A stretch of DNA of 64,000 nt from a virus. Below the pieces are notes generated by a model. That model saw only the letters and a program-made list of their open reading frames with translations. It was not told the origin of the DNA and ran no database searches. The stretch covers positions 81,427 through 145,426 of the IMG/VR virus record IMGVR_UViG_3300027714_000004; one strand, written 5' to 3'. The translations under genes were made by a program, and so were the position numbers. Below, one piece after another: positions 1 through 64,000 of the stretch. The number at the start of each line of letters is the position of its first letter. Position 1 is the stretch's first letter.

Positions 1-749
1 TCAACCATAGTCTGGTTGTCTTTCTCTTCACCATTGATCCACTTAACGGCAGATGATGCACCGTAGTAGATATCAATCATATCAAATTCTGGGGTACACA
101 TAGGTGCAAATATCTCACGGACTTGATCGTCTTCAAACCCTACTTCTTGGTCTTGCATAGGAACACCTAGGAATACGACTGCGTCGAACTTCTCGTGTTC
201 ACCTTCTAGAGACCAAGATGATTGTCCATGCTTGTACTGATGAGAACATGTTAATGTCTTATCAATCATACCTGAAGCCATATACATCTCATGCATAGCG
301 CCTTTGTACTTAGTCTCTGGTGGACGGACAATAGTGAACTTCGCATTGTATCCATACATGTCCATCACTAGAGGGATGCTCTGAGCGATAATGTTCATGT
401 CTGGGAAAGTTGTCATATGTGCACGTTCTGGAGGAAGTAGGTCAACCATTCTGTCAGCGCGATAACTTAACATCCAGTGACTCTGACCTTCGTTTACGTG
501 ACCAACAAACAATACATTCTTATATCCTTTGGACATAATTGCATTACAGAACATTGGTGCACGAGACAACATTTCTTCGGACATATTGATCTCGTCAGAC
601 TTATGACGTAGGTACTTACCTTTCTTGACAGTTGCTTGATTCAAGGCAGTATTCATCTGTAGAGCAAGATGCTCTTTCTTTCCTTTTGAAACGAATTTCT
701 GATTTTCTCCATCGGTTAAAATGGTTTCATCTGATGTGTTAAAAAACAT
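1..749 (-). CDS. Hypothetical late protein, truncated by the window edge (MFFNTSDETILTDGENQKF...)
   Basis: Hand translation from ATG at 749 is open to position 1. It lies 3 nt downstream of ORF 753-1007. NVLFVG and FDAVVFLG segments hint at a Rossmann-like fold. Confidence 0.6.
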   Translation of the reverse strand, partial: MFFNTSDETILTDGENQKFVSKGKKEHLALQMNTALNQATVKKGKYLRHKSDEINMSEEMLSRAPMFCNAIMSKGYKNVLFVGHVNEGQSHWMLSYRADRMVDLLPPERAHMTTFPDMNIIAQSIPLVMDMYGYNAKFTIVRPPETKYKGAMHEMYMASGMIDKTLTCSHQYKHGQSSWSLEGEHEKFDAVVFLGVPMQDQEVGFEDDQVREIFAPMCTPEFDMIDIYYGASSAVKWINGEEKDNQTMV

Positions 750-752
750 TGG

Positions 753-1007
753 TTAGGATCCCTTATAGATGTTTTGTATGTGTGTTTCGAATTGCTCGAT
801 CTTGTCCAATCGATTCGGCCATAAGATGTACTCCTTTTCAGGATTCGCCTTTAGGTTCGTCAATAACGGTTGAATCGCATTGAATAGGTTATCGAGTCGT
901 GTGTGGTAATCATCAGCATCAGAGGATATGGACTCTAACTGTTGGACAGCTTCGAGTTCCGACTCGTCTACTACTGTGAAACCGAAATCAAATAGTTCTG
1001 TATTCAT
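753..1007 (-). CDS. Conserved hypothetical protein of T4-like phages (MNTELFDFGFTVVDESEL...YILWPNR)
   Basis: From the ORF track; start moved to ATG 1007 because the late promoter lies at 1013-1020. Confidence 0.7.
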   Translation of the reverse strand: MNTELFDFGFTVVDESELEAVQQLESISSDADDYHTRLDNLFNAIQPLLTNLKANPEKEYILWPNRLDKIEQFETHIQNIYKGS

Positions 1008-1012
1008 AGGGT

Positions 1013-1020
1013 TATTTATA
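1013..1020 (-). promoter_or_regulatory. T4-type late promoter TATAAATA
   Basis: Exact gp55 consensus on the minus strand, immediately upstream of a minus-strand operon. Confidence 0.8.
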
Positions 1021-1039
1021 CCTTTTTTTTGGTCAGCCC

Positions 1040-1068
1040 TTGACAAAGCTTGATATATCTGTTACAAT
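1040..1068 (+). promoter_or_regulatory. Sigma70-like early promoter
   Basis: TTGACA-17 nt-TACAAT. Confidence 0.8.
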
Positions 1069-1096
1069 GTAGCTTCAGACCTAGAGGGGACTATAC

Positions 1097-1645
1097 ATGA
1101 ATATTTTTAGATTACACGATGATCCAGTCATATCTGCACAGATGATGTGTGACAAGCACGTAGTTAAAATGGTTACCGAGTACGGTCAACTACTCTCTAC
1201 TGCACACCGAGTTCTTGACGGTACTGTCGAGAGACGACCTTCCAAATCCGGAAAACGCATGGTAGACCATTATTTAGTCGCTGAACAAGCCCGAGAGAAT
1301 TTACTATACAAGGTTGCTCACAAGAACCACCCATCAGCAATCTGGTGTAGAGAGAACGATAAGAACTACCGATGGTTGTACAAACACTTTCAGGCAACTT
1401 CAAAAGAGTACACCAACCGTTACGGTCGTGTTCATATGACCTATGATAAGTTAGGTGGTATGTTATGGTTCGCACCGAAGAATATTGACATACAATTGAA
1501 AGAAACTAAAATGCCTGAGTGTATGCCTGACTACTGTAAGACAGACAGTGTACCTGAGAGTTACCGCAAGTACTATAACGAAGAGAAGAGTCACTTCGCA
1601 AAATGGTCTAACCGTGAGGTACCGGAGTGGTTTATAGAAAAGTAG
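1097..1645 (+). CDS. Pyrimidine-dimer DNA glycosylase / endonuclease V-like protein
   Basis: MNIF...P..SAQ..CDKHVVKM..E..QLLSTAH and HKNHPSAIW motifs typical of the DenV-related family; GAGGGGG RBS. Confidence 0.8.
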   Translation: MNIFRLHDDPVISAQMMCDKHVVKMVTEYGQLLSTAHRVLDGTVERRPSKSGKRMVDHYLVAEQARENLLYKVAHKNHPSAIWCRENDKNYRWLYKHFQATSKEYTNRYGRVHMTYDKLGGMLWFAPKNIDIQLKETKMPECMPDYCKTDSVPESYRKYYNEEKSHFAKWSNREVPEWFIEK

Positions 1646-1767
1646 GACTGTGGTCACTACGGGTTATGTTAATTATCTGGTTAAGTTTCTCCCAGAAGGC
1701 TGACGATGACCTATTCGGAGTACTTACCAGTATCCGACGATTTAATGAATGTAAGAGAGTTGTACAC

Positions 1768-1797
1768 TTGACAACCCCCTAGAATGTATAGTATAAT
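1768..1797 (+). promoter_or_regulatory. Sigma70-like early promoter
   Basis: TTGACA-18 nt-TATAAT. Confidence 0.7.
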
Positions 1798-1835
1798 GTA
1801 CATTGTACAGTTTATGAAACATATTGAGGTTTATT

Positions 1836-2132
1836 ATGATGCACGGTTCAATGCGACATACAACCACTGGTCGCAAGAAGAGTTACAATGCTTGGTCAAC
1901 CAAGAAGAAAGTTGCCCCCAGATTCCAACCTATGGAAGTTGCTAGTGAGCCCTACAAAAGGGACAGTATAGTTTATAACTCAGTAGATTCAGGTACTATG
2001 AATACCGAACGAAAGGAAAGAATGACCTACACCGGAACCTTAGTCAAAGGTATCGGTACCATGCACAAGTCGAATGCGGTGCCCGTAATCGACGAACAAC
2101 AGATGAAAGATTTAGCGAGGATGAGTCAATGA
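1836..2132 (+). CDS. Conserved hypothetical phage protein (YTGTLVKGIGTMHKSNAVPV)
   Basis: GAGG RBS before ATG 1836; the C-terminal motif is familiar from T4-like phages. Confidence 0.7.
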   Translation: MMHGSMRHTTTGRKKSYNAWSTKKKVAPRFQPMEVASEPYKRDSIVYNSVDSGTMNTERKERMTYTGTLVKGIGTMHKSNAVPVIDEQQMKDLARMSQ

Positions 2133-2332
2133 CATTACCCTGTGAGAGACGATGGGCGGTGAATAACACACGACAGTTCTTGATGGACTTACAAGATCCC
2201 AAGAAGACTCCAAGGATTCCGTCCGAGGTACGTAAACAGGCCTCTCGATGTCTTAGACACTACCCAGGCGAGTACTATATGGAACGTGCCGCAGAAGATG
2301 CACCTAATGTATTTGGAGACTGGGGTGAGTGA
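2129..2332 (+). CDS. Hypothetical phage protein (MTLPCER...PRIPSEVR...LRHYP)
   Basis: ATGA overlap with the upstream gene; recurrent phage motif. Confidence 0.7.
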   Translation: MTLPCERRWAVNNTRQFLMDLQDPKKTPRIPSEVRKQASRCLRHYPGEYYMERAAEDAPNVFGDWGE

Positions 2333-2711
2333 CTATACACCAGACAATTGGGTTGTTATTAAGTTTACCCAACAAATGAAAAGTGGCAATACCGGATATG
2401 GTAGAACCGAAAAAGTATTTTACAAAGTACTTGGTGGATGGTCAGGTGGGTATCTTGGTAGTGATTCTTGGAGACTGAACAGTGGCATCGTTGACGTTGA
2501 AGAGACTACTGATTCTTTCATCTTTATCGGTCATAGTGGTAGTCGGTACATATGCGACAAGACTCAGGAACGTCTAAGAATGAATACTGCTGGTATATGG
2601 GAACAAATGCAGGAAGTTAGTGAATCGACGGCCGGGGATGTTAAACTTGAGCTGATGGAACCTGATGACGAAAGAACTCGTAAAGATTGGAAGGTAATGC
2701 TATGTCTATGA
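2325..2711 (+). CDS. Conserved hypothetical phage protein (YKVLGGWSGGYLGSDSWRLNSGI)
   Basis: From the ORF track; GTG start after GGAG; motif typical of T4-like phage ORFs. Confidence 0.7.
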   Translation: MSDYTPDNWVVIKFTQQMKSGNTGYGRTEKVFYKVLGGWSGGYLGSDSWRLNSGIVDVEETTDSFIFIGHSGSRYICDKTQERLRMNTAGIWEQMQEVSESTAGDVKLELMEPDDERTRKDWKVMLCL

Positions 2712-3127
2712 ACGAAGACGAACGAGTTGCAAGAGTAGAGGGTCAACTTAGTCCCGAAGTTCAATCGGAGTTCTCGGGCAGTACAATGTCCAAGGCAGGG
2801 AGACTTGCTATGGAACTTAATGTCGAACGCAAACGTCTCAAGCAAGAGATGGAAGAACTACAATTAGAAGTCGAAGACCTGAAACCTGCAACACCTACGG
2901 GTACGATTGACAGTTATGTTAAGTGGGGAGCGACTGTACTTGGTGTGGTTGGAGTATTCGCTATGAGCGCAGGGTTTGGTATCACCGGACAGATATGTTA
3001 TGCGTCAGCCGCTACTGCATGGGTGTATGTCGGTCACTGTTGGAATGACAAAGCAATTATGATAGGAAGTGCTATATCAGGTACATCAGTACTAATGAAC
3101 CTAGTGGACACTCTAGTAGCATCGTGA
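2702..3127 (+). CDS. Coiled-coil plus membrane protein
   Basis: N-terminal heptads followed by about three hydrophobic segments. Confidence 0.6.
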   Translation: MSMNEDERVARVEGQLSPEVQSEFSGSTMSKAGRLAMELNVERKRLKQEMEELQLEVEDLKPATPTGTIDSYVKWGATVLGVVGVFAMSAGFGITGQICYASAATAWVYVGHCWNDKAIMIGSAISGTSVLMNLVDTLVAS

Positions 3128-3158
3128 CCAACTATCGCTGATTGGTCGAGCTTCTGCC

Positions 3159-3222
3159 TTGCATTATATCCAAACCTATGAGATAATAGCTACCTAATTG
3201 ACTGATAGAGAGATAGATTATG
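3159..3222 (+). promoter_or_regulatory. Repeated early promoter/RBS cassette, copy 1
   Basis: TTGCAT-17-GATAAT followed by AGCTACCTAATTGACTGATAGAGAGA...TTATG. Confidence 0.8.
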
Positions 3223-3519
3223 ACTGCATTTACTAAAGAAAACTTCACTTGGGACGGCATGTACTTGATGTATCAAGGTATGTTCGAAGGTTCTCGCACT
3301 ATGGAGCAAGTTTCTCCTAACTGTCACTCATCTTGGCACGGTAAGCCAGAACGCACTTTCGTTGCACGATTCAAGTATGGTTCTAAGCCGTGGAAGTCGT
3401 GGATGAATCACCTAGTTAAAAACTGTACTGTTGAGCAGTACATTGAGTTGACTCGAAACACTAGTCCGATGGAAGCAATGGAAACCCTTGGTTTCAAACC
3501 ACGTAAGAGGAGAGCATAA
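3220..3519 (+). CDS. Hypothetical early protein
   Basis: ORF starts at the cassette ATG. Confidence 0.7.
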   Translation: MTAFTKENFTWDGMYLMYQGMFEGSRTMEQVSPNCHSSWHGKPERTFVARFKYGSKPWKSWMNHLVKNCTVEQYIELTRNTSPMEAMETLGFKPRKRRA

Positions 3520-3725
3520 TGATAATGTACGGTTCAGTTGGTGAGATACTTTTATGGGAGACTCCTACTGGGGTCTCTTCTGGTGAGATCATGTTCGTTC
3601 ATAAGGACATTGCGGGTGATGGTGTGGACTACTACAGTATTACATCTGGTTCCGAACCTATGGATCGATACTATCTAGACAGTGATGCGATGTCGAAGAT
3701 GAATGTGGTTAATCTATCTGCGTGA
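3519..3725 (+). CDS. Hypothetical early protein
   Basis: TAATG coupling with the upstream gene; GAGGAG RBS. Confidence 0.6.
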   Translation: MIMYGSVGEILLWETPTGVSSGEIMFVHKDIAGDGVDYYSITSGSEPMDRYYLDSDAMSKMNVVNLSA

Positions 3726-3756
3726 CTAGTTTCTTTGTTTGGGTCACGCTTATGCC

Positions 3757-3817
3757 TTGCATTCTACCCAAACCTATGAGATAATAGCTACCTAATTGAT
3801 TGAGAGAGTAGATTATG
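3757..3817 (+). promoter_or_regulatory. Repeated early promoter/RBS cassette, copy 2
   Basis: TTGCAT-17-GATAAT-AGCTACCTAATTGATTGAGAGAG...TTATG, nearly identical to copy 1. Confidence 0.8.
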
Positions 3818-4072
3818 AAAGACAGAATATTCGACTATGCCAAGACTGATGATACCCAGTTCTTCTACTTTAATCGTGTTGCAGACTGCTTCACTACCAA
3901 GATGGATTGGTATGACAATGATGACGTTGATATGATCGTTGTTGACGCAACTAATACCTCGCAAGAGACTGACAACATTTTCTCTTTCCTCTACCAAACA
4001 GAACCTAACGCGGATCAGGTCTGGATGCGATTTGCCCAAGAATTCTACGGAGATGCATATGTCAACGCTTAG
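3815..4072 (+). CDS. Hypothetical acidic early protein
   Basis: ORF starts at the cassette ATG. Confidence 0.7.
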   Translation: MKDRIFDYAKTDDTQFFYFNRVADCFTTKMDWYDNDDVDMIVVDATNTSQETDNIFSFLYQTEPNADQVWMRFAQEFYGDAYVNA

Positions 4073-4325
4073 TCTAGAAGAAGCCTGTCACTACTTGTGG
4101 CGCGAAGAGATTACGGATTGGGGTTCGTACACCTACGTCCAGAATCATATCTACATTAGTAAGGGTACCGACCTCGTAGGATTCGTTCCTCGCAGTACAG
4201 GTATCATTAAGATGTTCAATACCCCTAAGAAGTCTTGGTCAGTTGCTCGACGCAAGTTCCGCAAGTTTACCAAGAAAGATATAAAAAAGGTTATTGATAT
4301 GCAAAATGGTTCTAAACAGGACTAA
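4059..4325 (+). CDS. Hypothetical early protein
   Basis: GGAG RBS before ATG 4059; C-terminal FNTPKKSWSVARRKF motif. Confidence 0.65.
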   Translation: MSTLSLEEACHYLWREEITDWGSYTYVQNHIYISKGTDLVGFVPRSTGIIKMFNTPKKSWSVARRKFRKFTKKDIKKVIDMQNGSKQD

Positions 4326-4343
4326 CTATTTAGCTACACGCCC

Positions 4344-4407
4344 TTGCTTTTTTAAAACAAGTATGAGATAATAGCTACCTAATTGACTGATAGAGAAATG
4401 ACTTATG
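4344..4407 (+). promoter_or_regulatory. Repeated early promoter/RBS cassette, copy 3
   Basis: TTGCTT-17-GATAAT-AGCTACCTAATTGACTGATAGAGA...TTATG. Confidence 0.8.
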
Positions 4408-4575
4408 AAAATTATCCTTATTGATGACATAAAGAACGTTCGAAACTTCAAGTCTGGTTATGAGTTGGTCGAGTATGAAGCAGGTACTGACCCTATGGAC
4501 GGTTTCTGTCTACTGGGTTTCGATGAAGTCGGAATGTTCTGTACCAACCCTCGTTACGCTTTCCTTGGAGCTTAA
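4405..4575 (+). CDS. Small hypothetical protein, 56 aa (MKIILIDDIKNVRNFKSGY...); not in the ORF track
   Basis: Hand translation; begins at the cassette ATG and ends just before the next ATG at 4580. Confidence 0.7.
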   Translation: MKIILIDDIKNVRNFKSGYELVEYEAGTDPMDGFCLLGFDEVGMFCTNPRYAFLGA

Positions 4576-4579
4576 TATA

Positions 4580-5254
4580 ATGTCAAACTACTTTAGTTAC
4601 CCAACCTACGGTTCTGATGAACACAAATACAATCAGTACCTTGGTAACCACGTCAACAAACAAAACAAGGGTAGTCGCGGTCAGGACTCTGAACGCCAGA
4701 AGACCTACCGAGCAGAGTGGACGTTCCAGTCTAAGGTAACCAACCCTAAGTTTGCGTCTATCGATGAGGCTCAGAAGTTCGCCAAGAAGATCTATAAGTC
4801 CAAGACTTGGGTTAAGTTATGGAACAAGTCGATAGAGAATGACGTTAGTCGCATCTTCGGTGCGCAACCTAAAGTTGTCGCGATGGGTAGTCGTACGAAA
4901 AAGTTAAGTGGATTCACCGATGGATTCACTGTGACACTAGACTTGGTCACTGGTCTGAACAAGTACACCCTGTTACACGAACTTGCGCATTGTCTTGGTC
5001 ATATGCACCACGGTCGTTCGTTTCGACAATGTCTCTTGGGTCTGGTCGGTACCTTCATGGGATCTGAAGAGAAGAAGATTCTTAAAGGAGAGTTTAAGAA
5101 AGCAAAGTTGAAGTGCGGTGATGCTCGGAAACCTCAGACGTTCGAAGTCTGGATGGAGTCAAAGAAACGTATGGCTGCAATGCGAGAAGCAAACGAAAGT
5201 ATGAAAGACGATATAAAGTTTTTACATAAGATGCGTAGCAAAGGTTGTATGTAA
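4580..5254 (+). CDS. HExxH zinc metallopeptidase-like protein
   Basis: TLLHELAHCLGHMHHGRSF motif; GGAG RBS before ATG 4580. Confidence 0.7.
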   Translation: MSNYFSYPTYGSDEHKYNQYLGNHVNKQNKGSRGQDSERQKTYRAEWTFQSKVTNPKFASIDEAQKFAKKIYKSKTWVKLWNKSIENDVSRIFGAQPKVVAMGSRTKKLSGFTDGFTVTLDLVTGLNKYTLLHELAHCLGHMHHGRSFRQCLLGLVGTFMGSEEKKILKGEFKKAKLKCGDARKPQTFEVWMESKKRMAAMREANESMKDDIKFLHKMRSKGCM

Positions 5255-5421
5255 TGAATGAACAAATAGATACGTGCGAAGACTGTCGTATAGAAATAAC
5301 CACCAAAGGTATCGAAGTTGACAGCAGTACAGGGAACTTATACCTAGAGGGAGTAGTTTTAGTGATAGTAATAGCAGTCTTATATATTGGTAAGAAACTA
5401 GTTGACAAATACATTAAATGA
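5254..5421 (+). CDS. Small membrane protein, 55 aa (MNEQIDTCEDCRIEI...VVLVIVIAVLYIGKK)
   Basis: Hand translation; TAATG coupling; one TM helix followed by lysines. Confidence 0.55.
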   Translation: MNEQIDTCEDCRIEITTKGIEVDSSTGNLYLEGVVLVIVIAVLYIGKKLVDKYIK

Positions 5422-5535
5422 ATAGTTAGGTTTCCCTAGGTGGGGAAGGTATTACGGATATTGCTACTTATTGCTAAGTGTACTAACCCCACCATTTTTT
5501 ATTCCAAATTGTTCTAAAGAAATGTGAAATAGCCC

Positions 5536-5597
5536 TTGTGTTTTCAAAAGAAGTGTGAGATAATAGCTACCTAATTGATTGATAGAGAGTGATTATG
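5536..5597 (+). promoter_or_regulatory. Repeated early promoter/RBS cassette, copy 4
   Basis: TTGTGT-17-GATAAT-AGCTACCTAATTGATTGATAGAGAG...TTATG. Confidence 0.8.
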
Positions 5598-5789
5598 AAA
5601 AAAGACTTCCCAACCCTTTGCGGACTCCTCGGAGCGATTCTTATGGCAATCTTTGCCTTTCACATGAATCCCGTGATCGCGATAGTTGGATTGTCTTTGT
5701 TGTCTGTTCAATCAGTTAATGCAAAGTTGTGGAACCTTGTCGCTCTGAACGCGATAAGCATTTGTGGATTTGTTACTCAATTACTCTAA
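5595..5789 (+). CDS. Small hydrophobic membrane protein
   Basis: Starts at the cassette ATG; almost entirely hydrophobic. Confidence 0.65.
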   Translation: MKKDFPTLCGLLGAILMAIFAFHMNPVIAIVGLSLLSVQSVNAKLWNLVALNAISICGFVTQLL

Positions 5790-5799
5790 GGAATTTATT

Positions 5800-6015
5800 A
5801 TGAATTTGATTGGTCAGAAAGTTGAAGCAAACTGGGGCGCAATGTACCCTATCGCAGAAGGTGTTGTATGCGGACACTTCGGTAAGAATAATGTTATCAT
5901 TCGATGGGAAGATGGTACCAAGAGTGAACTTGATGCCAATTCAATTCATGAACTTGGTTACCGTAGTGTGAATGGTTCACCTATCGGAGTATTCTTCGGT
6001 GAGGTCGCGGCATGA
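5800..6015 (+). CDS. Hypothetical protein
   Basis: AAGGA RBS before ATG 5800. Confidence 0.65.
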   Translation: MNLIGQKVEANWGAMYPIAEGVVCGHFGKNNVIIRWEDGTKSELDANSIHELGYRSVNGSPIGVFFGEVAA

Positions 6016-6227
6016 TCGATAATATTAGTGTAGACTCTGATGGACTAATTGAACTCTATAACGGTGACAATCTCCTCGCAGCAGGTCGGTCACCACATTT
6101 CCTATCCTATGCGATACGACAACATGATGGCCCTGCTCCGGTGATTCGTACCTCGACTGCATGGCAAGAGTCTGAGATACTTGAGGAACTGGATTATATT
6201 TGGCAACAAACTTGTGAGTTACTATAA
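6012..6227 (+). CDS. Hypothetical protein
   Basis: ATGA overlap; GAGG RBS. Confidence 0.6.
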   Translation: MIDNISVDSDGLIELYNGDNLLAAGRSPHFLSYAIRQHDGPAPVIRTSTAWQESEILEELDYIWQQTCELL

Positions 6228-6640
6228 TGGATAGGGTAGTCAAACTAAACTTCGACCGTAAGGTGAGGTACCTCAAGGACAAGGATACTGAGGAGTGTCG
6301 TCGACTCTTTGAGAAGATAATGGATCACTACGGTCAGTTCCTAGAATCGCCACACGGGTGGGATCTTCGCTCTATCGCAACGTATGAGAAGGTGGTACGC
6401 AATTGTGGACTATCGGTTAATGAGTTTCTGTCGGAGACCTTCACCATAGCAGCTCCCAAACCAAAGAAGAAGACCGCTGTCAAGAAACCTACCGTGACCA
6501 AGAAGAAGGTTCCGGTCAAGAAACCTATTGTCAAGAAGAAACCTGTAGTGAGAAAGAAACCCACTACCGTGACCAAAAAGAAGACCTCGGTCACTAAGAA
6601 GACCCTTCCTAAGAAGAAATCGATAAAAAAGGTCGCATAG
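6227..6640 (+). CDS. Protein with a histone-H1-like Lys/Pro/Val/Thr-rich C-terminal tail
   Basis: KKTAVKKPTVTKKKVPVKKPIVKKKPVVRKKPTT... repeats. Confidence 0.65.
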   Translation: MDRVVKLNFDRKVRYLKDKDTEECRRLFEKIMDHYGQFLESPHGWDLRSIATYEKVVRNCGLSVNEFLSETFTIAAPKPKKKTAVKKPTVTKKKVPVKKPIVKKKPVVRKKPTTVTKKKTSVTKKTLPKKKSIKKVA

Positions 6641-6644
6641 GCCC

Positions 6645-6704
6645 TTGACATTTCCCCTCAGTATGATATAATAGCTACCTAATTGATTGAGAGAGAACGT
6701 TATG
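6645..6704 (+). promoter_or_regulatory. Repeated early promoter/RBS cassette, copy 5
   Basis: TTGACA-16-TATAAT-AGCTACCTAATTGATTGAGAGAGA...TTATG. Confidence 0.8.
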
Positions 6705-7112
6705 AATCCAGTAAATATCGCAGGTCGCATCCGAGAGAAGAAACGCATCGAAGCGTATATCCATGCTATCGCGAAAGAGTTAGGTATTCACCGACTCTAT
6801 AGCAAGGTTCTCCTTGTAACCTTCTCTACTAAACTCCCTGATGATGCCCAAGGTCTCTGCTGGGGTGACTATAAGAGTCACGCTGAGATCTCTATAGCCC
6901 GTACTTGTCAGGGTGAGGCATTCACCCTAGAAGAGATGATGCAGACCCTAGCGCACGAACTAGTTCACGCTAAACAGTATCTTCGACGTGAACTGTGTGG
7001 TTACAGTTTTGCTTGGAAGGGACGTAAACCTCGCAACTACAAGTACGAGAACGCTCCTTGGGAGAAAGAGGCATACGGCCTAGAAGAAGAATTATTCAAA
7101 AAACACTGGTAA
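6702..7112 (+). CDS. HExxH metalloprotease-like protein
   Basis: TLAHELVHAKQY and YENAPWEKEAY motifs. Confidence 0.75.
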   Translation: MNPVNIAGRIREKKRIEAYIHAIAKELGIHRLYSKVLLVTFSTKLPDDAQGLCWGDYKSHAEISIARTCQGEAFTLEEMMQTLAHELVHAKQYLRRELCGYSFAWKGRKPRNYKYENAPWEKEAYGLEEELFKKHW

Positions 7113-7118
7113 TAAGAT

Positions 7119-7310
7119 ATGAATCAAATAATGGAAGCGCACCAAGAACTGTTGGGTGATCTGGAACTAATCATTGATACCCTATGCCATCCGGCTTACG
7201 AGACCTTTTCAGAAGAAGTTAAAGAGTCTATAACAAAAGAGCGCAATCGTCTGGAGATGTTACTCGAAGTTCTGGAAGAAGACCCGTTATATGAAAGGGG
7301 TTCTTTATAA
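7119..7310 (+). CDS. Hypothetical protein
   Basis: From the ORF track; co-oriented and tightly packed. Confidence 0.5.
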   Translation: MNQIMEAHQELLGDLELIIDTLCHPAYETFSEEVKESITKERNRLEMLLEVLEEDPLYERGSL

Positions 7311-7331
7311 CAAAATGGTCTAAAGAATATG

Positions 7332-7397
7332 TTGACTTTTGTTTAGGAAACAAGTATAATAGCTACATAAAGTCGAGTTGAGAGAGGAAATATTATG
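7332..7397 (+). promoter_or_regulatory. Early promoter/RBS cassette, copy 6 (diverged)
   Basis: TTGACT-17-TATAAT-AGCTAC...TTGAGAGAGG...TTATG. Confidence 0.75.
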
Positions 7398-7601
7398 AAA
7401 GGTTTATTTGAAATAGTTTTTGGTGTTGCCGCGATGGTTGCCATTGGTTATGTCTTCGCTGCGCCGGGCATATGGGATACCCCTGATGTTCACTTCAGCA
7501 ATCTGACACAAGAATGTGTGAAGGTTATCAATTACAAAACTGCTGACGTTTACAGCTGTACGAACCTTCCAGACCTCTACACTCACGTGTGGGTGAGATA
7601 A
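7395..7601 (+). CDS. Small protein with an N-terminal TM/signal segment
   Basis: Starts at the cassette ATG; hydrophobic N-terminus; two Cys. Confidence 0.65.
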   Translation: MKGLFEIVFGVAAMVAIGYVFAAPGIWDTPDVHFSNLTQECVKVINYKTADVYSCTNLPDLYTHVWVR

Positions 7602-7774
7602 TGGATATCCTACTTGAGGTTCTAGGGTGGTCTCTATTTAGTTTCCTTGCCTTCCTAATGTATATCAACCTTCATATGGAAAACGAGAAACATGAACAAG
7701 AGAGACTTCCACTGATGTGGGAAGAAGGCGGGTTTTTGAATGATTTTTGGCAATGGCTAAAAAAGTTCAAATAA
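7601..7774 (+). CDS. Small membrane protein
   Basis: TAATG coupling; N-terminal TM helix. Confidence 0.55.
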   Translation: MDILLEVLGWSLFSFLAFLMYINLHMENEKHEQERLPLMWEEGGFLNDFWQWLKKFK

Positions 7775-7778
7775 TGCC

Positions 7779-7847
7779 TTGACTTTTGTTTCGAAAAGAA
7801 GTATAATAGGTACTTAGTTAATTGAGTTGAGAGAGAAAAAGATTATG
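7779..7847 (+). promoter_or_regulatory. Early promoter/RBS cassette, copy 7 (diverged)
   Basis: TTGACT-17-TATAAT-AGGTAC...AATTGAGTTGAGAGAGA...TTATG. Confidence 0.75.
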
Positions 7848-8228
7848 GCACATGTAACCCAAGAAGACAAAAAGAAGTTAGCCCCCCAAATCAAAGCTGT
7901 CTTGAAGAAGTACAAGATGAAAGGTAGCATTGCGGTTAAACACCACAGCACTTTAGTCTGTAACATTAAGAGCGGTGCGTTAGACATCCTCAAGGCAGCT
8001 GATGCTGCTCAGTACGGACGCGACTACATTCAAGTCAACCCTTACTGGATTAAAGACAACTACAACTGCCCGACTGTTGTTGCGTTCTTGACTGAACTGA
8101 AAGCGGCAATGGAAGGAGAAGACTACTTCTGTGAAGACGACAGTCAGACTGACTACTTCTTCCGTAGCCACTACACCGATATCAACGTCGGAAACTACAA
8201 CACTCCTTATGTATTGGATGCAGCGTAA
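7845..8228 (+). CDS. Conserved hypothetical phage protein (MAHVTQEDKKKLAPQIKAVLKKY...DDSQTDYF)
   Basis: Starts at the cassette ATG; D-x-Q-T-D-Y-F motif common in phage early proteins. Confidence 0.7.
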   Translation: MAHVTQEDKKKLAPQIKAVLKKYKMKGSIAVKHHSTLVCNIKSGALDILKAADAAQYGRDYIQVNPYWIKDNYNCPTVVAFLTELKAAMEGEDYFCEDDSQTDYFFRSHYTDINVGNYNTPYVLDAA

Positions 8229-8395
8229 TGACTGATATGACTTTTCGTGCGTGGAGCAATCAGATGTGGTATGATCATTGCGATGAGGTAGAGGTCTGGA
8301 CTGGTAAACTTCCGAACTACACTGCTAAAGAATACTTTGTGAAGTATAAGTGGTTCCTGAAACGTGAATACCAGTACGCTAAAAAGTTAAAATAA
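8228..8395 (+). CDS. Small hypothetical protein, 55 aa (MTDMTFRAW...KEYFVKYKWFLKREY)
   Basis: Hand translation; TAATG coupling. Confidence 0.65.
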   Translation: MTDMTFRAWSNQMWYDHCDEVEVWTGKLPNYTAKEYFVKYKWFLKREYQYAKKLK

Positions 8396-8398
8396 GCC

Positions 8399-8463
8399 TT
8401 GACAATTGTTTGTGAAACATGTATAATACTTGTATTGAATTGATAAAGAGAGAGATGATTATG
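8399..8463 (+). promoter_or_regulatory. Early promoter/RBS cassette, copy 8 (diverged)
   Basis: TTGACA-17-TATAAT...AATTGATAAAGAGAGAGA...TTATG. Confidence 0.75.
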
Positions 8464-8694
8464 TTTTATGCGAAACCAAAGATGACCAATCACCATGACG
8501 CAGCTTACTTCAACACCGTTACCGAAGCTGTTTCATTCCTAAACGAGTACAACCAGTTAGGCCCTGAACATGAGAGTGACGGATTTTCCAATAGTGTCGC
8601 TAAACTTCAAGCCGAAGACTTTTGGATGCTAGGTAAGTTGACTGGCCCAGAGGGTGTCCAGTTTAAGAATAACAAAGTAGTGGAGGTAGCGTAA
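8461..8694 (+). CDS. Hypothetical early protein
   Basis: Starts at the cassette ATG. Confidence 0.65.
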   Translation: MFYAKPKMTNHHDAAYFNTVTEAVSFLNEYNQLGPEHESDGFSNSVAKLQAEDFWMLGKLTGPEGVQFKNNKVVEVA

Positions 8695-8695
8695 C

Positions 8696-9013
8696 ATGGG
8701 TATGATTGCTGAGATTTTTCGTTCTGATATGAGTGACTGTTCTAACGGTGGTATGAGTTCACAGTACACTGCGGTGACTGTAGTGAATGTTGATGGCCCG
8801 TTCGAACCTACTGTTGGTCGACCTGCCGTTGAGATAGTTAAAGGGTACCTAGAAGGTACATGTCACATTCGTCCAGTTTACTTAGCGGAAGACCGTCCTA
8901 TGATGGGTGGTACTTATATCGCGACATCAGATAGTCGATTCAATGAAAAGGTTAGAGAGATAACTGGTGGACGACACGCTGGTGCGGTTCCTTTCCACGA
9001 TAGGTCTGAATAA
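8696..9013 (+). CDS. Hypothetical phage protein (DCSNGG...MMGGTYIATSDSRF...HDR)
   Basis: GGAGG RBS; recurrent phage motif. Confidence 0.7.
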   Translation: MGMIAEIFRSDMSDCSNGGMSSQYTAVTVVNVDGPFEPTVGRPAVEIVKGYLEGTCHIRPVYLAEDRPMMGGTYIATSDSRFNEKVREITGGRHAGAVPFHDRSE

Positions 9014-9273
9014 TGTTAAAACATAATGATTCCTCGACTGAACTGTTAACCATCTTACAAGAAGAATGTGCAGAGGTTATTGTAGAAGTTTCCAAAATAA
9101 AACGATTCGGTCAAGATCAACAGAACATTGACCGTCTCGCCAAAGAAGTGGGTGACTTAGTCTGTATGATTGAGTTGCTCCAAGAATGGGAAGTGGTATC
9201 TTATAGTGCGGTTGAAGATGCACGTCAAGAGAAGCTTCTTAAACTTGCCAAGTGGTCTGACCTTCCTTTATGA
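9013..9273 (+). CDS. MazG-like nucleotide pyrophosphohydrolase
   Basis: EECAEV...KEVGDL acidic helix-pair motif. Confidence 0.7.
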   Translation: MLKHNDSSTELLTILQEECAEVIVEVSKIKRFGQDQQNIDRLAKEVGDLVCMIELLQEWEVVSYSAVEDARQEKLLKLAKWSDLPL

Positions 9274-9287
9274 TTCGGAGAACTGAT

Positions 9288-9440
9288 ATGTCAAAGAAAA
9301 CATCTGTAACAAGATCCAATCCGGTCGCGAAGTACGCGTCGAAGGTCAATCGTGCCGCTACTCACATGGATAGGAAGAAAGAATCCAAGAAGCAGGGGCA
9401 GTACTCTAAAGAAGAACTATATCCTAATAACGGATTTTAA
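9288..9440 (+). CDS. Small basic protein, 50 aa (MSKKTSVTRSNPVAKYASKVNRAATHMDRKK...)
   Basis: Hand translation; GGAG RBS. Confidence 0.6.
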   Translation: MSKKTSVTRSNPVAKYASKVNRAATHMDRKKESKKQGQYSKEELYPNNGF

Positions 9441-9453
9441 TTCTTCTTGCCCC

Positions 9454-9482
9454 TTGACACAAACCATATAATAAGGTATAAT
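9454..9482 (+). promoter_or_regulatory. Sigma70-like promoter
   Basis: TTGACA-17-TATAAT. Confidence 0.7.
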
Positions 9483-9716
9483 ATGTCCATATCAAAAGAA
9501 GTACGTTATGCAATGATTCGACGAGCAGCACTGAAGATTCAAAAGCATAATAAGCACAGTAAGATTATTAAATCAAATAAACGTCTTGCTGATGAAGTAG
9601 TAAGTCTTGATCGACAGGACTATAAGTCGAACGTACGTTGGAGTGACGAAGAGAGATATGTTGATGCTCACTTCTCCGATGTACATAAAGCCACCCAAAA
9701 TAAGGATTGGAATTAA
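9483..9716 (+). CDS. Hypothetical basic protein (start uncertain)
   Basis: From the ORF track. Confidence 0.5.
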   Translation: MSISKEVRYAMIRRAALKIQKHNKHSKIIKSNKRLADEVVSLDRQDYKSNVRWSDEERYVDAHFSDVHKATQNKDWN

Positions 9717-10012
9717 TGTCTGAAGTACCAACAAACCTAATTGACCTAGGTCAATATCCGAAGAACGATGTAGAACTGATCGCACGAGAGTTCCTACGTT
9801 GTGTCTACTTGGATACTCTAGATCTCTACGTCAAAGACTATTCAAGTCTAGGCGAAGATGATGAGTCGCGTAAGAATGTTATCGCTAGTCTGCAAGCTTT
9901 TGAATATACAATTTCCGTATTAGACGGTAATCAAGACTTCCTTGATGCTATCCATACAGAAGCAGAAGCTGCTGCAGCTAAACCAGAAGATGAAGAATTT
10001 GAACGTTTCTAA
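9716..10012 (+). CDS. Hypothetical acidic protein
   Basis: TAATG coupling. Confidence 0.6.
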   Translation: MSEVPTNLIDLGQYPKNDVELIAREFLRCVYLDTLDLYVKDYSSLGEDDESRKNVIASLQAFEYTISVLDGNQDFLDAIHTEAEAAAAKPEDEEFERF

Positions 10013-10022
10013 GGAGAAACAC

Positions 10023-10295
10023 ATGTATAGTTATGATAAAGTAATTGAACAATTGAAGACCAATGTACTTCAGGTTACCTTTGACAAGGTAAATGGAGAG
10101 CGAAGAATTATGCCATGTACCCTACAGATTGATTACATGACTGACCCTTCCAAAGAATTGTCCGAGTCTAAAGTAAGCCAAGTAGAGTCCAAGTCGGTGA
10201 ATAAATCTGTCATCCGTGCATTCGCAATTGATAAGCAATCTTGGAGATCTTTCCGAGTTGACAATATCTCAGCGATTGAGGTAATAAATGGATGA
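10023..10295 (+). CDS. DUF2693/WYL-like SH3-barrel protein
   Basis: VTFDKVNGERRIMPCTL and IDKQSWRSFRVD motifs; AAGGAG RBS. Confidence 0.7.
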   Translation: MYSYDKVIEQLKTNVLQVTFDKVNGERRIMPCTLQIDYMTDPSKELSESKVSQVESKSVNKSVIRAFAIDKQSWRSFRVDNISAIEVING

Positions 10296-10527
10296 ATTAA
10301 AACTCGAAGATAAACTGATCACCAAGAAGTCCTTCTCTTCTATGACAGAGAGTTTCGTGTTCCGGAACAGAATGACCTATATGGATACTATAGTACATCT
10401 ATGTGAAAAGAATAACCTAGAGTTAGAAGATGTTAAAAAATACTTGTCTACCACAATTGTGGAACATCTAGAAAGTGAAGCACGTCAGTTGAATTTCCTG
10501 CCAAAACAGAATCAACTAGACGTATAA
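10288..10527 (+). CDS. gp33: Late-transcription coactivator gp33
   Basis: YMDTIVHLCE...LESEARQLNFL motif; position upstream of gp32. Confidence 0.8.
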   Translation: MDELKLEDKLITKKSFSSMTESFVFRNRMTYMDTIVHLCEKNNLELEDVKKYLSTTIVEHLESEARQLNFLPKQNQLDV

Positions 10528-10606
10528 GTAGTACTGCCCTTATGGGTAATCTCATACATTGTTTATACATTGTTTATATTTAAGTTAATATTATTAAGGA
10601 AGTTTT

Positions 10607-11551
10607 ATGTCTTTTGCAAACCTCAAGTCCAAGTCTATGGACATCTCAAAGCTAGTCACCGCTGCAAACGTAGCAACCGGACAAGCAAGTAACACAAACA
10701 AATATCAAGACGATCGCAAGTGGAAGCCTACTGTTGATGAACAGGGTAATGGCTACGCAGTTATTCGTTTTCTTCCTGCTACTGAAGGTCAAGATCTTCC
10801 GTGGGTACGCTACTGGGATCACGCCTTTAAAGGTATTACCGGACAGTGGTACATCGAACGTTCATTGACTACACTAGGTCAGAACGATCCATTAGGTGAG
10901 TTGAACTCTCGTCTATGGAACTCAGGTATCGAAGAAGACAAGGAAACTGCACGTAAGCAGAAGCGCCGTCTGCACTACGTTACTAACATCCAAGTTATTA
11001 ACGACCCCGCAAACCCTGCCAACAACGGTAAGGTAATGATCTACGAGTTCGGTAAGAAGATCTTTGATAAGATCATGGATCAGATGCAACCAGAATTTCC
11101 TGGCGAGACTCCGGTCAATCCTTTCGACTTCTGGACAGGTGCTGATTTCGAACTGAAGATTCGTAAAGTTGCGGGTTACAGAAACTATGATAAGTCGGAC
11201 TTCAAGTCGCCTTCTGCATTCCTAGGATCAGATGAGACTCAGTTGGAATCAGTGTATAACTCACTGTATGACTTAAACGAGTTCATTATCCCCAACTACC
11301 CGAACGCGTTTGACTCGAACTGGTTCAAGTCTTATGACGATCTCAAGTCTAAGTTGGAAACTGTACTAGGTCTTGCGACTGGTGCTGGGTCAACACTGAA
11401 GAACGAAGCATTAGCACAGACTGCTGAAGCTGCTCCGATTCGATCAGCAGTTGAACCTACTGTTGTCGCTGCTGCTCCTGCTGCGGTTGCTGCTGTCGCA
11501 GAAGAAGATGACACACTGTCTTACTTCGCGCAGATGGCTGCCGAAGATTAA
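10607..11551 (+). CDS. gp32: Single-stranded DNA-binding protein gp32
   Basis: DDRKWKP..D..GNGYAVIRFLP, GKKIFDKI, NYDKSDF motifs and an acidic tail. Confidence 0.95.
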   Translation: MSFANLKSKSMDISKLVTAANVATGQASNTNKYQDDRKWKPTVDEQGNGYAVIRFLPATEGQDLPWVRYWDHAFKGITGQWYIERSLTTLGQNDPLGELNSRLWNSGIEEDKETARKQKRRLHYVTNIQVINDPANPANNGKVMIYEFGKKIFDKIMDQMQPEFPGETPVNPFDFWTGADFELKIRKVAGYRNYDKSDFKSPSAFLGSDETQLESVYNSLYDLNEFIIPNYPNAFDSNWFKSYDDLKSKLETVLGLATGAGSTLKNEALAQTAEAAPIRSAVEPTVVAAAPAAVAAVAEEDDTLSYFAQMAAED

Positions 11552-11576
11552 TAATCCCAGTGTAGTGTGAAACCGG

Positions 11577-11604
11577 AAAGGGACTCGAAAGAGTCCCTTT
11601 TTTT
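11577..11604. terminator. Rho-independent terminator, possibly bidirectional
   Basis: AAAGGGACTC-GAAA-GAGTCCCTTT-TTTT between convergent genes. Confidence 0.9.
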
Positions 11605-13105
11605 ATACTGATCTTCCTTGGTCGAAGGGATCCGCAGAATTATTCGAAGCTACGAGTACAGGGGCAGGAGCACTAGCAGCAGGTGCCGCAGATGTTCTAG
11701 AACTATTATCCATCATGACGATGTTAGCAGTCGCTTTAACTACATCGTTCTCCTTGACTGCACTATTTAACTGATTTGATCCAGTTGGTTTGTTGGTTGC
11801 TCCCGCCGCAGAAATATCGTCCTTACCATTGAGAAGGTAATCCAACCCCTTTCCAGACTCACCCCCCGAACCGATCAATATCGCTAAGTTCGCAAAGGAG
11901 AATACTTCCTTAGCTCTTTTAAATACTCTAGCCATCATTTCGGTCATATTGGTGAAGACTTCTTTCATAAACTCTACTGGCGAATCTATGAAGTTTGCAA
12001 TACCTTCTTTAATAGACTCGTACGCTGCACCGAAACTGAATGAGTCTAAGAACGCCGAGAATTTCTTGAATCCGAGTTTTTCGGATACCCAAGAGATTGC
12101 GTCCTTAACCATATCCGCAAGGTCGACAACAAAGAATTTTAATAGGTCGTCTATGATATTTTTGAGCGTACCGAAACCAAATTCACCGGACATTAAATCA
12201 CTAACAATATTCTTACCTACGATGAATGCAGCTGCTAGAGGGGCGAATATTTTTGATACTAGTTTAAAAACTGACCCAAAGGTTTTCGCGAAAGAACCAA
12301 ATTTAGTTCCTAGTTTCTGAAAGAACTCCATCACCTTTGCGATAGGGCCAGTAGTTTTACTTCCTCCTGCAAAGGAAAGGGTTTTCCCCAGAACTTCGAA
12401 GGGTTTCATGAATGACTTAAATCTCTCGCTCACCTTCGCTATAACTTGACCTAACTTACTTTCGGTGAACATGACCTTTAACTTAGTTCCCCATCCAGAT
12501 ATCATTTTACCGACAAAGGTGAAACCCTCTCTTACTTTACCGAGTCCAGTCATGAATACTTGTGTTATCGCCTTTCCGATTTCGATAGGGAATTTTACGA
12601 TCTTGGATATGAATTTAGGTGTCAGGAACTTGATAATCGCACCTAACGGTTTGAATAGTCCTGATATAGATCCTGCAAGAGTACCCATTGCAACTGCCGC
12701 AAGAGATGCGAACAGTCCTAATCTAGTTAGCATCTCCGATGGTTTGTCGTCTTTCTTCGGGTCGTCCTCTTCCTTCGAGGCACCTATATTTTGAATAGCT
12801 TCCAACAGGGAACTTTGCCAGATCTTAGTTTCGTTTCTACTTTCCAGATCATCTCCGGATGTATTAGATCCACCTTTAGATAGGTTTCTACGGATGTAAC
12901 CAAGATGACCAAACATCTGACTCAGAAGATTCTCGCTACGACCCACGCGCATAACGACATTTTCCATGACACCTTTCAGTGCCTCAGAATTGCTGGTCTG
13001 TACCTTAGTCTGGTTTTCTTGCCCGTCAATAAGCACTTTACTTTGTACGGACTGTCCATCGCGGACAGATTCTAGTTTACCAGATACTTCTTTGAGAGTT
13101 GCCAT
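11603..13105 (-). CDS. Tail tape-measure / baseplate hub protein (gp29-like)
   Basis: Amphipathic helical sequence rich in F, G and K; position after gp26/gp51. Confidence 0.6.
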   Translation of the reverse strand: MATLKEVSGKLESVRDGQSVQSKVLIDGQENQTKVQTSNSEALKGVMENVVMRVGRSENLLSQMFGHLGYIRRNLSKGGSNTSGDDLESRNETKIWQSSLLEAIQNIGASKEEDDPKKDDKPSEMLTRLGLFASLAAVAMGTLAGSISGLFKPLGAIIKFLTPKFISKIVKFPIEIGKAITQVFMTGLGKVREGFTFVGKMISGWGTKLKVMFTESKLGQVIAKVSERFKSFMKPFEVLGKTLSFAGGSKTTGPIAKVMEFFQKLGTKFGSFAKTFGSVFKLVSKIFAPLAAAFIVGKNIVSDLMSGEFGFGTLKNIIDDLLKFFVVDLADMVKDAISWVSEKLGFKKFSAFLDSFSFGAAYESIKEGIANFIDSPVEFMKEVFTNMTEMMARVFKRAKEVFSFANLAILIGSGGESGKGLDYLLNGKDDISAAGATNKPTGSNQLNSAVKENDVVKATANIVMMDNSSRTSAAPAASAPAPVLVASNNSADPFDQGRSV

Positions 13106-13108
13106 ATC

Positions 13109-13264
13109 TTACCCTTGTTGTTTTGCTCTTTCGTTTTTCTCTTTGATGTCTTCTATCAACATCGTCAAGTAAATCTCTCTCTCCCACGGAATCATTGTTT
13201 CGACCTCTTCCAACGAGTAACTAAAATTATTAAGAAGCTGGAAGTTAACCTGATAGTAATTCAT
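13109..13264 (-). CDS. gp51-like baseplate hub assembly segment, probably reached by frameshift from the upstream ORF
   Basis: NYYQVNFQL...YSLEEVETMIPWEREIY motif; no SD before ATG 13264. Confidence 0.7.
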   Translation of the reverse strand: MNYYQVNFQLLNNFSYSLEEVETMIPWEREIYLTMLIEDIKEKNERAKQQG

Positions 13265-13287
13265 CAGGTTATCGTGAGAGAGATTAA

Positions 13288-13995
13288 CTAAAAAAAATCG
13301 TCCATCCCCTTCAATGTTCTTTCGTTCTTGTGGGAGCAAGACGTACATTCAAATTCTATTGTTTGTGTTACTGAAGGTACCGAACTAATGAAGTTGGTGA
13401 TCTTCTCGAACTGTTCTGAAGACATCGAATCTATGAATCCCATGACCTCTTCCTTGGACTCATCTTTCATAGAAATTCTTTCTTCTTCGGTTAAGACTGA
13501 GTCGATACATGCTATGGAGAGCTGTAACATACTTTCCATTTCTGACTTTGAATCTAACAGGGTATCATTCGACAAGAAATCTTCGTATGATGGGTACTTC
13601 ATCTTGATAGATATTTTATCGTTGAGTGCAATTACGCTATCTACAACTTCCCCTACTACTTCGACCTTGTCTATATCAACTTTGACTTCGTTCTCGGTTT
13701 CACATTCAGAGCATTTAGCATTTATATCTGCTGACTCACCGACAGATTTTGCACGTATCTTAGTGAATAGGTAATCTACATCGAAAGTTGCCAAAGTTCC
13801 TTTAATAGGTTCTTCTATACAAGCTTCAATAGTATTCACCACAGAACGCAACATGTCCTTACGGTCTTGTGTTTCGTATGCGATCATCAGTGCTTTCTGT
13901 TCTTTAACTAGGAAGGGACGAAAGGTCGTCTGCTGTCCAGTTGATGGTACGGTAACAGTATAACTTGGGGTATCATTCAGTTTTGGTAATGCCAT
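13288..13995 (-). CDS. gp26: Baseplate hub subunit / assembly chaperone (gp26 family)
   Basis: MALPKL..P.Y...PS.....FRPFLVKEQK and KIRAKSVGE motifs; two CxxC pairs. Confidence 0.8.
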   Translation of the reverse strand: MALPKLNDTPSYTVTVPSTGQQTTFRPFLVKEQKALMIAYETQDRKDMLRSVVNTIEACIEEPIKGTLATFDVDYLFTKIRAKSVGESADINAKCSECETENEVKVDIDKVEVVGEVVDSVIALNDKISIKMKYPSYEDFLSNDTLLDSKSEMESMLQLSIACIDSVLTEEERISMKDESKEEVMGFIDSMSSEQFEKITNFISSVPSVTQTIEFECTSCSHKNERTLKGMDDFF

Positions 13996-14017
13996 GATTT
14001 ATCCTATAATGTAATAA

Positions 14018-14638
14018 TTAAATATATTTTCCGAGATTGAGACTTATCTTGGGTTTTATCAGTTCTCTTTCATCCTTCACTACTTTCCATTTGGTGTAGG
14101 ACAATTGTACCGAGAATTCTACTAGTTGGTCTGCTTCGTTAGACAAAGAGATCGCGTTCAATGATGTTGGGAACGCATCTTCTAGTTCTACTGAGTATAT
14201 AGAACTTCCTAATATATCGAAATCTATACTCAGTGGGCCGAGATCGAATCCGATCCTCATCTGAGGTTTGACAAGTTGATGTAAGGTGACCTTCTTCTGG
14301 TACTGATCCTTATATGCAATATTGCCTCTCTCTTCGTCAATCATCAACGATGTCCACTCGTCGAAGTACTTCTTCACGCCATAGTCGTTTAACATAATGA
14401 AGGTAAGGTTAACGTCCTCCATTAGAAACCCGTTAACGACCTTTTCATTGTACACTCCGACATTCCAATCAAGGGTTGTCAGTTGCTTGCCGGGCAGGTC
14501 AATAGACTTACATAGGACGTTAATGTCACGCCCACCCATGTCTTCTGTCAATGACGGTAAACCAATAGCAAACTGATTCGCCATGGCCATGCCATTTTTC
14601 TGTGCCAGTTTACTTTTTAAATCTTCTATCCCAGACAT
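14018..14638 (-). CDS. gp54: Tail tube initiator (gp54 / gp19-family fold)
   Basis: CKSIDLPG, YFDEW, DAFPTSLNAISLS and FSVQLSY motifs. Confidence 0.65.
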   Translation of the reverse strand: MSGIEDLKSKLAQKNGMAMANQFAIGLPSLTEDMGGRDINVLCKSIDLPGKQLTTLDWNVGVYNEKVVNGFLMEDVNLTFIMLNDYGVKKYFDEWTSLMIDEERGNIAYKDQYQKKVTLHQLVKPQMRIGFDLGPLSIDFDILGSSIYSVELEDAFPTSLNAISLSNEADQLVEFSVQLSYTKWKVVKDERELIKPKISLNLGKYI

Positions 14639-14641
14639 CGA

Positions 14642-15232
14642 TTAACCACCTATCATTTTCTTGGAGTCGCTGTAGACTTTCTTAGAGTTCGCCTTCTTGA
14701 ACTGTGCGGTTGGTAAGAACGTAGCAATCTCCCACTCAGGTGCGGGTACCATTGCGAACTTACTTTGCACATGATCAGTTAGGTAGTGCTTGAAACATGG
14801 TTTAAAATATTTCAACTTACTTGTTCTTGCCAACAACTCATATGACATCTTAAATCGAGTGGAGTTATTAAACTTATTGTTGTTAGTAATATCCATCAAC
14901 GCATCCAACATCTTAGCACGTAGGATAGGTGGAAGGTAATGTAGGTTCAACCCATAGAACCCACCCTCGGCAGGCCCTACAACTATCACTAATGGAAACG
15001 TATCGTAGTACGGTAGTGTGTCCTTATGCTTGGGATCATAGAAGAACATGTACATACTACCAATAGTTTCTTGTGCAGTCTGTTGTAAAGGTTCTTCCTT
15101 CATCAGAGCATCTCTCTTGATACTACGAAGGTTCTTTATCTTATTCCGGAACCAATCACGCGATTCTTTGGTGCGAGGAGTGATACCTGCACGAAACGCT
15201 TGTAGTTCTAATCGTTGAAATATGTTAGACAT
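14642..15232 (-). CDS. gp2: DNA end protector protein
   Basis: FFYDPKHKDTLPYYDTFPL, GLNLHYLPP and FLPTAQF motifs. Confidence 0.9.
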   Translation of the reverse strand: MSNIFQRLELQAFRAGITPRTKESRDWFRNKIKNLRSIKRDALMKEEPLQQTAQETIGSMYMFFYDPKHKDTLPYYDTFPLVIVVGPAEGGFYGLNLHYLPPILRAKMLDALMDITNNNKFNNSTRFKMSYELLARTSKLKYFKPCFKHYLTDHVQSKFAMVPAPEWEIATFLPTAQFKKANSKKVYSDSKKMIGG

Positions 15233-15259
15233 GAATGATTCCGTTAAAATTCTTACTTC

Positions 15260-15267
15260 TATTTATA
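15260..15267 (-). promoter_or_regulatory. Late promoter TATAAATA
   Basis: Exact consensus upstream of gp2. Confidence 0.8.
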
Positions 15268-15841
15268 CAGAAAACATCCATTGATTTGAATCAAGTGTGT
15301 AGTCTTTCGATACAAAGTTGACTAACTTACTGATATCGTCGTATGCTACATCTAATACTAGGAACTGTTTATTCCTAATAGGGTCACTGGTGAACCACTT
15401 TATGGCTGTTGATTGATGTTGAACTCTATATGTCATCCACTCCCACACTACTTCTCTGGGGGTGAGGGGTTTCCCTGCAACCATTACCTGCTGACACTTC
15501 TCCAGTAGAGGAGAACTCATCCTACTCGCTAACCAACTCGCTTCGGTAACATAGTTTAATATAAAGTATGCATCCGGATACGCCTCGTACAGTTGTCGGT
15601 AGTATTGGTTACCTTCGATGTAGTCGTCGTTTTCAAAATAAGTCATCTCGGTATAGACAACACTGTCACTGATGGTGAGTAGTGGATCGTTACCTGCTAC
15701 GAGGTTACGTTTGATAGTCTTCGCAAGATTTCTTCTGCCCGAACTTACGCTTGCGACAGAGCAACCGCTGTCTCGCATAAGATCGCTTAATGGTTGGTTG
15801 GCTGAATGATCCATACCAATGAAGAATATTTTAGGGTTCAT
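15263..15841 (-). CDS. Sulfotransferase-like protein with a degenerate P-loop
   Basis: KIFFIG..., YRQLYEAYPDAYFILN...WLASR and FLVLDV motifs. Confidence 0.55.
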   Translation of the reverse strand: MNPKIFFIGMDHSANQPLSDLMRDSGCSVASVSSGRRNLAKTIKRNLVAGNDPLLTISDSVVYTEMTYFENDDYIEGNQYYRQLYEAYPDAYFILNYVTEASWLASRMSSPLLEKCQQVMVAGKPLTPREVVWEWMTYRVQHQSTAIKWFTSDPIRNKQFLVLDVAYDDISKLVNFVSKDYTLDSNQWMFSV

Positions 15842-16350
15842 TTCTTTTTCTTTCTAAAAGGTGCTAGTTTCTTTAGGGGTTTCTTGGTACGCATCTTCTG
15901 GGTAGACTTGGGCATGATGCCCATAGCAGTCAGTTCCTTCTCAGTCCATATCTCGAAGTGGTACCCACGATCATCTGCATACTTCTTAGCAGCCTTCCAC
16001 TTGGATTGGTTCTTGATGTATGTCATACCTTCGTTCAGGATGGTTCGACGAGACTTACCTTGTTTACGTTCAGGTACCTTAGTCTCCTTGAAAGGTTTGA
16101 CTTCAACTAGAACAACACGACCAGACTTGTACTTGATAACAAAGTCCATGAAGTATCGGTGTGGTCGGTTGTCTGTTTCGCAGATGTAAGGTAGCACGAG
16201 CTCCTCGGACATCCATTGTACTACGTCCAAACTGTCGTCACACCACTTCATTACGTAGCGTTCCCACCCCGAACGGTAGACAACGTTGTCCGCATCCCCA
16301 GCATACTTCTCAGGGTTCTTTGGTTTGTATCTACCTTTATATGTTTTCAT
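15838..16350 (-). CDS. gp4: Head completion nuclease
   Basis: YKG.YKPKNPEKY.GD, YRSGWE, HRYFMDF, VEVKP and NQSKWKAA motifs. Confidence 0.92.
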   Translation of the reverse strand: MKTYKGRYKPKNPEKYAGDADNVVYRSGWERYVMKWCDDSLDVVQWMSEELVLPYICETDNRPHRYFMDFVIKYKSGRVVLVEVKPFKETKVPERKQGKSRRTILNEGMTYIKNQSKWKAAKKYADDRGYHFEIWTEKELTAMGIMPKSTQKMRTKKPLKKLAPFRKKKK

Positions 16351-16363
16351 TCTGAATTATATG

Positions 16364-16388
16364 TATAAATAGTGTAACTATATTTATA
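16364..16388. promoter_or_regulatory. Face-to-face pair of late promoters
   Basis: TATAAATA on + at 16364-16371 and on - at 16381-16388, between divergent gp4 and gp48. Confidence 0.8.
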
Positions 16389-16405
16389 AACATAGGTTTA
16401 CCCTT

Positions 16406-17473
16406 ATGGCAGATCCAAAAGAACCAGAAGTAAAGAAAAGAGACCTTAAAGAGACGGAGTCTCTATATTACCCCTTTCATAAGAATGAGAGGTATGGTGC
16501 CTGTATCACATTCCATCCTAAAATTCTAATTGCACCAGAAGTCGATGGGACAATGGATGAGCAAGGCCTTCGTGAAATGATTGCCGATAAGAAGCGGAAA
16601 GACAAAAAGGCATTAGATGAACTCGAAGAGAAAGTGAAAAACGGGGAAGCGACTCAGGAACAACTTGATGAAGCTCGTATAGCGATGGAGAACAAGTACT
16701 CTTCTATTGCGAATGTCTCTAAAAGCAGTCTTCTTCAAAAAACCAAGACAGATTCTAATAAGAGAGTGAAGTTGTACCTACCTGTTGGGTTATCGACTAC
16801 CGATGGTCTATCGTACACCAATGTTGATTTGGGTATGACTGGTGCCGCCGGTCTTGCGGCATTAGAAAGTGGTTCTGGATTGTCCGGAATGGTTGGTAGT
16901 GCTCTGAAAAATGGATTCCAGTCCGTTACTGATTTATTCGCAGGGAATATCGGTGGTAACGATTTAGGTAAGTTGGCTGCGGTTCGAGGTTCACAGAGTC
17001 TACTAGGTAAGGCAATGCCCGAAGAGTTGAGAAATGCGGTCACCCTTGCAGCTGGTGTTACGATCAACCCTAACACCCGTGCCATGTTCAAGGGAGTTGC
17101 TTTGAGGGAATTTCAATTCCAGTTCAAGTTCATCCCTAGATCAGCGGAAGAGGCGCGAGAGGTTGAAGCGATCATCTATAGGTTTAGAGAGTTTGCATAT
17201 CCCGAAAGTCTGGAACTGACTAGTGGTGTTAGTGCGGGTTACAAATACCCCAACATGTTTTCAATAAACCTAGACTACTATAATGGAGAAAATCCAGAAG
17301 GTATTCCTATTGGTACCAAAATAAAAGATTGCTACTTGAAGTCTATCACTACGAACTACAACTCCTCTTCTCAGGCATACCACAAAGATGGTAAACCAGT
17401 AGAGTACGATTTGACTCTAAGTTTCACAGAAGATGTAGCACTCAACAAGAAAGATATTAAGGACGGTTACTAA
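16406..17473 (+). CDS. gp48: Baseplate tail-tube cap
   Basis: INPNTRAMFKGVALREFQFQFKFIPRSAEEA motif and C-terminal LTLSFTE. Confidence 0.85.
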   Translation: MADPKEPEVKKRDLKETESLYYPFHKNERYGACITFHPKILIAPEVDGTMDEQGLREMIADKKRKDKKALDELEEKVKNGEATQEQLDEARIAMENKYSSIANVSKSSLLQKTKTDSNKRVKLYLPVGLSTTDGLSYTNVDLGMTGAAGLAALESGSGLSGMVGSALKNGFQSVTDLFAGNIGGNDLGKLAAVRGSQSLLGKAMPEELRNAVTLAAGVTINPNTRAMFKGVALREFQFQFKFIPRSAEEAREVEAIIYRFREFAYPESLELTSGVSAGYKYPNMFSINLDYYNGENPEGIPIGTKIKDCYLKSITTNYNSSSQAYHKDGKPVEYDLTLSFTEDVALNKKDIKDGY

Positions 17474-18198
17474 TGTCATATTTCAGATCCTTTCCCACAG
17501 TAGCGTACGTGTACGGTGATGGTAATAGTATATCCTTGACGGATAACCTTGCTGCCTATGCAGAGATCATCGATACCGTGAAAGACAATACGTCATTCTA
17601 TCAAGATTATTATATCCAGATAGGGGAAAGACCCGACCACGCTGCGTACACGTTGTACAAAAACCCTCTACTACACTGGACATTCTTTTTGATGAATCCT
17701 AAGTTGAGGGAGAGAGGATGGCCTGAACTCCAACATAAAGTGTTGGAGAAGGTTAAGTTGGACTATCCTAATATTGTACTGACTACTCGTGACGAGATAT
17801 TTGCTACGTTCAAAGTAGGTCAAGAGGTGACGGGACAAACGTCATTGGCGACTGGTGTGGTGGTTAGTAAGAATCTGGATCTAGGTCAAGTTGTTATCAA
17901 AACAATCCTAGGTACCTTCGATCCCACCGGAGAACAAGTGAACTCCGTTGTGGGTCTCGACATAGAGATACTCCATACTGTTTCTGTTGGCCCTGAGTAC
18001 CTGTCTGCGAAACACTATACCGTGGATGGTGAACAGGTTAGTATCAATCCTTATATCGGCCCTAGTATAACTGATTATGAAGTTACTCACTATGAGCACT
18101 ACATATCCGAAAACGATGAACTAAAGCAAATACGAGCTTTAAAACCATCTACTATAAGGTCTATATCAAGGGCGTTTGCTGACGCTTTGGAGTCATAA
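17473..18198 (+). CDS. gp53: Baseplate wedge subunit
   Basis: MSYFRSFP, GERPD..A..LY....HW...N, and YEH...ENDELKQI motifs. Confidence 0.85.
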   Translation: MSYFRSFPTVAYVYGDGNSISLTDNLAAYAEIIDTVKDNTSFYQDYYIQIGERPDHAAYTLYKNPLLHWTFFLMNPKLRERGWPELQHKVLEKVKLDYPNIVLTTRDEIFATFKVGQEVTGQTSLATGVVVSKNLDLGQVVIKTILGTFDPTGEQVNSVVGLDIEILHTVSVGPEYLSAKHYTVDGEQVSINPYIGPSITDYEVTHYEHYISENDELKQIRALKPSTIRSISRAFADALES

Positions 18199-19514
18199 TG
18201 GCATCTAGTGAAAATAGTACACCCTTTTCTTTTGAAAGTATACAATTGGTTTCAAGTCACGAGAAGAAAATACCCTTCGAGATATCTGGTCTCGTGACCG
18301 ATCTAGATGTGTTCGAACATCTGGACAAACCATACCTGACTGCAATGATGGTATTCCAAGACACTCGAAACATTGTCAATGGCGGCAATATACGGGGAGG
18401 GGATACTGTAAAGGTTAAGATACGCAACAATGATAACACCTCTGGTAGTATGTTCGTTGATAAATCTTTTCGTATCGATAAGGTGATATCTTCAACTAGA
18501 ATGGAACAGAATGAGAATAGCGAAAGCGTTGTCTTTCACCTGATAGAGAACCACTGGTACGAATCTAACCTATACAATGTCAATAAATCCTATAGCGGAT
18601 CTACCACTGAGATCCTATCTAAGATATCATCGGAGTTCCTATCCAACCGAAAGATAGAATCGTCTAAGACTGACATACAGAGCTTCAAAGTTATTGTACC
18701 TAACCTCACCCCAATCGAATCTATGTCTTGGTTGAAGAATAGATCGACCACAGATGGGGGATATCCGTTCTACCTGTTCTCCACACTCGTAGACAATGAC
18801 CTACACTTCAAAGATCTGAAGACCATGATGTCCGAAAAACCTTGGAACGAGTTGATACCACACTCATTCGCAGCCTCCAATCAGGGTTCAGGTGAGGTCG
18901 AGATGAGAAGAACAATCAAGACGTACTCTCACAAAAACAGTGATAACCTGTTGACTCTTATCAATAAGGGATTGATCGGTGCTAAACATCAGTACTTGAA
19001 TGTCACTAAGAATATCTTGGATGAGGTCAAGTTCGATATACAGAAAGATGTTATTACTAAACTTAATACAGACGGGATCTCTAATGAAGATCGACCTTTG
19101 TATTCCGAAGACTTCAAGATAGGGGAAGACTCCTTCAATAAAATAGAGAGTCGTTTAATATCTCAAGTCAATGCGACTTCTGCATACCCTAAAGATAAAA
19201 GTTACTCGGAAAGTGATACTGTGGGTGAGTACAGAAGAGATATAATAAGTCGAACAGTACTAAATTTGATGCAAAGTGGCCCAATGACCATAACAGTCAA
19301 TGGATTCGACTTTGCTAACAAGAACTATAATAGTGTGGGTAGTGTTATGCGTATAGCATTCCTTCTAACGAGTTACAACGAAAATACATCTAAAACCTTT
19401 GATGGTAAGAAATCTGGCGACTACCTAGTATATTCTGCGAAACATTCGTTTAAGTCTGAAGGTTATGATGTTACTGTATCTTGCATAAAATTGACAGATG
19501 GAGACTTTGAATGA
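18198..19514 (+). CDS. Baseplate hub protein (gp27-like)
   Basis: Position between gp53 and gp5; IVPNLTP and SGDYLVYSAKHSF motifs. Confidence 0.55.
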   Translation: MASSENSTPFSFESIQLVSSHEKKIPFEISGLVTDLDVFEHLDKPYLTAMMVFQDTRNIVNGGNIRGGDTVKVKIRNNDNTSGSMFVDKSFRIDKVISSTRMEQNENSESVVFHLIENHWYESNLYNVNKSYSGSTTEILSKISSEFLSNRKIESSKTDIQSFKVIVPNLTPIESMSWLKNRSTTDGGYPFYLFSTLVDNDLHFKDLKTMMSEKPWNELIPHSFAASNQGSGEVEMRRTIKTYSHKNSDNLLTLINKGLIGAKHQYLNVTKNILDEVKFDIQKDVITKLNTDGISNEDRPLYSEDFKIGEDSFNKIESRLISQVNATSAYPKDKSYSESDTVGEYRRDIISRTVLNLMQSGPMTITVNGFDFANKNYNSVGSVMRIAFLLTSYNENTSKTFDGKKSGDYLVYSAKHSFKSEGYDVTVSCIKLTDGDFE

Positions 19515-20203
19515 TACCGAATACCTTTATAGACTTTTACGGTGACCAGACTCGTTGGTTCCTAGGTACAGTAGTCGATCTTAAAGATCCTATGGAACTC
19601 GGTAGGGTGAAGGTCGACGTATTTGGTATGTACGATAATATCAAAGATGAGGATCTACCTTGGGCTCAGATCGTTATGCCTGTCACCGAAGGTGGTACAA
19701 AAGGATTCGGTAAGAACCTAGGTATCCAGATTGGTGCTCAAGTATTCGGAATGTTCCTTGACGGAAAGAACTCTCAGTTACCTCTAGTTATGGGGTCAGT
19801 CCCTAAAGTAGAGGGAGAAGAACTGTCTACCAACGATTCGACGCGTGGTACCAACCCATATGATCCTGACCTGTTCGTAGGTTCGGACGAGGTGCCTGTA
19901 CCCTATGGTGCAAAGTACCCTACCAACCAAGTCTCGGAGACTGCGGGCGGTCACCTAAAAGAGTACGATGATACCGAGGGTGCTAAACGTATTCGCGAAC
20001 GTCATGCGAACGGTACATTCTACCAGATGAACGATGATGGTGATATGGTCACACACGTGGTCAAGGATCGGTACACAGTCGTCGCTGGGGAAGATAAGAT
20101 ACATGTGAGTGGAAACGTGAAGGTTATTGTAGGCGGGGATGTAGACCTCTCTGCGACTGGTACCGTATCTATCAATGCCGCAAACATTAAACTGAATTCG
20201 TAA
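19511..20203 (+). CDS. gp5: Baseplate central spike gp5 (OB-fold plus short beta-helix, no lysozyme domain)
   Basis: WFLGTV...DPMELGRVKV...DLPWA, YPTNQVSETAGGHLKEYDDT motifs. Confidence 0.85.
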   Translation: MIPNTFIDFYGDQTRWFLGTVVDLKDPMELGRVKVDVFGMYDNIKDEDLPWAQIVMPVTEGGTKGFGKNLGIQIGAQVFGMFLDGKNSQLPLVMGSVPKVEGEELSTNDSTRGTNPYDPDLFVGSDEVPVPYGAKYPTNQVSETAGGHLKEYDDTEGAKRIRERHANGTFYQMNDDGDMVTHVVKDRYTVVAGEDKIHVSGNVKVIVGGDVDLSATGTVSINAANIKLNS

Positions 20204-21582
20204 TGACACCTGAGATGCCAACCATCAGTCTAGAGTTACCTTGCTCTGATTCTCTCCTTCCTACTAAAGCGGAGTACGTCCAATTCTATAATGATATTGC
20301 GATGATCCCTAGTAAGTTGAAGGCATACAAGTCAAGCATCGATCTCAATAAGATTGCTGCGGATAAGAAGAAACAACTAGAAGACGAAGCCGCTAAACTT
20401 GAAGGAGAGGTAGATAAACTCTCGGAGAAAGACATAGAGGCTGAGGTAAAGAAAGAGGTTGACAAGTACCTGACCCAACTGACTGGTATAGAAGATATCA
20501 TCGGACAGGTAGAAGAGTTCATGGAGATGCAAGAGACTATCCTATCTCCTTGGTGGTCGACAGGTAACATACGTAATTGGCAAAAAGAAGCTAACGATGC
20601 ATGGTCGGAACTTATCGACGAGTTCCATATCTACATCCCCGTCAAGATGCTAGAACTGATATCGAGTGTAGTTCCCGTGGATTTCAAGGTATCTATAATG
20701 GGTATCAGTGTTGATATACTGAAGATACTGGAGAAGGAAGAACAGGAACGTCTGAAGACACAGATTACAGAACAGGTAGAACTCTATTATAACATGGTTC
20801 CTGCTGGATATCAATACCATAAAGGTGAATTTGGTATTAAGTGTGATGAATGGAAGGGTAAACTAACTTGGGCTTATTTCAAAAACGAAGTACTCAAGTG
20901 GTGCACCAACCTATTACAATCAACCTTCGGTGCATTGATCGATGCATTCAAAGAGATATGGGACACCTTGGGTCTACCTAGTCTACCTACTCTATTGAAC
21001 TTCGATGTAGAGACTTTCATCCGTGAACAAATAGACTTGATCAAAGAACAAGCGTTGGGTCAAAAGGCATCCCTTGAAGCAGAGCTAGAACGACTCAAGA
21101 AGGACGCCGAGACACTGGAGGCAGATGCTAAGAAATTAGCGGAGGACACCAAGAAGGACGTAGAGAAATTAGCGGAGGACACCAAGAAGGATGCCCAAGA
21201 AAAGATTGCTAAGTTGGAAGAGGATATCGCAAACTTCACTATCAATGGATTCATCGTCGACGAACTCAAAAAAGTATCCTTGTTCGGTGTGACTCTTATA
21301 GATGTCATTGGGGGTGAGATCGATACCAATGTTGTGGTACCTGAAGAACAGATAAACGAAATGGTACGTGCGGCTAGAGATTGGTTTGCACAATGGCAGA
21401 AAGAACTGATCAACATGTGGATCAATGAGATCAAATCATTCCTAGATGCTATAGGACTAGGTGCGGTCTTAGATTTCCTAACCCTCACCTTCTGTGATGT
21501 ATTGAAGTTAATTGGGGTTCCGATGTCAATAGATTTAACTTTACCTGAATTACCTCAGATAGACGTTGCGGTTTCTGTATAA
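20203..21582 (+). CDS. Hypothetical helical/coiled-coil virion-associated protein
   Basis: TAATG coupling to gp5; heptad segments and amphipathic helices. Confidence 0.6.
   Translation: MTPEMPTISLELPCSDSLLPTKAEYVQFYNDIAMIPSKLKAYKSSIDLNKIAADKKKQLEDEAAKLEGEVDKLSEKDIEAEVKKEVDKYLTQLTGIEDIIGQVEEFMEMQETILSPWWSTGNIRNWQKEANDAWSELIDEFHIYIPVKMLELISSVVPVDFKVSIMGISVDILKILEKEEQERLKTQITEQVELYYNMVPAGYQYHKGEFGIKCDEWKGKLTWAYFKNEVLKWCTNLLQSTFGALIDAFKEIWDTLGLPSLPTLLNFDVETFIREQIDLIKEQALGQKASLEAELERLKKDAETLEADAKKLAEDTKKDVEKLAEDTKKDAQEKIAKLEEDIANFTINGFIVDELKKVSLFGVTLIDVIGGEIDTNVVVPEEQINEMVRAARDWFAQWQKELINMWINEIKSFLDAIGLGAVLDFLTLTFCDVLKLIGVPMSIDLTLPELPQIDVAVSV
21131..21191 (+). repeat. 33-bp tandem repeat (KLAEDTKKD x2)
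   Basis: AGAAATTAGCGGAGGACACCAAGAAGGA occurs twice, 33 nt apart. Confidence 0.85.
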
Positions 21583-21585
21583 ATA
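21578..21585 (+). promoter_or_regulatory. Late promoter TATAAATA
   Basis: Exact consensus upstream of gp25. Confidence 0.8.
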
Positions 21586-21607
21586 GTATGAAAAGAGTTT
21601 AATCATT

Positions 21608-22048
21608 ATGGCAAAAGAATTCTCAATACAAGACGGTAACCTTTCTAATAGACCAATCACGGTTAGCATACCCCATGTTAATAGTGATGTTGATTGTTCT
21701 TTTGAAAAGAAACCTTCGGGCGACATATATAAAAAGACAGAGGCAGCTGCCGTTCGTCAATCAGTAAAGAACTTATTGATGACTAACTACGGTTCCGTGC
21801 CATTCCGACCTCTTCTCGGTGCTAACCTAGGAGATCTTCTGTTTAACCTGTCGACCAACTTAGAAAGTGAAGACGTACGTATTGCCATACGAGAAACTTT
21901 ACGAGATCACGAACCTAGAGTTAGAGTAAAAAAGGTTGACGTGAATATTAAAGACGAATATAATAGTGTTAGTATACAAGTGACTTTTGAAGTAATTAGT
22001 ACATCAGTGACTGACTCTGTGAACGTGAACATCGCGAGGATACGATAA
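21608..22048 (+). CDS. gp25: Baseplate wedge subunit
   Basis: AVRQSVKNLLMTN....PFRP..G and HEPRV motifs. Confidence 0.9.
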   Translation: MAKEFSIQDGNLSNRPITVSIPHVNSDVDCSFEKKPSGDIYKKTEAAAVRQSVKNLLMTNYGSVPFRPLLGANLGDLLFNLSTNLESEDVRIAIRETLRDHEPRVRVKKVDVNIKDEYNSVSIQVTFEVISTSVTDSVNVNIARIR

Positions 22049-23821
22049 ATGACAATAAAAACTTCTGATCTAGATTTTGCAAACATTAAACAAAGTCTAA
22101 TAGAACACTTCCAACAGAGTGACGATTTCAATGATTACGATTTTGATGGTAGTGGACTCTCTAGTCTCCTAGATGTACTTGCGTACAATACACACATCAA
22201 TGGATTGACAGCCAACATGGCGATCAATGAATCCTTTCTGTCTTCATCTCAGATACGATCTTCAGTACTTGCTCACGCCGAAGCGTTGGGGTACACTACG
22301 AAGTCTCGTACAGGTTCAACTGCTCTAGTTAACTTAACTATCGATGCACTACCCCTCGAAGATGTTTTGACAATACCTTTGTACCACAGATTCTCAGCAG
22401 ACGTTGATGAAGTAGCCTTCACCTTCTCTACTCAGGAACAGTTTACCGCATACAAAGAAAATGACCAGTTCTTTTTCGAAAATGTTCGGATTCATGAGGG
22501 TGCTACTAAATCAAACACCTTTATCGTATCTGACGAAGACTCTGCATATGTGATAGCAGATAAGAACATAGATACGTCTACCATGCTCGTTAAGGTATTC
22601 GAGAACTTCAACACGACATCTTACACCACATACATCAATATCGAAAGTTCGGTTACTATCGGTGACGAGTCTAGAGTGTACATTGTAAAGGAAGTCTCGA
22701 ATGGTTATTTCGAAATCTTCTTCAGTGATGGTAACGTATTGGGTACGACTCCTGCGGTAGGTAGTAAGGTTCAGGTAGAATATTTACAGACCCGTGGCCC
22801 AGAGTCTAACGGTGCTACTCTATTCTCCGCTGAATTCCTGAATGGAAGACCGATTACTGTCGAAACTGTATCTAAGTCGTCAGGAGGTTCCGAGAGAGAA
22901 TCCCTATCTCAGATAAAGAAGAATGCTCCTAGAGTATACACTGCACAGCAGAGACTCGTCACTGCGGCAGATTACGAGAATTTGATTAAGAGTAAGTTTT
23001 CAGAATATATAAACGATGTTGTTGCATGGGGTGGCCACGATAATATACCACCTGAGTTCGGTAAAGTCTTTGTTAGTCTAAACTTCAATGAGGGTACTGA
23101 CGAACAGAAGAAAACAGCGACCGAGACTCTTATCCAAGATAATCTGACCTCTAACCTCGCTATTATGTCAATCGATACCAAATTCGTTGACCCACAAGAG
23201 ACGTTCCTCGAACTAACGTGTAGATTCAACCTAGACCCTACTAAGTCAGAGACCCCTGAGGCTATGCAGGTAGCGGTGAAGAATATCATCAAGACACACT
23301 TCAATTCCTCACTAGAGACCTTCGACGCAGTCTTCCGTAGATCCAATCTATTGAAAGATATCGACGATCTGAGTTCTGCTATACTGAACTCTCGTTTGGA
23401 CGTTGTAGGTCAACAGAGAGTATTGATAGAAAATAATAACCAAAGGGACTATACAATAAATTTCCCTTATGCGATTGCTGCTCCGGACAAAGACGACTAT
23501 ACTGTAAAGACCTCTATATTCAAATATCAGGGTCAGGATGTGTATATCAAGAATGTTCTTGGGTCAAACCGACTACAGATATTCGACCTAAGTAATGTTG
23601 TTAGAGAGAGAAACATAGGATGTTATGAACCCGCGACAGGAGAGGTTTTCTTCACGGCACTTTCAGTAGACACTCTGAACCCCATTACATTGAAAGTATC
23701 TGTGACTCCTGCTAATACTAGTACAGTACGTCCACTAAGAAATTATATCATCATGTTGGACGAAGACGCATTATCTGCCAATGCAGTAATTGACACTCAG
23801 TCTACCAGAGTATTATTGTAA
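22049..23821 (+). CDS. gp6: Baseplate wedge subunit
   Basis: LDFANIK, DYDFDGSGLS.LLDVLAYNTH and QQRLVTAADY motifs. Confidence 0.92.
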   Translation: MTIKTSDLDFANIKQSLIEHFQQSDDFNDYDFDGSGLSSLLDVLAYNTHINGLTANMAINESFLSSSQIRSSVLAHAEALGYTTKSRTGSTALVNLTIDALPLEDVLTIPLYHRFSADVDEVAFTFSTQEQFTAYKENDQFFFENVRIHEGATKSNTFIVSDEDSAYVIADKNIDTSTMLVKVFENFNTTSYTTYINIESSVTIGDESRVYIVKEVSNGYFEIFFSDGNVLGTTPAVGSKVQVEYLQTRGPESNGATLFSAEFLNGRPITVETVSKSSGGSERESLSQIKKNAPRVYTAQQRLVTAADYENLIKSKFSEYINDVVAWGGHDNIPPEFGKVFVSLNFNEGTDEQKKTATETLIQDNLTSNLAIMSIDTKFVDPQETFLELTCRFNLDPTKSETPEAMQVAVKNIIKTHFNSSLETFDAVFRRSNLLKDIDDLSSAILNSRLDVVGQQRVLIENNNQRDYTINFPYAIAAPDKDDYTVKTSIFKYQGQDVYIKNVLGSNRLQIFDLSNVVRERNIGCYEPATGEVFFTALSVDTLNPITLKVSVTPANTSTVRPLRNYIIMLDEDALSANAVIDTQSTRVLL

Positions 23822-23822
23822 A

Positions 23823-24845
23823 ATGTATAATATAGAAATCAACCCTAAGAGGAATAAGATATCCTTCCATAATTCTAAAGTTGTTGAAGCGTTACCTGAT
23901 TTCTATGATACCGAGTATCCATTATTCATTAAGTTCTTAGAAACTTACTATGACTATATGGATGGTGATGCCGATGGGTCTTTTTCTAGAGTTATACGTG
24001 ACCTATTCCACGGACGAAATATCTCCGCGTTAACATCTACAGTAGACGATCAAGGGAATCCCGTATATAACGACTTCCTCGATCTGTTGTTCGATGAGAT
24101 AGGGGATGGATTAAATTCGTCATCCTTCCATGACAACCCAAGAATGATGGCTCGGTTAATCTCTGACTTCTATCGTTCTAAAGGTACACAGATATCTGCT
24201 GAACAGTTCTTCAAAGCATTCTTCAATGAAGATGTCGAAGTAACGTATCCAAAGAGAAACATCTTCATACTGAATGACCAACCCGGCGGTTCCTTAATTG
24301 GGCCAGAGTCGTTGAAGTACATTCAAGATGATAAGAGATACCAGATATTCTCGGTTCTTTTGAAAACAGGTCTATCGTTCAGTGACTACGAAGACTTGTA
24401 TAAGAGAATGGTACATCCTGCTGGATTCTACCTATCGGCAGACGTAGTTATCAATGGTCACGCTATAATGGGTGTACGTGCAGGTCTACCTACAGATCCA
24501 CTCGCTCCCGCTGAATACCCAATGCAACTTGTCAGTCAGTCATCAGGTGCAAATGTTGTTCCAGAGTTCAACTTATTGAACATGGCACATCCATCAGGGG
24601 CAGGTGGTATATCTCAGTTCAACTTACTGACTGCGTCAGATCCAGTTGACAGTCAATTACTGATCAGTTCTATGAAGATACTCGATCAGTATCATGATAT
24701 GTCTCTAAGTAGATTGCAAGAGATCCACGGAACTATTGCTGAGTGGGGATCACCGAATTCGGTCACTATGGACGACCAAAACATTCTCATGTCAGATACC
24801 GCTTATTGTAAAGATGCTGATGAAGCAGAAGATACACTACCATGA
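23823..24845 (+). CDS. gp7: Baseplate wedge initiator (short gp7-like)
   Basis: YPLFIKFLETYY, FYRSKGT and VHPAGF motifs; follows gp6. Confidence 0.7.
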   Translation: MYNIEINPKRNKISFHNSKVVEALPDFYDTEYPLFIKFLETYYDYMDGDADGSFSRVIRDLFHGRNISALTSTVDDQGNPVYNDFLDLLFDEIGDGLNSSSFHDNPRMMARLISDFYRSKGTQISAEQFFKAFFNEDVEVTYPKRNIFILNDQPGGSLIGPESLKYIQDDKRYQIFSVLLKTGLSFSDYEDLYKRMVHPAGFYLSADVVINGHAIMGVRAGLPTDPLAPAEYPMQLVSQSSGANVVPEFNLLNMAHPSGAGGISQFNLLTASDPVDSQLLISSMKILDQYHDMSLSRLQEIHGTIAEWGSPNSVTMDDQNILMSDTAYCKDADEAEDTLP

Positions 24846-24881
24846 AATTAAACAAACATAACAGAAATTTAGGGAAGTATA

Positions 24882-27074
24882 ATGACTAGACAAATCATAG
24901 GATTAGGTGCTGCTGCCAACAATAATAGTGGTGATACCCTACGAGCAGCTGGTAATAAGATTAATGATAATTTCAATGAAATCTATTCCCTACTTGAACT
25001 TACAGGTACAGATGGGACTGGAGTAACTCTTGCAGACTTAGAGTCTCTTATTGGTACATCGGTAGATAGCGCCCTAGGTTCTAGTAACTTGACTGGTGAC
25101 CTCGCAGCACTTGTTGAGACCAACCAAGCAGACATTACGTATATCTTATCACAACTTACCACTGTTCAAGGATTGATTGATAGTGATACAGATGCGAGTG
25201 CCACAGCACGTGCAGATTTGTTAACCTATATCGATGTTAATGGAATCGACATCACGGTACTTTCTCAAGACATCGTAGACCTTAAAGTAACTCTAGAGAA
25301 TAGTATTGCCGCTGCAAACAGTACTCTAACTGCACGTATCGACCAAACCGAAGATTCTCTTACTGTACTTGCATCTGATGTAACTGCATTGGAAGTACAA
25401 ACATCGACCGACCTTGGTGATGCAGTGTCTGCCGCAACAAGTTCATTGACTACCCGTATTGATGCAACTGATGAATCGTATTCAGTCATAGCGTCCGATG
25501 TCACTGACTTGAAAGTTGGTTTAGCACTAATTGACTCCGACTTCATATCTGGGATCGCAGGCGCTACTGCTAACACCACACTCTTAGCTCGTCTTGACGC
25601 TAACTCTGATTCGATAAGTACGCTATCCGGACAATACACAAACCTCGGTACGACTCTTGATATCTTGGATAGTGGTGCAGTAACAACAATAGCCGCAGAT
25701 GCGGATAAGGTACTGGAAGCAAGCATCACCGTGACAACAGATGGTAAAATAGCTGTAGTTAGTAAAAGTGTAACCGATCTTACAACTATTCTGAAGGATA
25801 GTGAAAACGGAACTGTTTTAACAGGTAGTGCTGTAAACGCACTATCTACTCGTCTTGACGCAGATAGTAACAAGATGTCTAGTGTAAGTGAGTCCTTAAC
25901 CACTCTTACCGCTACTTTGAAGGATAGTCCTAATGGTACAATCCTCACTGGTAGTGCATTATCTTCACTATCTGCCGCAGTGTATGATTCTGAAAATGGT
26001 ATTGGGTCTTTAAGTTCGGACATCGTCAGTCTAAACAATTCGTTAAAAGACAGTCCTAATGGAACTCTCATTAGTGCTAGTGCGGTATCTAGTTTAACTT
26101 CAGCAGTATTTCATGACTCCACTGGTCTTTCATCATTAAACAGTGACTTCACTGAGTTGAAGGGAACCCTAGGAGATTCGACAGGTGGAATTATTGCTAG
26201 TGTAGCAGCATTCGAAAGATTATCAGCTGACCTAAATTACAACTCTGATACTGGTACCACTTCCATAGATGCTAGTAAACTAACTAACTTGTCAGCTGCG
26301 ATTGGAGACACAGTAAACGCAAGCGGTAGTGATGAATTATCAATATTATTATATGATAATTCTGATGGTGTTGGTGCACTGGGTACAAAGTTAACTACTC
26401 TAACCAATACCCTGAAGGATAGTCCTAATGGTACAGTACTCTCTGGTAGTGCGGTATCAGGACTTACCTCTCGTATGGATGCGGATAGTGCTAGCCTTTC
26501 AGTATTAAACAGCGACTACACTAGGTTGAAGGGTACCCTAGAAGATTTGTCAACTGGACTTTTTGCTGAGGTCGAAGCACTAGAAGAATTGACTTCTAAG
26601 ATAGTATTGGACTCTGCCGGAAACCTCGTAGTATCTGCTTCGAGTATTACTGACCTATCATCAACGATTGGTGGTGTTGTTTCTTCGGCAACATCTGGTA
26701 TGATTACTTCTGCCACTTTAGCGGCAGCATTAGATAGTGGTGATCACGTTCCAGACCTAACATCCAAATACTTCGTCAACTTGAATGCCGGAGTCTTTGC
26801 AGGGTTCGAACTATTAAGTGGTGCTTCGGTATCATCTCTCGTTATGAGTGTAAATGACTTTAAGGTACAGACACCAAGTGGTGACAACACCCCCTTTAGT
26901 GTTAACACTGAGGACGGTATTGTTGAGATGGAGAATGTACGACTTAAAGGTGAACTAGATATTGAACAAACGGTTGCTGGCGAAGGTACGTTGAAGATAG
27001 ACAATCAGACGATAGTAATCAAAGACGCTTTGGGAAATGATCGTGTTAGATTCGGTAAACTAACACCAACTTAA
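24882..27074 (+). CDS. Baseplate-attached coiled-coil fibre with a gp9/gp10-type N-terminus and a J-like (DUF1983-like) C-terminus
   Basis: IGLGAAANNNSGDTLRAAGNKINDNF; repeated LKDSPNGT units; PFSV...RVRFGKL end. Confidence 0.65.
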   Translation: MTRQIIGLGAAANNNSGDTLRAAGNKINDNFNEIYSLLELTGTDGTGVTLADLESLIGTSVDSALGSSNLTGDLAALVETNQADITYILSQLTTVQGLIDSDTDASATARADLLTYIDVNGIDITVLSQDIVDLKVTLENSIAAANSTLTARIDQTEDSLTVLASDVTALEVQTSTDLGDAVSAATSSLTTRIDATDESYSVIASDVTDLKVGLALIDSDFISGIAGATANTTLLARLDANSDSISTLSGQYTNLGTTLDILDSGAVTTIAADADKVLEASITVTTDGKIAVVSKSVTDLTTILKDSENGTVLTGSAVNALSTRLDADSNKMSSVSESLTTLTATLKDSPNGTILTGSALSSLSAAVYDSENGIGSLSSDIVSLNNSLKDSPNGTLISASAVSSLTSAVFHDSTGLSSLNSDFTELKGTLGDSTGGIIASVAAFERLSADLNYNSDTGTTSIDASKLTNLSAAIGDTVNASGSDELSILLYDNSDGVGALGTKLTTLTNTLKDSPNGTVLSGSAVSGLTSRMDADSASLSVLNSDYTRLKGTLEDLSTGLFAEVEALEELTSKIVLDSAGNLVVSASSITDLSSTIGGVVSSATSGMITSATLAAALDSGDHVPDLTSKYFVNLNAGVFAGFELLSGASVSSLVMSVNDFKVQTPSGDNTPFSVNTEDGIVEMENVRLKGELDIEQTVAGEGTLKIDNQTIVIKDALGNDRVRFGKLTPT

Positions 27075-27091
27075 TCTAAGGAGATTATACG

Positions 27092-27406
27092 ATGTCTAAT
27101 TATGGAATGGAAATTATAAGTCCAGATAGTGACGGTAATGGTAACTCGATAGTATCGCGAGTTGTTTTCTCCGATAGTATTAGAACCTCCAATATCCAAC
27201 TACACGAGACAATATCCTTGGCCAAGAATACAAGTACATTTATCTCTTGTCTAGATGCTAACGATCCCTCTAAAATAATAATCACCTTTGAACAGGCCCG
27301 TGGTTTTGTTATAAGTAACAAGACCCCTCTTGGGTTTACAGTAACTAATGAATACCAGTACATGAACACTCTTACTGGTACAGTCATCGCAGTGAGAATT
27401 GGATAA
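27092..27406 (+). CDS. Small fibre-tip accessory protein (MSNYGMEI)
   Basis: AAGGAG RBS; paralogous in position and N-terminus to 39981-40355. Confidence 0.6.
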   Translation: MSNYGMEIISPDSDGNGNSIVSRVVFSDSIRTSNIQLHETISLAKNTSTFISCLDANDPSKIIITFEQARGFVISNKTPLGFTVTNEYQYMNTLTGTVIAVRIG

Positions 27407-30400
27407 TGTCATACGGATTAAAAATTACGGGAAACGATGATGGCGGTAACTTCACGGTTGCCGACACTGATCTAGGCATGGTCAACTTAGTAGTTACCGA
27501 TGTCGGTAGAGCATCGTCCTTCAATCTTGTAGGGGGTATTCAGCCGGGCGACTATATTTACGTGAGATATCCTTCTGCGCCTGGCGGTGGAGGGTATACT
27601 CCTATACAGATGGGAGAAGGTCTATCAGCGGTTCAGATAGATAGACCTTTAATCTATAATATAGATGCTGTCTTAGTTGCGGGTTCCCCTACCTCAGACA
27701 TGACCATAAACTTTAAAGGTTCCGCATGGAAGTGGCTTAATTCTCCTAATTCATATCAATCTGATACACTCTACACATACAATGATTTCGTAGTAGATAT
27801 GGATTACTTTGTAGTCCGTAAGGCTTCTACCATCAATGCACTGGGATTGGACACCTCAGAGGATTACGGTTTCCAACTACTCAACGTAGACAGTGTATCT
27901 GGTGCTAGTGAAATCGCACTTGATTCCAGAAGTTTTACCTCTGACAAAACCTTTTACATAGAAGGGTATCTGCCCCCAGACAATAACTTCGGCGAGATAA
28001 ATGGCAATTCTACCACGTTATCCTATACAGATGGTTGTTACGTCAATCTAGAATGGTCTGCCAGATCAGCGGTTCCTTTCTTTCCGTCCTTCGGAGCAGC
28101 ACCCCTTCTCGGACTTTCTATCACGGATACTATGGCATATAGTATTGACGGAGATACTACTATAGTAGGTGGTGGTGGAGAACCAGAATTACGAATCTGG
28201 TCTAGTTATAATGCAATATTTGCAGCTAAACTAGGAGCGGGTATATCTTCTTCCACACCACCCAATGAGTCAGGTGGTGGTACTGTAACTCCTCCACCAA
28301 CTGAACCCAACGAAATCACAGGTACAATCGACTACGTATCTGGAAACACTGTGACCGAAGGTAACACAATATCCTTTAACGCAGTAACGTCTGTATCATC
28401 CAATTACCACACTCGCGTCTTTAGACTGTCTGGGTCGGCAGGGGATGCAGGAAAAGATTTCAATACCGTAACATCTCCATTCACCGGAACCTCCCATACC
28501 GTGACGTTGAGCACATATGACACGAGCTCTGGTCAACAGACATTTAATAATATCTATAGTCAGGGTTATGTCGGAACTTACTCTAGAGACAGAGTATCTG
28601 CCTACACAAGAGAAGTAGCAGCTTCGTATAGTAGAACCTTCGTTGGCAACTTCATTGGTAACTATTCAGGTACTACTTCTTACCAGACCGACTTCTCTAG
28701 TAACTATAATCAAACGGTTGATTACACAAGAACTATTTCGCGTACCGAATCATTCATCGGTAACTATTCACGTTCGAGATTAGCGGTATCCACACGAACT
28801 TCTATATACTCTAGAAATATATCGTATACCGGAAACTTCCTAGGGAACTATGCAGGAGCATACTCAAGAACTCGTACAAAAACTTCCTCCTACACCAGAG
28901 ATTTTTCTAGGACGGACTCATATACGGGTAATTATGAAGCTTCGCGGGTGCTTTATGAAGGTGGTGATGAAGTTACCTTCCCACTATTCTTCGTTTCATA
29001 TTACTCTAGAGTCAGACCCTCTTCATTTGCGGGTACCTACACACGAAATAGAGCAGACAGTAATTCATACACAGGGTACTATAGTAGAACCAGTACCAGA
29101 ACAGTACCTGCTTCATATCTAGGAACGTACAGTAGAAACAGAGTAAGTACATATGCTAGGTCTAGAGCAACCAGTGGTTCCCAAGTATTGACCTTCAATG
29201 GTACATACACTCGATACTTTTCTGGTGCTTACAGTCGGACAGGTTACTATTCAGGAGCATACACAGCATTTTATACCGGAAACTTTGGGCAGACAGCAGA
29301 TTACTCTAGATTTCGTCAAGTATCCTTTACAGGAAACTATAGCAGGAACGTTACATCTACCAATACCTTCTCTCGTAGTTTCACTAATACTACCCCGTAC
29401 TCGTCGGCGTATAGTCGTACGACCACGGGTACCATTACGGATCCAGCGTCCACGAGGAACGTTAATTACTCTAGGTCTTTCGTAGGGGACTATGCGAACA
29501 CTGGTACCTTTATGGGTAACTTTGTAGGAAACTACCTTAGGTATTTTACAAGAAACGTAGGTTACGCTAGAACCACCGTTGGATATCAGTATCTCCCAAC
29601 TCCTAGAACCTACTGGTACGAGTATCCACATGCAGAACAGATTGACGAGCCAGGGGGCCCTCCCGCTATTCTCCTACGACATATCGTAGTTTATGTCGGT
29701 AACGTAATTGTTGCAACAGGAATATCTTCGAGCCTTAATCCCACAACATATCTTTTATCGGGTGGTGTATATTACCATAAAGGTTCTCTTAATTATTCTT
29801 CAGCAGGTGATCAGACTTACTTTAGTATTGGTCAGAGTCTTGATGGTGGGCCACCGTCAGCGGGAACATCGTATTACACTAGAACCGGATACTATGCAAG
29901 TTCTTACGCGGGTGCCTATGCAAGAACATTTGCTGGGACTGGTACCTTTTCAAGATCTCGTCTAATGGAATATTCAAGAGTCGTTCCATATACTTTGGTT
30001 CGTACTAGTACCTATACTGGGTATTACTCTAGAAGTTATACCTCAGGCGCAGTGAGAACTGCTTCATATACTGCGTACTATGCTGGCACAGCATCATATA
30101 CTAGAAACCGTGCGGCTACCTACGGAGGAAACTACACGGGTGCTGCTGTAAGTTACATATATGATCCCGAATCTGGACAGTCAAGAGTTGTATCTCCATT
30201 CTCATCACGTCAACGTATTGCTTACTATTCGGGTACCTACACAAGAGGTCTTAGTTATAGCAGAAATAGACCAATGTCCTATGCAGGAGCATACACCAGA
30301 ACTAGCGCATACTCTGCAAGTTACGTAGGGAACTACAGCAGAACTTTATCGGATAGTTATTCGGGGACATATGCCAATACCTATATCGGTAACTATACTG

Positions 30401-31452
30401 GAGCATACTCTAGAACTATCACTCAAGGTACGACATTCACAGGTAACTATGCGGGTACAGGAACACAGAACTTCACGGGTACATATTCTAGATGGACTAC
30501 GAATAGCTTCACCCGAACCCGATTACATACTATTACCAGAACCAGTTCATACTCAAGAGGCCTTTCCTTCATAGGGGAGTATACCGGAATGTATACGCGG
30601 GATAGTGTGATAACTAGACCATCTACTCTGGACTACAATGGAATTGCAATATTCACAGAGAATTTTGCGGGAGAATACACCAGAAATAGTGGTAGTGGAT
30701 TTACGAAACTCTCTACGTATTCTAGAACAAATAGTTTTCTGGGTAATTATATCGGAAACTTTTCTAGAACAGAAACTGGTACTCCAGAGTCTACTAGAAA
30801 CAGAACCAGTTCATACACAAGGACTGGGGGAGCTAGTTACGAGAGAAATATAGTAGACAGTTATGTGGGTACATACATTGGTAATTACACGGGCGCATCA
30901 ACTCGCACACCATCCAATACTTCTGAGATTGGTTGGCAGGGAGAGAGGTTCGTTATCGAATTGAGAAGAGGTTCGGACGCTACTTCTATAGCTGCGGCAA
31001 GAGGGACTATACCAGCATTGGATTCAAAGGAGTTTACTCTTATTGATAATGATACTGGTCTATTTGTAGCTATGTCTCCTCAAGTGTTGCACCATACCGC
31101 AACCCAACACGAACTTGTATTTGACTTCTTCACCGAAGGTACGTCAGTGGTTCCTGCTAGAATTTATAGAGGTTCCTCAATACTAGTTAACTCGTTCAAC
31201 TTGGTATCTAATCAAAGAAATTCGGTGATGGTGAATGAAGTCCCACCGGAAGGTTCTAATTACATTTACACTCTGAAGGTGTTCGATGGTTCGAGTTGGG
31301 TATTGTCGTCATACTATCAGGTAACTAAAGTAACCGATACTGACTATACACCCCCAACAGATGGCGGTGGCGCCCCGACTCCGACCTATACTGCTCCCAC
31401 TCCTGCTTATTATACGGGTGGTACACCCTCACCACCAAGCAACGAAAATTAA
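27406..31452 (+). CDS. Giant fibre/adhesin with a mirror-complementary Y/F-S/T-R-G repeat hairpin
   Basis: MSYGLKI N-domain; split Calx-beta/Ig-like domain; about 790-aa insert with a central non-repetitive tip. Confidence 0.75.
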   Translation: MSYGLKITGNDDGGNFTVADTDLGMVNLVVTDVGRASSFNLVGGIQPGDYIYVRYPSAPGGGGYTPIQMGEGLSAVQIDRPLIYNIDAVLVAGSPTSDMTINFKGSAWKWLNSPNSYQSDTLYTYNDFVVDMDYFVVRKASTINALGLDTSEDYGFQLLNVDSVSGASEIALDSRSFTSDKTFYIEGYLPPDNNFGEINGNSTTLSYTDGCYVNLEWSARSAVPFFPSFGAAPLLGLSITDTMAYSIDGDTTIVGGGGEPELRIWSSYNAIFAAKLGAGISSSTPPNESGGGTVTPPPTEPNEITGTIDYVSGNTVTEGNTISFNAVTSVSSNYHTRVFRLSGSAGDAGKDFNTVTSPFTGTSHTVTLSTYDTSSGQQTFNNIYSQGYVGTYSRDRVSAYTREVAASYSRTFVGNFIGNYSGTTSYQTDFSSNYNQTVDYTRTISRTESFIGNYSRSRLAVSTRTSIYSRNISYTGNFLGNYAGAYSRTRTKTSSYTRDFSRTDSYTGNYEASRVLYEGGDEVTFPLFFVSYYSRVRPSSFAGTYTRNRADSNSYTGYYSRTSTRTVPASYLGTYSRNRVSTYARSRATSGSQVLTFNGTYTRYFSGAYSRTGYYSGAYTAFYTGNFGQTADYSRFRQVSFTGNYSRNVTSTNTFSRSFTNTTPYSSAYSRTTTGTITDPASTRNVNYSRSFVGDYANTGTFMGNFVGNYLRYFTRNVGYARTTVGYQYLPTPRTYWYEYPHAEQIDEPGGPPAILLRHIVVYVGNVIVATGISSSLNPTTYLLSGGVYYHKGSLNYSSAGDQTYFSIGQSLDGGPPSAGTSYYTRTGYYASSYAGAYARTFAGTGTFSRSRLMEYSRVVPYTLVRTSTYTGYYSRSYTSGAVRTASYTAYYAGTASYTRNRAATYGGNYTGAAVSYIYDPESGQSRVVSPFSSRQRIAYYSGTYTRGLSYSRNRPMSYAGAYTRTSAYSASYVGNYSRTLSDSYSGTYANTYIGNYTGAYSRTITQGTTFTGNYAGTGTQNFTGTYSRWTTNSFTRTRLHTITRTSSYSRGLSFIGEYTGMYTRDSVITRPSTLDYNGIAIFTENFAGEYTRNSGSGFTKLSTYSRTNSFLGNYIGNFSRTETGTPESTRNRTSSYTRTGGASYERNIVDSYVGTYIGNYTGASTRTPSNTSEIGWQGERFVIELRRGSDATSIAAARGTIPALDSKEFTLIDNDTGLFVAMSPQVLHHTATQHELVFDFFTEGTSVVPARIYRGSSILVNSFNLVSNQRNSVMVNEVPPEGSNYIYTLKVFDGSSWVLSSYYQVTKVTDTDYTPPTDGGGAPTPTYTAPTPAYYTGGTPSPPSNEN

Positions 31453-31477
31453 TTTGAAAATCTATTGTTAAAACTGT

Positions 31478-31485
31478 TATAAATA
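31478..31485 (+). promoter_or_regulatory. Late promoter TATAAATA
   Basis: Exact intergenic consensus. Confidence 0.75.
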
Positions 31486-31514
31486 GTATAATGAAAAATG
31501 TAAGGTAACCCCTG

Positions 31515-31994
31515 ATGAACTTGAAACTTGTAGTATATGTAACAATCGATACTGGAAAGATATCTAGAATCGCATTACCCAACCATAATATAGATGCCGA
31601 AGGTGTCTCTGAAGATGGAACTTTGCGTATTATCCATATACATGAAGGTAATGTACCTGAAGGATGTAATGATCTAAGATACTTCCTAGACTATCACTGG
31701 TACGACCAAGAGACCGAATCTTTTGAGTTTATCGGACTACCACCTAATCGTCATGCTGAATGGAGTTCTGCGGACGGTTGGACTTGGGACGAAGATCTAC
31801 TGTTGCAAGACATTCTCCTAGAAAGAACCAAATTCTTATTTGCCTCCGATTGGACTCAGGCATTAGACGTTCCCCTAACAGAATCCAAACTCCAAGAGTG
31901 GAGAGACTATAGACAGGCATTGAGAGATCTCTCGACTAATGTCGGAAGTGTGTCTTCAGTGTCAGAAGTTGTTTGGCCAACAGTACCGAATTAA
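31515..31994 (+). CDS. Tail fibre assembly chaperone-like protein
   Basis: R...L..SDWTQ..D.P......W..YRQALRDL...WP..P motif. Confidence 0.8.
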   Translation: MNLKLVVYVTIDTGKISRIALPNHNIDAEGVSEDGTLRIIHIHEGNVPEGCNDLRYFLDYHWYDQETESFEFIGLPPNRHAEWSSADGWTWDEDLLLQDILLERTKFLFASDWTQALDVPLTESKLQEWRDYRQALRDLSTNVGSVSSVSEVVWPTVPN

Positions 31995-32010
31995 ATAATA
32001 GGAATATACA

Positions 32011-33339
32011 ATGCTAGCCATCGTAAGACAAACAATGAGATCCCGTTTAGCAAAGGACTTATTACAAAGCGCCCAAGATATATCAAACCATTACTTTATT
32101 GGTATTGGTAAGTCTGACATTTTCAACGAGACCGACACAGTAATTGCTGCTGTCGACACGTCGAATGAAGAGAAAGAATTCAGAAACAATCTACAATCTG
32201 TTAAAAGTCTTGAAGCATCATCATTGGTGATCCCTCGTGTCAATTGGTCTAGTGGTTCATTGTACTCTGCTTGGTCGGATAAAGAGACTACATACCCATC
32301 CTATGTGATGAATGAACAGAAAGAAGTGTACCTTTGTTTGGCACAGGGTGGTACTAAAGATAATCCAAACTTGTCGACTGTATCTCCAAACTATGGTCTT
32401 GTTGGGCCAGATGCTTATCTAACTCCTTTTGTGACTTCTGATAACTATGAGTGGAAATATATGTTTTCGCTATCACCAGAACGAGTAGTTAGTTTCCTAT
32501 CTGCTAACTACATTCCCGTACTGGTATCAGACAAACTACCTGCCGAAGCAGGCCCATTCGAAGATCTATTGATCGAAGTTCAAGATTCTGCCATTCCAAG
32601 ACAATTGGTTTCCGTAGAGATTGTTGAAGATGGAACTGGTTATGTCGATGGAGACCTTCCATTAATCATCGATGGTGATGGAGCAGATGCTGCTGGTACT
32701 GTTACTATATTAGGTAATAAGGCAGTTAGAGTTACCATGACTAATCGTGGAACCGACTACAGACATGCGAGTGTCAGTATTGGCGGTGTAGGAACAGGAT
32801 GCGTATTAAGAGCTGTTCTATCCGATAGTAATGGACTGGGCAATGATCAGGCAAATGATTTTAAAACAAGTTCAGTTATGTTCACCATAAAACCAAATGG
32901 CGTTGAGGGTGATACTTTTATTGTAGAGAACACTTTCCGTCAAATGGGTTTGTTGAAAGATCTTAACAATTCTGCTGACGATACTCCGTTCATGGGTACG
33001 GGACTCAAAGTACTACCTTATGTAAGATTGACCGCAGCTTCTGGATTTACTTCGGGTAACCAAATTCAAGGTACCGATTCAAACGCAGTTGGGTACATTA
33101 ATGAATCTGTAAACAACAACGTATACTTCCACCAGAATGAAAGTACTGGATTTAAGTCTTTCACTATAGGTGAACAAGTCACTGAAATTGGTGGATCTGC
33201 TAGTGGTGTCGTCTCTCTTGTATACGCAGACAATGGCGTAGATCGGTTCTCTGGCGAAGTCCTATATATTGAGAACAGACACAGAATACAACGTGACGCA
33301 CAACAACAAGAAGACATTAAGTTAGTAATCACCGTTTAA
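32011..33339 (+). CDS. gp8: Baseplate wedge subunit
   Basis: IPRVNWSSG..Y, VYLCL, DNYEWKYMF and SGEVLYIENR..I.R...Q.EDIKLVI motifs. Confidence 0.85.
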   Translation: MLAIVRQTMRSRLAKDLLQSAQDISNHYFIGIGKSDIFNETDTVIAAVDTSNEEKEFRNNLQSVKSLEASSLVIPRVNWSSGSLYSAWSDKETTYPSYVMNEQKEVYLCLAQGGTKDNPNLSTVSPNYGLVGPDAYLTPFVTSDNYEWKYMFSLSPERVVSFLSANYIPVLVSDKLPAEAGPFEDLLIEVQDSAIPRQLVSVEIVEDGTGYVDGDLPLIIDGDGADAAGTVTILGNKAVRVTMTNRGTDYRHASVSIGGVGTGCVLRAVLSDSNGLGNDQANDFKTSSVMFTIKPNGVEGDTFIVENTFRQMGLLKDLNNSADDTPFMGTGLKVLPYVRLTAASGFTSGNQIQGTDSNAVGYINESVNNNVYFHQNESTGFKSFTIGEQVTEIGGSASGVVSLVYADNGVDRFSGEVLYIENRHRIQRDAQQQEDIKLVITV

Positions 33340-33354
33340 GGTTTAGGATTAATC

Positions 33355-36300
33355 ATGGCAGAATTTACAAATAAAACGTTCGAAGAAACATATCGCGATT
33401 TTTATAAGGCCGAAGACGGTTATCATAAGGTATTGTTTAACTCCGGACGTGCACTACAAGCACGTGAACTTATCGAGTCACAGACAATCATCCAAGAAGA
33501 GATTGCACGGTTCGGTCGTAACATATTCAAAGAAGGTGCTCTGGTAAATCCAGGCGGCGCCACCGTGAATAACCAACTAGAATATATTCGTCTAACGGCA
33601 GCTGCTGTTATCGATACGGACTTGGTGGGCAAAACGCTAACCAACGGAACTATCGAAATGAAAGTTCTAGAAGTTGTTGAAGCTGACCTCATTGATCCCG
33701 TTACTACTTTGTACGTACAGTACACAGACACATCTCTTATCGTCGATACTACTAAAGCACCTCGTGTATCTTCACTAGACATCTTGCTTCGCGTTGATGC
33801 TCTGACCACCACGGTTCTTACTGTCATTGATGATAGCAGTGATCCTATTCCTGCATCTGGACTCGGAACTAAAGCATACTTCTCTGCGGGTGACTTCTTT
33901 GTTCAAGGACACTTTGTCTATATGGAAGGTGGTAGTTCTTTCATCGACAAGTATAGCAAATCTCCTACAACTGATATTGGTTTCTTAATCGAACAGAATA
34001 TCATCACTGAAGGTGAAGATGTTGACCTATACGACAATCAGGGTCAGGTTCCTAACCAGACTGCGCCTGGCGCACATCGTTATCAGATCAAGTTGGTTCC
34101 TACTACTAGAGATCAAGTTCTGGTAGAAGAGAACTTTGTATTCATAGCACGTGTTGTTGACGGTGTCATTACTCGTGAAGTCAGTACATTCGACGGATAC
34201 AACCGAATCAATGACCTTCTCGCCCAGCGCACAAAAGAAGAATCTGGTAACTACGTTGTCGATGAGTTCAAAGCAATCTTTGAAGAGAATGTTCTTGACG
34301 ATACTCTACTCACCCTAGATGTGACCGAAGGTATCGCTTATGTTGATGGTTACAGACTAGAGATTGGTACGACTGATATTCCTGTTGATAAAGCAAGAGA
34401 TCTTATTACCAAAACAAACGAACCAGTACCTGCCGCATATGGTAACTATGTTTATATTGACGAGGCTGCCTCTGAAGGTTTTGGTCGATTTGACGAGTTC
34501 GGTTATGTAAGACTCAAGACTTCTTTAAATAATACCATAGGTTATGCTAACGTACGTGGCGTACAACGAGATGCAGTTGGTACAAGAGTATATATCTTCA
34601 ACATCCGTATGAATGACATTTTCGACGGTGGTACTGGTGACAAGATTGGTGTAGAGAGTTTCTCTAATGTTACTCAGTTTGATGATCCTTTCCCCGGCTA
34701 TGCTGGTACTCCTCCAGTAACAGTCTTGGTAAATAGTATTATATACGAAGCATCAGATAATAGCTTGTTGTTCCCTTTACCTAGGACTAGTCCTTCGACA
34801 ACCCCCTTCACTAGTAACTACACAGTTCAGCGATATACTAGACAGATTGCATCCGGTAGTGGTGAGATTAGTCTCTCAGGTGTTGAATCTACTGGATGGG
34901 TAATTTGTGAGACTGCTGGGCCAATCCTGGCTGTCTCTCCGAGCATATCGGGTACATATACCGGACTAACTCCTAACCTATCACACGATATTGCTTATTA
35001 CGTAGAACTCAGTAATGTCCAATCACGTACTAAACAAATTACTACGATAGAGACGGTGACATCTCTTCCAAGTGTAGACTATCAAAAAAGACCTATATTC
35101 ACTGGAGAGGTTGATGGTATCGCCCTACAATCTGTTAAGTTCCGAGACAGTGTTGCTACTGCTTGGGTAGATGCAGAAGACATCACTCACCAGTTCATCT
35201 TCGATGGTGGTCAACGTGATAACTTCTATGACCAAGTAGTTGTGTACCTTAAATCAGGATACTTACTCCCTACAGGAGCAAATCATGAGACACAGGCAAT
35301 CTTCACTCACTATGATCATCAAGACGACGGAGTGTACTTTTCGTCAAGTTCATATGTAGATGATACATATGAAACTATTCCAGACCATACTACTGCAACA
35401 GGTACAGTGATTTCTCTACGTGACGTATTGGATTTCCGTCCTACAAGAAAATTTACTTACACCGGAGAGTTTGATGTAACCGCAGAACTTCCTCAGAACG
35501 CGTCTGCTATCACGATCAACACTATACAATATTATCTATCTCGTATTGACATCCTCGTTGCCAATGCAACTGATAGTCGAGGAGAGATCGGATTTGGTGA
35601 GCTACAGGTTATTCGAGGGGAATCTAACATAGACCCACGTGAACCCGAAATACCAACGGGTTCTATGGCATTGTACAAGTTCCGATTGAATCCATATACC
35701 TTTAATTCATCTGATCTCGTAAGCACTTATATTCCAAACAAGCGTTTCACGATGAAAGATATCGGTAAACTGGAACGCCGCGTCGAAGACCTATACGAAC
35801 TGACCACGTTGAGTCTACTAGAGTCTAACACTAACTCATTGACTGTATTGGATGCCAATGGTAATGCAAGAACCAAAGCTGGTTTCATCGCAGATAACTT
35901 TAGCACATTCACTTTTTCTGATATTGATAATCCGCAATACCGAGCATCTATAGATCCACAGGGTCTATTGAAACCGTCATTCCGTGAAAACTCAGTTCGA
36001 CTGGCGTACAGTACCGACAATGTTAATGCTGTTGAGAAACATGGTGACCTAGTAACCCTACCATATTCGGATGCTCCTCTGGTATCACAGTTGCTTGCGA
36101 CCGATACTATGAATGTAAATCCATTTGCGGTTCTTACACAAACTGGACACATGGATCTTTCTCCATCTTCGGATGAGTGGGTAGAGACACGTAACCTACC
36201 AAATGTTATGCAAACTACGGTACGTCGATTCGAGACTCCACGTACACGTCCTGCTTTAAGGAATAATAGAAATAGTAACAACTTCACAAACGATGGTCTG

Positions 36301-38667
36301 TTTACTACGATATCCAGAGACATTTCGTTCAGAGAGACAAACCTCAGTATCCAAGACTTCATTGGCGAACAGATATTGGACGTTGAGATTATCCCGTTCA
36401 TGAGATCTCGTGTAGTTAACTTTGCGGCCAAAGGACTACGTCCAAACACTAAGATGTTCGCATTCTTAGGTAATAAGGACATGAGTTCATGGGTAAGACA
36501 AGAAACCTCTTCATCTAGATTCTCGGATAACCCCCAAGAGTTCGGTAGTCAGTATGCGAACGCAACTGAATATCCTGCTGTATTTGGTGGCCCAACTCTT
36601 CTAGTGACAGATGCCAACGGTGAATTATCAGGTAGTTTCTTCGTACCTAATACAACCGCCATTAACTTCCGAACTGGTAAGCAAGAGTTTAAACTCCTTG
36701 ACATTAGTGTTAATGACAATGATGAATCAACATCGTTGACTCGTGCAACCTATACCTCTACAGGTTCAATTGAGGGTGTACAGCGAACTGTACGTTCCAC
36801 ACGACTTGTTGATCTCCGTGCTGGTAGATTAGATCCTCTTGCACAGACATTCTTTGTCGACCAAATAGAGAACCCTAACGGACTGTTTATAACTAAGGCA
36901 CGTGTCTTTGTAGATACTAAAGATGACACTATCCCTTTACAGGTACAGATTCGTTCGGTAGAGAACGGTATACCGACCACACGTATCATTCCAGGCTCAG
37001 TTAAGTTCATCGATCCTAGTTCAATATCAATCCCAACTAACAGTGTTAGTGGTGATGGAACAAGCGTTGCGACTACAATTGAAGATGTTCAGGCATCTCC
37101 GACAATAGTTGAATTTGACGAACCAATTTACTTGACAAGTGGCGAAGAATATGCGATAATACTACTCGCTGAGTCGGAGCAGTATAACGTATACATTGCT
37201 GAGACTTATCAGAATGTATTCGGTTCACGTGAAGATAGAATAACAAAACAACCTACTCTAGGTTCTCTATTCTTATCACAGAACGGATTCACTTGGACAC
37301 CAGACCAAACTAAAGACTTAATGTTCGAATTAGATCGTGCAGAGTTTGTTGCTTCAGGTGATCTAATTCTTGACAATTCTCCGTTACCGAAAGTTACTCT
37401 AGGAAGTGATCCACTCGAAACTACTTCTGGTAGTCCAACAGTCAGAGTATACCACGAAGGTCATGGTCTAAGTCACAATGATAGTGTTTCTATCGCAGAC
37501 GTAGCCAATGCAATCGGTGGACTAGCTTCTTCGGTATTCGAAGGTACCTTTACCGTATCTACCCCATCATGGGATGGTTATAACATCACTGTTGCATCTA
37601 ACGCAACTTCATCAGCAAAAGGTGGTGGTGATGATGTAACACTTTCTCAACAAGTAGTGTATGATGATTTCGTACCACAGATACAGACTATTGTACCTAA
37701 CTCCACAAGCATTACTGCGAAGTTGTTACAACCAACCGTCTCGTCTTATGGCAGTACTCGATCAACTACGCGGTTTTTATATGGTTTACCTGCTGGATGG
37801 TCATTCGCAAAGTCAGTCTTCTTGAACAACTACAACTCTAATGTATCACCGAGTGTTGTTGCATCGTCAGAGAACGCTGGTGGTTCAGAGACTATGAAGT
37901 TTAACTTGAGTATGTCTACAGACGATACCAAGGTCTCTCCGGTAGTTGATCTTCAACGAGTATCTGTATTAGCTCTAGAGAATGTCATTGACACTATCGA
38001 TGCTGCACAACATATTACAGTACCTGTTATCATAGATGAATCTTCGGCGGGGGTGAAAGTTATATTTTCCGCTAATCGACCATCAACTGCCAACTTCGAA
38101 GTGTATATGAAATCCGCAGTAAACGAAGATGCATTGGTCTCAACAGACGACGATGGTGTATTTACAACAGAATGGGTACAAGCTAGTATAGACAAAGAAT
38201 TACCTTCGGACGATAACCCAGAAACTTTCCGTGACTACGAATATACACTTGACACAAACCAGTTCACTGCGTTCCAAGTTAAGATTGTAATGCACTCTAC
38301 TAACAGTTCTAAGTCTCCGGTCATAAGAGACTTACGTGCTATTGCATTGATAACAGGTAGTGGTGGAACTATTGGAGATCCTGCTCCACTCCAGAGTTTA
38401 AGTCTAGCTCCGCAGAATACCGCATTAGGAACTACTGTAGCTGATCCTGCTATTGATCCTGCTATTGATCCAGTAGTTGATCCAGTAGTCGATCCAGTAG
38501 TCGATCCAGTAGTCGATCCAGTAGTCGATCCAGTAGTCGATCCAGTCGATACTGGAACAACCCCTGACGGCGGTGGAGACTCTGGTGATGATGGAGAGGG
38601 GGAAACTCCTATTGAGGATGAAGGACTACCCACAGACCCCGTTAGCGGAGACCTAAACCCAGATTAA
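33355..38667 (+). CDS. Large virion structural protein (VrlC-like / DUF4815)
   Basis: KVLFNSGRALQAREL...Q, APGAHRY, RFTMKDIGKLE.R...L and DPLAQTF motifs. Confidence 0.85.
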   Translation: MAEFTNKTFEETYRDFYKAEDGYHKVLFNSGRALQARELIESQTIIQEEIARFGRNIFKEGALVNPGGATVNNQLEYIRLTAAAVIDTDLVGKTLTNGTIEMKVLEVVEADLIDPVTTLYVQYTDTSLIVDTTKAPRVSSLDILLRVDALTTTVLTVIDDSSDPIPASGLGTKAYFSAGDFFVQGHFVYMEGGSSFIDKYSKSPTTDIGFLIEQNIITEGEDVDLYDNQGQVPNQTAPGAHRYQIKLVPTTRDQVLVEENFVFIARVVDGVITREVSTFDGYNRINDLLAQRTKEESGNYVVDEFKAIFEENVLDDTLLTLDVTEGIAYVDGYRLEIGTTDIPVDKARDLITKTNEPVPAAYGNYVYIDEAASEGFGRFDEFGYVRLKTSLNNTIGYANVRGVQRDAVGTRVYIFNIRMNDIFDGGTGDKIGVESFSNVTQFDDPFPGYAGTPPVTVLVNSIIYEASDNSLLFPLPRTSPSTTPFTSNYTVQRYTRQIASGSGEISLSGVESTGWVICETAGPILAVSPSISGTYTGLTPNLSHDIAYYVELSNVQSRTKQITTIETVTSLPSVDYQKRPIFTGEVDGIALQSVKFRDSVATAWVDAEDITHQFIFDGGQRDNFYDQVVVYLKSGYLLPTGANHETQAIFTHYDHQDDGVYFSSSSYVDDTYETIPDHTTATGTVISLRDVLDFRPTRKFTYTGEFDVTAELPQNASAITINTIQYYLSRIDILVANATDSRGEIGFGELQVIRGESNIDPREPEIPTGSMALYKFRLNPYTFNSSDLVSTYIPNKRFTMKDIGKLERRVEDLYELTTLSLLESNTNSLTVLDANGNARTKAGFIADNFSTFTFSDIDNPQYRASIDPQGLLKPSFRENSVRLAYSTDNVNAVEKHGDLVTLPYSDAPLVSQLLATDTMNVNPFAVLTQTGHMDLSPSSDEWVETRNLPNVMQTTVRRFETPRTRPALRNNRNSNNFTNDGLFTTISRDISFRETNLSIQDFIGEQILDVEIIPFMRSRVVNFAAKGLRPNTKMFAFLGNKDMSSWVRQETSSSRFSDNPQEFGSQYANATEYPAVFGGPTLLVTDANGELSGSFFVPNTTAINFRTGKQEFKLLDISVNDNDESTSLTRATYTSTGSIEGVQRTVRSTRLVDLRAGRLDPLAQTFFVDQIENPNGLFITKARVFVDTKDDTIPLQVQIRSVENGIPTTRIIPGSVKFIDPSSISIPTNSVSGDGTSVATTIEDVQASPTIVEFDEPIYLTSGEEYAIILLAESEQYNVYIAETYQNVFGSREDRITKQPTLGSLFLSQNGFTWTPDQTKDLMFELDRAEFVASGDLILDNSPLPKVTLGSDPLETTSGSPTVRVYHEGHGLSHNDSVSIADVANAIGGLASSVFEGTFTVSTPSWDGYNITVASNATSSAKGGGDDVTLSQQVVYDDFVPQIQTIVPNSTSITAKLLQPTVSSYGSTRSTTRFLYGLPAGWSFAKSVFLNNYNSNVSPSVVASSENAGGSETMKFNLSMSTDDTKVSPVVDLQRVSVLALENVIDTIDAAQHITVPVIIDESSAGVKVIFSANRPSTANFEVYMKSAVNEDALVSTDDDGVFTTEWVQASIDKELPSDDNPETFRDYEYTLDTNQFTAFQVKIVMHSTNSSKSPVIRDLRAIALITGSGGTIGDPAPLQSLSLAPQNTALGTTVADPAIDPAIDPVVDPVVDPVVDPVVDPVVDPVVDPVDTGTTPDGGGDSGDDGEGETPIEDEGLPTDPVSGDLNPD
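38443..38550 (+). repeat. 12-bp tandem repeat encoding (DPAI)2(DPVV)6
   Basis: GATCCAGTAGTC units are directly visible. Confidence 0.9.
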
Positions 38668-38670
38668 ACT

Positions 38671-38910
38671 ATGAATAATCATCAAAGAGTAGAAGGTCAT
38701 AACAACTTAGTACGGGATAGGCGAACTGGTGTTGTCCTAAATAACAATAAGACTGAAATCGAAAACGCAAGAAAACTAAGTATAATACAACAAGAAAAAG
38801 AGGATCATATCAACACTCTTACTAATGAGATAGACTCACTAAGAACAGATATGGATCAAATAAAAGAATTGCTTTTTCGTTTAGTAAAGGATAAAGAAGA
38901 TGGCAGATAA
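38671..38910 (+). CDS. Small coiled-coil protein typically found after VrlC-like genes
   Basis: VEGHNNLVRD..TG..LN motif plus a C-terminal coiled coil. Confidence 0.7.
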   Translation: MNNHQRVEGHNNLVRDRRTGVVLNNNKTEIENARKLSIIQQEKEDHINTLTNEIDSLRTDMDQIKELLFRLVKDKEDGR

Positions 38911-39979
38911 TATACAAGTAGTACATCTCGCAGATAACATCAATGCGGCATTCGATAAGATCAATGAGAACTTTGAATTGGTTGCGACAGGTGCCTTTGG
39001 TGGGGGTGGTGATAGTAGTAGTACAGATTACTCCGATCTAGAAGCTGGCATTCTAGCAAACGCAACTGCGATCACTGGGATAGGGACAAGTATCACCAAT
39101 ATAGGTGGGAACATTAGTATTGTTTCCTCTCAGTACACTGACTTGAGTGCTACCGTTGGCGGTCTGGTATTTGGTGGAATTGATTCCGGTGTTCTTACTA
39201 GTGCGATTGCTACTGCCAACACTCAACTCGTTGCACGAATAGATGCCACTGAGAACAGTATCTCTGTATTGTCTGGAGACTACACTAACCTAAATGTGTC
39301 ATTGAATCAAATTCTCTCGGATGGTATTACCCTTACTCCAGAACAGGTAACCTCAGCCGTTGGTGGTGCTCTAGAAGCACTGACTACACGTATAAATCTA
39401 GATAGTGATAGGCTAGTGATCGAAGGACAAAAGATTGTAAATCTTACCGCAGAAGTATTTACTGTTGATGCTGGTGGTAATACAGTTAACGCAATTAGTA
39501 ATGCTACTAATCTTCTGCAACAGTCTATCAACATTGTCAACGGAAGAATATATGCAGCAGACGCAATAATGAAGACCGAATTAGAAACTAAGATCGGTAC
39601 TGACATTGCGACTGCGTCTTCAACTCTACAGACTCAGATCAATAACTTGGGTGGAACAACTGCAACATGGAATCTTGACCTAGTTGCTGGTACAGAGTCC
39701 AACCCACACATTGCTGGTATAAAGTTCGGTAATGACGGTGCAACCGCAGATTTCGCGTTGACCGCAGACACCTTCCGAATTGTAAATGCTACTAATAATG
39801 AGATTCAACCATTCACTGTTTCTGGTAATGAAGTCCAATTGTCAAATGCAACAGTTACGGGAAATCTAAATATAGGTTCAAACCTCAGTGGTGCGCATAC
39901 CGAAATTAAAGATGATGTCATCAAGGTGTTTGACCCAACTGGACAACTACGAGTTAAACTAGGCAACTTGGCCGGATAA
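38900..39979 (+). CDS. Coiled-coil fibre with a J-like (DUF1983-like) C-terminus, paralogue of 24882-27074
   Basis: AFDKINENF; IAGI.FG......F...ADTF.I; PFTV; RVKLGNL. Confidence 0.65.
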   Translation: MADNIQVVHLADNINAAFDKINENFELVATGAFGGGGDSSSTDYSDLEAGILANATAITGIGTSITNIGGNISIVSSQYTDLSATVGGLVFGGIDSGVLTSAIATANTQLVARIDATENSISVLSGDYTNLNVSLNQILSDGITLTPEQVTSAVGGALEALTTRINLDSDRLVIEGQKIVNLTAEVFTVDAGGNTVNAISNATNLLQQSINIVNGRIYAADAIMKTELETKIGTDIATASSTLQTQINNLGGTTATWNLDLVAGTESNPHIAGIKFGNDGATADFALTADTFRIVNATNNEIQPFTVSGNEVQLSNATVTGNLNIGSNLSGAHTEIKDDVIKVFDPTGQLRVKLGNLAG

Positions 39980-39980
39980 T

Positions 39981-40355
39981 ATGAGTTATGGATTAGAAAT
40001 ACGCAATTCGTCAGGGACTGTTATAGTCAACGAATTTAGCAATCTAGGGTCTCTTGTGGCACATGGTGTCATTTCAGCAGACAATGCTAAATACGATTCC
40101 GCGGCTGCCGCTAATCCTAATTGGGCATTAAATCCTATCTGGTTTGCTCCTGCTTGGTTCGCTTATGGTGAACGTGCTGCTATAACTATAAGTGTTCCTG
40201 ATTATATAAATGATGCTCAGTATCATGCAATCGTCTCAGGCCCGTCATCTTTATTTGTTTCGGGAGCAGAAGTTATAAGTACGTCCACTGGTAGTATAAC
40301 CGTTAAAAGAAATGATAAATTTGATGCATATTTTTATATTGTGAGAAAGGGATGA
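39981..40355 (+). CDS. Small fibre-tip accessory protein (MSYGLEI)
   Basis: MSYG N-terminus after a J-like C-terminus. Confidence 0.6.
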   Translation: MSYGLEIRNSSGTVIVNEFSNLGSLVAHGVISADNAKYDSAAAANPNWALNPIWFAPAWFAYGERAAITISVPDYINDAQYHAIVSGPSSLFVSGAEVISTSTGSITVKRNDKFDAYFYIVRKG

Positions 40356-41074
40356 GTTACGGACTACAGATAAAAAACGGATCCAATAATATTATTATTG
40401 ACGAAGCCTTTAAGAATTTTCAGATTGCTGCGATTGGTACATCAGCAGCCGGTACAGCTTTGCCAATCACAGGCAACCTTATGACGGAGGGTGGTTTGGT
40501 CTTTGCTAAACCAAGTGGAGTTAACACAAGCGATTCCGCTGGATGGCATATCGGTATAGAGATGAACTTTTACTCTGCTCACACAGGACAGTTCGATGTG
40601 AACCTGACCAGTACGTATTCTGGTGGTGTTGATAGATCAACCTCTGCAATAACATCCCCCAATCTTGGTAAGCAAGCTCCTAATATAGATTGGATATACA
40701 TAAAACCTTCGGCAACCCCAACAAGTACGGAATATGGATTGGAAGTATATGCCGCAGATGGCACTATGTCTTTCTCATCTGAAGTTAGTGGTATGTTCAA
40801 TATAATTTCAACTGCGGTAAGTAACCCCAGTACTAAGTCCGGTAACCACTTTTTCACTCCTTGGTACGCAGGATCTGGACGAGACGTGTTTGATTGTTAC
40901 GTATGTATCGGGAACTTCCTACACTTCCATATCTCCTCGACGACTTGGGGATGGGCGCATACTGCGAAGTGGCAGTCATCCGGTAATAAGTTGACATTGA
41001 TTCAACCAGACTGGGTGTATCCTAATAACACAGTCCCTGCAATGTATCTCATGGGACAACTGTCGGGTAACTAA
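40352..41074 (+). CDS. Fibre-tip adhesin-like protein (MSYGLQI...YGLEVY)
   Basis: Duplicated YGL motif, as in the N-domain of 27406-31452. Confidence 0.6.
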   Translation: MSYGLQIKNGSNNIIIDEAFKNFQIAAIGTSAAGTALPITGNLMTEGGLVFAKPSGVNTSDSAGWHIGIEMNFYSAHTGQFDVNLTSTYSGGVDRSTSAITSPNLGKQAPNIDWIYIKPSATPTSTEYGLEVYAADGTMSFSSEVSGMFNIISTAVSNPSTKSGNHFFTPWYAGSGRDVFDCYVCIGNFLHFHISSTTWGWAHTAKWQSSGNKLTLIQPDWVYPNNTVPAMYLMGQLSGN

Positions 41075-41110
41075 TTCGACAAATTAATTTAGTAAAGGAA
41101 CGTTTTAAAA

Positions 41111-41566
41111 ATGAGTAAAATATTAGCATACACGCATAAAGATACTGGAGAAGTTACTTCGGTAGTTACAATGTCTCTAGACGGTGGTTGTCCGGAAGAT
41201 GGTGAAAGTGTAGGTGATTCTATTGTAAGAGACATTACCGACATTGCTCAAGATGATTGGGCTTCGTACTCTGAAACTAAGTACTGGGATAATGGTTGGG
41301 TTACCCGTGGAGAGAAACCTTCGTCAAATCATATATGGCAAGACGGTGAATGGGTATTCAATGTAGTACACTTCTCTTTTCAAGTTCGTATAAGAAGACT
41401 AGAACTTCTAAATCAAAGTGACTGGACTCAAATGCCAGACAGTCCTCTATCCGAAGAGATGAAGACTGCATGGGGAGAGTATCGACAAGAACTCCGTGAT
41501 ATGACCATACTTCTTTCGGATATAGTCTCCGAAGAAGAACTTGATTGGCCTGCAACCCCAGAATAA
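41111..41566 (+). CDS. Tail fibre assembly chaperone-like protein
   Basis: SDWTQMPDSPL....W..YRQELRDM...WP..P motif. Confidence 0.8.
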   Translation: MSKILAYTHKDTGEVTSVVTMSLDGGCPEDGESVGDSIVRDITDIAQDDWASYSETKYWDNGWVTRGEKPSSNHIWQDGEWVFNVVHFSFQVRIRRLELLNQSDWTQMPDSPLSEEMKTAWGEYRQELRDMTILLSDIVSEEELDWPATPE

Positions 41567-41592
41567 AAAACTATATTGTAATAACTACTAAT

Positions 41593-41628
41593 AAATGTGC
41601 ATAGTCTTAGATCATGCACATTTTTTTT
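41593..41628 (+). terminator. Rho-independent terminator
   Basis: AAATGTGCAT...ATGCACATTTTTTTT. Confidence 0.7.
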
Positions 41629-41629
41629 G

Positions 41630-41637
41630 TATAAATA
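41630..41637 (+). promoter_or_regulatory. Late promoter TATAAATA
   Basis: Exact consensus heading the 41686-46324 unit. Confidence 0.8.
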
Positions 41638-41685
41638 CCATTAAGAAATACTACATTAACTGATAATTAATAGAGAGAGTCATCC

Positions 41686-44325
41686 GTGTCCGCATCCAGT
41701 ATACCCCTAAAAATTAAAAATAGCGCAGGTGACCTACAGGAATTCAGCCCCGAAGAAGAAATGTTTCTTGCGGTAAAATTGGGAGAGTCTTTATCAGAGT
41801 CTTCTGCTGGTGATATCGGAGACATTAGTCTAACGGGTGATGTTAATATAGGATCGTTTGTAGACACGTACTACAACGAAGTTACGGGTACTCACCCAGC
41901 ATCAAACATTACAGGAACTACCGTTACTACTACATTAAAACAGGTAGGTGGTTCTGCGTCAGAGACTGGATCAGATTTCATAAGACCTATAGGTTATTAT
42001 CAAAGCAGTTCAAATGCTGGATTCTACGATATGGTAGATCTAGATTTGAATAATTTAACAACTCGTGCACTGAGAACTGTTGAGACATTAGGTCTTCAGG
42101 GTACATTCGAATTATCATCAACTACGCCAGGCACTGATTGGGTAAAACATGTAGATAACGTGTTTACAGATACCATCGGTGACGGTACCTCGGTAGTATA
42201 CCATATTTGGAAACGTGTGACACTAGCAACTCCACCAGCGGGTCTAGCCACCGTACGACCAATGGCAACAACTTATGACGGATCTACCTTTGATGGGTTT
42301 AAAGAAATGTCAGACGATCAGATCAAGGCTACCCTTGGTCAACGTGCTAAAACTCTTCGAGCAACAGTAGGATCTATTGGTTCTTATCAGTTGCGTTCAT
42401 CCGCTCAAGGAGCTCCCACTTCAGCAGGTACTTGGGATGCACGTGGTTCTGCTACTAATACTCAACGAACCCTTGTTGACGCCGACTATTCTCGTACTCG
42501 TAATTCTGCATATACTCGCACTAGAGTTTCTGCATATTCACGTGATCGACAGTCTACATATACCCTAGACCGCACAGAATCATTCTCAAGGAATTTTACT
42601 GGTGACTTCGCTGGTACATATACTAGAGACTTCGCTGGTACATATACTAGCGATTTTACTGGAGTATATTCTAGAACTCGTCCTTCAACATATAGTCGTA
42701 GTAGACTAGAGGCATTCACTGGTTATTTTGCGGGTACTTATAATCGTGCACGAGTATCTACCTATACTAGTGATAGGATAGAAGGGTTCTCTTCAGCATA
42801 TTCACGTGCACGAGTATCTACCTATACACGTAGTCGTATTACCGACTTCGCTGGAAACTTCGTTGCAGGATATTCTAGAGGATTTGCTTCAGATTATTCG
42901 CGAACCTTTATCGGTGCATATTCATCTTCTTACTTTGGTGATTTTGTAGGAAACTATGCTCGTACTTCTACTCTAGTTTCCACACGCACTCGGTACTCTA
43001 CATACACACGAAATAGTATAACTAACACTCCCGTCTCTTATATGGGTAATTTCGTAGGGTATTATACTGGAGATTTCGCAAGTTCATACTCAAGAACTAC
43101 ATCGGGCACATATGCTCGGACGTTAGCATACTCTCGTACACTGTATTATACTGTTAGTTTCGTAGGAAACTTTTCTCGCGCAGCTGCGGGGTATTACACC
43201 GGAAACTATGCTCGTACACGAGATATGTCATATTGGGCATATTACGCTCGTAATATTGCTTACACAGGGTATTACTCTCGCAGCGCCAGTCAAGGTGCAT
43301 CATATTTCAGAAACATGGTGTCTACTCGTTTCCGATATGGTACTACCAGAAACGCTCAGGCATTTCCCAGCGACACCTCTCTCGACGGTAATTTAATTAT
43401 ACCTTGGTATTTTGCGGGGGACTTTGCAACTGCATTTGAATATGTTGCATACTACCCAGGCGGCACCTACACACGTTCAAGACTTGTCTCTAACACTTAT
43501 GCCAGAGTCATCCCCCTCTACTACGTGGGAAATTATAGTAGGACTGTAGGCGTTAACTACGTAGGTAACTATGCGAGAACGCGTGTAGCAAGCAGTCAAG
43601 GTACTGGTTACTATGCGACCACCTCAAACTACTCTTCTTCATACACGGGATATTACTCTAGAAACCAGACTCTTACTTATGCTGGTGCTTATGCACGAGC
43701 TCGTGCGAGTGTTGTACAAGATACATTTGTAGGTGACTACGCAAGAACATTTGCAGGTGCCTTCTCTAGTCAATTTGTTGGCGAATATACCACAACATCT
43801 ACAAGAACTCGATTAGCTTCGTTTGTCAGAAATAGAGTGCAGGCGTATACGAACACACGATCTTCGACATATTCTCGTGATCGTGTTGCTAATTTTGCAG
43901 GAGAGTTTACTGGTAACTACACAACAACATTCTCTGGAGACTATTCTCGAACCTTTGCTGGTAACTTTGTAGGTAACTATACCACAACCTTTATTGGTGA
44001 CTTTGCAGGAGCATATGCTAATACCTTTACAGGAGAATTTGTTGGAGACTTCACTACTAATTATGTAGGCAACTATAGTCGTGTACGTGTATCTGCGTAC
44101 GCTCGACTACGTACCTCAACCTATACTGGCCCTTACACAAGTGACCGCGCATCGACGTACATCGGAAATTTCACTTCGGACTACACGCGTGAATTTGTTG
44201 GAAACTATTCGAGAGATTTTGCTGGTCAATATTCACGTGCTTACCTCGGAAACTATACTGGTACAACTATTAGTGATGTGATCTATACCCCAGAAACATA
44301 TACCTTATACGTAAGGATTGCATAA
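41686..44325 (+). CDS. Virion protein with an about 590-aa mirror-complementary tetrapeptide-repeat hairpin
   Basis: About 268-aa N-domain, then period-4 aromatic repeats with antiparallel R/G complementarity. Confidence 0.75.
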   Translation: MSASSIPLKIKNSAGDLQEFSPEEEMFLAVKLGESLSESSAGDIGDISLTGDVNIGSFVDTYYNEVTGTHPASNITGTTVTTTLKQVGGSASETGSDFIRPIGYYQSSSNAGFYDMVDLDLNNLTTRALRTVETLGLQGTFELSSTTPGTDWVKHVDNVFTDTIGDGTSVVYHIWKRVTLATPPAGLATVRPMATTYDGSTFDGFKEMSDDQIKATLGQRAKTLRATVGSIGSYQLRSSAQGAPTSAGTWDARGSATNTQRTLVDADYSRTRNSAYTRTRVSAYSRDRQSTYTLDRTESFSRNFTGDFAGTYTRDFAGTYTSDFTGVYSRTRPSTYSRSRLEAFTGYFAGTYNRARVSTYTSDRIEGFSSAYSRARVSTYTRSRITDFAGNFVAGYSRGFASDYSRTFIGAYSSSYFGDFVGNYARTSTLVSTRTRYSTYTRNSITNTPVSYMGNFVGYYTGDFASSYSRTTSGTYARTLAYSRTLYYTVSFVGNFSRAAAGYYTGNYARTRDMSYWAYYARNIAYTGYYSRSASQGASYFRNMVSTRFRYGTTRNAQAFPSDTSLDGNLIIPWYFAGDFATAFEYVAYYPGGTYTRSRLVSNTYARVIPLYYVGNYSRTVGVNYVGNYARTRVASSQGTGYYATTSNYSSSYTGYYSRNQTLTYAGAYARARASVVQDTFVGDYARTFAGAFSSQFVGEYTTTSTRTRLASFVRNRVQAYTNTRSSTYSRDRVANFAGEFTGNYTTTFSGDYSRTFAGNFVGNYTTTFIGDFAGAYANTFTGEFVGDFTTNYVGNYSRVRVSAYARLRTSTYTGPYTSDRASTYIGNFTSDYTREFVGNYSRDFAGQYSRAYLGNYTGTTISDVIYTPETYTLYVRIA

Positions 44326-44434
44326 TACCCTTTATTGTGGTATAATGAGAGATAGAGAGGTGGGTCTACTAATGACCCACTTATCTAAGTACTATATACA
44401 TTATAATTTGAATTGAACTCTCTGGAGATATTTA

Positions 44435-44896
44435 ATGAGTCGTAAGCAGTGGATGGATAATGCATTCTGGGAAACGGATGAAAAGAAAGAACTGAACTGT
44501 ATCCTAGAACTTGAAGATGATGTTGGTCGTGTAACACGTCAACAGATGCTTTTACACCGAACTAACAAAGATGGTAGTGATAACGATCTTTTCAATGAAG
44601 TTATTGAATCGGTAGGTGAAGCATCTATTGATAAGGAAACAACTGATCGAGTTATCCGTAAAACTGCCGAAGTTGAAGAAGAGAAGTTGCGAGACGATGA
44701 GCATCAAAAAGCACGTAAGCTCGAAAAACTTTTTAATTATAAGATGGAAGCTTTCGAAGTGGATGAGATTAAACTCTCCAAAAACCGAAAGTTAAAGGCT
44801 AAGTTGCGCCGTGCTAAGTCAAAGATTGAAGTCGATCTATACTCAATCATGATTCTACAAGAGCAACTAGAGGCCACGGAAGATGGAAAAAAGTAA
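44435..44896 (+). CDS. Hypothetical charged helical protein
   Basis: GGAG RBS; overlaps the glycosyltransferase start. Confidence 0.7.
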   Translation: MSRKQWMDNAFWETDEKKELNCILELEDDVGRVTRQQMLLHRTNKDGSDNDLFNEVIESVGEASIDKETTDRVIRKTAEVEEEKLRDDEHQKARKLEKLFNYKMEAFEVDEIKLSKNRKLKAKLRRAKSKIEVDLYSIMILQEQLEATEDGKK

Positions 44897-45620
44897 AGGA
44901 TTTCTAATAGTTGCGTCTAAGAAACGTAACTTCTACTTATACGCTATTAATCTTGCAGAGTCTCTTAGGGATTACTATGATCCTGAAGATGAATGTAAAA
45001 TTTGTTTAGTGACAGAGGAACAGTTCCTAGACGACCGTGGTAGAGACGTTGCGGACGATATCATCTTTTGTGATGACCATTATCGCGCTAAGTTATGGGG
45101 AATGTCTCAGTCTCCATATGACGTGACAATGTATATTGATGCCGACATGGAATGTGAACACGAAGATATTATCAAAGTATGGGATGAGATGAAAGACCAT
45201 GATTTGGTATTCACTGCTCTCACTGATGACCGTGATTATATTTACGCGGAACGGGATTTCTCCACACCAGAAGGTATGTCGAAATTTACTTTGTGCGGTG
45301 GTGTATGTTTGTATGATATGTCTAAACCAATAGTCCGTGAGTTCATGGATGATTGGTGGGACTTAACATATCGACAGATGAACAATACTTGGTGGCCCAA
45401 GGGTTATATAGAAAGTCTCAAAGCTTGGGATCAGTTCTCACTTTGGTGGTTGACCGAGAAAGAAGACAAATATAAAGATCTCAAGATCGGTATCTTTGAT
45501 GACGACTTGAGGTGGAACTATTATAACGCTCTGAACTGGGCGATCACAAAACCGGAGAACGGGCCAGTGATTCTGCGTCACTTCTCTGCGGGTTTAAATA
45601 AGGATACTCCAATAGTATGA
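44883..45620 (+). CDS. GT-A fold glycosyltransferase-like protein
   Basis: KL..MSQSPYDVTMYIDAD (DxD), GGVCLY, WDQFSL, RWNY and ILRH motifs. Confidence 0.75.
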   Translation: MEKSKGFLIVASKKRNFYLYAINLAESLRDYYDPEDECKICLVTEEQFLDDRGRDVADDIIFCDDHYRAKLWGMSQSPYDVTMYIDADMECEHEDIIKVWDEMKDHDLVFTALTDDRDYIYAERDFSTPEGMSKFTLCGGVCLYDMSKPIVREFMDDWWDLTYRQMNNTWWPKGYIESLKAWDQFSLWWLTEKEDKYKDLKIGIFDDDLRWNYYNALNWAITKPENGPVILRHFSAGLNKDTPIV

Positions 45621-46324
45621 TACAGGTAAACGACCAATATCTCAAACATGTCGAGGTTAATAACCCTGAACTACTTGAGATTCTAGAACAGTACTCCAAG
45701 TTACATACCACAGAAGGTTTTGAAGAAAACTGTCACTTGAATTCTGCTCAACATATTCGACAACGCGCATACTATGTGGGCGAAGATCATAAGAATGAAA
45801 TTGTTGGTAAGGGAAACAAACACGAAGGGTTTCCGGACGAACTAGTTGGATACAACTTCAAACTTTCTGAGAAAGCGCATAAGATGTTTGCACCGGATGC
45901 AGATCCAGTTTTCAAACGTGATATGACTCTACATCTCCGTGACCTAAACGATAAGATGATGAACTTCTTGTCCGTTAAACACAATGCACTTGCAGCAGTA
46001 TATCCGCCTGGCGGATTCATCTCGTGGCACAACAATGCAAATGCACCTGGCTTTAACTTAATCTTCTCCTACTCAGAAGACGGTTCTGGTTACTTCGAAT
46101 ACATCCACCCTGAGACTAAAGAAGTCATTCGTTGTCAAGATGAATCGGGTAAGTGGACTTGTAAGGCAGCGTACTTCGGTCACTACGGTGAAGAAGATAA
46201 GGTTATGTACCATGCTGCGTCTACAGAAGACTGGCGTTGTACTGTATCATATGTCTTTGATCGAACAGAAGCGTCTATAGACTTCCGTGAAATGGTCGTG
46301 ACAGATATTGAATCTGCGGAATAG
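45617..46324 (+). CDS. 2OG-Fe(II) oxygenase-like (DSBH) protein
   Basis: YPPGGFISWHNN...YHAA....WRCTVSY layout (H, distal H, R). Confidence 0.6.
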   Translation: MIQVNDQYLKHVEVNNPELLEILEQYSKLHTTEGFEENCHLNSAQHIRQRAYYVGEDHKNEIVGKGNKHEGFPDELVGYNFKLSEKAHKMFAPDADPVFKRDMTLHLRDLNDKMMNFLSVKHNALAAVYPPGGFISWHNNANAPGFNLIFSYSEDGSGYFEYIHPETKEVIRCQDESGKWTCKAAYFGHYGEEDKVMYHAASTEDWRCTVSYVFDRTEASIDFREMVVTDIESAE

Positions 46325-46356
46325 TAAAATATATCAAAACTAGAACCTTAAAGTGT

Positions 46357-46364
46357 TATAAATA
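46357..46364 (+). promoter_or_regulatory. Late promoter TATAAATA inside an inverted repeat
   Basis: Flanked by CTAGAACCTTAAA and TTTAAGGTTCTAG. Confidence 0.8.
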
Positions 46365-46404
46365 GAGGAAGACAATCTATAAACAGTTTAAGGTTCTAGA
46401 GAAT

Positions 46405-46761
46405 ATGGCAATTTACGAAGATTTTACAATTGATCAAGGTGCGGATGTAGCTCTACAAATAGAGTTAGTCAACCCTGATGGGTCAACAAAAGACCTTACC
46501 GGATATTCTGTTGCTGCTAAAATGAAGAAGACCTTCAAAAGCGAAGCGAATAATACTCTAGATTTCACCGCTATCGTCGCACAACCTTCGGTAGATGGTA
46601 TCGTCACTATATCCCTCAATAACGTTCAGACAGATACTTTAGCTACTCGTGGTAGATATGTCTATGATGTCGAAATTAGTTATGTAGACGAAGACGAAAA
46701 TACTATCATAGAACGAATTCTAGAAGGTAAGATTAAAGTCAATCCTTCGGTAACAAGGTAA
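46405..46761 (+). CDS. Small Ig-like virion structural protein
   Basis: IDQGAD...DLTGYS...GRYVYDVEI...RILEG...V.PSVT motif seen in T4-like marine phages. Confidence 0.7.
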   Translation: MAIYEDFTIDQGADVALQIELVNPDGSTKDLTGYSVAAKMKKTFKSEANNTLDFTAIVAQPSVDGIVTISLNNVQTDTLATRGRYVYDVEISYVDEDENTIIERILEGKIKVNPSVTR

Positions 46762-46765
46762 GATT

Positions 46766-47635
46766 ATGCCTATTCGAAAGGTCGGTGGTATTACAACCTC
46801 TCTTACTGGAAGCAGTAATTCCGGTACTACTAAAATAAAACGAGTCACTGTGGGTCGTCCAGTAACTCGTGTCCAGTCAAGTAGAGAAATCAAAACCTTT
46901 GACGGTCTTGGGGATATCCCGAACATATCAGAGTTGCAACTCGGTGAGTTGGGTATCAACACGGTTGACGGAAAACTATACTTAAAGAAAATTTACGACA
47001 ACGGTATCGAAGCTGTTGTTGAGGTAGGTAAGCACACCCTCGCGGATGAACTATCTGCATCCACTACCTTTAATTCATACATTTACACTTCTGACGGAAC
47101 ATTAGAAGTGATCAGCGGAGAAGATGATCTAGGTAATTCACTCTCTTACGACCCGAATCCAGACTCCCCGTCAAGGATTCAAATATACCTCAACGGAGTT
47201 TTACTCCAACCAGAAATAGATTATACTGCTACTGGTGGGGATATTATCACCCTAACATCTTCTGTAGATGCGGAACAAGTTGTTCAGGTTGCGGCCTACA
47301 ACTCAACAGGCATTTCTTTTGGAAACGACATCATCCTAGATGATCACTACTCATTTACAGTAGGCACAAACGAGGAAACCAGATTTTATCATAACGGGAT
47401 CGACACCATTATTAAACATATGGGGTTCGATGATAGTAAATTTAAGATACAATATCTTAGTGATGATAAATTCGTAATGGACGACTCAGGTGTTCAACTT
47501 CTTGGACACTACACTTTAAACAGCGAAACTATATCAACTCAATCTGATTTAGACCAGATTAACACTAGACTTGACTCTCTAGACAGTGATATCCAAGAAA
47601 TTAAGTCTATATTAGTAGGACTGTTACAAAATTAA
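46766..47635 (+). CDS. Fibre-associated structural protein
   Basis: LQLGELGINTVDGKLY, IYLNGVLLQPEIDYT motifs and a C-terminal coiled coil. Confidence 0.65.
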   Translation: MPIRKVGGITTSLTGSSNSGTTKIKRVTVGRPVTRVQSSREIKTFDGLGDIPNISELQLGELGINTVDGKLYLKKIYDNGIEAVVEVGKHTLADELSASTTFNSYIYTSDGTLEVISGEDDLGNSLSYDPNPDSPSRIQIYLNGVLLQPEIDYTATGGDIITLTSSVDAEQVVQVAAYNSTGISFGNDIILDDHYSFTVGTNEETRFYHNGIDTIIKHMGFDDSKFKIQYLSDDKFVMDDSGVQLLGHYTLNSETISTQSDLDQINTRLDSLDSDIQEIKSILVGLLQN

Positions 47636-47659
47636 TTATCAAGTCAGGTTTCGTTTAGT

Positions 47660-47667
47660 TATAAATA
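47660..47667 (+). promoter_or_regulatory. Late promoter TATAAATA
   Basis: Exact intergenic consensus. Confidence 0.75.
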
Positions 47668-47704
47668 TAATCGTTCATTCACTATTATAAAGAACTACTC
47701 AACT

Positions 47705-48064
47705 ATGATCAATAATAAATCTTTTAATCGGGTGCTTGCAGAAAGTCTATTCAACTTAGCGAAAGCTAAGCAAGTAGAAGTAACGGAAACCCCTGGCAAG
47801 GAGACGATTCTTTTTGATCTTATTGAGGGAACCTCATCATCTACGTCAGATCGCTCAGTGATTCCAGAAGCACAATCTATCATTGCAGTTGGCGACACAG
47901 CACTGTTCACCTTGAACGGATCACCTACACGAGATGATTTGATCGACGTGTGGGTAAACGATGTTCTTCAGCATCCTGAAGAGATCTACGAAACTATTGA
48001 TAATACTATACAGTTTTTTGAAATCCCTCCGAAAGGAACGGACATCTACATTAAATTTCGTTAG
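47705..48064 (+). CDS. Small structural protein (VWVNDVLQHP domain)
   Basis: Same small beta domain as in 46766 and the C-terminus of 48129. Confidence 0.65.
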   Translation: MINNKSFNRVLAESLFNLAKAKQVEVTETPGKETILFDLIEGTSSSTSDRSVIPEAQSIIAVGDTALFTLNGSPTRDDLIDVWVNDVLQHPEEIYETIDNTIQFFEIPPKGTDIYIKFR

Positions 48065-48128
48065 TATATTATTAAACGTTTAAATTATAAAACACAACCA
48101 ATAAACTCAAACCTAGGAGATACACCTA

Positions 48129-51100
48129 ATGGCATTTAGGCAGATTAAATCCCCCGCATTAGCGGATAAAGCAGTACTTAATACCAAACTGGACGAAAGT
48201 GCAGTACAGGGTCAAGCCACCCTAACAGGTATGATAAACCCAGCGGATTGTTTCACCCTTCTCTATGATGTCGGTACAGACTCATTGAAGAAGATTGGCG
48301 CAGATGCATTCTTCGCATCATTCTCAACAGATGATTTGCAAGAAGGTGATTCACAATACTTTACGCCTGCACGTGCACAATCAGCAGTTGCTCCGGATAT
48401 CGCAGCTGCGGTACTTACGGAAACTAACCGTGCTTCGGCAGCAGAGACTCTACTTCAGAGCAACATTCAAGCTGAAACTTCAGCTCGCACTCAAGCAGAT
48501 ATCACTCTACAATCTAACATTACCGCAGAAGAAACTCGTGCTAAGTTGCGTGAAGATTCTATCGAAGCATCTTCTCAAACTGCTGACACTGCTCTTTCTG
48601 GTCGTCTTGACGACATTCTAAGCAATACTGATTCTGCTGCTATCGATTCGTTCGTAGAAGTAATCACTGCTTTCCAGAGTGCTGACTCAGTACTAACTGC
48701 ATCAACAATCGCTAACTCATCTGCAATCACTTCAGAAGTTAACCGTGCGACTGGTGTAGAAACTGCAAATGCTAGTGCAATCAGTGTTGAAACTGCTCGT
48801 GCAACAGCTGCAGAAGTTGCTCTTGCTTCTCTACTTAGCGCAGAAGAAGTTGCTCGTATCGCTGCTGACGCTGCGTTAACTGCTCGTGTTTCAACTGAAG
48901 AAGGTCTTTCGGTATCACTTCAGTCACAGATTACTACAGAAGCTGCTCGTGCAGCTGCGGCAGAAGGTGTTAACTCATCTGCAATCGCATCTGAAGTTAC
49001 TCGTGCTACTGGCGCAGAAGCTGCAAACGCATCTAACCTAACAGACGAAATCAATGCTCGTGCTGTTGCTGATACTCAAGTACGTGTTGATCTAAACGCT
49101 GCTATCGTATCTGGTGATAACGCTGCTAAAGCTCACGCTGATGCCGCAGACGCACTTCTAATGGGTGACGCAACTATCGACGGTACTCCATCGAATAGTG
49201 TTGCTGAACGTATCGAATCTGCTAAGACTGGCGCTGTATCTGAAGCTGCTATTGACGCTGCTGAGAAAGTTGCTGTTGAAACTACAAACCGTCTTCTTGC
49301 TGAAGCGCAGTTCCAGACTCAGATCACTGCTAATGATGGTGACATCACTGCACTACAAGCTGCTGATACAGCAGAAGCTTCTGCTCGTACCACTGGCGAT
49401 GCTGGTCTACAGTCACAAATTGACTTCATCACTAACAACACTGATTCTGCTGCTCTAGACTCACTAACAGAAATCGTTGCTGCATTCCAAAATGCTGATA
49501 GCGACATGTCTGCTCTTGTTGGTTCTAACACTGCTGCAATCTCTACTGAGAAAGCACGTGCAGAAGGTATTGAGTCGGCTCTATCGACAGCAATCTCTAC
49601 TGAAGCATCAACTCGTGGAACTGCTGACCAAGGTCTACAGTCACAGATTACTGCTGAAGAAACTGCTCGTATCGCTGCTGACGCTACAACTCTTGCATCT
49701 GCAAAGTCTTACACAGACGCAGAAGCAGACTCACATCAAGCAGCTGCTCAGTCACACGCTGATGCACAAGATACTGCACTAGTCGGTGACGCATCTGTAA
49801 ACGGTACTTCTGGTAACACTATTACTGCTCGTATCGCAACTGCTAAAGCATTAGCATTTGGTTACACAGATACTCAAGTTACTGCTGAAGCTGCTTCTCG
49901 TACTGCTGCTGATACCGCACAATCTCTACGTACTACAGTACTAGAATCAGATATGGACGATGTCGAAGCACTTGCTGCTCAAAACGAAATCGATCTACGT
50001 GCAGAAGAAGTTGCTCGTACTACTGGTGATGCTGGACTACAAGGTCAAATCACCGCAGAAGCGACTACTCGTGCTGCTGCCGATACTGCTCTAACATCTA
50101 GTCTAGCGACTGAAGTTGCTCGTGCTCAAGGTGTTGAATCAACTAATGCTGCTGCTGTCGTTACTGAACGTCAACGTGCAGAAGCGGTTGAAGCTGGTCT
50201 ACGTACAGATGCTAACACTAACACAGTAAATATCTCATCTAACTTGGGTGCTATTAATGTTGAACGTACTCGTGCATTGGGTGCTGAACTTGCTCTTGAA
50301 CTCTCGATCGGTGATGAATATGATCGTGCAGTGGCTGCGGAAGGCGTACTAACTACTGGTTTGAACACTCTTTCTGGTACAGTAAGCAATATCCTTTCTA
50401 ACACTGACTCTTCTGCTCTAGACTCACTAACAGAAATCGTTGGTGCTTTCCAGAATGCTGACTCGGATCTATCTGGTATTATCACTGCTAACTCTGGTCG
50501 TTTGACTAGCGTTGAAGGTCGTGCACTAACTCTAGAAACAGAAATGGACGCGGTCGAAGGTCGTGCTACTGCTGTTGAAGGTCGTGCTACTGCACTTGAG
50601 ACAGAACAGGGTCTACAAGCTGCTCGTATCACAGCTAGCGAATCTGACGTTTCTGGTCTAGAAACTAAGTTGGGTGACGGTGTATTTGACACTACTTCTC
50701 AATCTATCACTGGTGCAATCGGTGAACTTCACACAGAAGCAACTGCTAACACTTCTGGTCTTGTATCTGCTGTTGCTCGTGCTGACGCTGATAGTGATGC
50801 ACTTGCATCAGAAATCGTATCACGAACTGCTGCTGACACATCTATCCGTACAGATATCGCAAGCTATCGTTCAACTGACACTGCTGACTACATCGCACGT
50901 GATGGTGTTGTTCTTGCATCTGCACAGACTTACGCAGAAACTGAAGCAAATGACGCAGAAGCTGCTGCTAAGACTTACGCAGACGGAATCGTTGCTAGTG
51001 AAGCAACTCTACGTGACAACGCTGACATCGTACTTGCTGGTCAGATCACTTCTGAAGCGACTGCTCGTATTACTGCCGATAATCAACTAGATTCTCGTGC

Positions 51101-52718
51101 TACAGTCCTAGAAGGCGAAATGTCTGCAACTCAACTTGCTGCTGGCGTAAATGCTGATGGAACATATGCTGCTCCATCAGGTACTAACTACATTGATCTA
51201 TCTACATCTCTAGCAGATGCAGACAAGAAGTTAGACACCGCAATCAAGTCTGCTGACACTGCTCGTATCGCTGGTGACACTAACTTGCAATCACAGATGA
51301 CTGCCGAAGTTGCTCGTGCAACTGCTGCTGAAGGTTTACTATCTACTAACCTAACTGCTGAATCTACTCGTGCAACTGCTGCTGAAGCTGCTAACGGTGT
51401 ATTGATCGTTGCTAACGCAACTGCAATCGCAGCTGAAGCGTCACGTGCTCAAACAATAGAAGGTGATCTACAAACTCAGCTCAACTTCTTTGTTTCTAAC
51501 ACTGATTCTGCTTCACTAGATTCACTAACAGAAATCGTTACTGCATTCCAAAATGCAGATGGTACTCTAACTGGTCTGATCACTCAGAACCAAGTAGACA
51601 TTACTACTAACGCAACTGGTTTAGGTAATGAAATCTCAGCTCGAATTGCAGGTGATACTGCGGTACGTGGTGAATTTGCTGCTGCTGATGCTGTTCTACT
51701 AACTCAAGTAGATGCTCGAATCAAGAAAGCTGGTGACTTTATGTCTGGTGACCTAGCAATGTCTGGAAACAAGGTTTCTAATATTGCTGACGGTACAGAC
51801 GCTGCTGACGCGACTAACAAAGGTCAGTTGGATACAGGTCTTGCTGCACAACATATCTCTCAGTTCTCATCTACTGATCTTTCAGAAGGTAATAATCAGT
51901 TCTTCACTCCACTACGTGCTCGTGCCTCTATCTCGGTAACTGACGTTTCGGGTGAAGGTAAAGTATCTTTTGACCCATCAACTGGTGTTATTGCTGCTGA
52001 TACTGCTAAATCGTTTGTCGAGATGACTGATGTTGTAGATACAGACCTAGTCAATAAGGAAGGTTTTGTTGCTCGTGTTAAGACTGATGGTACAGCTATC
52101 GAACTAGTAGATCCTAAAGAATTGCAGTTTAACAATGCAAAACGTCAGGTTATTGCTGGTGACGGTGCACAGACTACTTTCGCACTAGACTTCTACACAG
52201 CAGAATCTAACGCAATGGTATTTGTTGGTGGTGTTATTCAGGATCCATCTGCTCACTATACAATTGATGCTGTTAACCAACAGATCACTTTCAACGCATC
52301 TATCCCAGTTGGTACTCAGGCGGTTGTAATCGCTCAGTCTACTAACTCTGTTGGTGTACTAGATCCTAAGTCTGTTGGTCTAGAGACTCTTGCTGATAAC
52401 ATTAAGGTATTTGAACAAGGTACTGACGTTATTGCTGGAACTTCTATGACAGTCGTTTCTTCATTCAACAAAGCACTATACCGTTCTGCTAAGTACGTAG
52501 TAACTGTAGAAAGCAATGGTCAGTTCGAAACTCGCGAATGTCTAGTTATTCACGATGGAACAAATGCTTATATTACTGAATATGGTATCATCTTCACAGG
52601 TTCTGATCTGTTAGGTGACACTGATGTTCGTATCAGTGGTTCAAGTGTAGAACTTATGTACACATCAGTTAGCGCTGGTTCAGTAGTATCTGTAGCTGCT
52701 TCATACGTCGATTGTTAA
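48129..52718 (+). CDS. Long Ala-rich coiled-coil fibre
   Basis: ExxRAxAAE repeats; four NTDSxx(L/I)DS..E...AFQ.AD knuckles; C-terminal YRSAKYVV...HDG..AYITEYG domain. Confidence 0.75.
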   Translation: MAFRQIKSPALADKAVLNTKLDESAVQGQATLTGMINPADCFTLLYDVGTDSLKKIGADAFFASFSTDDLQEGDSQYFTPARAQSAVAPDIAAAVLTETNRASAAETLLQSNIQAETSARTQADITLQSNITAEETRAKLREDSIEASSQTADTALSGRLDDILSNTDSAAIDSFVEVITAFQSADSVLTASTIANSSAITSEVNRATGVETANASAISVETARATAAEVALASLLSAEEVARIAADAALTARVSTEEGLSVSLQSQITTEAARAAAAEGVNSSAIASEVTRATGAEAANASNLTDEINARAVADTQVRVDLNAAIVSGDNAAKAHADAADALLMGDATIDGTPSNSVAERIESAKTGAVSEAAIDAAEKVAVETTNRLLAEAQFQTQITANDGDITALQAADTAEASARTTGDAGLQSQIDFITNNTDSAALDSLTEIVAAFQNADSDMSALVGSNTAAISTEKARAEGIESALSTAISTEASTRGTADQGLQSQITAEETARIAADATTLASAKSYTDAEADSHQAAAQSHADAQDTALVGDASVNGTSGNTITARIATAKALAFGYTDTQVTAEAASRTAADTAQSLRTTVLESDMDDVEALAAQNEIDLRAEEVARTTGDAGLQGQITAEATTRAAADTALTSSLATEVARAQGVESTNAAAVVTERQRAEAVEAGLRTDANTNTVNISSNLGAINVERTRALGAELALELSIGDEYDRAVAAEGVLTTGLNTLSGTVSNILSNTDSSALDSLTEIVGAFQNADSDLSGIITANSGRLTSVEGRALTLETEMDAVEGRATAVEGRATALETEQGLQAARITASESDVSGLETKLGDGVFDTTSQSITGAIGELHTEATANTSGLVSAVARADADSDALASEIVSRTAADTSIRTDIASYRSTDTADYIARDGVVLASAQTYAETEANDAEAAAKTYADGIVASEATLRDNADIVLAGQITSEATARITADNQLDSRATVLEGEMSATQLAAGVNADGTYAAPSGTNYIDLSTSLADADKKLDTAIKSADTARIAGDTNLQSQMTAEVARATAAEGLLSTNLTAESTRATAAEAANGVLIVANATAIAAEASRAQTIEGDLQTQLNFFVSNTDSASLDSLTEIVTAFQNADGTLTGLITQNQVDITTNATGLGNEISARIAGDTAVRGEFAAADAVLLTQVDARIKKAGDFMSGDLAMSGNKVSNIADGTDAADATNKGQLDTGLAAQHISQFSSTDLSEGNNQFFTPLRARASISVTDVSGEGKVSFDPSTGVIAADTAKSFVEMTDVVDTDLVNKEGFVARVKTDGTAIELVDPKELQFNNAKRQVIAGDGAQTTFALDFYTAESNAMVFVGGVIQDPSAHYTIDAVNQQITFNASIPVGTQAVVIAQSTNSVGVLDPKSVGLETLADNIKVFEQGTDVIAGTSMTVVSSFNKALYRSAKYVVTVESNGQFETRECLVIHDGTNAYITEYGIIFTGSDLLGDTDVRISGSSVELMYTSVSAGSVVSVAASYVDC

Positions 52719-52736
52719 TCTAAAAGTACCAAATGG

Positions 52737-52756
52737 GGGGGTGGGAAACCACCTCC
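52737..52756 (+). repeat. GAAA-tetraloop hairpin, copy 1
   Basis: GGGGGTGG-GAAA-CCACCTCC; also at 54943-54973 and 56301-56320. Confidence 0.8.
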
Positions 52757-52789
52757 TTTCAATCAATAATTCTAAAAGGTAATAGAATA

Positions 52790-53641
52790 ATGAGCTTTAA
52801 CAAAAAATTTAGAATACAAAATGGTGCGGACATTACTGGTAGCGTATACGTAGGCAACCAGTTAGTAATCGACTCTGACGGTAAAATCTCTCTAGCATCA
52901 GTAACTGACGCAGTTTCATCTGCTGTATCTTCGGATATTGCTTCACTGCAATCGCAGATCACTGCAATGTTAGGAACTTCACCAGAATCTTTGGACACGT
53001 TACAAGAAATTGTTTCTACTTTCCAAAGTGCTGATGGAGATCTACAAACTTTAATCACGAACACTTCTTCTGCCGTTGCATCTTTACAATCTACTATGGG
53101 GTCAGGTTCTTTAGATACTGACGCTAGTACTATTGTTGGTGCCGTCAATGAACTTCATACATCAGTATTAAATATTCCTGCTGGCCCAACTGGCCCAACA
53201 GGCCCTGCTGGTGCAGAAGGTCAACAAGGTATCCAAGGTATCCAAGGTATCGCAGGCCCTGATGGTGCACAAGGACTACAAGGCATACACGGTGTTCAAG
53301 GTATTCAAGGCGAAACTGGAACTCCCTTTGATGTACAGGGCAATCTGATTGTTGCAGGAAAATTAACTTCTGACAAAAAGACCAGTGTTACTGCAACATC
53401 TACGACTGTAGTAAAAGGTACTCACCTCTATGTTAGTGCATCGGGACAAACAATTACGTTACCTGCTTCTCCGGTAATGGGAGATTCTGCACACATAACT
53501 GTAGGTGAATTTGCAGATACAGTTGTAGCTGGAAATGGCGAAAAGATTATGGGCGATGCGTCTAATTTCACAATGGACGCGGCTTGTCTTTCAATTAACT
53601 TCGTATATACTGAAGTTGCTAAAGGGTGGGTGATGTCATGA
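52790..53641 (+). CDS. Short collagen-like fibre ([12 protein letters not shown] family, copy 1)
   Basis: [12 protein letters not shown] knuckle; about 15 G-X-Y triplets; [11 protein letters not shown]-domain. Confidence 0.75.
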
Positions 53642-54714
53642 GTAATTTTTCGGACTTCATCGGAAGTAGCGGCGGTGGCGGTGGCGGTTCTCAAGTCAAC
53701 GATGCTAAGTATATTGTTAACGACGTTAACTTGATTGTAACAGCAGATGGCGAACACTGGCAGAAGTCGGGTGTTACAAACTCGAACACCGTTACCTATC
53801 CCGATGCTTCTACTGCTGCTGGCCCCATTGGTACTGCTACAGATGCAGAAGTGATTTTACCAGACACTCACGATCGTCCCATCGCTGGGCAATCGACTAC
53901 TAACGGAAAATGGCTTTGGTACACAAATGCGTCAGGATCGATGCAAATCCGAGCAACTCGGTTGGATGGTACAGGTTCATCGGTTGAGGCATATAATGGC
54001 CCCGACTATGCAAACATGAATGGTCGGCTCTTCATACACGCGGATGGTGATGGTTACATGTACACATTGCATGCTCACGGTTATGGAAACGGTTTCCAAT
54101 CAAGATACCACCAGATAAGACGTTACACTATTAATCAAAGTACTGGTCAGCTGACCCATAATGGTAACGTTGGGGGAAGCCATCTAGATTTTGGGCCCCA
54201 TTGGTGCTATGGCCTCATGTCAAATGATATTGTCGGCCGAGACTCATACTTTCGTGTAATGGCTCAAGCCCAGGATGGTTCGCAGAGATCATTTTATGTG
54301 AATAAAAGCACCGGCGCTATGGGTGTTGAAAGAACCTTCTACACCGCAGATAGTGGTGTAAAAATGCCCGGTGATATTGCGAGCGTTCATGAATTTAACG
54401 GAGAAATTTGGATAAAAGGCTTTGATGGGTACATGTACGTTTGGAATTCAGGACTTACAACCTTCCGGATAAAAGTTGATGTAGGTACTTCGGGTTCGTT
54501 CTTCTCAAAGACTGACAGTATTAGCTCACAGGCATTGGAAACTGATACATACGCTTCTATGCCTAACGGCAGTGTTAGCGGTGTTCATAACTATCAGCGT
54601 ATGTATGAGATGACCACTAATGGTTATAAAAACCACCCGCCAACCACAATTATTGGAATTCAGAATAATCAGACTGAAAGTGCAGGCGTTAACTTATATA
54701 TGAGGATAAAGTAA
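53638..54714 (+). CDS. Putative receptor-binding beta-rich protein (MSNFSDFI family, copy 1)
   Basis: Shares its N-terminus and LYxRIK C-terminus with 54999-56048. Confidence 0.6.
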
Positions 54715-54935
54715 TGTATAACGAAGATTTACCGGCAAACAACCTTACCCCAGAGCAACAAGCGGAAAATGATATCAGTGTTGGACGCTTTTGGCGAGAT
54801 CAGGAACTAAAAAACAGCGACTGGATTGCAGCCATACCAGATCATGGATTACATGCTGATTACATGACCTACCGTACAGCTCTACGTAACTGGCCTTCAA
54901 CCGAAGACTTCCCAGCTACTAAACCAGAAATGTAA
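54714..54935 (+). CDS. Small fibre assembly chaperone-like protein
   Basis: WRDQELKNSDW...YRTALRNWP motif. Confidence 0.75.
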   Translation: MYNEDLPANNLTPEQQAENDISVGRFWRDQELKNSDWIAAIPDHGLHADYMTYRTALRNWPSTEDFPATKPEM

Positions 54936-54942
54936 TACTAAA

Positions 54943-54973
54943 ATGAAAGAGGTGGGAAACCACCTCTTTTCAT
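54943..54973 (+). repeat. GAAA-tetraloop hairpin, copy 2 (terminator-like)
   Basis: ATGAAAGAGGTGG-GAAA-CCACCTCTTTTCAT. Confidence 0.75.
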
Positions 54974-54998
54974 AACATTTAAAAATAAGGAAAAAAGT

Positions 54999-56048
54999 AT
55001 GAGTAATTTTTCAGACTTTATTAGTAGTAGCAGCGATGATAGCACAACTGCTGGAAGTACACCGTTAAATGGATTGACTATTTTTTCATCGGATCAACCA
55101 GAATTCGTAGTTACGGAATCAGGAGAGCACTATGTAAAAACTGGTGTTACCAGTGATAATTTCACTGATTACCCAGATCAAGTTATAAAAGGATTTTCGA
55201 AAACTTCCACCCCAGAAGTTGGTGAAGGCTCAAATTTTGGTACAATCTACGGTAATCGAAAATACACTTTTAGAAAGCATGGGCAGTATTTAAGCTACCT
55301 ATTTAACTGGAATGGCACTACGGGAGATCTTTACACATCTTCTCCTAATGGTTCAAACAATAATGGTTCGGTTGACTATAACTGGCGTTGGAATAGTATC
55401 TCTACCCATAATAACACAAGGACGTTTGGATTTAGAGACAACTATGTAGATTACATGACTCATACAGATTCTTGGGGAAGCGTCAGCAAGTATAACTATT
55501 ATACTGGAGTATCTTTTACTCAAGGATTTTATGATCACGAACTTGCTTATGACCAAGATAGTCAGAGAGTCTACGCATATACCTATAGTCTTGATAGAAT
55601 GGTAGTATTTAACGTATCAGGTACACCATATGTGGAAGCGAACTACACCTTTGGTCGTCCTACAGATAATAGTTTCACTTCTTGCACAGGAATGTCTTAC
55701 GGCGATGGAGCTTTGCATTTCTGTGGCCAAAATGATGTTTTGGGCGGTAATATGATCTCGAAAGTCCCCATCACTGGTGGTGGCGACACTTCTAAAACAT
55801 GGGGAGCAGGCGGGACTGTAACCGTAGGACTAAAAAGATATGAATCGACTATAGGGGTGTCTGCTCATTTGGTTCAGTGGAGTCACTTTGATACAACTAC
55901 TGGGAAAGATGTGTATTGTGGATTTCATGCCACTCAAGATGGATTGAAGTTCTTTGCCGAAGGATTGACATGGGACTCTGGTACTACTCGTCAGTATATG
56001 ACTCACGGTCAGTCAGGATCACCAACACTATATAAGAGGATCAAGTAA
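54999..56048 (+). CDS. Putative receptor-binding beta-rich protein (MSNFSDFI family, copy 2)
   Basis: Conserved GEH.VK.GV.......YPD and LYKRIK; divergent core. Confidence 0.6.
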   Translation: MSNFSDFISSSSDDSTTAGSTPLNGLTIFSSDQPEFVVTESGEHYVKTGVTSDNFTDYPDQVIKGFSKTSTPEVGEGSNFGTIYGNRKYTFRKHGQYLSYLFNWNGTTGDLYTSSPNGSNNNGSVDYNWRWNSISTHNNTRTFGFRDNYVDYMTHTDSWGSVSKYNYYTGVSFTQGFYDHELAYDQDSQRVYAYTYSLDRMVVFNVSGTPYVEANYTFGRPTDNSFTSCTGMSYGDGALHFCGQNDVLGGNMISKVPITGGGDTSKTWGAGGTVTVGLKRYESTIGVSAHLVQWSHFDTTTGKDVYCGFHATQDGLKFFAEGLTWDSGTTRQYMTHGQSGSPTLYKRIK

Positions 56049-56287
56049 TGAACCAGCAAATCGATAATTCTAACTTGGTAGGAAAAGAGTGGCGTGATGC
56101 CGAACTTAATAATACTGACTGGGTCTCGATGATCCCAGATCATCCCCAGCACGAATCCTATAAGAAATATAGACAGGAACTTCGCGACTGGCCAGTCTGG
56201 GTTGAAGATGTAGTAGACTCAGAAGGTATTATTGTACAACATGGTGAACATCCTAACGGATACCCATCTACTAAACCAGAAATGTAA
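56048..56287 (+). CDS. Small fibre assembly chaperone-like protein
   Basis: WRDAELNNTDW...YRQELRDWP; ends in TKPEM like 54714-54935. Confidence 0.75.
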   Translation: MNQQIDNSNLVGKEWRDAELNNTDWVSMIPDHPQHESYKKYRQELRDWPVWVEDVVDSEGIIVQHGEHPNGYPSTKPEM

Positions 56288-56291
56288 CCCT

Positions 56292-56320
56292 TATAAATAC
56301 GGGGGTGGGAAACCACCTCC
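56292..56320 (+). promoter_or_regulatory. Late promoter TATAAATA plus GAAA hairpin copy 3
   Basis: TATAAATA-C-GGGGGTGG-GAAA-CCACCTCC. Confidence 0.75.
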
Positions 56321-56350
56321 ATACAATTACTTCTAAAAGGTAATAGAATA

Positions 56351-57271
56351 ATGAGCTTTAACAAAAAATTTAGAATACAAAATGGTGCAGATATCACAGG
56401 TCAAGTATTCGTAGGCAATCAGTTAGTAATTGATGCAGACGGTACAATACTTCTTCCTGCAATCACTGATGCAGTCGCAGCAGCGGTTGCTTCAGATATC
56501 TTTACTCTACAGACACAAGTAGATGCCATTCTTGGTAGTTCTCCAGAAACTTTAGATACACTTCAAGAAATCGTTGCTACCTTTTCATCGGCAGACGGCG
56601 ATCTACAAACTTTAATCACTAACACTTCTTCGGCAGTCTCTACTTTACAGGCTACCGTAGGTTCAGGTGCTTTGTCAACTAGTTCAAATACTCTAGTTGC
56701 AGCGGTTAACGAAATCCACACTTCGGTTCAGAATATTCCTGCTGGCCCTACTGGTGCTACTGGCCCACAAGGTATTCAGGGTGTTAAAGGCGATACTGGA
56801 GCTACAGGTGCTGCTGGCCCAACTGGTCAAACAGGTACTCAAGGCCCATCAGGTCAAACAGGTGCACAGGGTGCAACTGGCGCCACAGGAACTACGTCAG
56901 GTACTCCTAGTGATGTACAACTGTCTAGTCTGTACAACAACGGCAACAATGTTAGCGGTTCGTTCACAGCAACAGGTGACATCACTGCATACTCTGACAG
57001 ATCTTTGAAAGAGAATATCGAAGTTATTGCTAACCCTCTTGAAGTACTGAAAGGTATGAGAGGTGTAACATATAACCGTATCGATATGAACGGTAGAGAG
57101 CAGGTAGGTGTTATTGCACAAGAAGTTGAAGCAGTTCTGCCTCAAGTTGTTCATACTGATGGAAATGGAATCAAACATGTTGCTTATGGTAACATAGTTG
57201 CTTTGTTGATAGAAGCAGTAAAAGATCTTCAGGGGCAGGTTGAGGAGATGAAAGATGGCTCTTCAAAGTAG
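56351..57271 (+). CDS. Collagen-like fibre with a C-terminal peptidase S74 intramolecular chaperone ([12 protein letters not shown] family, copy 2)
   Basis: G-X-Y run; SDRSLKENI...[13 protein letters not shown]...VAYGN...LIEAVK motif. Confidence 0.85.
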
Positions 57272-57857
57272 TGGTGCGATATCAATCGGGAGTCTTCGTA
57301 GTGAGTATAGTGACGACGGTTCTTCATCTTTAAGCGAGTTTTATCGTGGCGGTTCTAGAGTAGTTTCTTCAGTTACTGTATCAGTAGCAACACCTTACAG
57401 TTACTACACTACTTCGTATGAGAATCAGACTACATATACTTCACAGGCTCAGACATCTTACAGTACGCATGGTGAGTATGGGTGGGATAACTACAGTGGT
57501 GCTCAGACCTTCTGGTATGGTAGTGCGAATAACGCAAGGTACTTTATCATTTGGGCAGGTTCGTACAAGCGTTACCTTTCTTCGTACTTCACATCGTATG
57601 CTCACGCTGATGGTTGGACATATAGTCTACAGAGTGTAATGTACGTAATTGGAGCGGACATATATATTGGTGACGTTTACAGAACACGGCAGGTAGCAAC
57701 TACTACCTATATACAAGTACCAACAACAGTTCAGGTTGCGGTTCAGAACGGCCCGTACACCGGATATAACTATAGTAACCAATCCGAAAACCGAAATACA
57801 GGTGTGCCACAAACAGGTACTCTATCATTATCAAACTTTTATGGAGGACATAACTAA
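57255..57857 (+). CDS. Fibre-tip adhesin-like protein
   Basis: [10 protein letters not shown]...SLSEFY and [10 protein letters not shown] termini, a type found after S74 fibres. Confidence 0.6.
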
Positions 57858-58246
57858 TGTCTTTGCAACACACTAGCGAAATCAAAAGAATTGAAGTGCT
57901 ACCAACTTTAGGCGAATTTACTAATGTCATAAAGAGAGTAGTCCTAGAAGTAACTTTCACTGACCCTGATCTGGCACATCCAGTAGAGTCTAAAACAATG
58001 ATGGTATCAGTATTATCATCCGAAGACATGTCAGATTTTGTTCAAATCTCTGATGTAACAGAATCTCAGATCATAAAGTGGACGTTTGACTACCACGGCG
58101 GAGAAGAGAAATTTGTTGAAATGACTTCTAAACAGCATGGTGAAGAATTGGCTCGTCGAGTTGAATCTTACGGTCTAAAGAAGTTCGACTTAGATTCACA
58201 ATCAATTGTCGATGTCGCTGACGAATATGACGACTTTTTAAACTAG
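57857..58246 (+). CDS. Hypothetical fibre-associated protein
   Basis: TAATG coupling; DFV...DVTESQIIKW motif. Confidence 0.6.
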   Translation: MSLQHTSEIKRIEVLPTLGEFTNVIKRVVLEVTFTDPDLAHPVESKTMMVSVLSSEDMSDFVQISDVTESQIIKWTFDYHGGEEKFVEMTSKQHGEELARRVESYGLKKFDLDSQSIVDVADEYDDFLN

Positions 58247-58254
58247 TATAAATA
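58247..58254 (+). promoter_or_regulatory. Late promoter TATAAATA
   Basis: Exact intergenic consensus. Confidence 0.8.
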
Positions 58255-58448
58255 GTAATATTGGGAAATATAGTAACCTTTAATTTCCCTTTTTAAACTT
58301 ATCCCTCAGTCCATAATGGGCTGGGGGGTATTAAAAATACGTTCTGGTCTTCAGAGCATATTACAAACTGAGAATAGAGTCCTTCTATTCTCATTCAATC
58401 GGGAGTGGAATCACTCCACCTCTCATATTATAATTCTAAGGTGTACAA

Positions 58449-61400
58449 ATGAGTACTAATAAGAAATTTAGAATACAAAATGGCGTCGACATTACTGGTG
58501 AAGTAGTAGTCGGTGGTCAGATTGTAATTACCGCCGAAGGCAAGATTAATCTACCCGCACTACCTGATGATTTGCAATCTGCAAGTTCAGCTGATATAAC
58601 AGCACTTCAGGCGCAAGTAGATGCGATCCTTGGTTCTTCTCCGGAAAGCTTGGATACTCTCCAAGAAATCGTTTCACTAATTCAAAGCGAAGACGGTAGC
58701 ATACAAAATTTAATCACAAACAATTCCACCGCTATTACTGCATTGCAGACTCAACTCAACCAGGCGATGTATCTCAAATCCGACAAAACAGTTAACTTTA
58801 ATATCTCAGGTTCCGCTTCTAGCGGAAGTCCGGTTATTATAAATGAAGATGGTACTATTACTGCTATTGGCGAGTCCATTCCTGTTGCAGAACTTTCCGA
58901 GCTGGTAACCTCAGATACGATGGAGATAACTAACCAAGTAGTGCATTGGGAAAATGTCTCTAATATGACTGGTGACTATGCTAATAATAGTCACTATTCT
59001 TATCAACGTCAGATGCTTACGGCAGAACCTGTACAGATATCTAATGATGTAAATGGAAACGAAAGATTCCTACACGCATTTACCGAAGGTGATAAGACCC
59101 ATTTGGCGGTATATGCCGTTATAGATGGTGTGTTGACATTTGTATCTAGAAGTGTGTCTCATCTAAGTCCAGGCTGGATTCAGGACATGGCATATAACAG
59201 CACTTCTGATAAAGTACTGGCAATAGGTAGAAATCACCACACGAGCAAAATGCTTTACACTGGTGTGACCGTATCTGAGTCGGGAGTTATCCAATTAAGT
59301 AATTCAATGTACTCAACTCAAAACAGGACTCAGTTCACCCGTACTGGTAATAGTGTAATTGTAGAACCTATTGCTGATAGATTTGTATGTGTTAGTTTGG
59401 ACAGTGAGGATTACTATACCGTTATAGATCAGATCAATGTCACGCTTGGTGCCGAGACATATATCTCGTTAGAGAAAACGCAACAGATATATTCCTCTGG
59501 AGTGACTAAAACTCCTAATACAAATGGAGGCAAACTTTTCTCAGCGGCCAGTTCGATCGGCGGCGGAAACTCTATTTATTTTGGTGGTAACGACACGCTT
59601 CGGATGACTCAAGACAATAATAATGATGGTGATCCCGCTTGGAAACAAAGATACATTTACACGTACGGTGCAAAGGCTGGTGTGATCACGTGGAACTCGT
59701 CTACTCAAGAGTTTAATGACTTCAATGGTAGATGGACTCAGATCGACGGTGGTGTTGGAATAGACCATGTCGCTGGAATTACTGTGGGTTCCGATGGTAG
59801 TATACACATGATAGGTTTCAAAGGAAGTCCTCTCAGTGGTTCCGCTGATAATAATTTGGATAATATGGTCATCGTTAATGGACTTACCAACTTAAATTAT
59901 TCCCATCCATTAACTCTAGGAACTAATACTCCTAGTGCATCAGAATCGATGTTTGTCGACGGAAATGCAAAAAGCCCTCGTTGGTTTGCTTCCGAATTCC
60001 ACGGTAGTACATTTGCCCGATTGTCTGATGGTTCATTCGTTATATCTTTTGCTTACCATAATGAAAACGTATCTATCGCAACAATTAGTGCAGAAGGTGT
60101 TGTTACTGGTGTTGTAGATACTGGTTATGCGGTTGGTTCAGGACATGATAATAAACAGTGGTACCCTTCGGATATACAGTCTAAGTCATTCGTAACATCT
60201 GATGATGAAATGTATCACATCATAGCGAGAAGCGGATATAATTCGTCTTCTACTGATGGTAACCCACTAACTGGTTGGGCAACTCATAAACTTGGTTCCA
60301 CGATTCCAGACCCTTCTCTATACCTAGGTATCGCACAAGGTGGTGGTGACGTTGTTGTTTCTGGTGGTATTGCGACCAATTTGTCTGGTCTTACTCCATC
60401 AACAGTTTACTACGTACAGTCTGACGGTTCTTTGTCGACTACTGTAACAAACATTAAAGCTGGTGTTGCAATTAGTGAAACTGCGATTTTGGTATCTGAT
60501 AATCTAGACGATGCTAAACAAGACCTATCTTCGTATGCAACTAAACTATATGTTGACTCTAATGTTGCTGGTGGTGTTGCTGGTGTTGATCTTTCTGGTT
60601 ACACTGATACTTCAGGTATGACTTCAGCGATTGCAACTGCACAGTCTGCCGCTGAAGTAACTGCTGCTGCTGATGCAACTAGTAAAGCAGATGCCGCACA
60701 AGCTTCCGCAATCGCTGCTGCTGGAACTGCCGCAACACAAGCAATCGCTGATACCATTGATGCTGCCCCTGCCGCACTAGACACTCTTAACGAGTTAGCT
60801 GCTGCTCTAGGTGATGATGCAAACTTCGCATCTACTGTTACTGCATCTATCGCAACTAAAGTTGGTATAGCTGAAGTTGATGTTCGAATGGAACCAATCA
60901 AGCAACTAGCAGAATCTGCGCTACAACCAGCAGACCTTGGTGATGGTATTTCTGCTGTAACAGGTAATGGAATTATAGACGCATCTAGTATTGACGGTTC
61001 AGCATTTACTTCTGTAGGGCCTGCTGGTTCTGGTGAAATCTATGAACAAGTACAATATCCACTAGGTCTAGTGAGTGACGATAACCATGTCGCAACCTTG
61101 TCTTGGAATGACAGCGCTGCCGATCTTTGGGTCATTGTACATACCAAAATCGGAACTCACGTTAAAAGCTTTAAAGTTTCTGACGCAGGCGAAAATGCTA
61201 CTTGGGGAGGAGGTCACCTATCTCATATATCTCTAGAAGACAATATAATTTGTGTCAGTAGATCAGAAGGTTATGTGAAAGTCTATGATATTGCTAATAT
61301 TGCGGATGCAGATCATGGTCTTATCGCTCACATCGCCGACCCCTCTCTCCGAAAAACTTTCTACATCGGTGATAATAAGTTAGTTTCTACGGCATCAGCT

Positions 61401-64000
61401 TACTGGTATACTCAGGATTCTGTGAAGTGGTATGACCTATTAACTTCATCTGTTATCCACACCGAAACCGTTTCTCAAAGCAGCGAGGTCGGTCTTTTTG
61501 GAAGAACCTTTGTAGCCAGAACCCAGAAACAGCTCCATATGTGGGATGTAGACACTTATGCGTATAGTAGCTTACACCCGTCACATGATGGTGAATCATC
61601 TACAGACGATGATAGGTCTGTCTATGGTACTCGAGCTGTAATTTCTGGTGACAACATAGTATTTGCTTCTATAGATATGGATAACGGTAACTCACCCGTA
61701 ATGCACTTATTCAACAAGTCGGACTTGTCATACGTTAGAACATTTGACCCGATTGTACAGGATGACCCTGACAGCACTTACTCGATTAGTATACCTACTG
61801 ATGGTGGGAATAAAGGTATAGGGATTGGTGCACAAATCGTAGGAGATCATGTCCTACTAGCAATGTCATCTAACCACGTATCAACTGGTTCTGCCTTTTG
61901 GGGAGCTTACATTGGAATATGGAAACTTTCTACAGGTGAATTCGTCAAATTGGCATACGCTGGCGAAATCACAAAGTTTAGCACCTTAAATTTGGCAGTA
62001 AGTAACGAAAATCTTTTCCTTGGTACCGCTGGCACCGCTCAAGGCCTTGTAAGTTGTCTTTACCATCTAACTATACCTGTTGTCGTAGGCGCTACTACTT
62101 ACAGTATCGATACTTCTACTATTGCTACTAAAGCATATGTTGACTCTGGTGTTGCTGGTGTAGATCTTTCTGGTTACAGTGATACTACACAGATGGATTC
62201 TGCAATTGCTGTTGAAACTGCTGCTAGAACTGCTGCTATTGCTGCAATTCCTTCTACAGATTTGACTCCGTACTCAACTACTGCACAGATGGACTCATCT
62301 ATTGCAACTGCTAAAACAGAAGCACAGACATATGCAGACCAAGTTGTTGCATCGACTATTGATGCTGCTCCTGCTGCATTGGATACGTTGAATGAACTAG
62401 CTGCTGCTTTGGGTGACGATGCAAACTTTGCATCAACAGTAACCGCAAGTCTTGCTACTAAAGCAGACGCTGTTGCAACTGCTGCATCTATCGCATCTAA
62501 AGTTGGTCTAAGTGAAGTAGATACATTACTGCAACCTGTTAAGGAATTAGCAGAATCTGCACTCCAAGTATCAGATCTAGGTGAGGGATTCTCTCCATCA
62601 TTTACTTCTACTGTAGACTGGTCGGTATTAAGTTCGGATAGTTTTGGAACTCTTCAATGGCCTGGTGGTAATGCGCCAATTAACGTGTATAATATGGCAT
62701 TGAACTCGACACACATTGTTTATTCTCACGATAATGGCTGGACGGCCGGGGGACAAGATACATGGATAACAGTTTTCCTAAGAGATGGTACCTTTGTGAA
62801 AGATTGGCAGATTGGTACTGATGTCCAGATTCGAGACTCTACTCTGCGACTTAACGATACCCACCTAGCATATGTCCAACGTCAAGATACAGGGACTGGC
62901 GGTGGAACTACAGTATATCTCATGGAAAACATAGCAGACAATGATCACGGTCTGGTAGGAACTCTATCAGGTGTACATTTAGCAACAGTCGCTATACCTT
63001 ACGGTAATAAGTTGATTGTTGGTAAAAAAGGTGCTGATACACCGTCTTACGAAAGATCCGCTAAGACTTTCTCAATTTATGACATGGACAATCTTAATAC
63101 GGGAAGCGAACTTAATACATACACTGTTTCCGGTAAAGGTTCTCATGATGCTACTATCTCTGGAGACTCTCTCTATATTACAGCATATAATATAGATGAC
63201 GAATGGGGGGTCGAAGACGGTGATGTTATAGTATTGGATTTGTCAAGCTTCACTCCAACCTCTACGATTTCGGGTGCAGGTGGTCATATTGGTAATACCA
63301 ATGGAGACGTGTTTATTTCTCAGTTCAGTAACGGACGGCCGACCGCTTTTGATGTGTATAGTGTTTCTACGGGAGAATTTCTACGTACTCTAACTCATGA
63401 CTCAGTGAGTGCAATAGGATCAACATTCCCCAGAAATTTCACTTTGGCTAGAAATGTTCAAATTGATGGTGATTTCGCATTTTACTATATTGCGCATGCT
63501 TTTACAGCAACGCCAGGATTGTCCCAAGTTGTTATCTGGAGAATATCGACTGGTGAAGTTGTAGATGTAGTAGAGGTAACTCCTGCAAGCGGCCCTTTAA
63601 CTGGGATACCTTTATTTGCCATAAAAGATGGATTCGTAATCGCATCGGCAGTATCAAATAACTTCCCAAGATTTGGTTCTATTCCGCTAGTCCAAACGGC
63701 AAGTTATGGTGTAGATGACACACTATTTGCTACCAAAACATATGTTGATTCTGGTTACACTGATACTTCAGGTATGAATTCAGCGATTGCTGTTGAGACT
63801 GCTGCTAGAACTGCTGCTATCGCCGCAATTCCTGCAACTGACTTAACTCCATACTCAACTACTGCACAGATGGACTCATCTATTGCTGTTGAGACTGCTG
63901 CTAGAACTGCTGCTATCGCCGCAATTCCTGCAACTGACTTAACTCCATACTCAACTACTGCACAGATGGACTCATCTATTGCTGTTGAGACTTCATCTAG
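58449..64000 (+). CDS. Giant multi-domain fibre ([12 protein letters not shown] family, copy 3), >1850 aa, truncated by the window end; absent from the ORF track
   Basis: Hand translation found no stop through about 61,200, and the downstream repeats stay in this frame. Coiled-coil linkers (APAALDTLNELAAALGDDANF x2) separate three beta-rich domains. Confidence 0.8.
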   Translation, partial: MSTNKKFRIQNGVDITGEVVVGGQIVITAEGKINLPALPDDLQSASSADITALQAQVDAILGSSPESLDTLQEIVSLIQSEDGSIQNLITNNSTAITALQTQLNQAMYLKSDKTVNFNISGSASSGSPVIINEDGTITAIGESIPVAELSELVTSDTMEITNQVVHWENVSNMTGDYANNSHYSYQRQMLTAEPVQISNDVNGNERFLHAFTEGDKTHLAVYAVIDGVLTFVSRSVSHLSPGWIQDMAYNSTSDKVLAIGRNHHTSKMLYTGVTVSESGVIQLSNSMYSTQNRTQFTRTGNSVIVEPIADRFVCVSLDSEDYYTVIDQINVTLGAETYISLEKTQQIYSSGVTKTPNTNGGKLFSAASSIGGGNSIYFGGNDTLRMTQDNNNDGDPAWKQRYIYTYGAKAGVITWNSSTQEFNDFNGRWTQIDGGVGIDHVAGITVGSDGSIHMIGFKGSPLSGSADNNLDNMVIVNGLTNLNYSHPLTLGTNTPSASESMFVDGNAKSPRWFASEFHGSTFARLSDGSFVISFAYHNENVSIATISAEGVVTGVVDTGYAVGSGHDNKQWYPSDIQSKSFVTSDDEMYHIIARSGYNSSSTDGNPLTGWATHKLGSTIPDPSLYLGIAQGGGDVVVSGGIATNLSGLTPSTVYYVQSDGSLSTTVTNIKAGVAISETAILVSDNLDDAKQDLSSYATKLYVDSNVAGGVAGVDLSGYTDTSGMTSAIATAQSAAEVTAAADATSKADAAQASAIAAAGTAATQAIADTIDAAPAALDTLNELAAALGDDANFASTVTASIATKVGIAEVDVRMEPIKQLAESALQPADLGDGISAVTGNGIIDASSIDGSAFTSVGPAGSGEIYEQVQYPLGLVSDDNHVATLSWNDSAADLWVIVHTKIGTHVKSFKVSDAGENATWGGGHLSHISLEDNIICVSRSEGYVKVYDIANIADADHGLIAHIADPSLRKTFYIGDNKLVSTASAYWYTQDSVKWYDLLTSSVIHTETVSQSSEVGLFGRTFVARTQKQLHMWDVDTYAYSSLHPSHDGESSTDDDRSVYGTRAVISGDNIVFASIDMDNGNSPVMHLFNKSDLSYVRTFDPIVQDDPDSTYSISIPTDGGNKGIGIGAQIVGDHVLLAMSSNHVSTGSAFWGAYIGIWKLSTGEFVKLAYAGEITKFSTLNLAVSNENLFLGTAGTAQGLVSCLYHLTIPVVVGATTYSIDTSTIATKAYVDSGVAGVDLSGYSDTTQMDSAIAVETAARTAAIAAIPSTDLTPYSTTAQMDSSIATAKTEAQTYADQVVASTIDAAPAALDTLNELAAALGDDANFASTVTASLATKADAVATAASIASKVGLSEVDTLLQPVKELAESALQVSDLGEGFSPSFTSTVDWSVLSSDSFGTLQWPGGNAPINVYNMALNSTHIVYSHDNGWTAGGQDTWITVFLRDGTFVKDWQIGTDVQIRDSTLRLNDTHLAYVQRQDTGTGGGTTVYLMENIADNDHGLVGTLSGVHLATVAIPYGNKLIVGKKGADTPSYERSAKTFSIYDMDNLNTGSELNTYTVSGKGSHDATISGDSLYITAYNIDDEWGVEDGDVIVLDLSSFTPTSTISGAGGHIGNTNGDVFISQFSNGRPTAFDVYSVSTGEFLRTLTHDSVSAIGSTFPRNFTLARNVQIDGDFAFYYIAHAFTATPGLSQVVIWRISTGEVVDVVEVTPASGPLTGIPLFAIKDGFVIASAVSNNFPRFGSIPLVQTASYGVDDTLFATKTYVDSGYTDTSGMNSAIAVETAARTAAIAAIPATDLTPYSTTAQMDSSIAVETAARTAAIAAIPATDLTPYSTTAQMDSSIAVETSS
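63786..63992 (+). repeat. Exact 96-bp (32-aa) tandem repeat
   Basis: ATTGCTGTTGAGACT starts at 63786, 63882 and 63978; a diverged copy lies near 62206-62305. Confidence 0.9.

What the first reader, a model, noticed from the sequence alone, without database searches (positions are those of the whole stretch)
28351..31053. Second, larger mirror hairpin inserted in a loop of an Ig/Calx-beta-like domain, with a tip domain and side loops
Seen in sequence: ORF 27406-31452 has an N-arm (about 28540-29580, 347 aa) and a C-arm (about 29866-30912, 349 aa) flanking an about 95-aa non-repetitive tip. The same code holds: SRSR/AGEY, TGNF/VITR, SRTR/IGEY, TGNY/TRTR, SRVR/TGTY, TRNR/TGNY, ARSR/VGNY, SGAY/SRNR, TGNF/SRQR, SRFR/GGNY, VGDY/SRSR. 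Six-residue stutter units also face six-residue units (TRTSIY/NGIAIF, SQVLTF/TRTSAY, SRTGYY/TRGLSY, ANTGTF/AGTGTF, TRNVGY/TRTGYY). The register is looser in the outermost units. Each arm carries one unpaired bulge (VLYEGGDEVTFPLFF about 28948-28992; AAVSYIYDPESGQSRVVSPFS about 30142-30204), much like an RNA stem with bulges. The flanks V-T-E-G-N-T-I-S-F...DF...TVTLSTYD and QGERFVIELRRGS...LIDND look like two halves of one Calx-beta-like domain. If so, both ends of the about 790-aa insert must be adjacent in space, which independently supports the fold-back model.
Basis: partly seen in the sequence, partly recalled or inferred. Interest (0 to 1): 0.9.

Follow-up and report, generated by a model that had tools for sequence, protein, structure and literature searches.

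The report
Self-pairing phage stalk in split domain
A tail-module protein of an uncultured marine T4-like phage carries a 799-residue insert whose two 350-residue halves match residue by residue in reverse order, so the chain almost certainly runs out to a small variable head and zips back into one loop of an Ig-like domain, a stalk of up to about 100 nm that evolves like an RNA stem (paired indels, bulges, swapped strands) and that I found described in no paper.

Summary
Confirmed. In ORF 27406-31452, residues 373-1171 form two arms (351/349 aa) around a 99-aa tip. The arms pair on four gap-free antiparallel registers. Of 162 core pairs, 38 are aromatic-aromatic (17.7 expected), 21 Arg-Gly (10.9) and 0 Arg-Arg (7.1). 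A pairing matrix learned on distant relatives scores the protein about 10 SD above unit-shuffled controls. Across 31 homologues arm lengths co-vary (r=0.93) through equal indels at mirror sites. One lineage has swapped an ~85-residue strand pair between its arms. 'Calx-beta' membership is not shown (no Pfam hit even in insert-free relatives). AlphaFold2 could not model the arms, so the fold, the oligomer state and the function are inferred. Best reading: a virion stalk that projects a fast-evolving binding head. It works like the T4 gp37 needle or streptococcal antigen I/II but belongs to neither. The scan reported this class before in at least 21 other genomes, the split-domain form at least three times. 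No note I was shown describes the whole-strand swap.

The parts
27406..31452 (+). Whole gene, 1348 aa; third gene of a four-gene fibre module
   Evidence: about 30 full-length homologues at 30-56% identity
27406..28251 (+). N-terminal MSYGL-type domain (about residues 1-282), probably the attachment part; no family or solved relative
   Evidence: no Pfam/PHROG/PDB hit; shared with insert-free relatives; role inferred
28312..28521 (+). First half of the split Ig-like domain (residues 303-372)
   Evidence: AF2 pLDDT mostly 55-85; aligned with the second half as one sandwich; contiguous in insert-free alleles
28522..29574 (+). Outgoing arm (residues 373-723, 351 aa)
28936..29001 (+). Unpaired bulge of the outgoing arm (about residues 511-532; net 15 extra residues); probable small side hairpin with an acidic turn
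   Evidence: register shift 1545 to 1560; similar bulges in most homologues; side-hairpin form inferred
29575..29871 (+). Tip domain (residues 724-822); in most comparisons the most variable part
   Evidence: pLDDT 45-81, beta-rich; 25-39% identity to homologues vs 45-78% for the split domain; relatives of the tip occur in stand-alone hairpin proteins
29872..30918 (+). Returning arm (residues 823-1171, 349 aa)
30136..30204 (+). Unpaired bulge of the returning arm (about residues 911-933; net 17 extra residues)
   Evidence: register shift 1560 to 1543
30919..31047 (+). Second half of the split Ig-like domain (residues 1172-1214)
31048..31341 (+). Second, intact Ig-like domain (residues 1215-1312), followed by a Pro/Thr-rich tail
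   Evidence: VIA Z 8.9 (rmsd 3.0, 93 aligned) to 8gul_A, many Ig-like rows at Z 6.5-8
24882..27074 (+). Upstream fibre gene with T4 gp9/10-like N-terminus (module gene 1)
   Evidence: PF07880 E=1.2e-5; phrog_677
27092..27406 (+). Small MSxYG protein (module gene 2)
   Evidence: conserved just upstream in filled and insert-free loci
31515..31994 (+). Tail-fibre assembly chaperone-like gene (module gene 4), with a T4 late-promoter consensus at 31478
   Evidence: PF16778 E=1.8e-15; PHROG tail fibre assembly
41686..44325 (+). Stand-alone mirror-hairpin gene of the same code (879 aa, no Ig flanks); its family is the likely source of the insert
   Evidence: score 271 vs 155+-14 with the matrix learned on the other family; tip homology between the families

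Best explanation
The protein is a virion accessory (adhesin-like) protein of the baseplate fibre module. Its N-terminal domain probably docks on the fibre (inferred). A hairpin cassette from the stand-alone hairpin gene family was inserted once into a surface loop of its first Ig-like domain. The chain leaves the domain, runs about 350 residues out, folds a 99-residue head and returns antiparallel, pairing residue i with residue (about 1545 - i), then completes the Ig domain. About 320 residue pairs give a stalk of at most about 105 nm (less if coiled). Alternate residues form one face on which Tyr faces Tyr, Phe faces Arg, and Arg lies over Gly; the other face is Thr/Ser/Asn/Ala. I favour a single-chain two-stranded beta ribbon stabilised by a continuous Arg/aromatic stack, with side bulges as small barbs. 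Its job would be to hold the variable head far from the baseplate for first contact with the host. Shown by sequence comparison: pairing register and code, insertion into one domain, co-evolving arm lengths, strand equivalence. Inferred: beta-ribbon geometry, single chain, virion location, host binding by the tip.
For: Register and code. The rules emerged from an aromatic-only start: cognate arms gave R-R -1.3 and F-R +3.4, against +2.6 to +3.1 and -0.3 to +0.5 in unit-shuffled training. Arm lengths r=0.93 over 260-456 and 215-474 aa (kin not independent). Equal indels at mirror sites in separate lineages: -52/-52, +38/+38, +22/+22, -18/-18. Reciprocal strand swap: P0008 outgoing 606-693 matches P0007 returning 1046-1134 (61/89 identical), and P0008 returning 925-1008 matches P0007 outgoing 606-689 (55/84). 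These segments are mirror partners in both proteins, while the rest of the genes is collinear at 83-87% DNA identity. Insert-free alleles at the same synteny (L021, L025); a fused-flank profile matches them without a break, E 1.8e-35 and 1.9e-31. 22 insert-free proteins in all; filled and insert-free forms are separated by one branch, SH-aLRT 100 (quick tree). AF2 joins the flanks (6vbu_9 Z 6.9, rmsd 3.4, 90 aligned; 8wae_A Z 6.4, rmsd 3.7, 96 aligned; intimin D0-D1 Z 8.5, rmsd 4.1, 176 aligned). No inverted DNA repeat in the gene. Tail context. For single chain: the core face is 22% Arg with about 1% acid, arms net +45, one His.
Against: AF2 gave no confident model of the arms (pLDDT <50), so beta-ribbon geometry rests on alternation and pair statistics only. 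Covariation cannot tell pairing within a chain from pairing between chains. A fibre-assembly chaperone gene follows, and phage fibres are usually trimers (own knowledge). A 100-nm two-stranded ribbon has no solved precedent that I found. There is no proteomics, imaging or known host. The tip has no family hit.
Confidence: 0.55

Rival explanations
1. Same fold-back register, but three chains wind into a six-stranded shaft like the T4 gp37 needle, with Arg side chains reaching out through the gaps left by partner Gly residues.
For: The topology matches gp37 (stem inserted in a base domain, tip inserted in the stem; PMC6957217). A gp38/Tfa-type chaperone gene lies directly downstream. A long aromatic face wants a partner.
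Against: No His-x-His metal layers (one His in the arms). Six aromatics or three Arg per layer would be hard to pack without counter-ions (inference). The chaperone gene also follows insert-free alleles, so it is not specific to the hairpin. The base is an Ig-like sandwich, not a collar.
Confidence: 0.28
2. The arms pair between chains (the outgoing arm of one copy with the returning arm of another) or two ribbons zip face to face, giving a dimer or polymer.
For: Sequence covariation is blind to chain identity. The strand swap shows a two-fold-like equivalence of the arms.
Against: Both ends must close one small domain, and the register runs to the junction (373+1171=1544) and to the tip, which is most simply met within one chain.
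Confidence: 0.09
3. The stalk itself is the working part: a polycationic, Tyr/Arg-rich whisker that binds acidic polysaccharide or particles, and the tip is mainly a turn.
For: Net charge +45 over the arms, Arg almost without Lys. Some stand-alone hairpins have little or no tip (41686-44325). Length varies freely.
Against: The tip is a folded 99-aa domain kept in all filled alleles and is the fastest-changing part in most comparisons. The Arg residues obey a strict partner rule, as expected for structural use.
Confidence: 0.06
4. The symmetry is a by-product of low-complexity repeats or of DNA palindromy, and the region is disordered.
For: Both arms share one tetrad vocabulary, so any two arms align to some degree (non-cognate scores 160-250). 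AF2 confidence is low.
Against: z about 10 against unit shuffles. The cognate arm ranks in the top few for most proteins. Paired indels and the strand swap. No inverted DNA repeat.
Confidence: 0.02

Closest known systems
T4 long tail fibre tip, gp37 D10 collar + D11 needle (PMC6957217; PMC9659904)
   Same: An out-and-back antiparallel beta stem inserted in a base domain, with a small variable tip inserted in the stem; a chaperone gene follows.
   Different: The gp37 stem arms are 50 residues each (882-931, 960-1009) against 350 here. gp37 is non-repetitive, trimeric, held by seven His-bound irons and based on a collar fold. Here the arms are tetrad/hexamer repeats with a Tyr-Tyr, Phe-Arg, Arg-Gly code, no metal motif, side bulges and an Ig-like base.
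Streptococcal antigen I/II adhesins, SpaP/BspA (PMC7732690)
   Same: One chain runs out and back as two complementary repeat regions, lifting a variable domain over 50 nm, with Ig-like domains at the base.
   Different: There the arms are of different kinds (alanine-rich A repeats and proline-rich P repeats) and cannot be exchanged. Here both arms use one vocabulary, are exchangeable and are predicted beta. There is no sequence relation, and the host is a phage.
Split domains of RTX adhesins (PMC12077191)
   Same: [quoted passage not shown]
   Different: In RTX adhesins the binding domain buds directly from the split domain. Here a 350-residue-per-arm stalk lies between, and there are no RTX features.
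Stand-alone mirror-hairpin proteins (window 41686-44325; WJE88074 of Phage C48C1, OQ984149, annotated hypothetical)
   Same: Same units and pairing code; related tips (E 1e-10 between the P0017 tip and the C48C1 tip).
   Different: Different N-terminal domain and C-terminal strand, no Ig flanks; up to 3347 aa. They are uncharacterised too.

Membership tests
T4 gp37-type needle | Stem inserted into a base domain, tip inserted into the stem | tested here: met
T4 gp37-type needle | His-x-His iron-binding layers along the stem | tested here: not met
   one His in 699 arm residues
T4 gp37-type needle | Base domain has the gp10/11/12 collar fold | tested here: not met
   the modelled base aligns as an Ig-like sandwich; no collar family hit
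T4 gp37-type needle | Homotrimer, six-stranded shaft | tested here: inconclusive
   could not be settled with the models obtained
T4 gp37-type needle | Downstream gp38/Tfa-type chaperone gene | tested here: met
   PF16778 E=1.8e-15; also present after insert-free alleles
Calx-beta domain (PF03160) | Match to the Pfam profile | tested here: not met
   no hit for either flank, for contiguous insert-free domains or in the genome; the same search passed the cut-off in no control genome, so its power is limited
Calx-beta domain (PF03160) | Ig-like beta-sandwich fold | tested here: met
   model residues spanning both flanks align to single sandwiches at Z 6.4-6.9, 86-96 residues; a common fold, not specific to Calx-beta
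Calx-beta domain (PF03160) | Acidic calcium-binding loops | tested here: inconclusive
   acidic motifs are conserved at the junction and at the last strand; metal binding is not testable here
Antigen I/II stalk | Alanine-rich A repeats paired with proline-rich P repeats; LPxTG anchor | tested here: not met
   arms hold 12 Pro in 699 residues and are Thr/Ser/Tyr/Arg/Gly repeats
RTX adhesin split-domain unit | Ig-like domain interrupted by an insert whose ends are adjacent | tested here: met
RTX adhesin split-domain unit | Insert is a ligand-binding domain within an RTX/T1SS adhesin | tested here: not met
   phage tail gene, no RTX family hit; ligand binding by the tip not testable

The most novel reading that the evidence does not exclude
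A single polypeptide forms a two-stranded beta ribbon about 100 nm long by a digital residue-pairing code. It behaves as a portable cassette that can be plugged into an Ig loop, lengthened by paired indels, decorated with bulges and flipped strand for strand, as a nucleic-acid stem can. This would be a new class of programmable protein rod, used by abundant marine phages to reach hosts.
Probability: 0.5. Interest if true: 0.92.

Novelty: categorically new. Interest (0 to 1): 0.8.

Why it matters
Long phage fibres known to me are trimers whose chains run one way, with at most a short fold-back tip. This one encodes its own antiparallel partner in a code simple enough to read by eye, and AlphaFold2 cannot model it. 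If the structure holds, it adds a repeat fold, gives a natural rule set for designing length-tunable beta rods, and shows how a protein can co-evolve two distant segments through bulge-tolerant intermediates. It also gives a testable handle on how marine T4-like phages reach their hosts. The insert-free relatives and the cultured carrier of the sister family (Phage C48C1) make the tests practical.

Tried and rejected
AF2 of residues 290-1320 and of the inner hairpin 634-910: arms pLDDT under 50, uninformative. Complex prediction of three copies of 634-910: no verdict, score 0.00, no evidence either way. Foldseek against PDB and BFVD gave only generic Ig-rich matches. No fold match was seen for the tip or arms, but these parts were barely tested. 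Pfam, PHROG and PDB sequence searches of the protein, its flanks, tip and N-domain found nothing. The ESM Atlas gave no usable hit for the arms and only sub-0.9 leads for the insert-free domain. Pair percentages counted after aligning shuffled arms with the learned matrix do not separate real from shuffled, because the aligner imposes the code; I rely instead on scores, fixed diagonals and indels. A plain aromatic-only alignment with soft gaps missed part of the register. DNA palindromy was rejected. No relative was found in 185,579 prokaryote genomes by pattern scan (limited sensitivity). Literature searches for such a fibre, for C48C1 and for the host found nothing relevant; the library lacks most subscription papers. 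The careful tree did not finish, so the quick tree was used and it is unrooted: a single gain is the simpler reading, and a single loss is not excluded by the tree alone.
Full report
Setting. The window is the last 64 kb of a 145-kb, 88%-complete linear virus record with T4-type baseplate genes (gp6, gp8, gp9/10-like) and T4 late-promoter consensus sites (11 vs 3.9 expected). The only cultured phage with a matching protein is Phage C48C1 (OQ984149, Kyanoviridae, host not given). The ORF 27406-31452 (1348 aa, P0001) is the third gene of a module: fibre with gp9/10-like start, small MSxYG protein, this protein, fibre-assembly chaperone (PF16778, E=1.8e-15). It has no Pfam or PHROG match. About 30 full-length homologues at 30-56% identity exist in metagenomes, in the same gene order where loci were read.

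The observation. Cutting the repeat region at aromatic residues gives blocks whose lengths match in reverse order. Four constant anti-diagonals (i+j = 1545, 1560, 1543, 1544) cover about 320 residues per arm. On the alternate-residue face, 162 pairs comprise 38 aromatic-aromatic (17.7 expected), 21 Arg-Gly (10.9), 11 Phe-Arg (6.0), 0 Arg-Arg (7.1), 5 Tyr-Arg (16.4) and 3 Gly-aromatic (17.2). Because I chose these registers by hand, I slid each block over all other diagonals. For 384-510 the register is first of 223 by aromatic pairs alone and also first by Arg/Gly/Phe rules alone; for 533-627 it is first of 254 and tied first. Short blocks are less decisive. Independently, a 20x20 pairing matrix was learned by EM from an aromatic-only start on 19 distant homologues. 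It gave Gly-Arg +3.5, Phe-Arg +3.4 and Arg-Arg -1.3, whereas training on unit-shuffled arms gave Arg-Arg about +3 and Phe-Arg about 0. Held-out P0001 scores 217 against 74+-14 (500 shuffles, maximum 129). The unrelated-scaffold hairpin at 41686-44325 scores 271 against 155+-14 with the same matrix. The gene has no inverted DNA repeat, so the symmetry is at protein level. One correction: the outer part stays in register without gaps from residue 384; only its Arg-Gly share is lower.

Evolution behaves like an RNA stem. Arm lengths range over 260-456 and 215-474 residues and correlate at r=0.93 in 31 proteins (relatives are not independent). Close pairs from separate lineages differ by equal indels at mirror sites: -52/-52 (P0004/P0005, also P0001/P0005), +38/+38 (P0020/P0024), +22/+22 (P0018/P0022), -18/-18 (P0003/P0010). 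Some pairs are less tidy (P0023/P0015). Almost every homologue carries one to five unpaired loops of about 9-31 residues at varying places, mostly hydrophobic strands around an acidic Gly/Pro turn. P0008 and P0007 are collinear at 83-87% DNA identity except for one module. There, P0008's outgoing residues 606-693 match P0007's returning residues 1046-1134 (61/89 identical, 82% DNA), and P0008's returning 925-1008 match P0007's outgoing 606-689 (55/84, 75% DNA). The two segments are mirror partners in both proteins. Both forms were assembled several times independently (L005, L006, L014; L009-L012). A paired module therefore works either way round, as expected if the arms are equivalent antiparallel strands. 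Ectopic recombination among the 12-nt-based direct repeats is the likely route, with tolerated bulges as intermediates (inference).

The split domain. AF2 on residues 290-1320 modelled the flanks and tip with moderate confidence and the arms not at all. Structure searches aligned model ranges spanning both flanks to single sandwiches (6vbu_9 Z 6.9, 90 residues; 7pjj_A Z 6.4, 86; 8wae_A Z 6.4, 96) and both C-terminal domains to the tandem intimin D0-D1 (Z 8.5, 176 residues). These Z values show only a common Ig-like fold. The decisive result is natural. Loci L021 and L025 have the same module with a 641-648-aa third gene and no repeats. A profile of the fused flanks matches them without interruption (E 1.8e-35, 1.9e-31). 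A search from L021 gave 21 such proteins. In the 16 of these where both halves were detected, and in L025, exactly two residues stand where P0001 has 799 (373-1171); four more carry the contiguous domain in another protein context, and one is a fragment. On a tree of the insert-free columns, filled (32) and insert-free (17) proteins fall on the two sides of one branch (SH-aLRT 100; quick, unrooted). In L021 and L025 a stand-alone hairpin gene follows the chaperone gene directly, and tips are shared between the two families (P0017 tip vs C48C1 tip E=1e-10; weaker profile hits). A single capture of the cassette from that family is thus the simplest history. Calx-beta is a fair resemblance by motif, but PF03160 is not hit even by contiguous alleles.

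How it likely works. Alternation puts Tyr, Arg, Gly and Phe (74% of core residues) on one face and Thr, Ser, Asn and Ala (76%) on the other, which is the signature of beta strands. The pair rules read as steric and cation-pi complementarity: Arg lies over Gly between flanking aromatics, Phe meets Arg, Tyr meets Tyr (inference). 320 pairs give at most about 105 nm. The tip is 25-39% identical among homologues whose split domain is 45-78% identical, the pattern expected of a host-binding part. I favour a single-chain ribbon (0.55) over a gp37-like trimer (0.28): the core face is Arg-rich without acids or metal ligands, and the chaperone gene is not specific to filled alleles. This is not settled; AF2 failed on the arms. 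Taken together, my confidence in fold-back pairing as such is about 0.95.

Comparison and novelty. The topology recalls the gp37 needle (stem inserted in collar, tip inserted in stem; PMC6957217), antigen I/II (out-and-back stalk lifting a variable domain; PMC7732690) and RTX split domains (PMC12077191). Defining features of each fail here (His-iron layers, collar fold, A/P repeats, RTX context). I found no paper describing the repeat or its code, within the limits of the library. The scan has reported the class in at least 21 other genomes and the split-domain form at least three times; these unchecked notes are not evidence, and my score rests on the tests above. None of the summaries shown to me describes an exchange of whole strands between arms, though two mention 'swaps'.

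Verdict: a real and well-supported architecture whose atomic structure and function are untested. Categorically new as a kind of fibre; interest 0.8.

Noticed in passing
L003:16001-26044 (Phage C48C1, WJE88074): A cultured phage carries a 3347-aa stand-alone hairpin protein whose returning arm is interrupted by several globular domains; a ready object for imaging.
   Followed up: partly
window 41686-44325: Second mirror hairpin with the same code. Its C-terminal strand resembles the endings of the adhesin-like genes at 53626 and 54999 and, from memory, the strand that closes collar domains.
   Followed up: partly
window 44435-46324: Three genes that follow the stand-alone hairpin gene in every locus read far enough (L003, L017, L019); earlier notes call two of them a glycosyltransferase and an oxygenase. 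Not tested here.
   Followed up: no
window 38900-41566: A second four-gene fibre module with the same order; its third gene (240 aa) has only the MSYGL-type domain. Several loci carry two such small/large/chaperone sets in tandem (L016, L018, L024, L026).
   Followed up: partly
P0116-P0119 (967 aa): Proteins with tandem Ig-like repeats, one homologous to the uninterrupted split domain, ending in a Hint domain (PF05203 E=4.7e-7).
   Followed up: partly
P0007 (L010:6134-10831): Several tandem copies of a module in the outgoing arm are matched by several copies of its partner module in the returning arm.
   Followed up: partly
P0031: A stand-alone hairpin protein with a lectin-like domain and FG-GAP propeller repeats inserted in its N-terminal domain.
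   Followed up: no
window 33355-38667: The DUF4815 baseplate protein ends in a run of Pro-Val-Val-Asp repeats that the relatives read here lack.
   Followed up: no

What the first reader, a model, noticed from the sequence alone, without database searches (positions are those of the whole stretch)
42490..44256. A protein 'reverse-complement' code: 44 tetrapeptides pair in exact antiparallel register
Seen in sequence: the repeat region of ORF 41686-44325 parses into period-4 units. Take the first 44 units (SRTR NSAY TRTR VSAY SRDR..., nt 42490-43017) and the last 44 (...VGNY SRDF AGQY SRAY LGNY, nt 43729-44256), pairing unit i with unit 45-i without gaps. Of the 18 Arg-ending units, 15 face a unit with Gly at position 2 (SRTR/LGNY, TRTR/AGQY, SRDR/VGNY, SRSR/VGDF, NRAR/IGDF, SRAR/SGDY, AGTY/ARLR, TGVY/SRVR, FGDF/TRTR and others). 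The other 3 face Ser or Ala. Thirteen of the 18 partners have D/N/Q at position 3, and two Arg-ending units never pair. R-rich and G-rich blocks alternate in opposite phase on the two arms. The pattern continues inward (MGNF/ARAR, VGNF/ARTR, ARTR/VGNY), and the arithmetic midpoint (about 43373) falls on the non-repetitive turn-like segment FPSDTSLDGN. Inference: the chain folds back into a hairpin of about 295 residues per arm (about 100 nm if extended), possibly oligomerised like the out-and-back T4 gp37 needle, but held in register by an Arg-into-Gly knob/hole code rather than His-iron sites. I know of no described fibre family with this code.
Basis: partly seen in the sequence, partly recalled or inferred. 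Interest (0 to 1): 0.95.

Follow-up and report, generated by a model that had tools for sequence, protein, structure and literature searches.

The report
Self-pairing fold-back phage fibre protein
A tail-module protein of an uncultured marine T4-like phage most likely runs out as about 280 residues of four-residue repeats, turns, and pairs with itself all the way back. The pairing follows a simple rule (arginine faces glycine, serine or phenylalanine, never arginine), and I found no fibre of this design described.

Summary
In ORF 41686-44325 (879 aa) the stated pairing gives 15 of 18.

At residue level, the antiparallel register i+j=1123 (0-based) is the best of all 1757 registers. All 64 arginines of the repeats face G (24), F (16), S (10), Y (7), A (4) or other residues (3), and none faces R. 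Block-preserving shuffles never reached the observed R:G count (0 of 20,000).

The same register can be predicted from two conserved anchor motifs alone, without using R or G. It is the top register in 29 of 97 relatives (528-1494 aa). Arm types are swapped between relatives. Insertions and 2-residue phase slips occur in pairs at equal depth on both arms.

AlphaFold2 places the C-terminal 20 residues back on the N-terminal domain with high confidence, but it cannot model the repeats.

Best reading: a fold-back beta-ribbon fibre of roughly 90-100 nm with a conserved base and a variable tip, encoded in the baseplate/fibre module. The oligomeric state is untested.

There is no match in Pfam or PDB, and I found no paper describing it. 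The closest analogue is the T4 gp37 needle.

This scan has already noted the same kind of protein on other DNA at least ten times. Those are unchecked AI notes, not independent evidence.

The parts
41686..44325 (+). Whole gene (GTG start, 879 aa, protein P0001): fold-back fibre protein
   Evidence: The GTG start and the N-terminus are shared with the Phage C48C1 homologue. There are 194 near-length relatives and 322 clusters carrying the N-domain.
41686..42489 (+). Conserved N-terminal globular domain (aa 1-268), taken to be the base of the fibre
   Evidence: AF2 pLDDT is mostly above 90. Nearly all invariant alignment columns lie here. The best structural matches are MABP / perforin C-terminal beta-prism-like domains at Z 6-6.8, which is weak.
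42490..43323 (+). Outward (N) arm: aa 269-546, period-4 repeats with Y/F/R at position 4 and R/G/S at position 2
   Evidence: It pairs with the C arm at i+j=1123 (0-based).
43324..43419 (+). Turn / tip: aa 547-578, non-repetitive, contains P, G and D; the centre of symmetry is at aa 561.5
   Evidence: The complementarity score fades beyond depth of about 532-556. Five of the 11 amino-acid changes seen in the repeat region of a near-identical marine strain lie at aa 491-511, next to this segment, and three more (aa 553, 557, 562) lie inside it. The tip is not conserved among relatives.
43420..44256 (+). Return (C) arm: aa 579-857, the mirror partner of the N arm
44257..44322 (+). C-terminal tail (aa 858-879) with the conserved ETYTLYVR motif; predicted to dock as a strand onto the N-domain
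   Evidence: AF2 pLDDT is 89-97 for about aa 860-879, and strand 837-877 lies beside strand 250-291. The same is seen in P0143. The motif is nearly invariant.
41111..41566 (+). Upstream neighbour: tail-fibre assembly chaperone-like protein (context only)
   Evidence: PF16778 Phage_tail_APC at E 2e-14 and phrog_4912. The same gene order is found in Phage C48C1.
44435..46324 (+). Three small downstream ORFs, syntenic with C48C1 CDS0202-0204 (context; function unknown)
   Evidence: One search shows the synteny. The only family signals are a sub-threshold GT2 hit at E 0.004 and atlas leads below 0.9.

Best explanation
The gene encodes a fibre (or whisker) protein of a marine T4-like phage.

Proposed path of the chain:
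- It leaves a conserved N-terminal domain.
- It runs outward for about 278 residues as an extended strand of tetrad repeats.
- It turns in a roughly 30-residue non-repetitive tip.
- It runs back antiparallel and in strict register.
- Its last 20 residues re-join the N-terminal domain.

How the register is set: positions 2 and 4 of each tetrad lie on one face of the ribbon, and that face carries a size and charge complementarity. Each rung has at most one arginine. That arginine faces a small residue (Gly, Ser) or Phe. Aromatic residues face aromatic residues. Arg never faces Arg.

How length evolves: tetrads are added or lost on both arms at the same depth.

Inferred roles: the conserved base attaches to the baseplate, and the variable tip and the Arg-rich shaft (net charge +33, no Lys, His or Cys) contact the host surface.

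What is shown: the mirror complementarity, its conservation, the swapped pairs, the paired indels, and the genomic context.

What is predicted: closure of the tail onto the N-domain.

What is inferred: beta-ribbon geometry, a length of about 90-100 nm, virion location, oligomeric state and function.
For: 1. Register specificity in this protein. K=1123 is the top of 1757 registers (R:G 25 against 9.3, z 5.5). Block shuffles reached the observed R:G count in 0 of 20,000 trials, and R:R is 0 against an expected 6.7. The partners of the 64 Arg are G24, F16, S10, Y7, A4, other 3 and R0, whereas shifted registers give R:R in 120 of 475.

2. Prediction from anchors. The register can be predicted from two anchor motifs alone (a W-containing motif at the end of the N-domain and the C-terminal YTLYV motif). 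It ranks first for R:G in 29 of 97 relatives of 528-1494 aa, and first in 10 and within the top three in 19 of 79 further representatives.

3. Covariation. P0006 and P0022 have the arm types swapped but keep the same register. Over the first 24 rungs of 126 proteins there are 355 R:small and 279 small:R pairs, both orientations occur at the same rung, and there are only 22 R:R pairs. Shifted registers give 86-136 R:R. Family-wide partner preferences computed without P0001 are G x1.64, F x2.11, S x1.31, Y x0.52, R x0.39 and K x0.17.

4. Paired irregularities.
- Two-residue phase slips occur at the same depth on both arms.
- The kink landmarks NPNA and LGP lie at depths 45, 49, 53, 65 and 73, with a constant offset of -9 in 14 of 16 proteins.
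- Insertions are matched: +16/+16, +24/+24 and +4/+4.
- P0001 against P0009 shows +36 aa on each arm at depth of about 56-100.
- P0022 against P0010 shows +2 and -2 matched at depths 19/22 and 152/149.

5. AF2 closes the C-tail onto the N-domain with pLDDT about 90 in two members.

6. There is no DNA-level inverted repeat, so the symmetry exists only in the protein.

7. Context. The gene lies in a T4-like baseplate/fibre module with homologues of gp48, gp5, gp6 and gp8, a Phage_Tail_Tip protein and a fibre chaperone.
Against: - AF2 gives pLDDT of about 30 for the repeats in both models, so no structure or contact map supports the ribbon.
- About two thirds of family members, mostly Arg-poor or very long, do not show the fixed-register R:G signal. 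An aromatic-ladder test did not single out the predicted register.
- The 3347-aa C48C1 homologue does not follow the terminal register. It has an internal register instead.
- P0146 has an unmatched 12-residue deletion.
- Relatives share ancestry, so counts across them are not independent events.
- No cultured phage carries the protein, so there is no virion or EM evidence.
Confidence: 0.75

Rival explanations
1. The pairing is real but lies between chains. Fully extended chains lie head-to-tail as an antiparallel dimer (or a higher oligomer). Residue i of one chain faces residue K-i of another, and the C-tail docks onto the partner's N-domain (a domain swap).
For: Sequence complementarity and covariation cannot tell intra-chain from symmetric inter-chain antiparallel pairing. 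A monomer AF2 model would dock the tail on its own N-domain in either case.
Against: The centre of symmetry is a non-repetitive segment containing P, G and D. Its length varies freely among relatives (31-47 residues between kink landmarks, not multiples of 4), and it is the most variable part. That is as expected for a loop, not for a segment that pairs with its own copy. A fibre with attachment domains at both ends also fits poorly with a baseplate-module gene (inference).
Confidence: 0.1
2. The repeats form an ordinary one-way trimeric shaft (a triple beta-helix or beta-spiral type), or are a flexible low-complexity spacer. In that case the mirror pattern does not reflect physical contact.
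For: Short Gly/aromatic repeats are common in phage shafts (my own knowledge of the T4 gp5C VxGxxxxx repeat and the adenovirus shaft). AF2 gives pLDDT of about 30, as it does for disordered regions.
Against: This reading offers no reason for:
- a single antiparallel register predicted by the termini;
- zero R:R in 64 Arg;
- swapped pairs;
- paired indels;
- the C-tail returning to the N-domain.
The best parallel offset reaches only z 2.4. There is no Pfam or PHROG fibre-repeat hit.
Confidence: 0.05
3. The pattern is a chance or inherited quirk of the conserved terminal repeats, passed to all relatives, and places no constraint on the interior.
For: The register relative to the anchors would stay constant if only the first and last few tetrads were conserved. 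Relatives are not independent samples.
Against: The signal extends about 270 residues deep in P0001 and about 200 residues in P0006, P0008 and P0013. The base-proximal rungs themselves differ and are swapped between relatives. Interior landmarks move by equal amounts on both arms.
Confidence: 0.03

Closest known systems
Needle (domains D10-D11) of the phage T4 long-tail-fibre tip protein gp37 (described in PMC6957217; PDB 2XGF from my own knowledge)
   Same: - It is a phage fibre element in which the chain goes out and comes back. The base domain D10 is made of the segments flanking the needle (residues 811-881 and 1010-1026), and D11 is residues 882-1009.
- Glycines that must face a bulky residue are essential there too: G921 against F970, and G964 against H929.
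- Here likewise the N-domain end and the C-tail form one base, and small residues face bulky ones.
   Different: - gp37's needle has roughly 64 residues per arm, is a trimer, and is held by seven iron ions bound by His motifs.
- This protein has about 278 residues per arm, and relatives have needles of 106 to 2099 residues in all.
- It has no His at all in the repeats and a strict period-4 covarying code.
- It has no detectable sequence similarity to any PDB chain.
- Its oligomeric state is unknown.
One-way trimeric shaft repeats of phage and virus fibres (T4 gp5C octapeptide beta-helix, gp12/gp34 repeats, adenovirus triple beta-spiral; my own knowledge, and PMC5537660 for gp34)
   Same: Short, Gly- and aromatic-rich sequence repeats that build a thin beta-structured fibre. 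The gene sits in the fibre/baseplate module.
   Different: Those chains run one way, and the C-terminus is distal. Here the sequence is self-complementary in antiparallel register and the C-terminus returns to the base. None of the Pfam or PHROG fibre-repeat families match.
RNA stem covariation and coiled-coil knobs-into-holes (analogies in principle only)
   Same: The register is specified by a simple pairwise complementarity. It is kept by compensatory changes (R:small to small:R) and by paired insertions.
   Different: This is a protein beta-type pairing with a degenerate size/charge rule. It is neither base pairing nor heptad packing. No homology is implied.

Membership tests
T4 gp37-type fold-back needle | The chain runs out and back, and the segments flanking the needle form one base domain | tested here: met
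   Antiparallel self-complementarity is anchored at both ends of the repeats. AF2 docks the C-tail on the N-domain. This is a prediction and sequence inference, not a structure.
T4 gp37-type fold-back needle | His-x-His motifs that coordinate iron along the needle | tested here: not met
   There are no His residues among the 589 residues of the repeat region.
T4 gp37-type fold-back needle | Detectable sequence or profile similarity to gp37, gp12, gp10 or gp11 collar/needle sequences | tested here: not met
   phmmer with P0001 and hmmsearch with the A2 profile against all PDB sequences gave no relevant hit. Pfam gave none.
T4 gp37-type fold-back needle | Collar-like fold of the base | tested here: inconclusive
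   VIA-align gives only weak matches of the base region to T4 gp11 (1el6_A, Z 2.7, 49 aligned residues, 24% identity) and to a Klebsiella phage KP1 baseplate chain (9f4b_FD, Z 2.8, 45 aligned).
T4 gp37-type fold-back needle | Homotrimer | not testable with these tools
It needs SEC-MALS, EM or a full-length multimer prediction.
One-way trimeric beta-helix / beta-spiral fibre shaft | Unidirectional chain with a distal C-terminus and no antiparallel self-complementarity | tested here: not met
   The antiparallel register is the top of all registers (z 5.5), while the best parallel offset reaches z 2.4. The C-tail is predicted at the base.
Phage tail fibre / baseplate appendage (functional class) | Encoded within the baseplate/tail-fibre gene module | tested here: met
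   The neighbours match baseplate hub, wedge and tube-cap proteins, a tail-tip fibre protein and a fibre chaperone. The same synteny is found in Phage C48C1.
Phage tail fibre / baseplate appendage (functional class) | Present in the virion and projecting from the baseplate | not testable with these tools
   No cultured phage carries the family. C48C1 is the only GenBank record with it.

The most novel reading that the evidence does not exclude
A new class of fibrous protein in which a single chain forms a 'protein stem' hundreds of rungs long. Its register is written in a covarying pairwise residue code (at most one Arg per rung; Arg opposite Gly, Ser or Phe; aromatic opposite aromatic). Its length is tuned in evolution by inserting tetrads on both arms at once. 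This gives needles from about 50 to more than 1000 residues per arm within one family of marine T4-like phages.
Probability: 0.55. Interest if true: 0.9.

Novelty: new variant of a known kind. Interest (0 to 1): 0.8.

Why it matters
If the reading holds, it adds a new way to build a long, thin, length-adjustable protein fibre. It would also be a rare case where long-range register in a protein can be read directly from sequence, much as in an RNA stem.

It would explain a family of large 'hypothetical' proteins in marine T4-like phages: 322 clusters of 50% identity carry this N-domain. It would also point to the hairpin tip and the Arg-rich shaft as candidate host-contact surfaces.

The simple code makes clear predictions that can be tested by compensatory mutation. 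It could also serve as a design rule for engineered beta-ribbons.

Tried and rejected
- Complex prediction with three copies of the needle part of the short relative P0143 (residues 236-397, alignment A2) returned 'no answer', score 0.00 (after six unanswered attempts). It says nothing either way.
- AF2 monomer models of P0001 and P0143 leave the repeats at pLDDT 25-40, so the proposed anti-diagonal contact check could not be made.
- Foldseek against PDB and BFVD gave nothing at E <= 0.001. VIA-align wide gave best Z 6-6.8 for the N-domain only.
- The protein atlas found no named cluster for P0001.
- An aromatic-ladder (Y/F opposite Y/F) test did not single out the predicted register, because all same-phase registers score alike.
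- Greedy register tracking and gapless segment scoring on the 3347-aa C48C1 protein were uninformative.
- DNA-level explanation: there are only three short inverted repeats of up to 21 nt, and Arg/Gly codons are not reverse complements of each other. Rejected.
- Four literature searches on cyanophage or myovirus fibres, fold-back and beta-hairpin fibres found no description of this family. A search for 'C48C1' found no phage paper.
- Five short contigs of a marine metatranscriptome library lie on parts of the gene. This does not show transcription, and uncovered parts show nothing.
- Pairwise arm alignments in the long R-rich relatives are mostly too ambiguous to place indels. Only the clear cases are cited.
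Full report
**What is there**

ORF 41686-44325 (+ strand, GTG start) encodes 879 residues. Its layout is:
- residues 1-268: a non-repetitive domain;
- residues 269-857: tetrad repeats, with Y/F (or R) at position 4 and R/G/S at position 2;
- a 22-residue tail ending in the motif ETYTLYVR.

Pfam has no match, and PHROGs has only a non-significant one.

The window is part of a 145-kb IMG/VR virus record, 88% complete by CheckV. The surrounding genes are a T4-like baseplate and fibre module. They include a tube cap, hub/lysozyme, gp6-like and gp8-like wedge subunits, a fibre-connector-like protein, a Phage_Tail_Tip protein, and a Phage_tail_APC chaperone directly upstream.

The only GenBank phage with a homologue is Phage C48C1, filed under Kyanoviridae. 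It has the same gene order, and its homologue is 3347 aa long.

**Checking the observation**

The 44+44 unit pairing is exactly as described: 15 of 18 Arg-ending units face a unit with Gly at position 2, the other three face Ser or Ala, and no Arg-ending units face each other.

A unit shuffle gives 6.1 +/- 1.85 hits. The stated register is the best of 88 circular shifts in both orientations. Because the arms have period-8 block structure, I also used stricter nulls.
- Residue-level scan: counting R at i with G at K-i over all registers gives 25 at K=1123 (0-based) and 19 at K=1125. Same-phase neighbours average 9.3 (z 5.5). The best parallel offset gives 18 (z 2.4).
- Block shuffles over 272 rungs: with blocks of 8 or 16 residues, the observed 24 R:G pairs were never reached in 20,000 trials (8-residue blocks: mean 11.3, sd 2.7). 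The observed zero R:R pairs has P of about 1e-4, against a mean of 6.7.

At K=1123 the 64 arginines of the repeat region face G 24, F 16, S 10, Y 7, A 4, other 3 and R 0. At eight shifted registers, 120 of 475 partners are R.

The register is the best or near-best in every 24-residue depth window from residue 268 to about 532. The paired arms are therefore about 278 residues each.

The repeat region has no Lys, His or Cys and a net charge of +33.

There is no DNA inverted repeat that could create the symmetry.

**Relatives**

A word-indexed search found 194 relatives of similar length and 93 shorter ones. An exhaustive search with the N-domain alone found 322 clusters at 50% identity. Complete members have needles of 106 to 2099 residues.

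I predicted the register in each relative from two conserved anchors only, without using R or G. The anchors are a W-containing motif at the end of the N-domain and the C-terminal YTLYV motif.
- In 29 of 97 relatives (528-1494 aa) that register ranks first of all registers for R:G.
- In a further set of 79 representatives it ranks first in 10 and within the top three in 19.

This is not just inheritance of conserved ends.
- P0006 and P0022 have the arm types swapped (N arm Gly-type, C arm RxR-type) at the same register.
- Over the first 24 rungs of 126 proteins, both orientations occur at the same rung. There are 355 R:small and 279 small:R pairs, with only 22 R:R. Shifted registers give 86-136 R:R.
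- Partner preferences of Arg computed without P0001 are G x1.64, F x2.11, S x1.31, Y x0.52, R x0.39 and K x0.17.

So the rule is wider than Arg-into-Gly. There is at most one Arg per rung, and it sits opposite a small residue or Phe.

**Paired irregularities**

- In many relatives the period-4 phase slips by two residues at the same depth on both arms.
- In the short subfamily a kink motif on the N arm (NPNA) and one on the C arm (LGP) serve as internal landmarks. Their depths are 45, 49, 53, 65 or 73 residues on the N arm, with an offset of exactly -9 to the C arm in 14 of 16 proteins. One protein has an unmatched 12-residue deletion.
- The alignment shows +16/+16, +24/+24 and +4/+4 insertions.
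- For the window's own protein, comparison with P0009 shows 36 extra residues on each arm at depth of about 56-100. P0022 against P0010 shows +2 and -2 indels matched at depths 19/22 and 152/149.

**Structure prediction**

AlphaFold2 was run with family alignments.
- It models the N-domain with pLDDT above 90.
- It places the last 20 residues or so (pLDDT 89-97) as a strand beside the last strand of the N-domain. This holds both for P0001 and for the 397-aa relative P0143. The chain is therefore predicted to return to its start.
- The repeats themselves are modelled at pLDDT 25-40, so no contact map can be read.

Structure searches gave only weak matches. The N-domain matches MABP / perforin C-terminal beta-prism-like domains at Z 6-6.8. 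The base region matches T4 gp11 and a Klebsiella phage baseplate chain at Z 2.7-2.8. Sequence and profile searches of the PDB found nothing.

**Interpretation**

The simplest account of all this is a physical fold-back.
- The two arms lie antiparallel, residue i next to residue 1123-i.
- Positions 2 and 4 lie on one face. Steric and electrostatic complementarity on that face sets the register.
- The conserved N-domain plus C-tail form the base. The variable turn forms the distal tip.
- At about 0.33 nm per residue for an extended strand (textbook value), 278 rungs give about 90-95 nm.

The genomic context suggests a baseplate-attached fibre.

A symmetric inter-chain antiparallel arrangement would leave the same sequence signal. 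I consider it less likely, because the centre is a variable-length loop-like segment containing P, G and D.

The oligomeric state is open.

**Limits**

- About two thirds of family members, mostly Arg-poor or very long, do not show the fixed-register R:G signal.
- The 3347-aa C48C1 protein lacks the terminal register. It has a strong internal register centred at residue 1331.
- Counts over relatives are not independent events.
- There is no virion, EM or expression evidence.

The gene occurs almost unchanged in marine metagenomes: 20 of the listed runs, from 14 studies, hold all or part of it. One run tiles the gene with 22 substitutions and no indel, and none of the substitutions touches an Arg or Gly of the code.

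**Comparison with known systems and novelty**

The closest analogue is the T4 gp37 needle.
- Same: out-and-back topology, a base domain formed by the flanking segments, and essential Gly residues facing bulky residues (PMC6957217).
- Different: about 64 residues per arm, trimeric, iron-stapled through His motifs, non-periodic, and unrelated in sequence.

I found no paper, Pfam family, PHROG annotation or solved structure describing a fibre with a periodic, covarying antiparallel pairing code.

I file it as a new variant of the fold-back phage-fibre kind. There is a substantial chance that it is a new fibrous architecture.

Earlier AI notes of this scan describe the same kind of protein in at least ten other genomes and reach the same reading. 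I formed my reading before seeing them. They are not independent evidence.

Noticed in passing
window:27406-31452 (+), 1348 aa: A second protein in the same module has no PHROG hit. It carries the same kind of Y/F-period-4, R/G/S repeats at aa of about 385-720 and 820-1165, around a non-repeat centre (about 720-820). Its best antiparallel R:G register is centred at aa 727.5 (R:G 20, R:R 1), but only at z 3.6, with several near-equal registers. P0001 hits it in the own-genome search.
   Followed up: partly
L001:9001-19044 (Phage C48C1 CDS0201, 3347 aa): This giant homologue shares the N-domain and C-tail but does not show the terminal-anchored register (34 against a mean of 41.9). Instead, arm windows 900-1220 pair strongly at an internal register centred at aa 1331 (24 against a mean of about 2.7, sd about 3). 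This suggests several hairpins or a more complex path.
   Followed up: partly
window:44435-46324 (+): Three small ORFs follow the fibre gene and are syntenic with C48C1 CDS0202-0204. The middle one has only a sub-threshold GT2 hit (E 0.004). For the last one the atlas gives only leads below 0.9, to 2OG-Fe(II) oxygenase and Asp/Arg hydroxylase clusters. Whether they modify the fibre is unknown.
   Followed up: partly
window:42490-44256 (+): Arg opposite an aromatic residue strongly prefers Phe over Tyr. In P0001 the counts are 16 F against 7 Y, although Y is 1.8 times commoner (Fisher P 6e-4). Family-wide, F is x2.11 and Y is x0.52. Lys is absent from the repeats.
   Followed up: yes
window:43157-43369 (+): In a near-identical marine strain (run X8), 8 of the 11 amino-acid changes in the repeat region cluster at aa 491-562, next to the predicted tip. 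None changes an Arg or Gly of the code.
   Followed up: partly
alignment A2, protein P0146: One short family member lacks 12 residues on the C arm only, between the kink landmark and the base. This is the single clear exception to paired indels.
   Followed up: no
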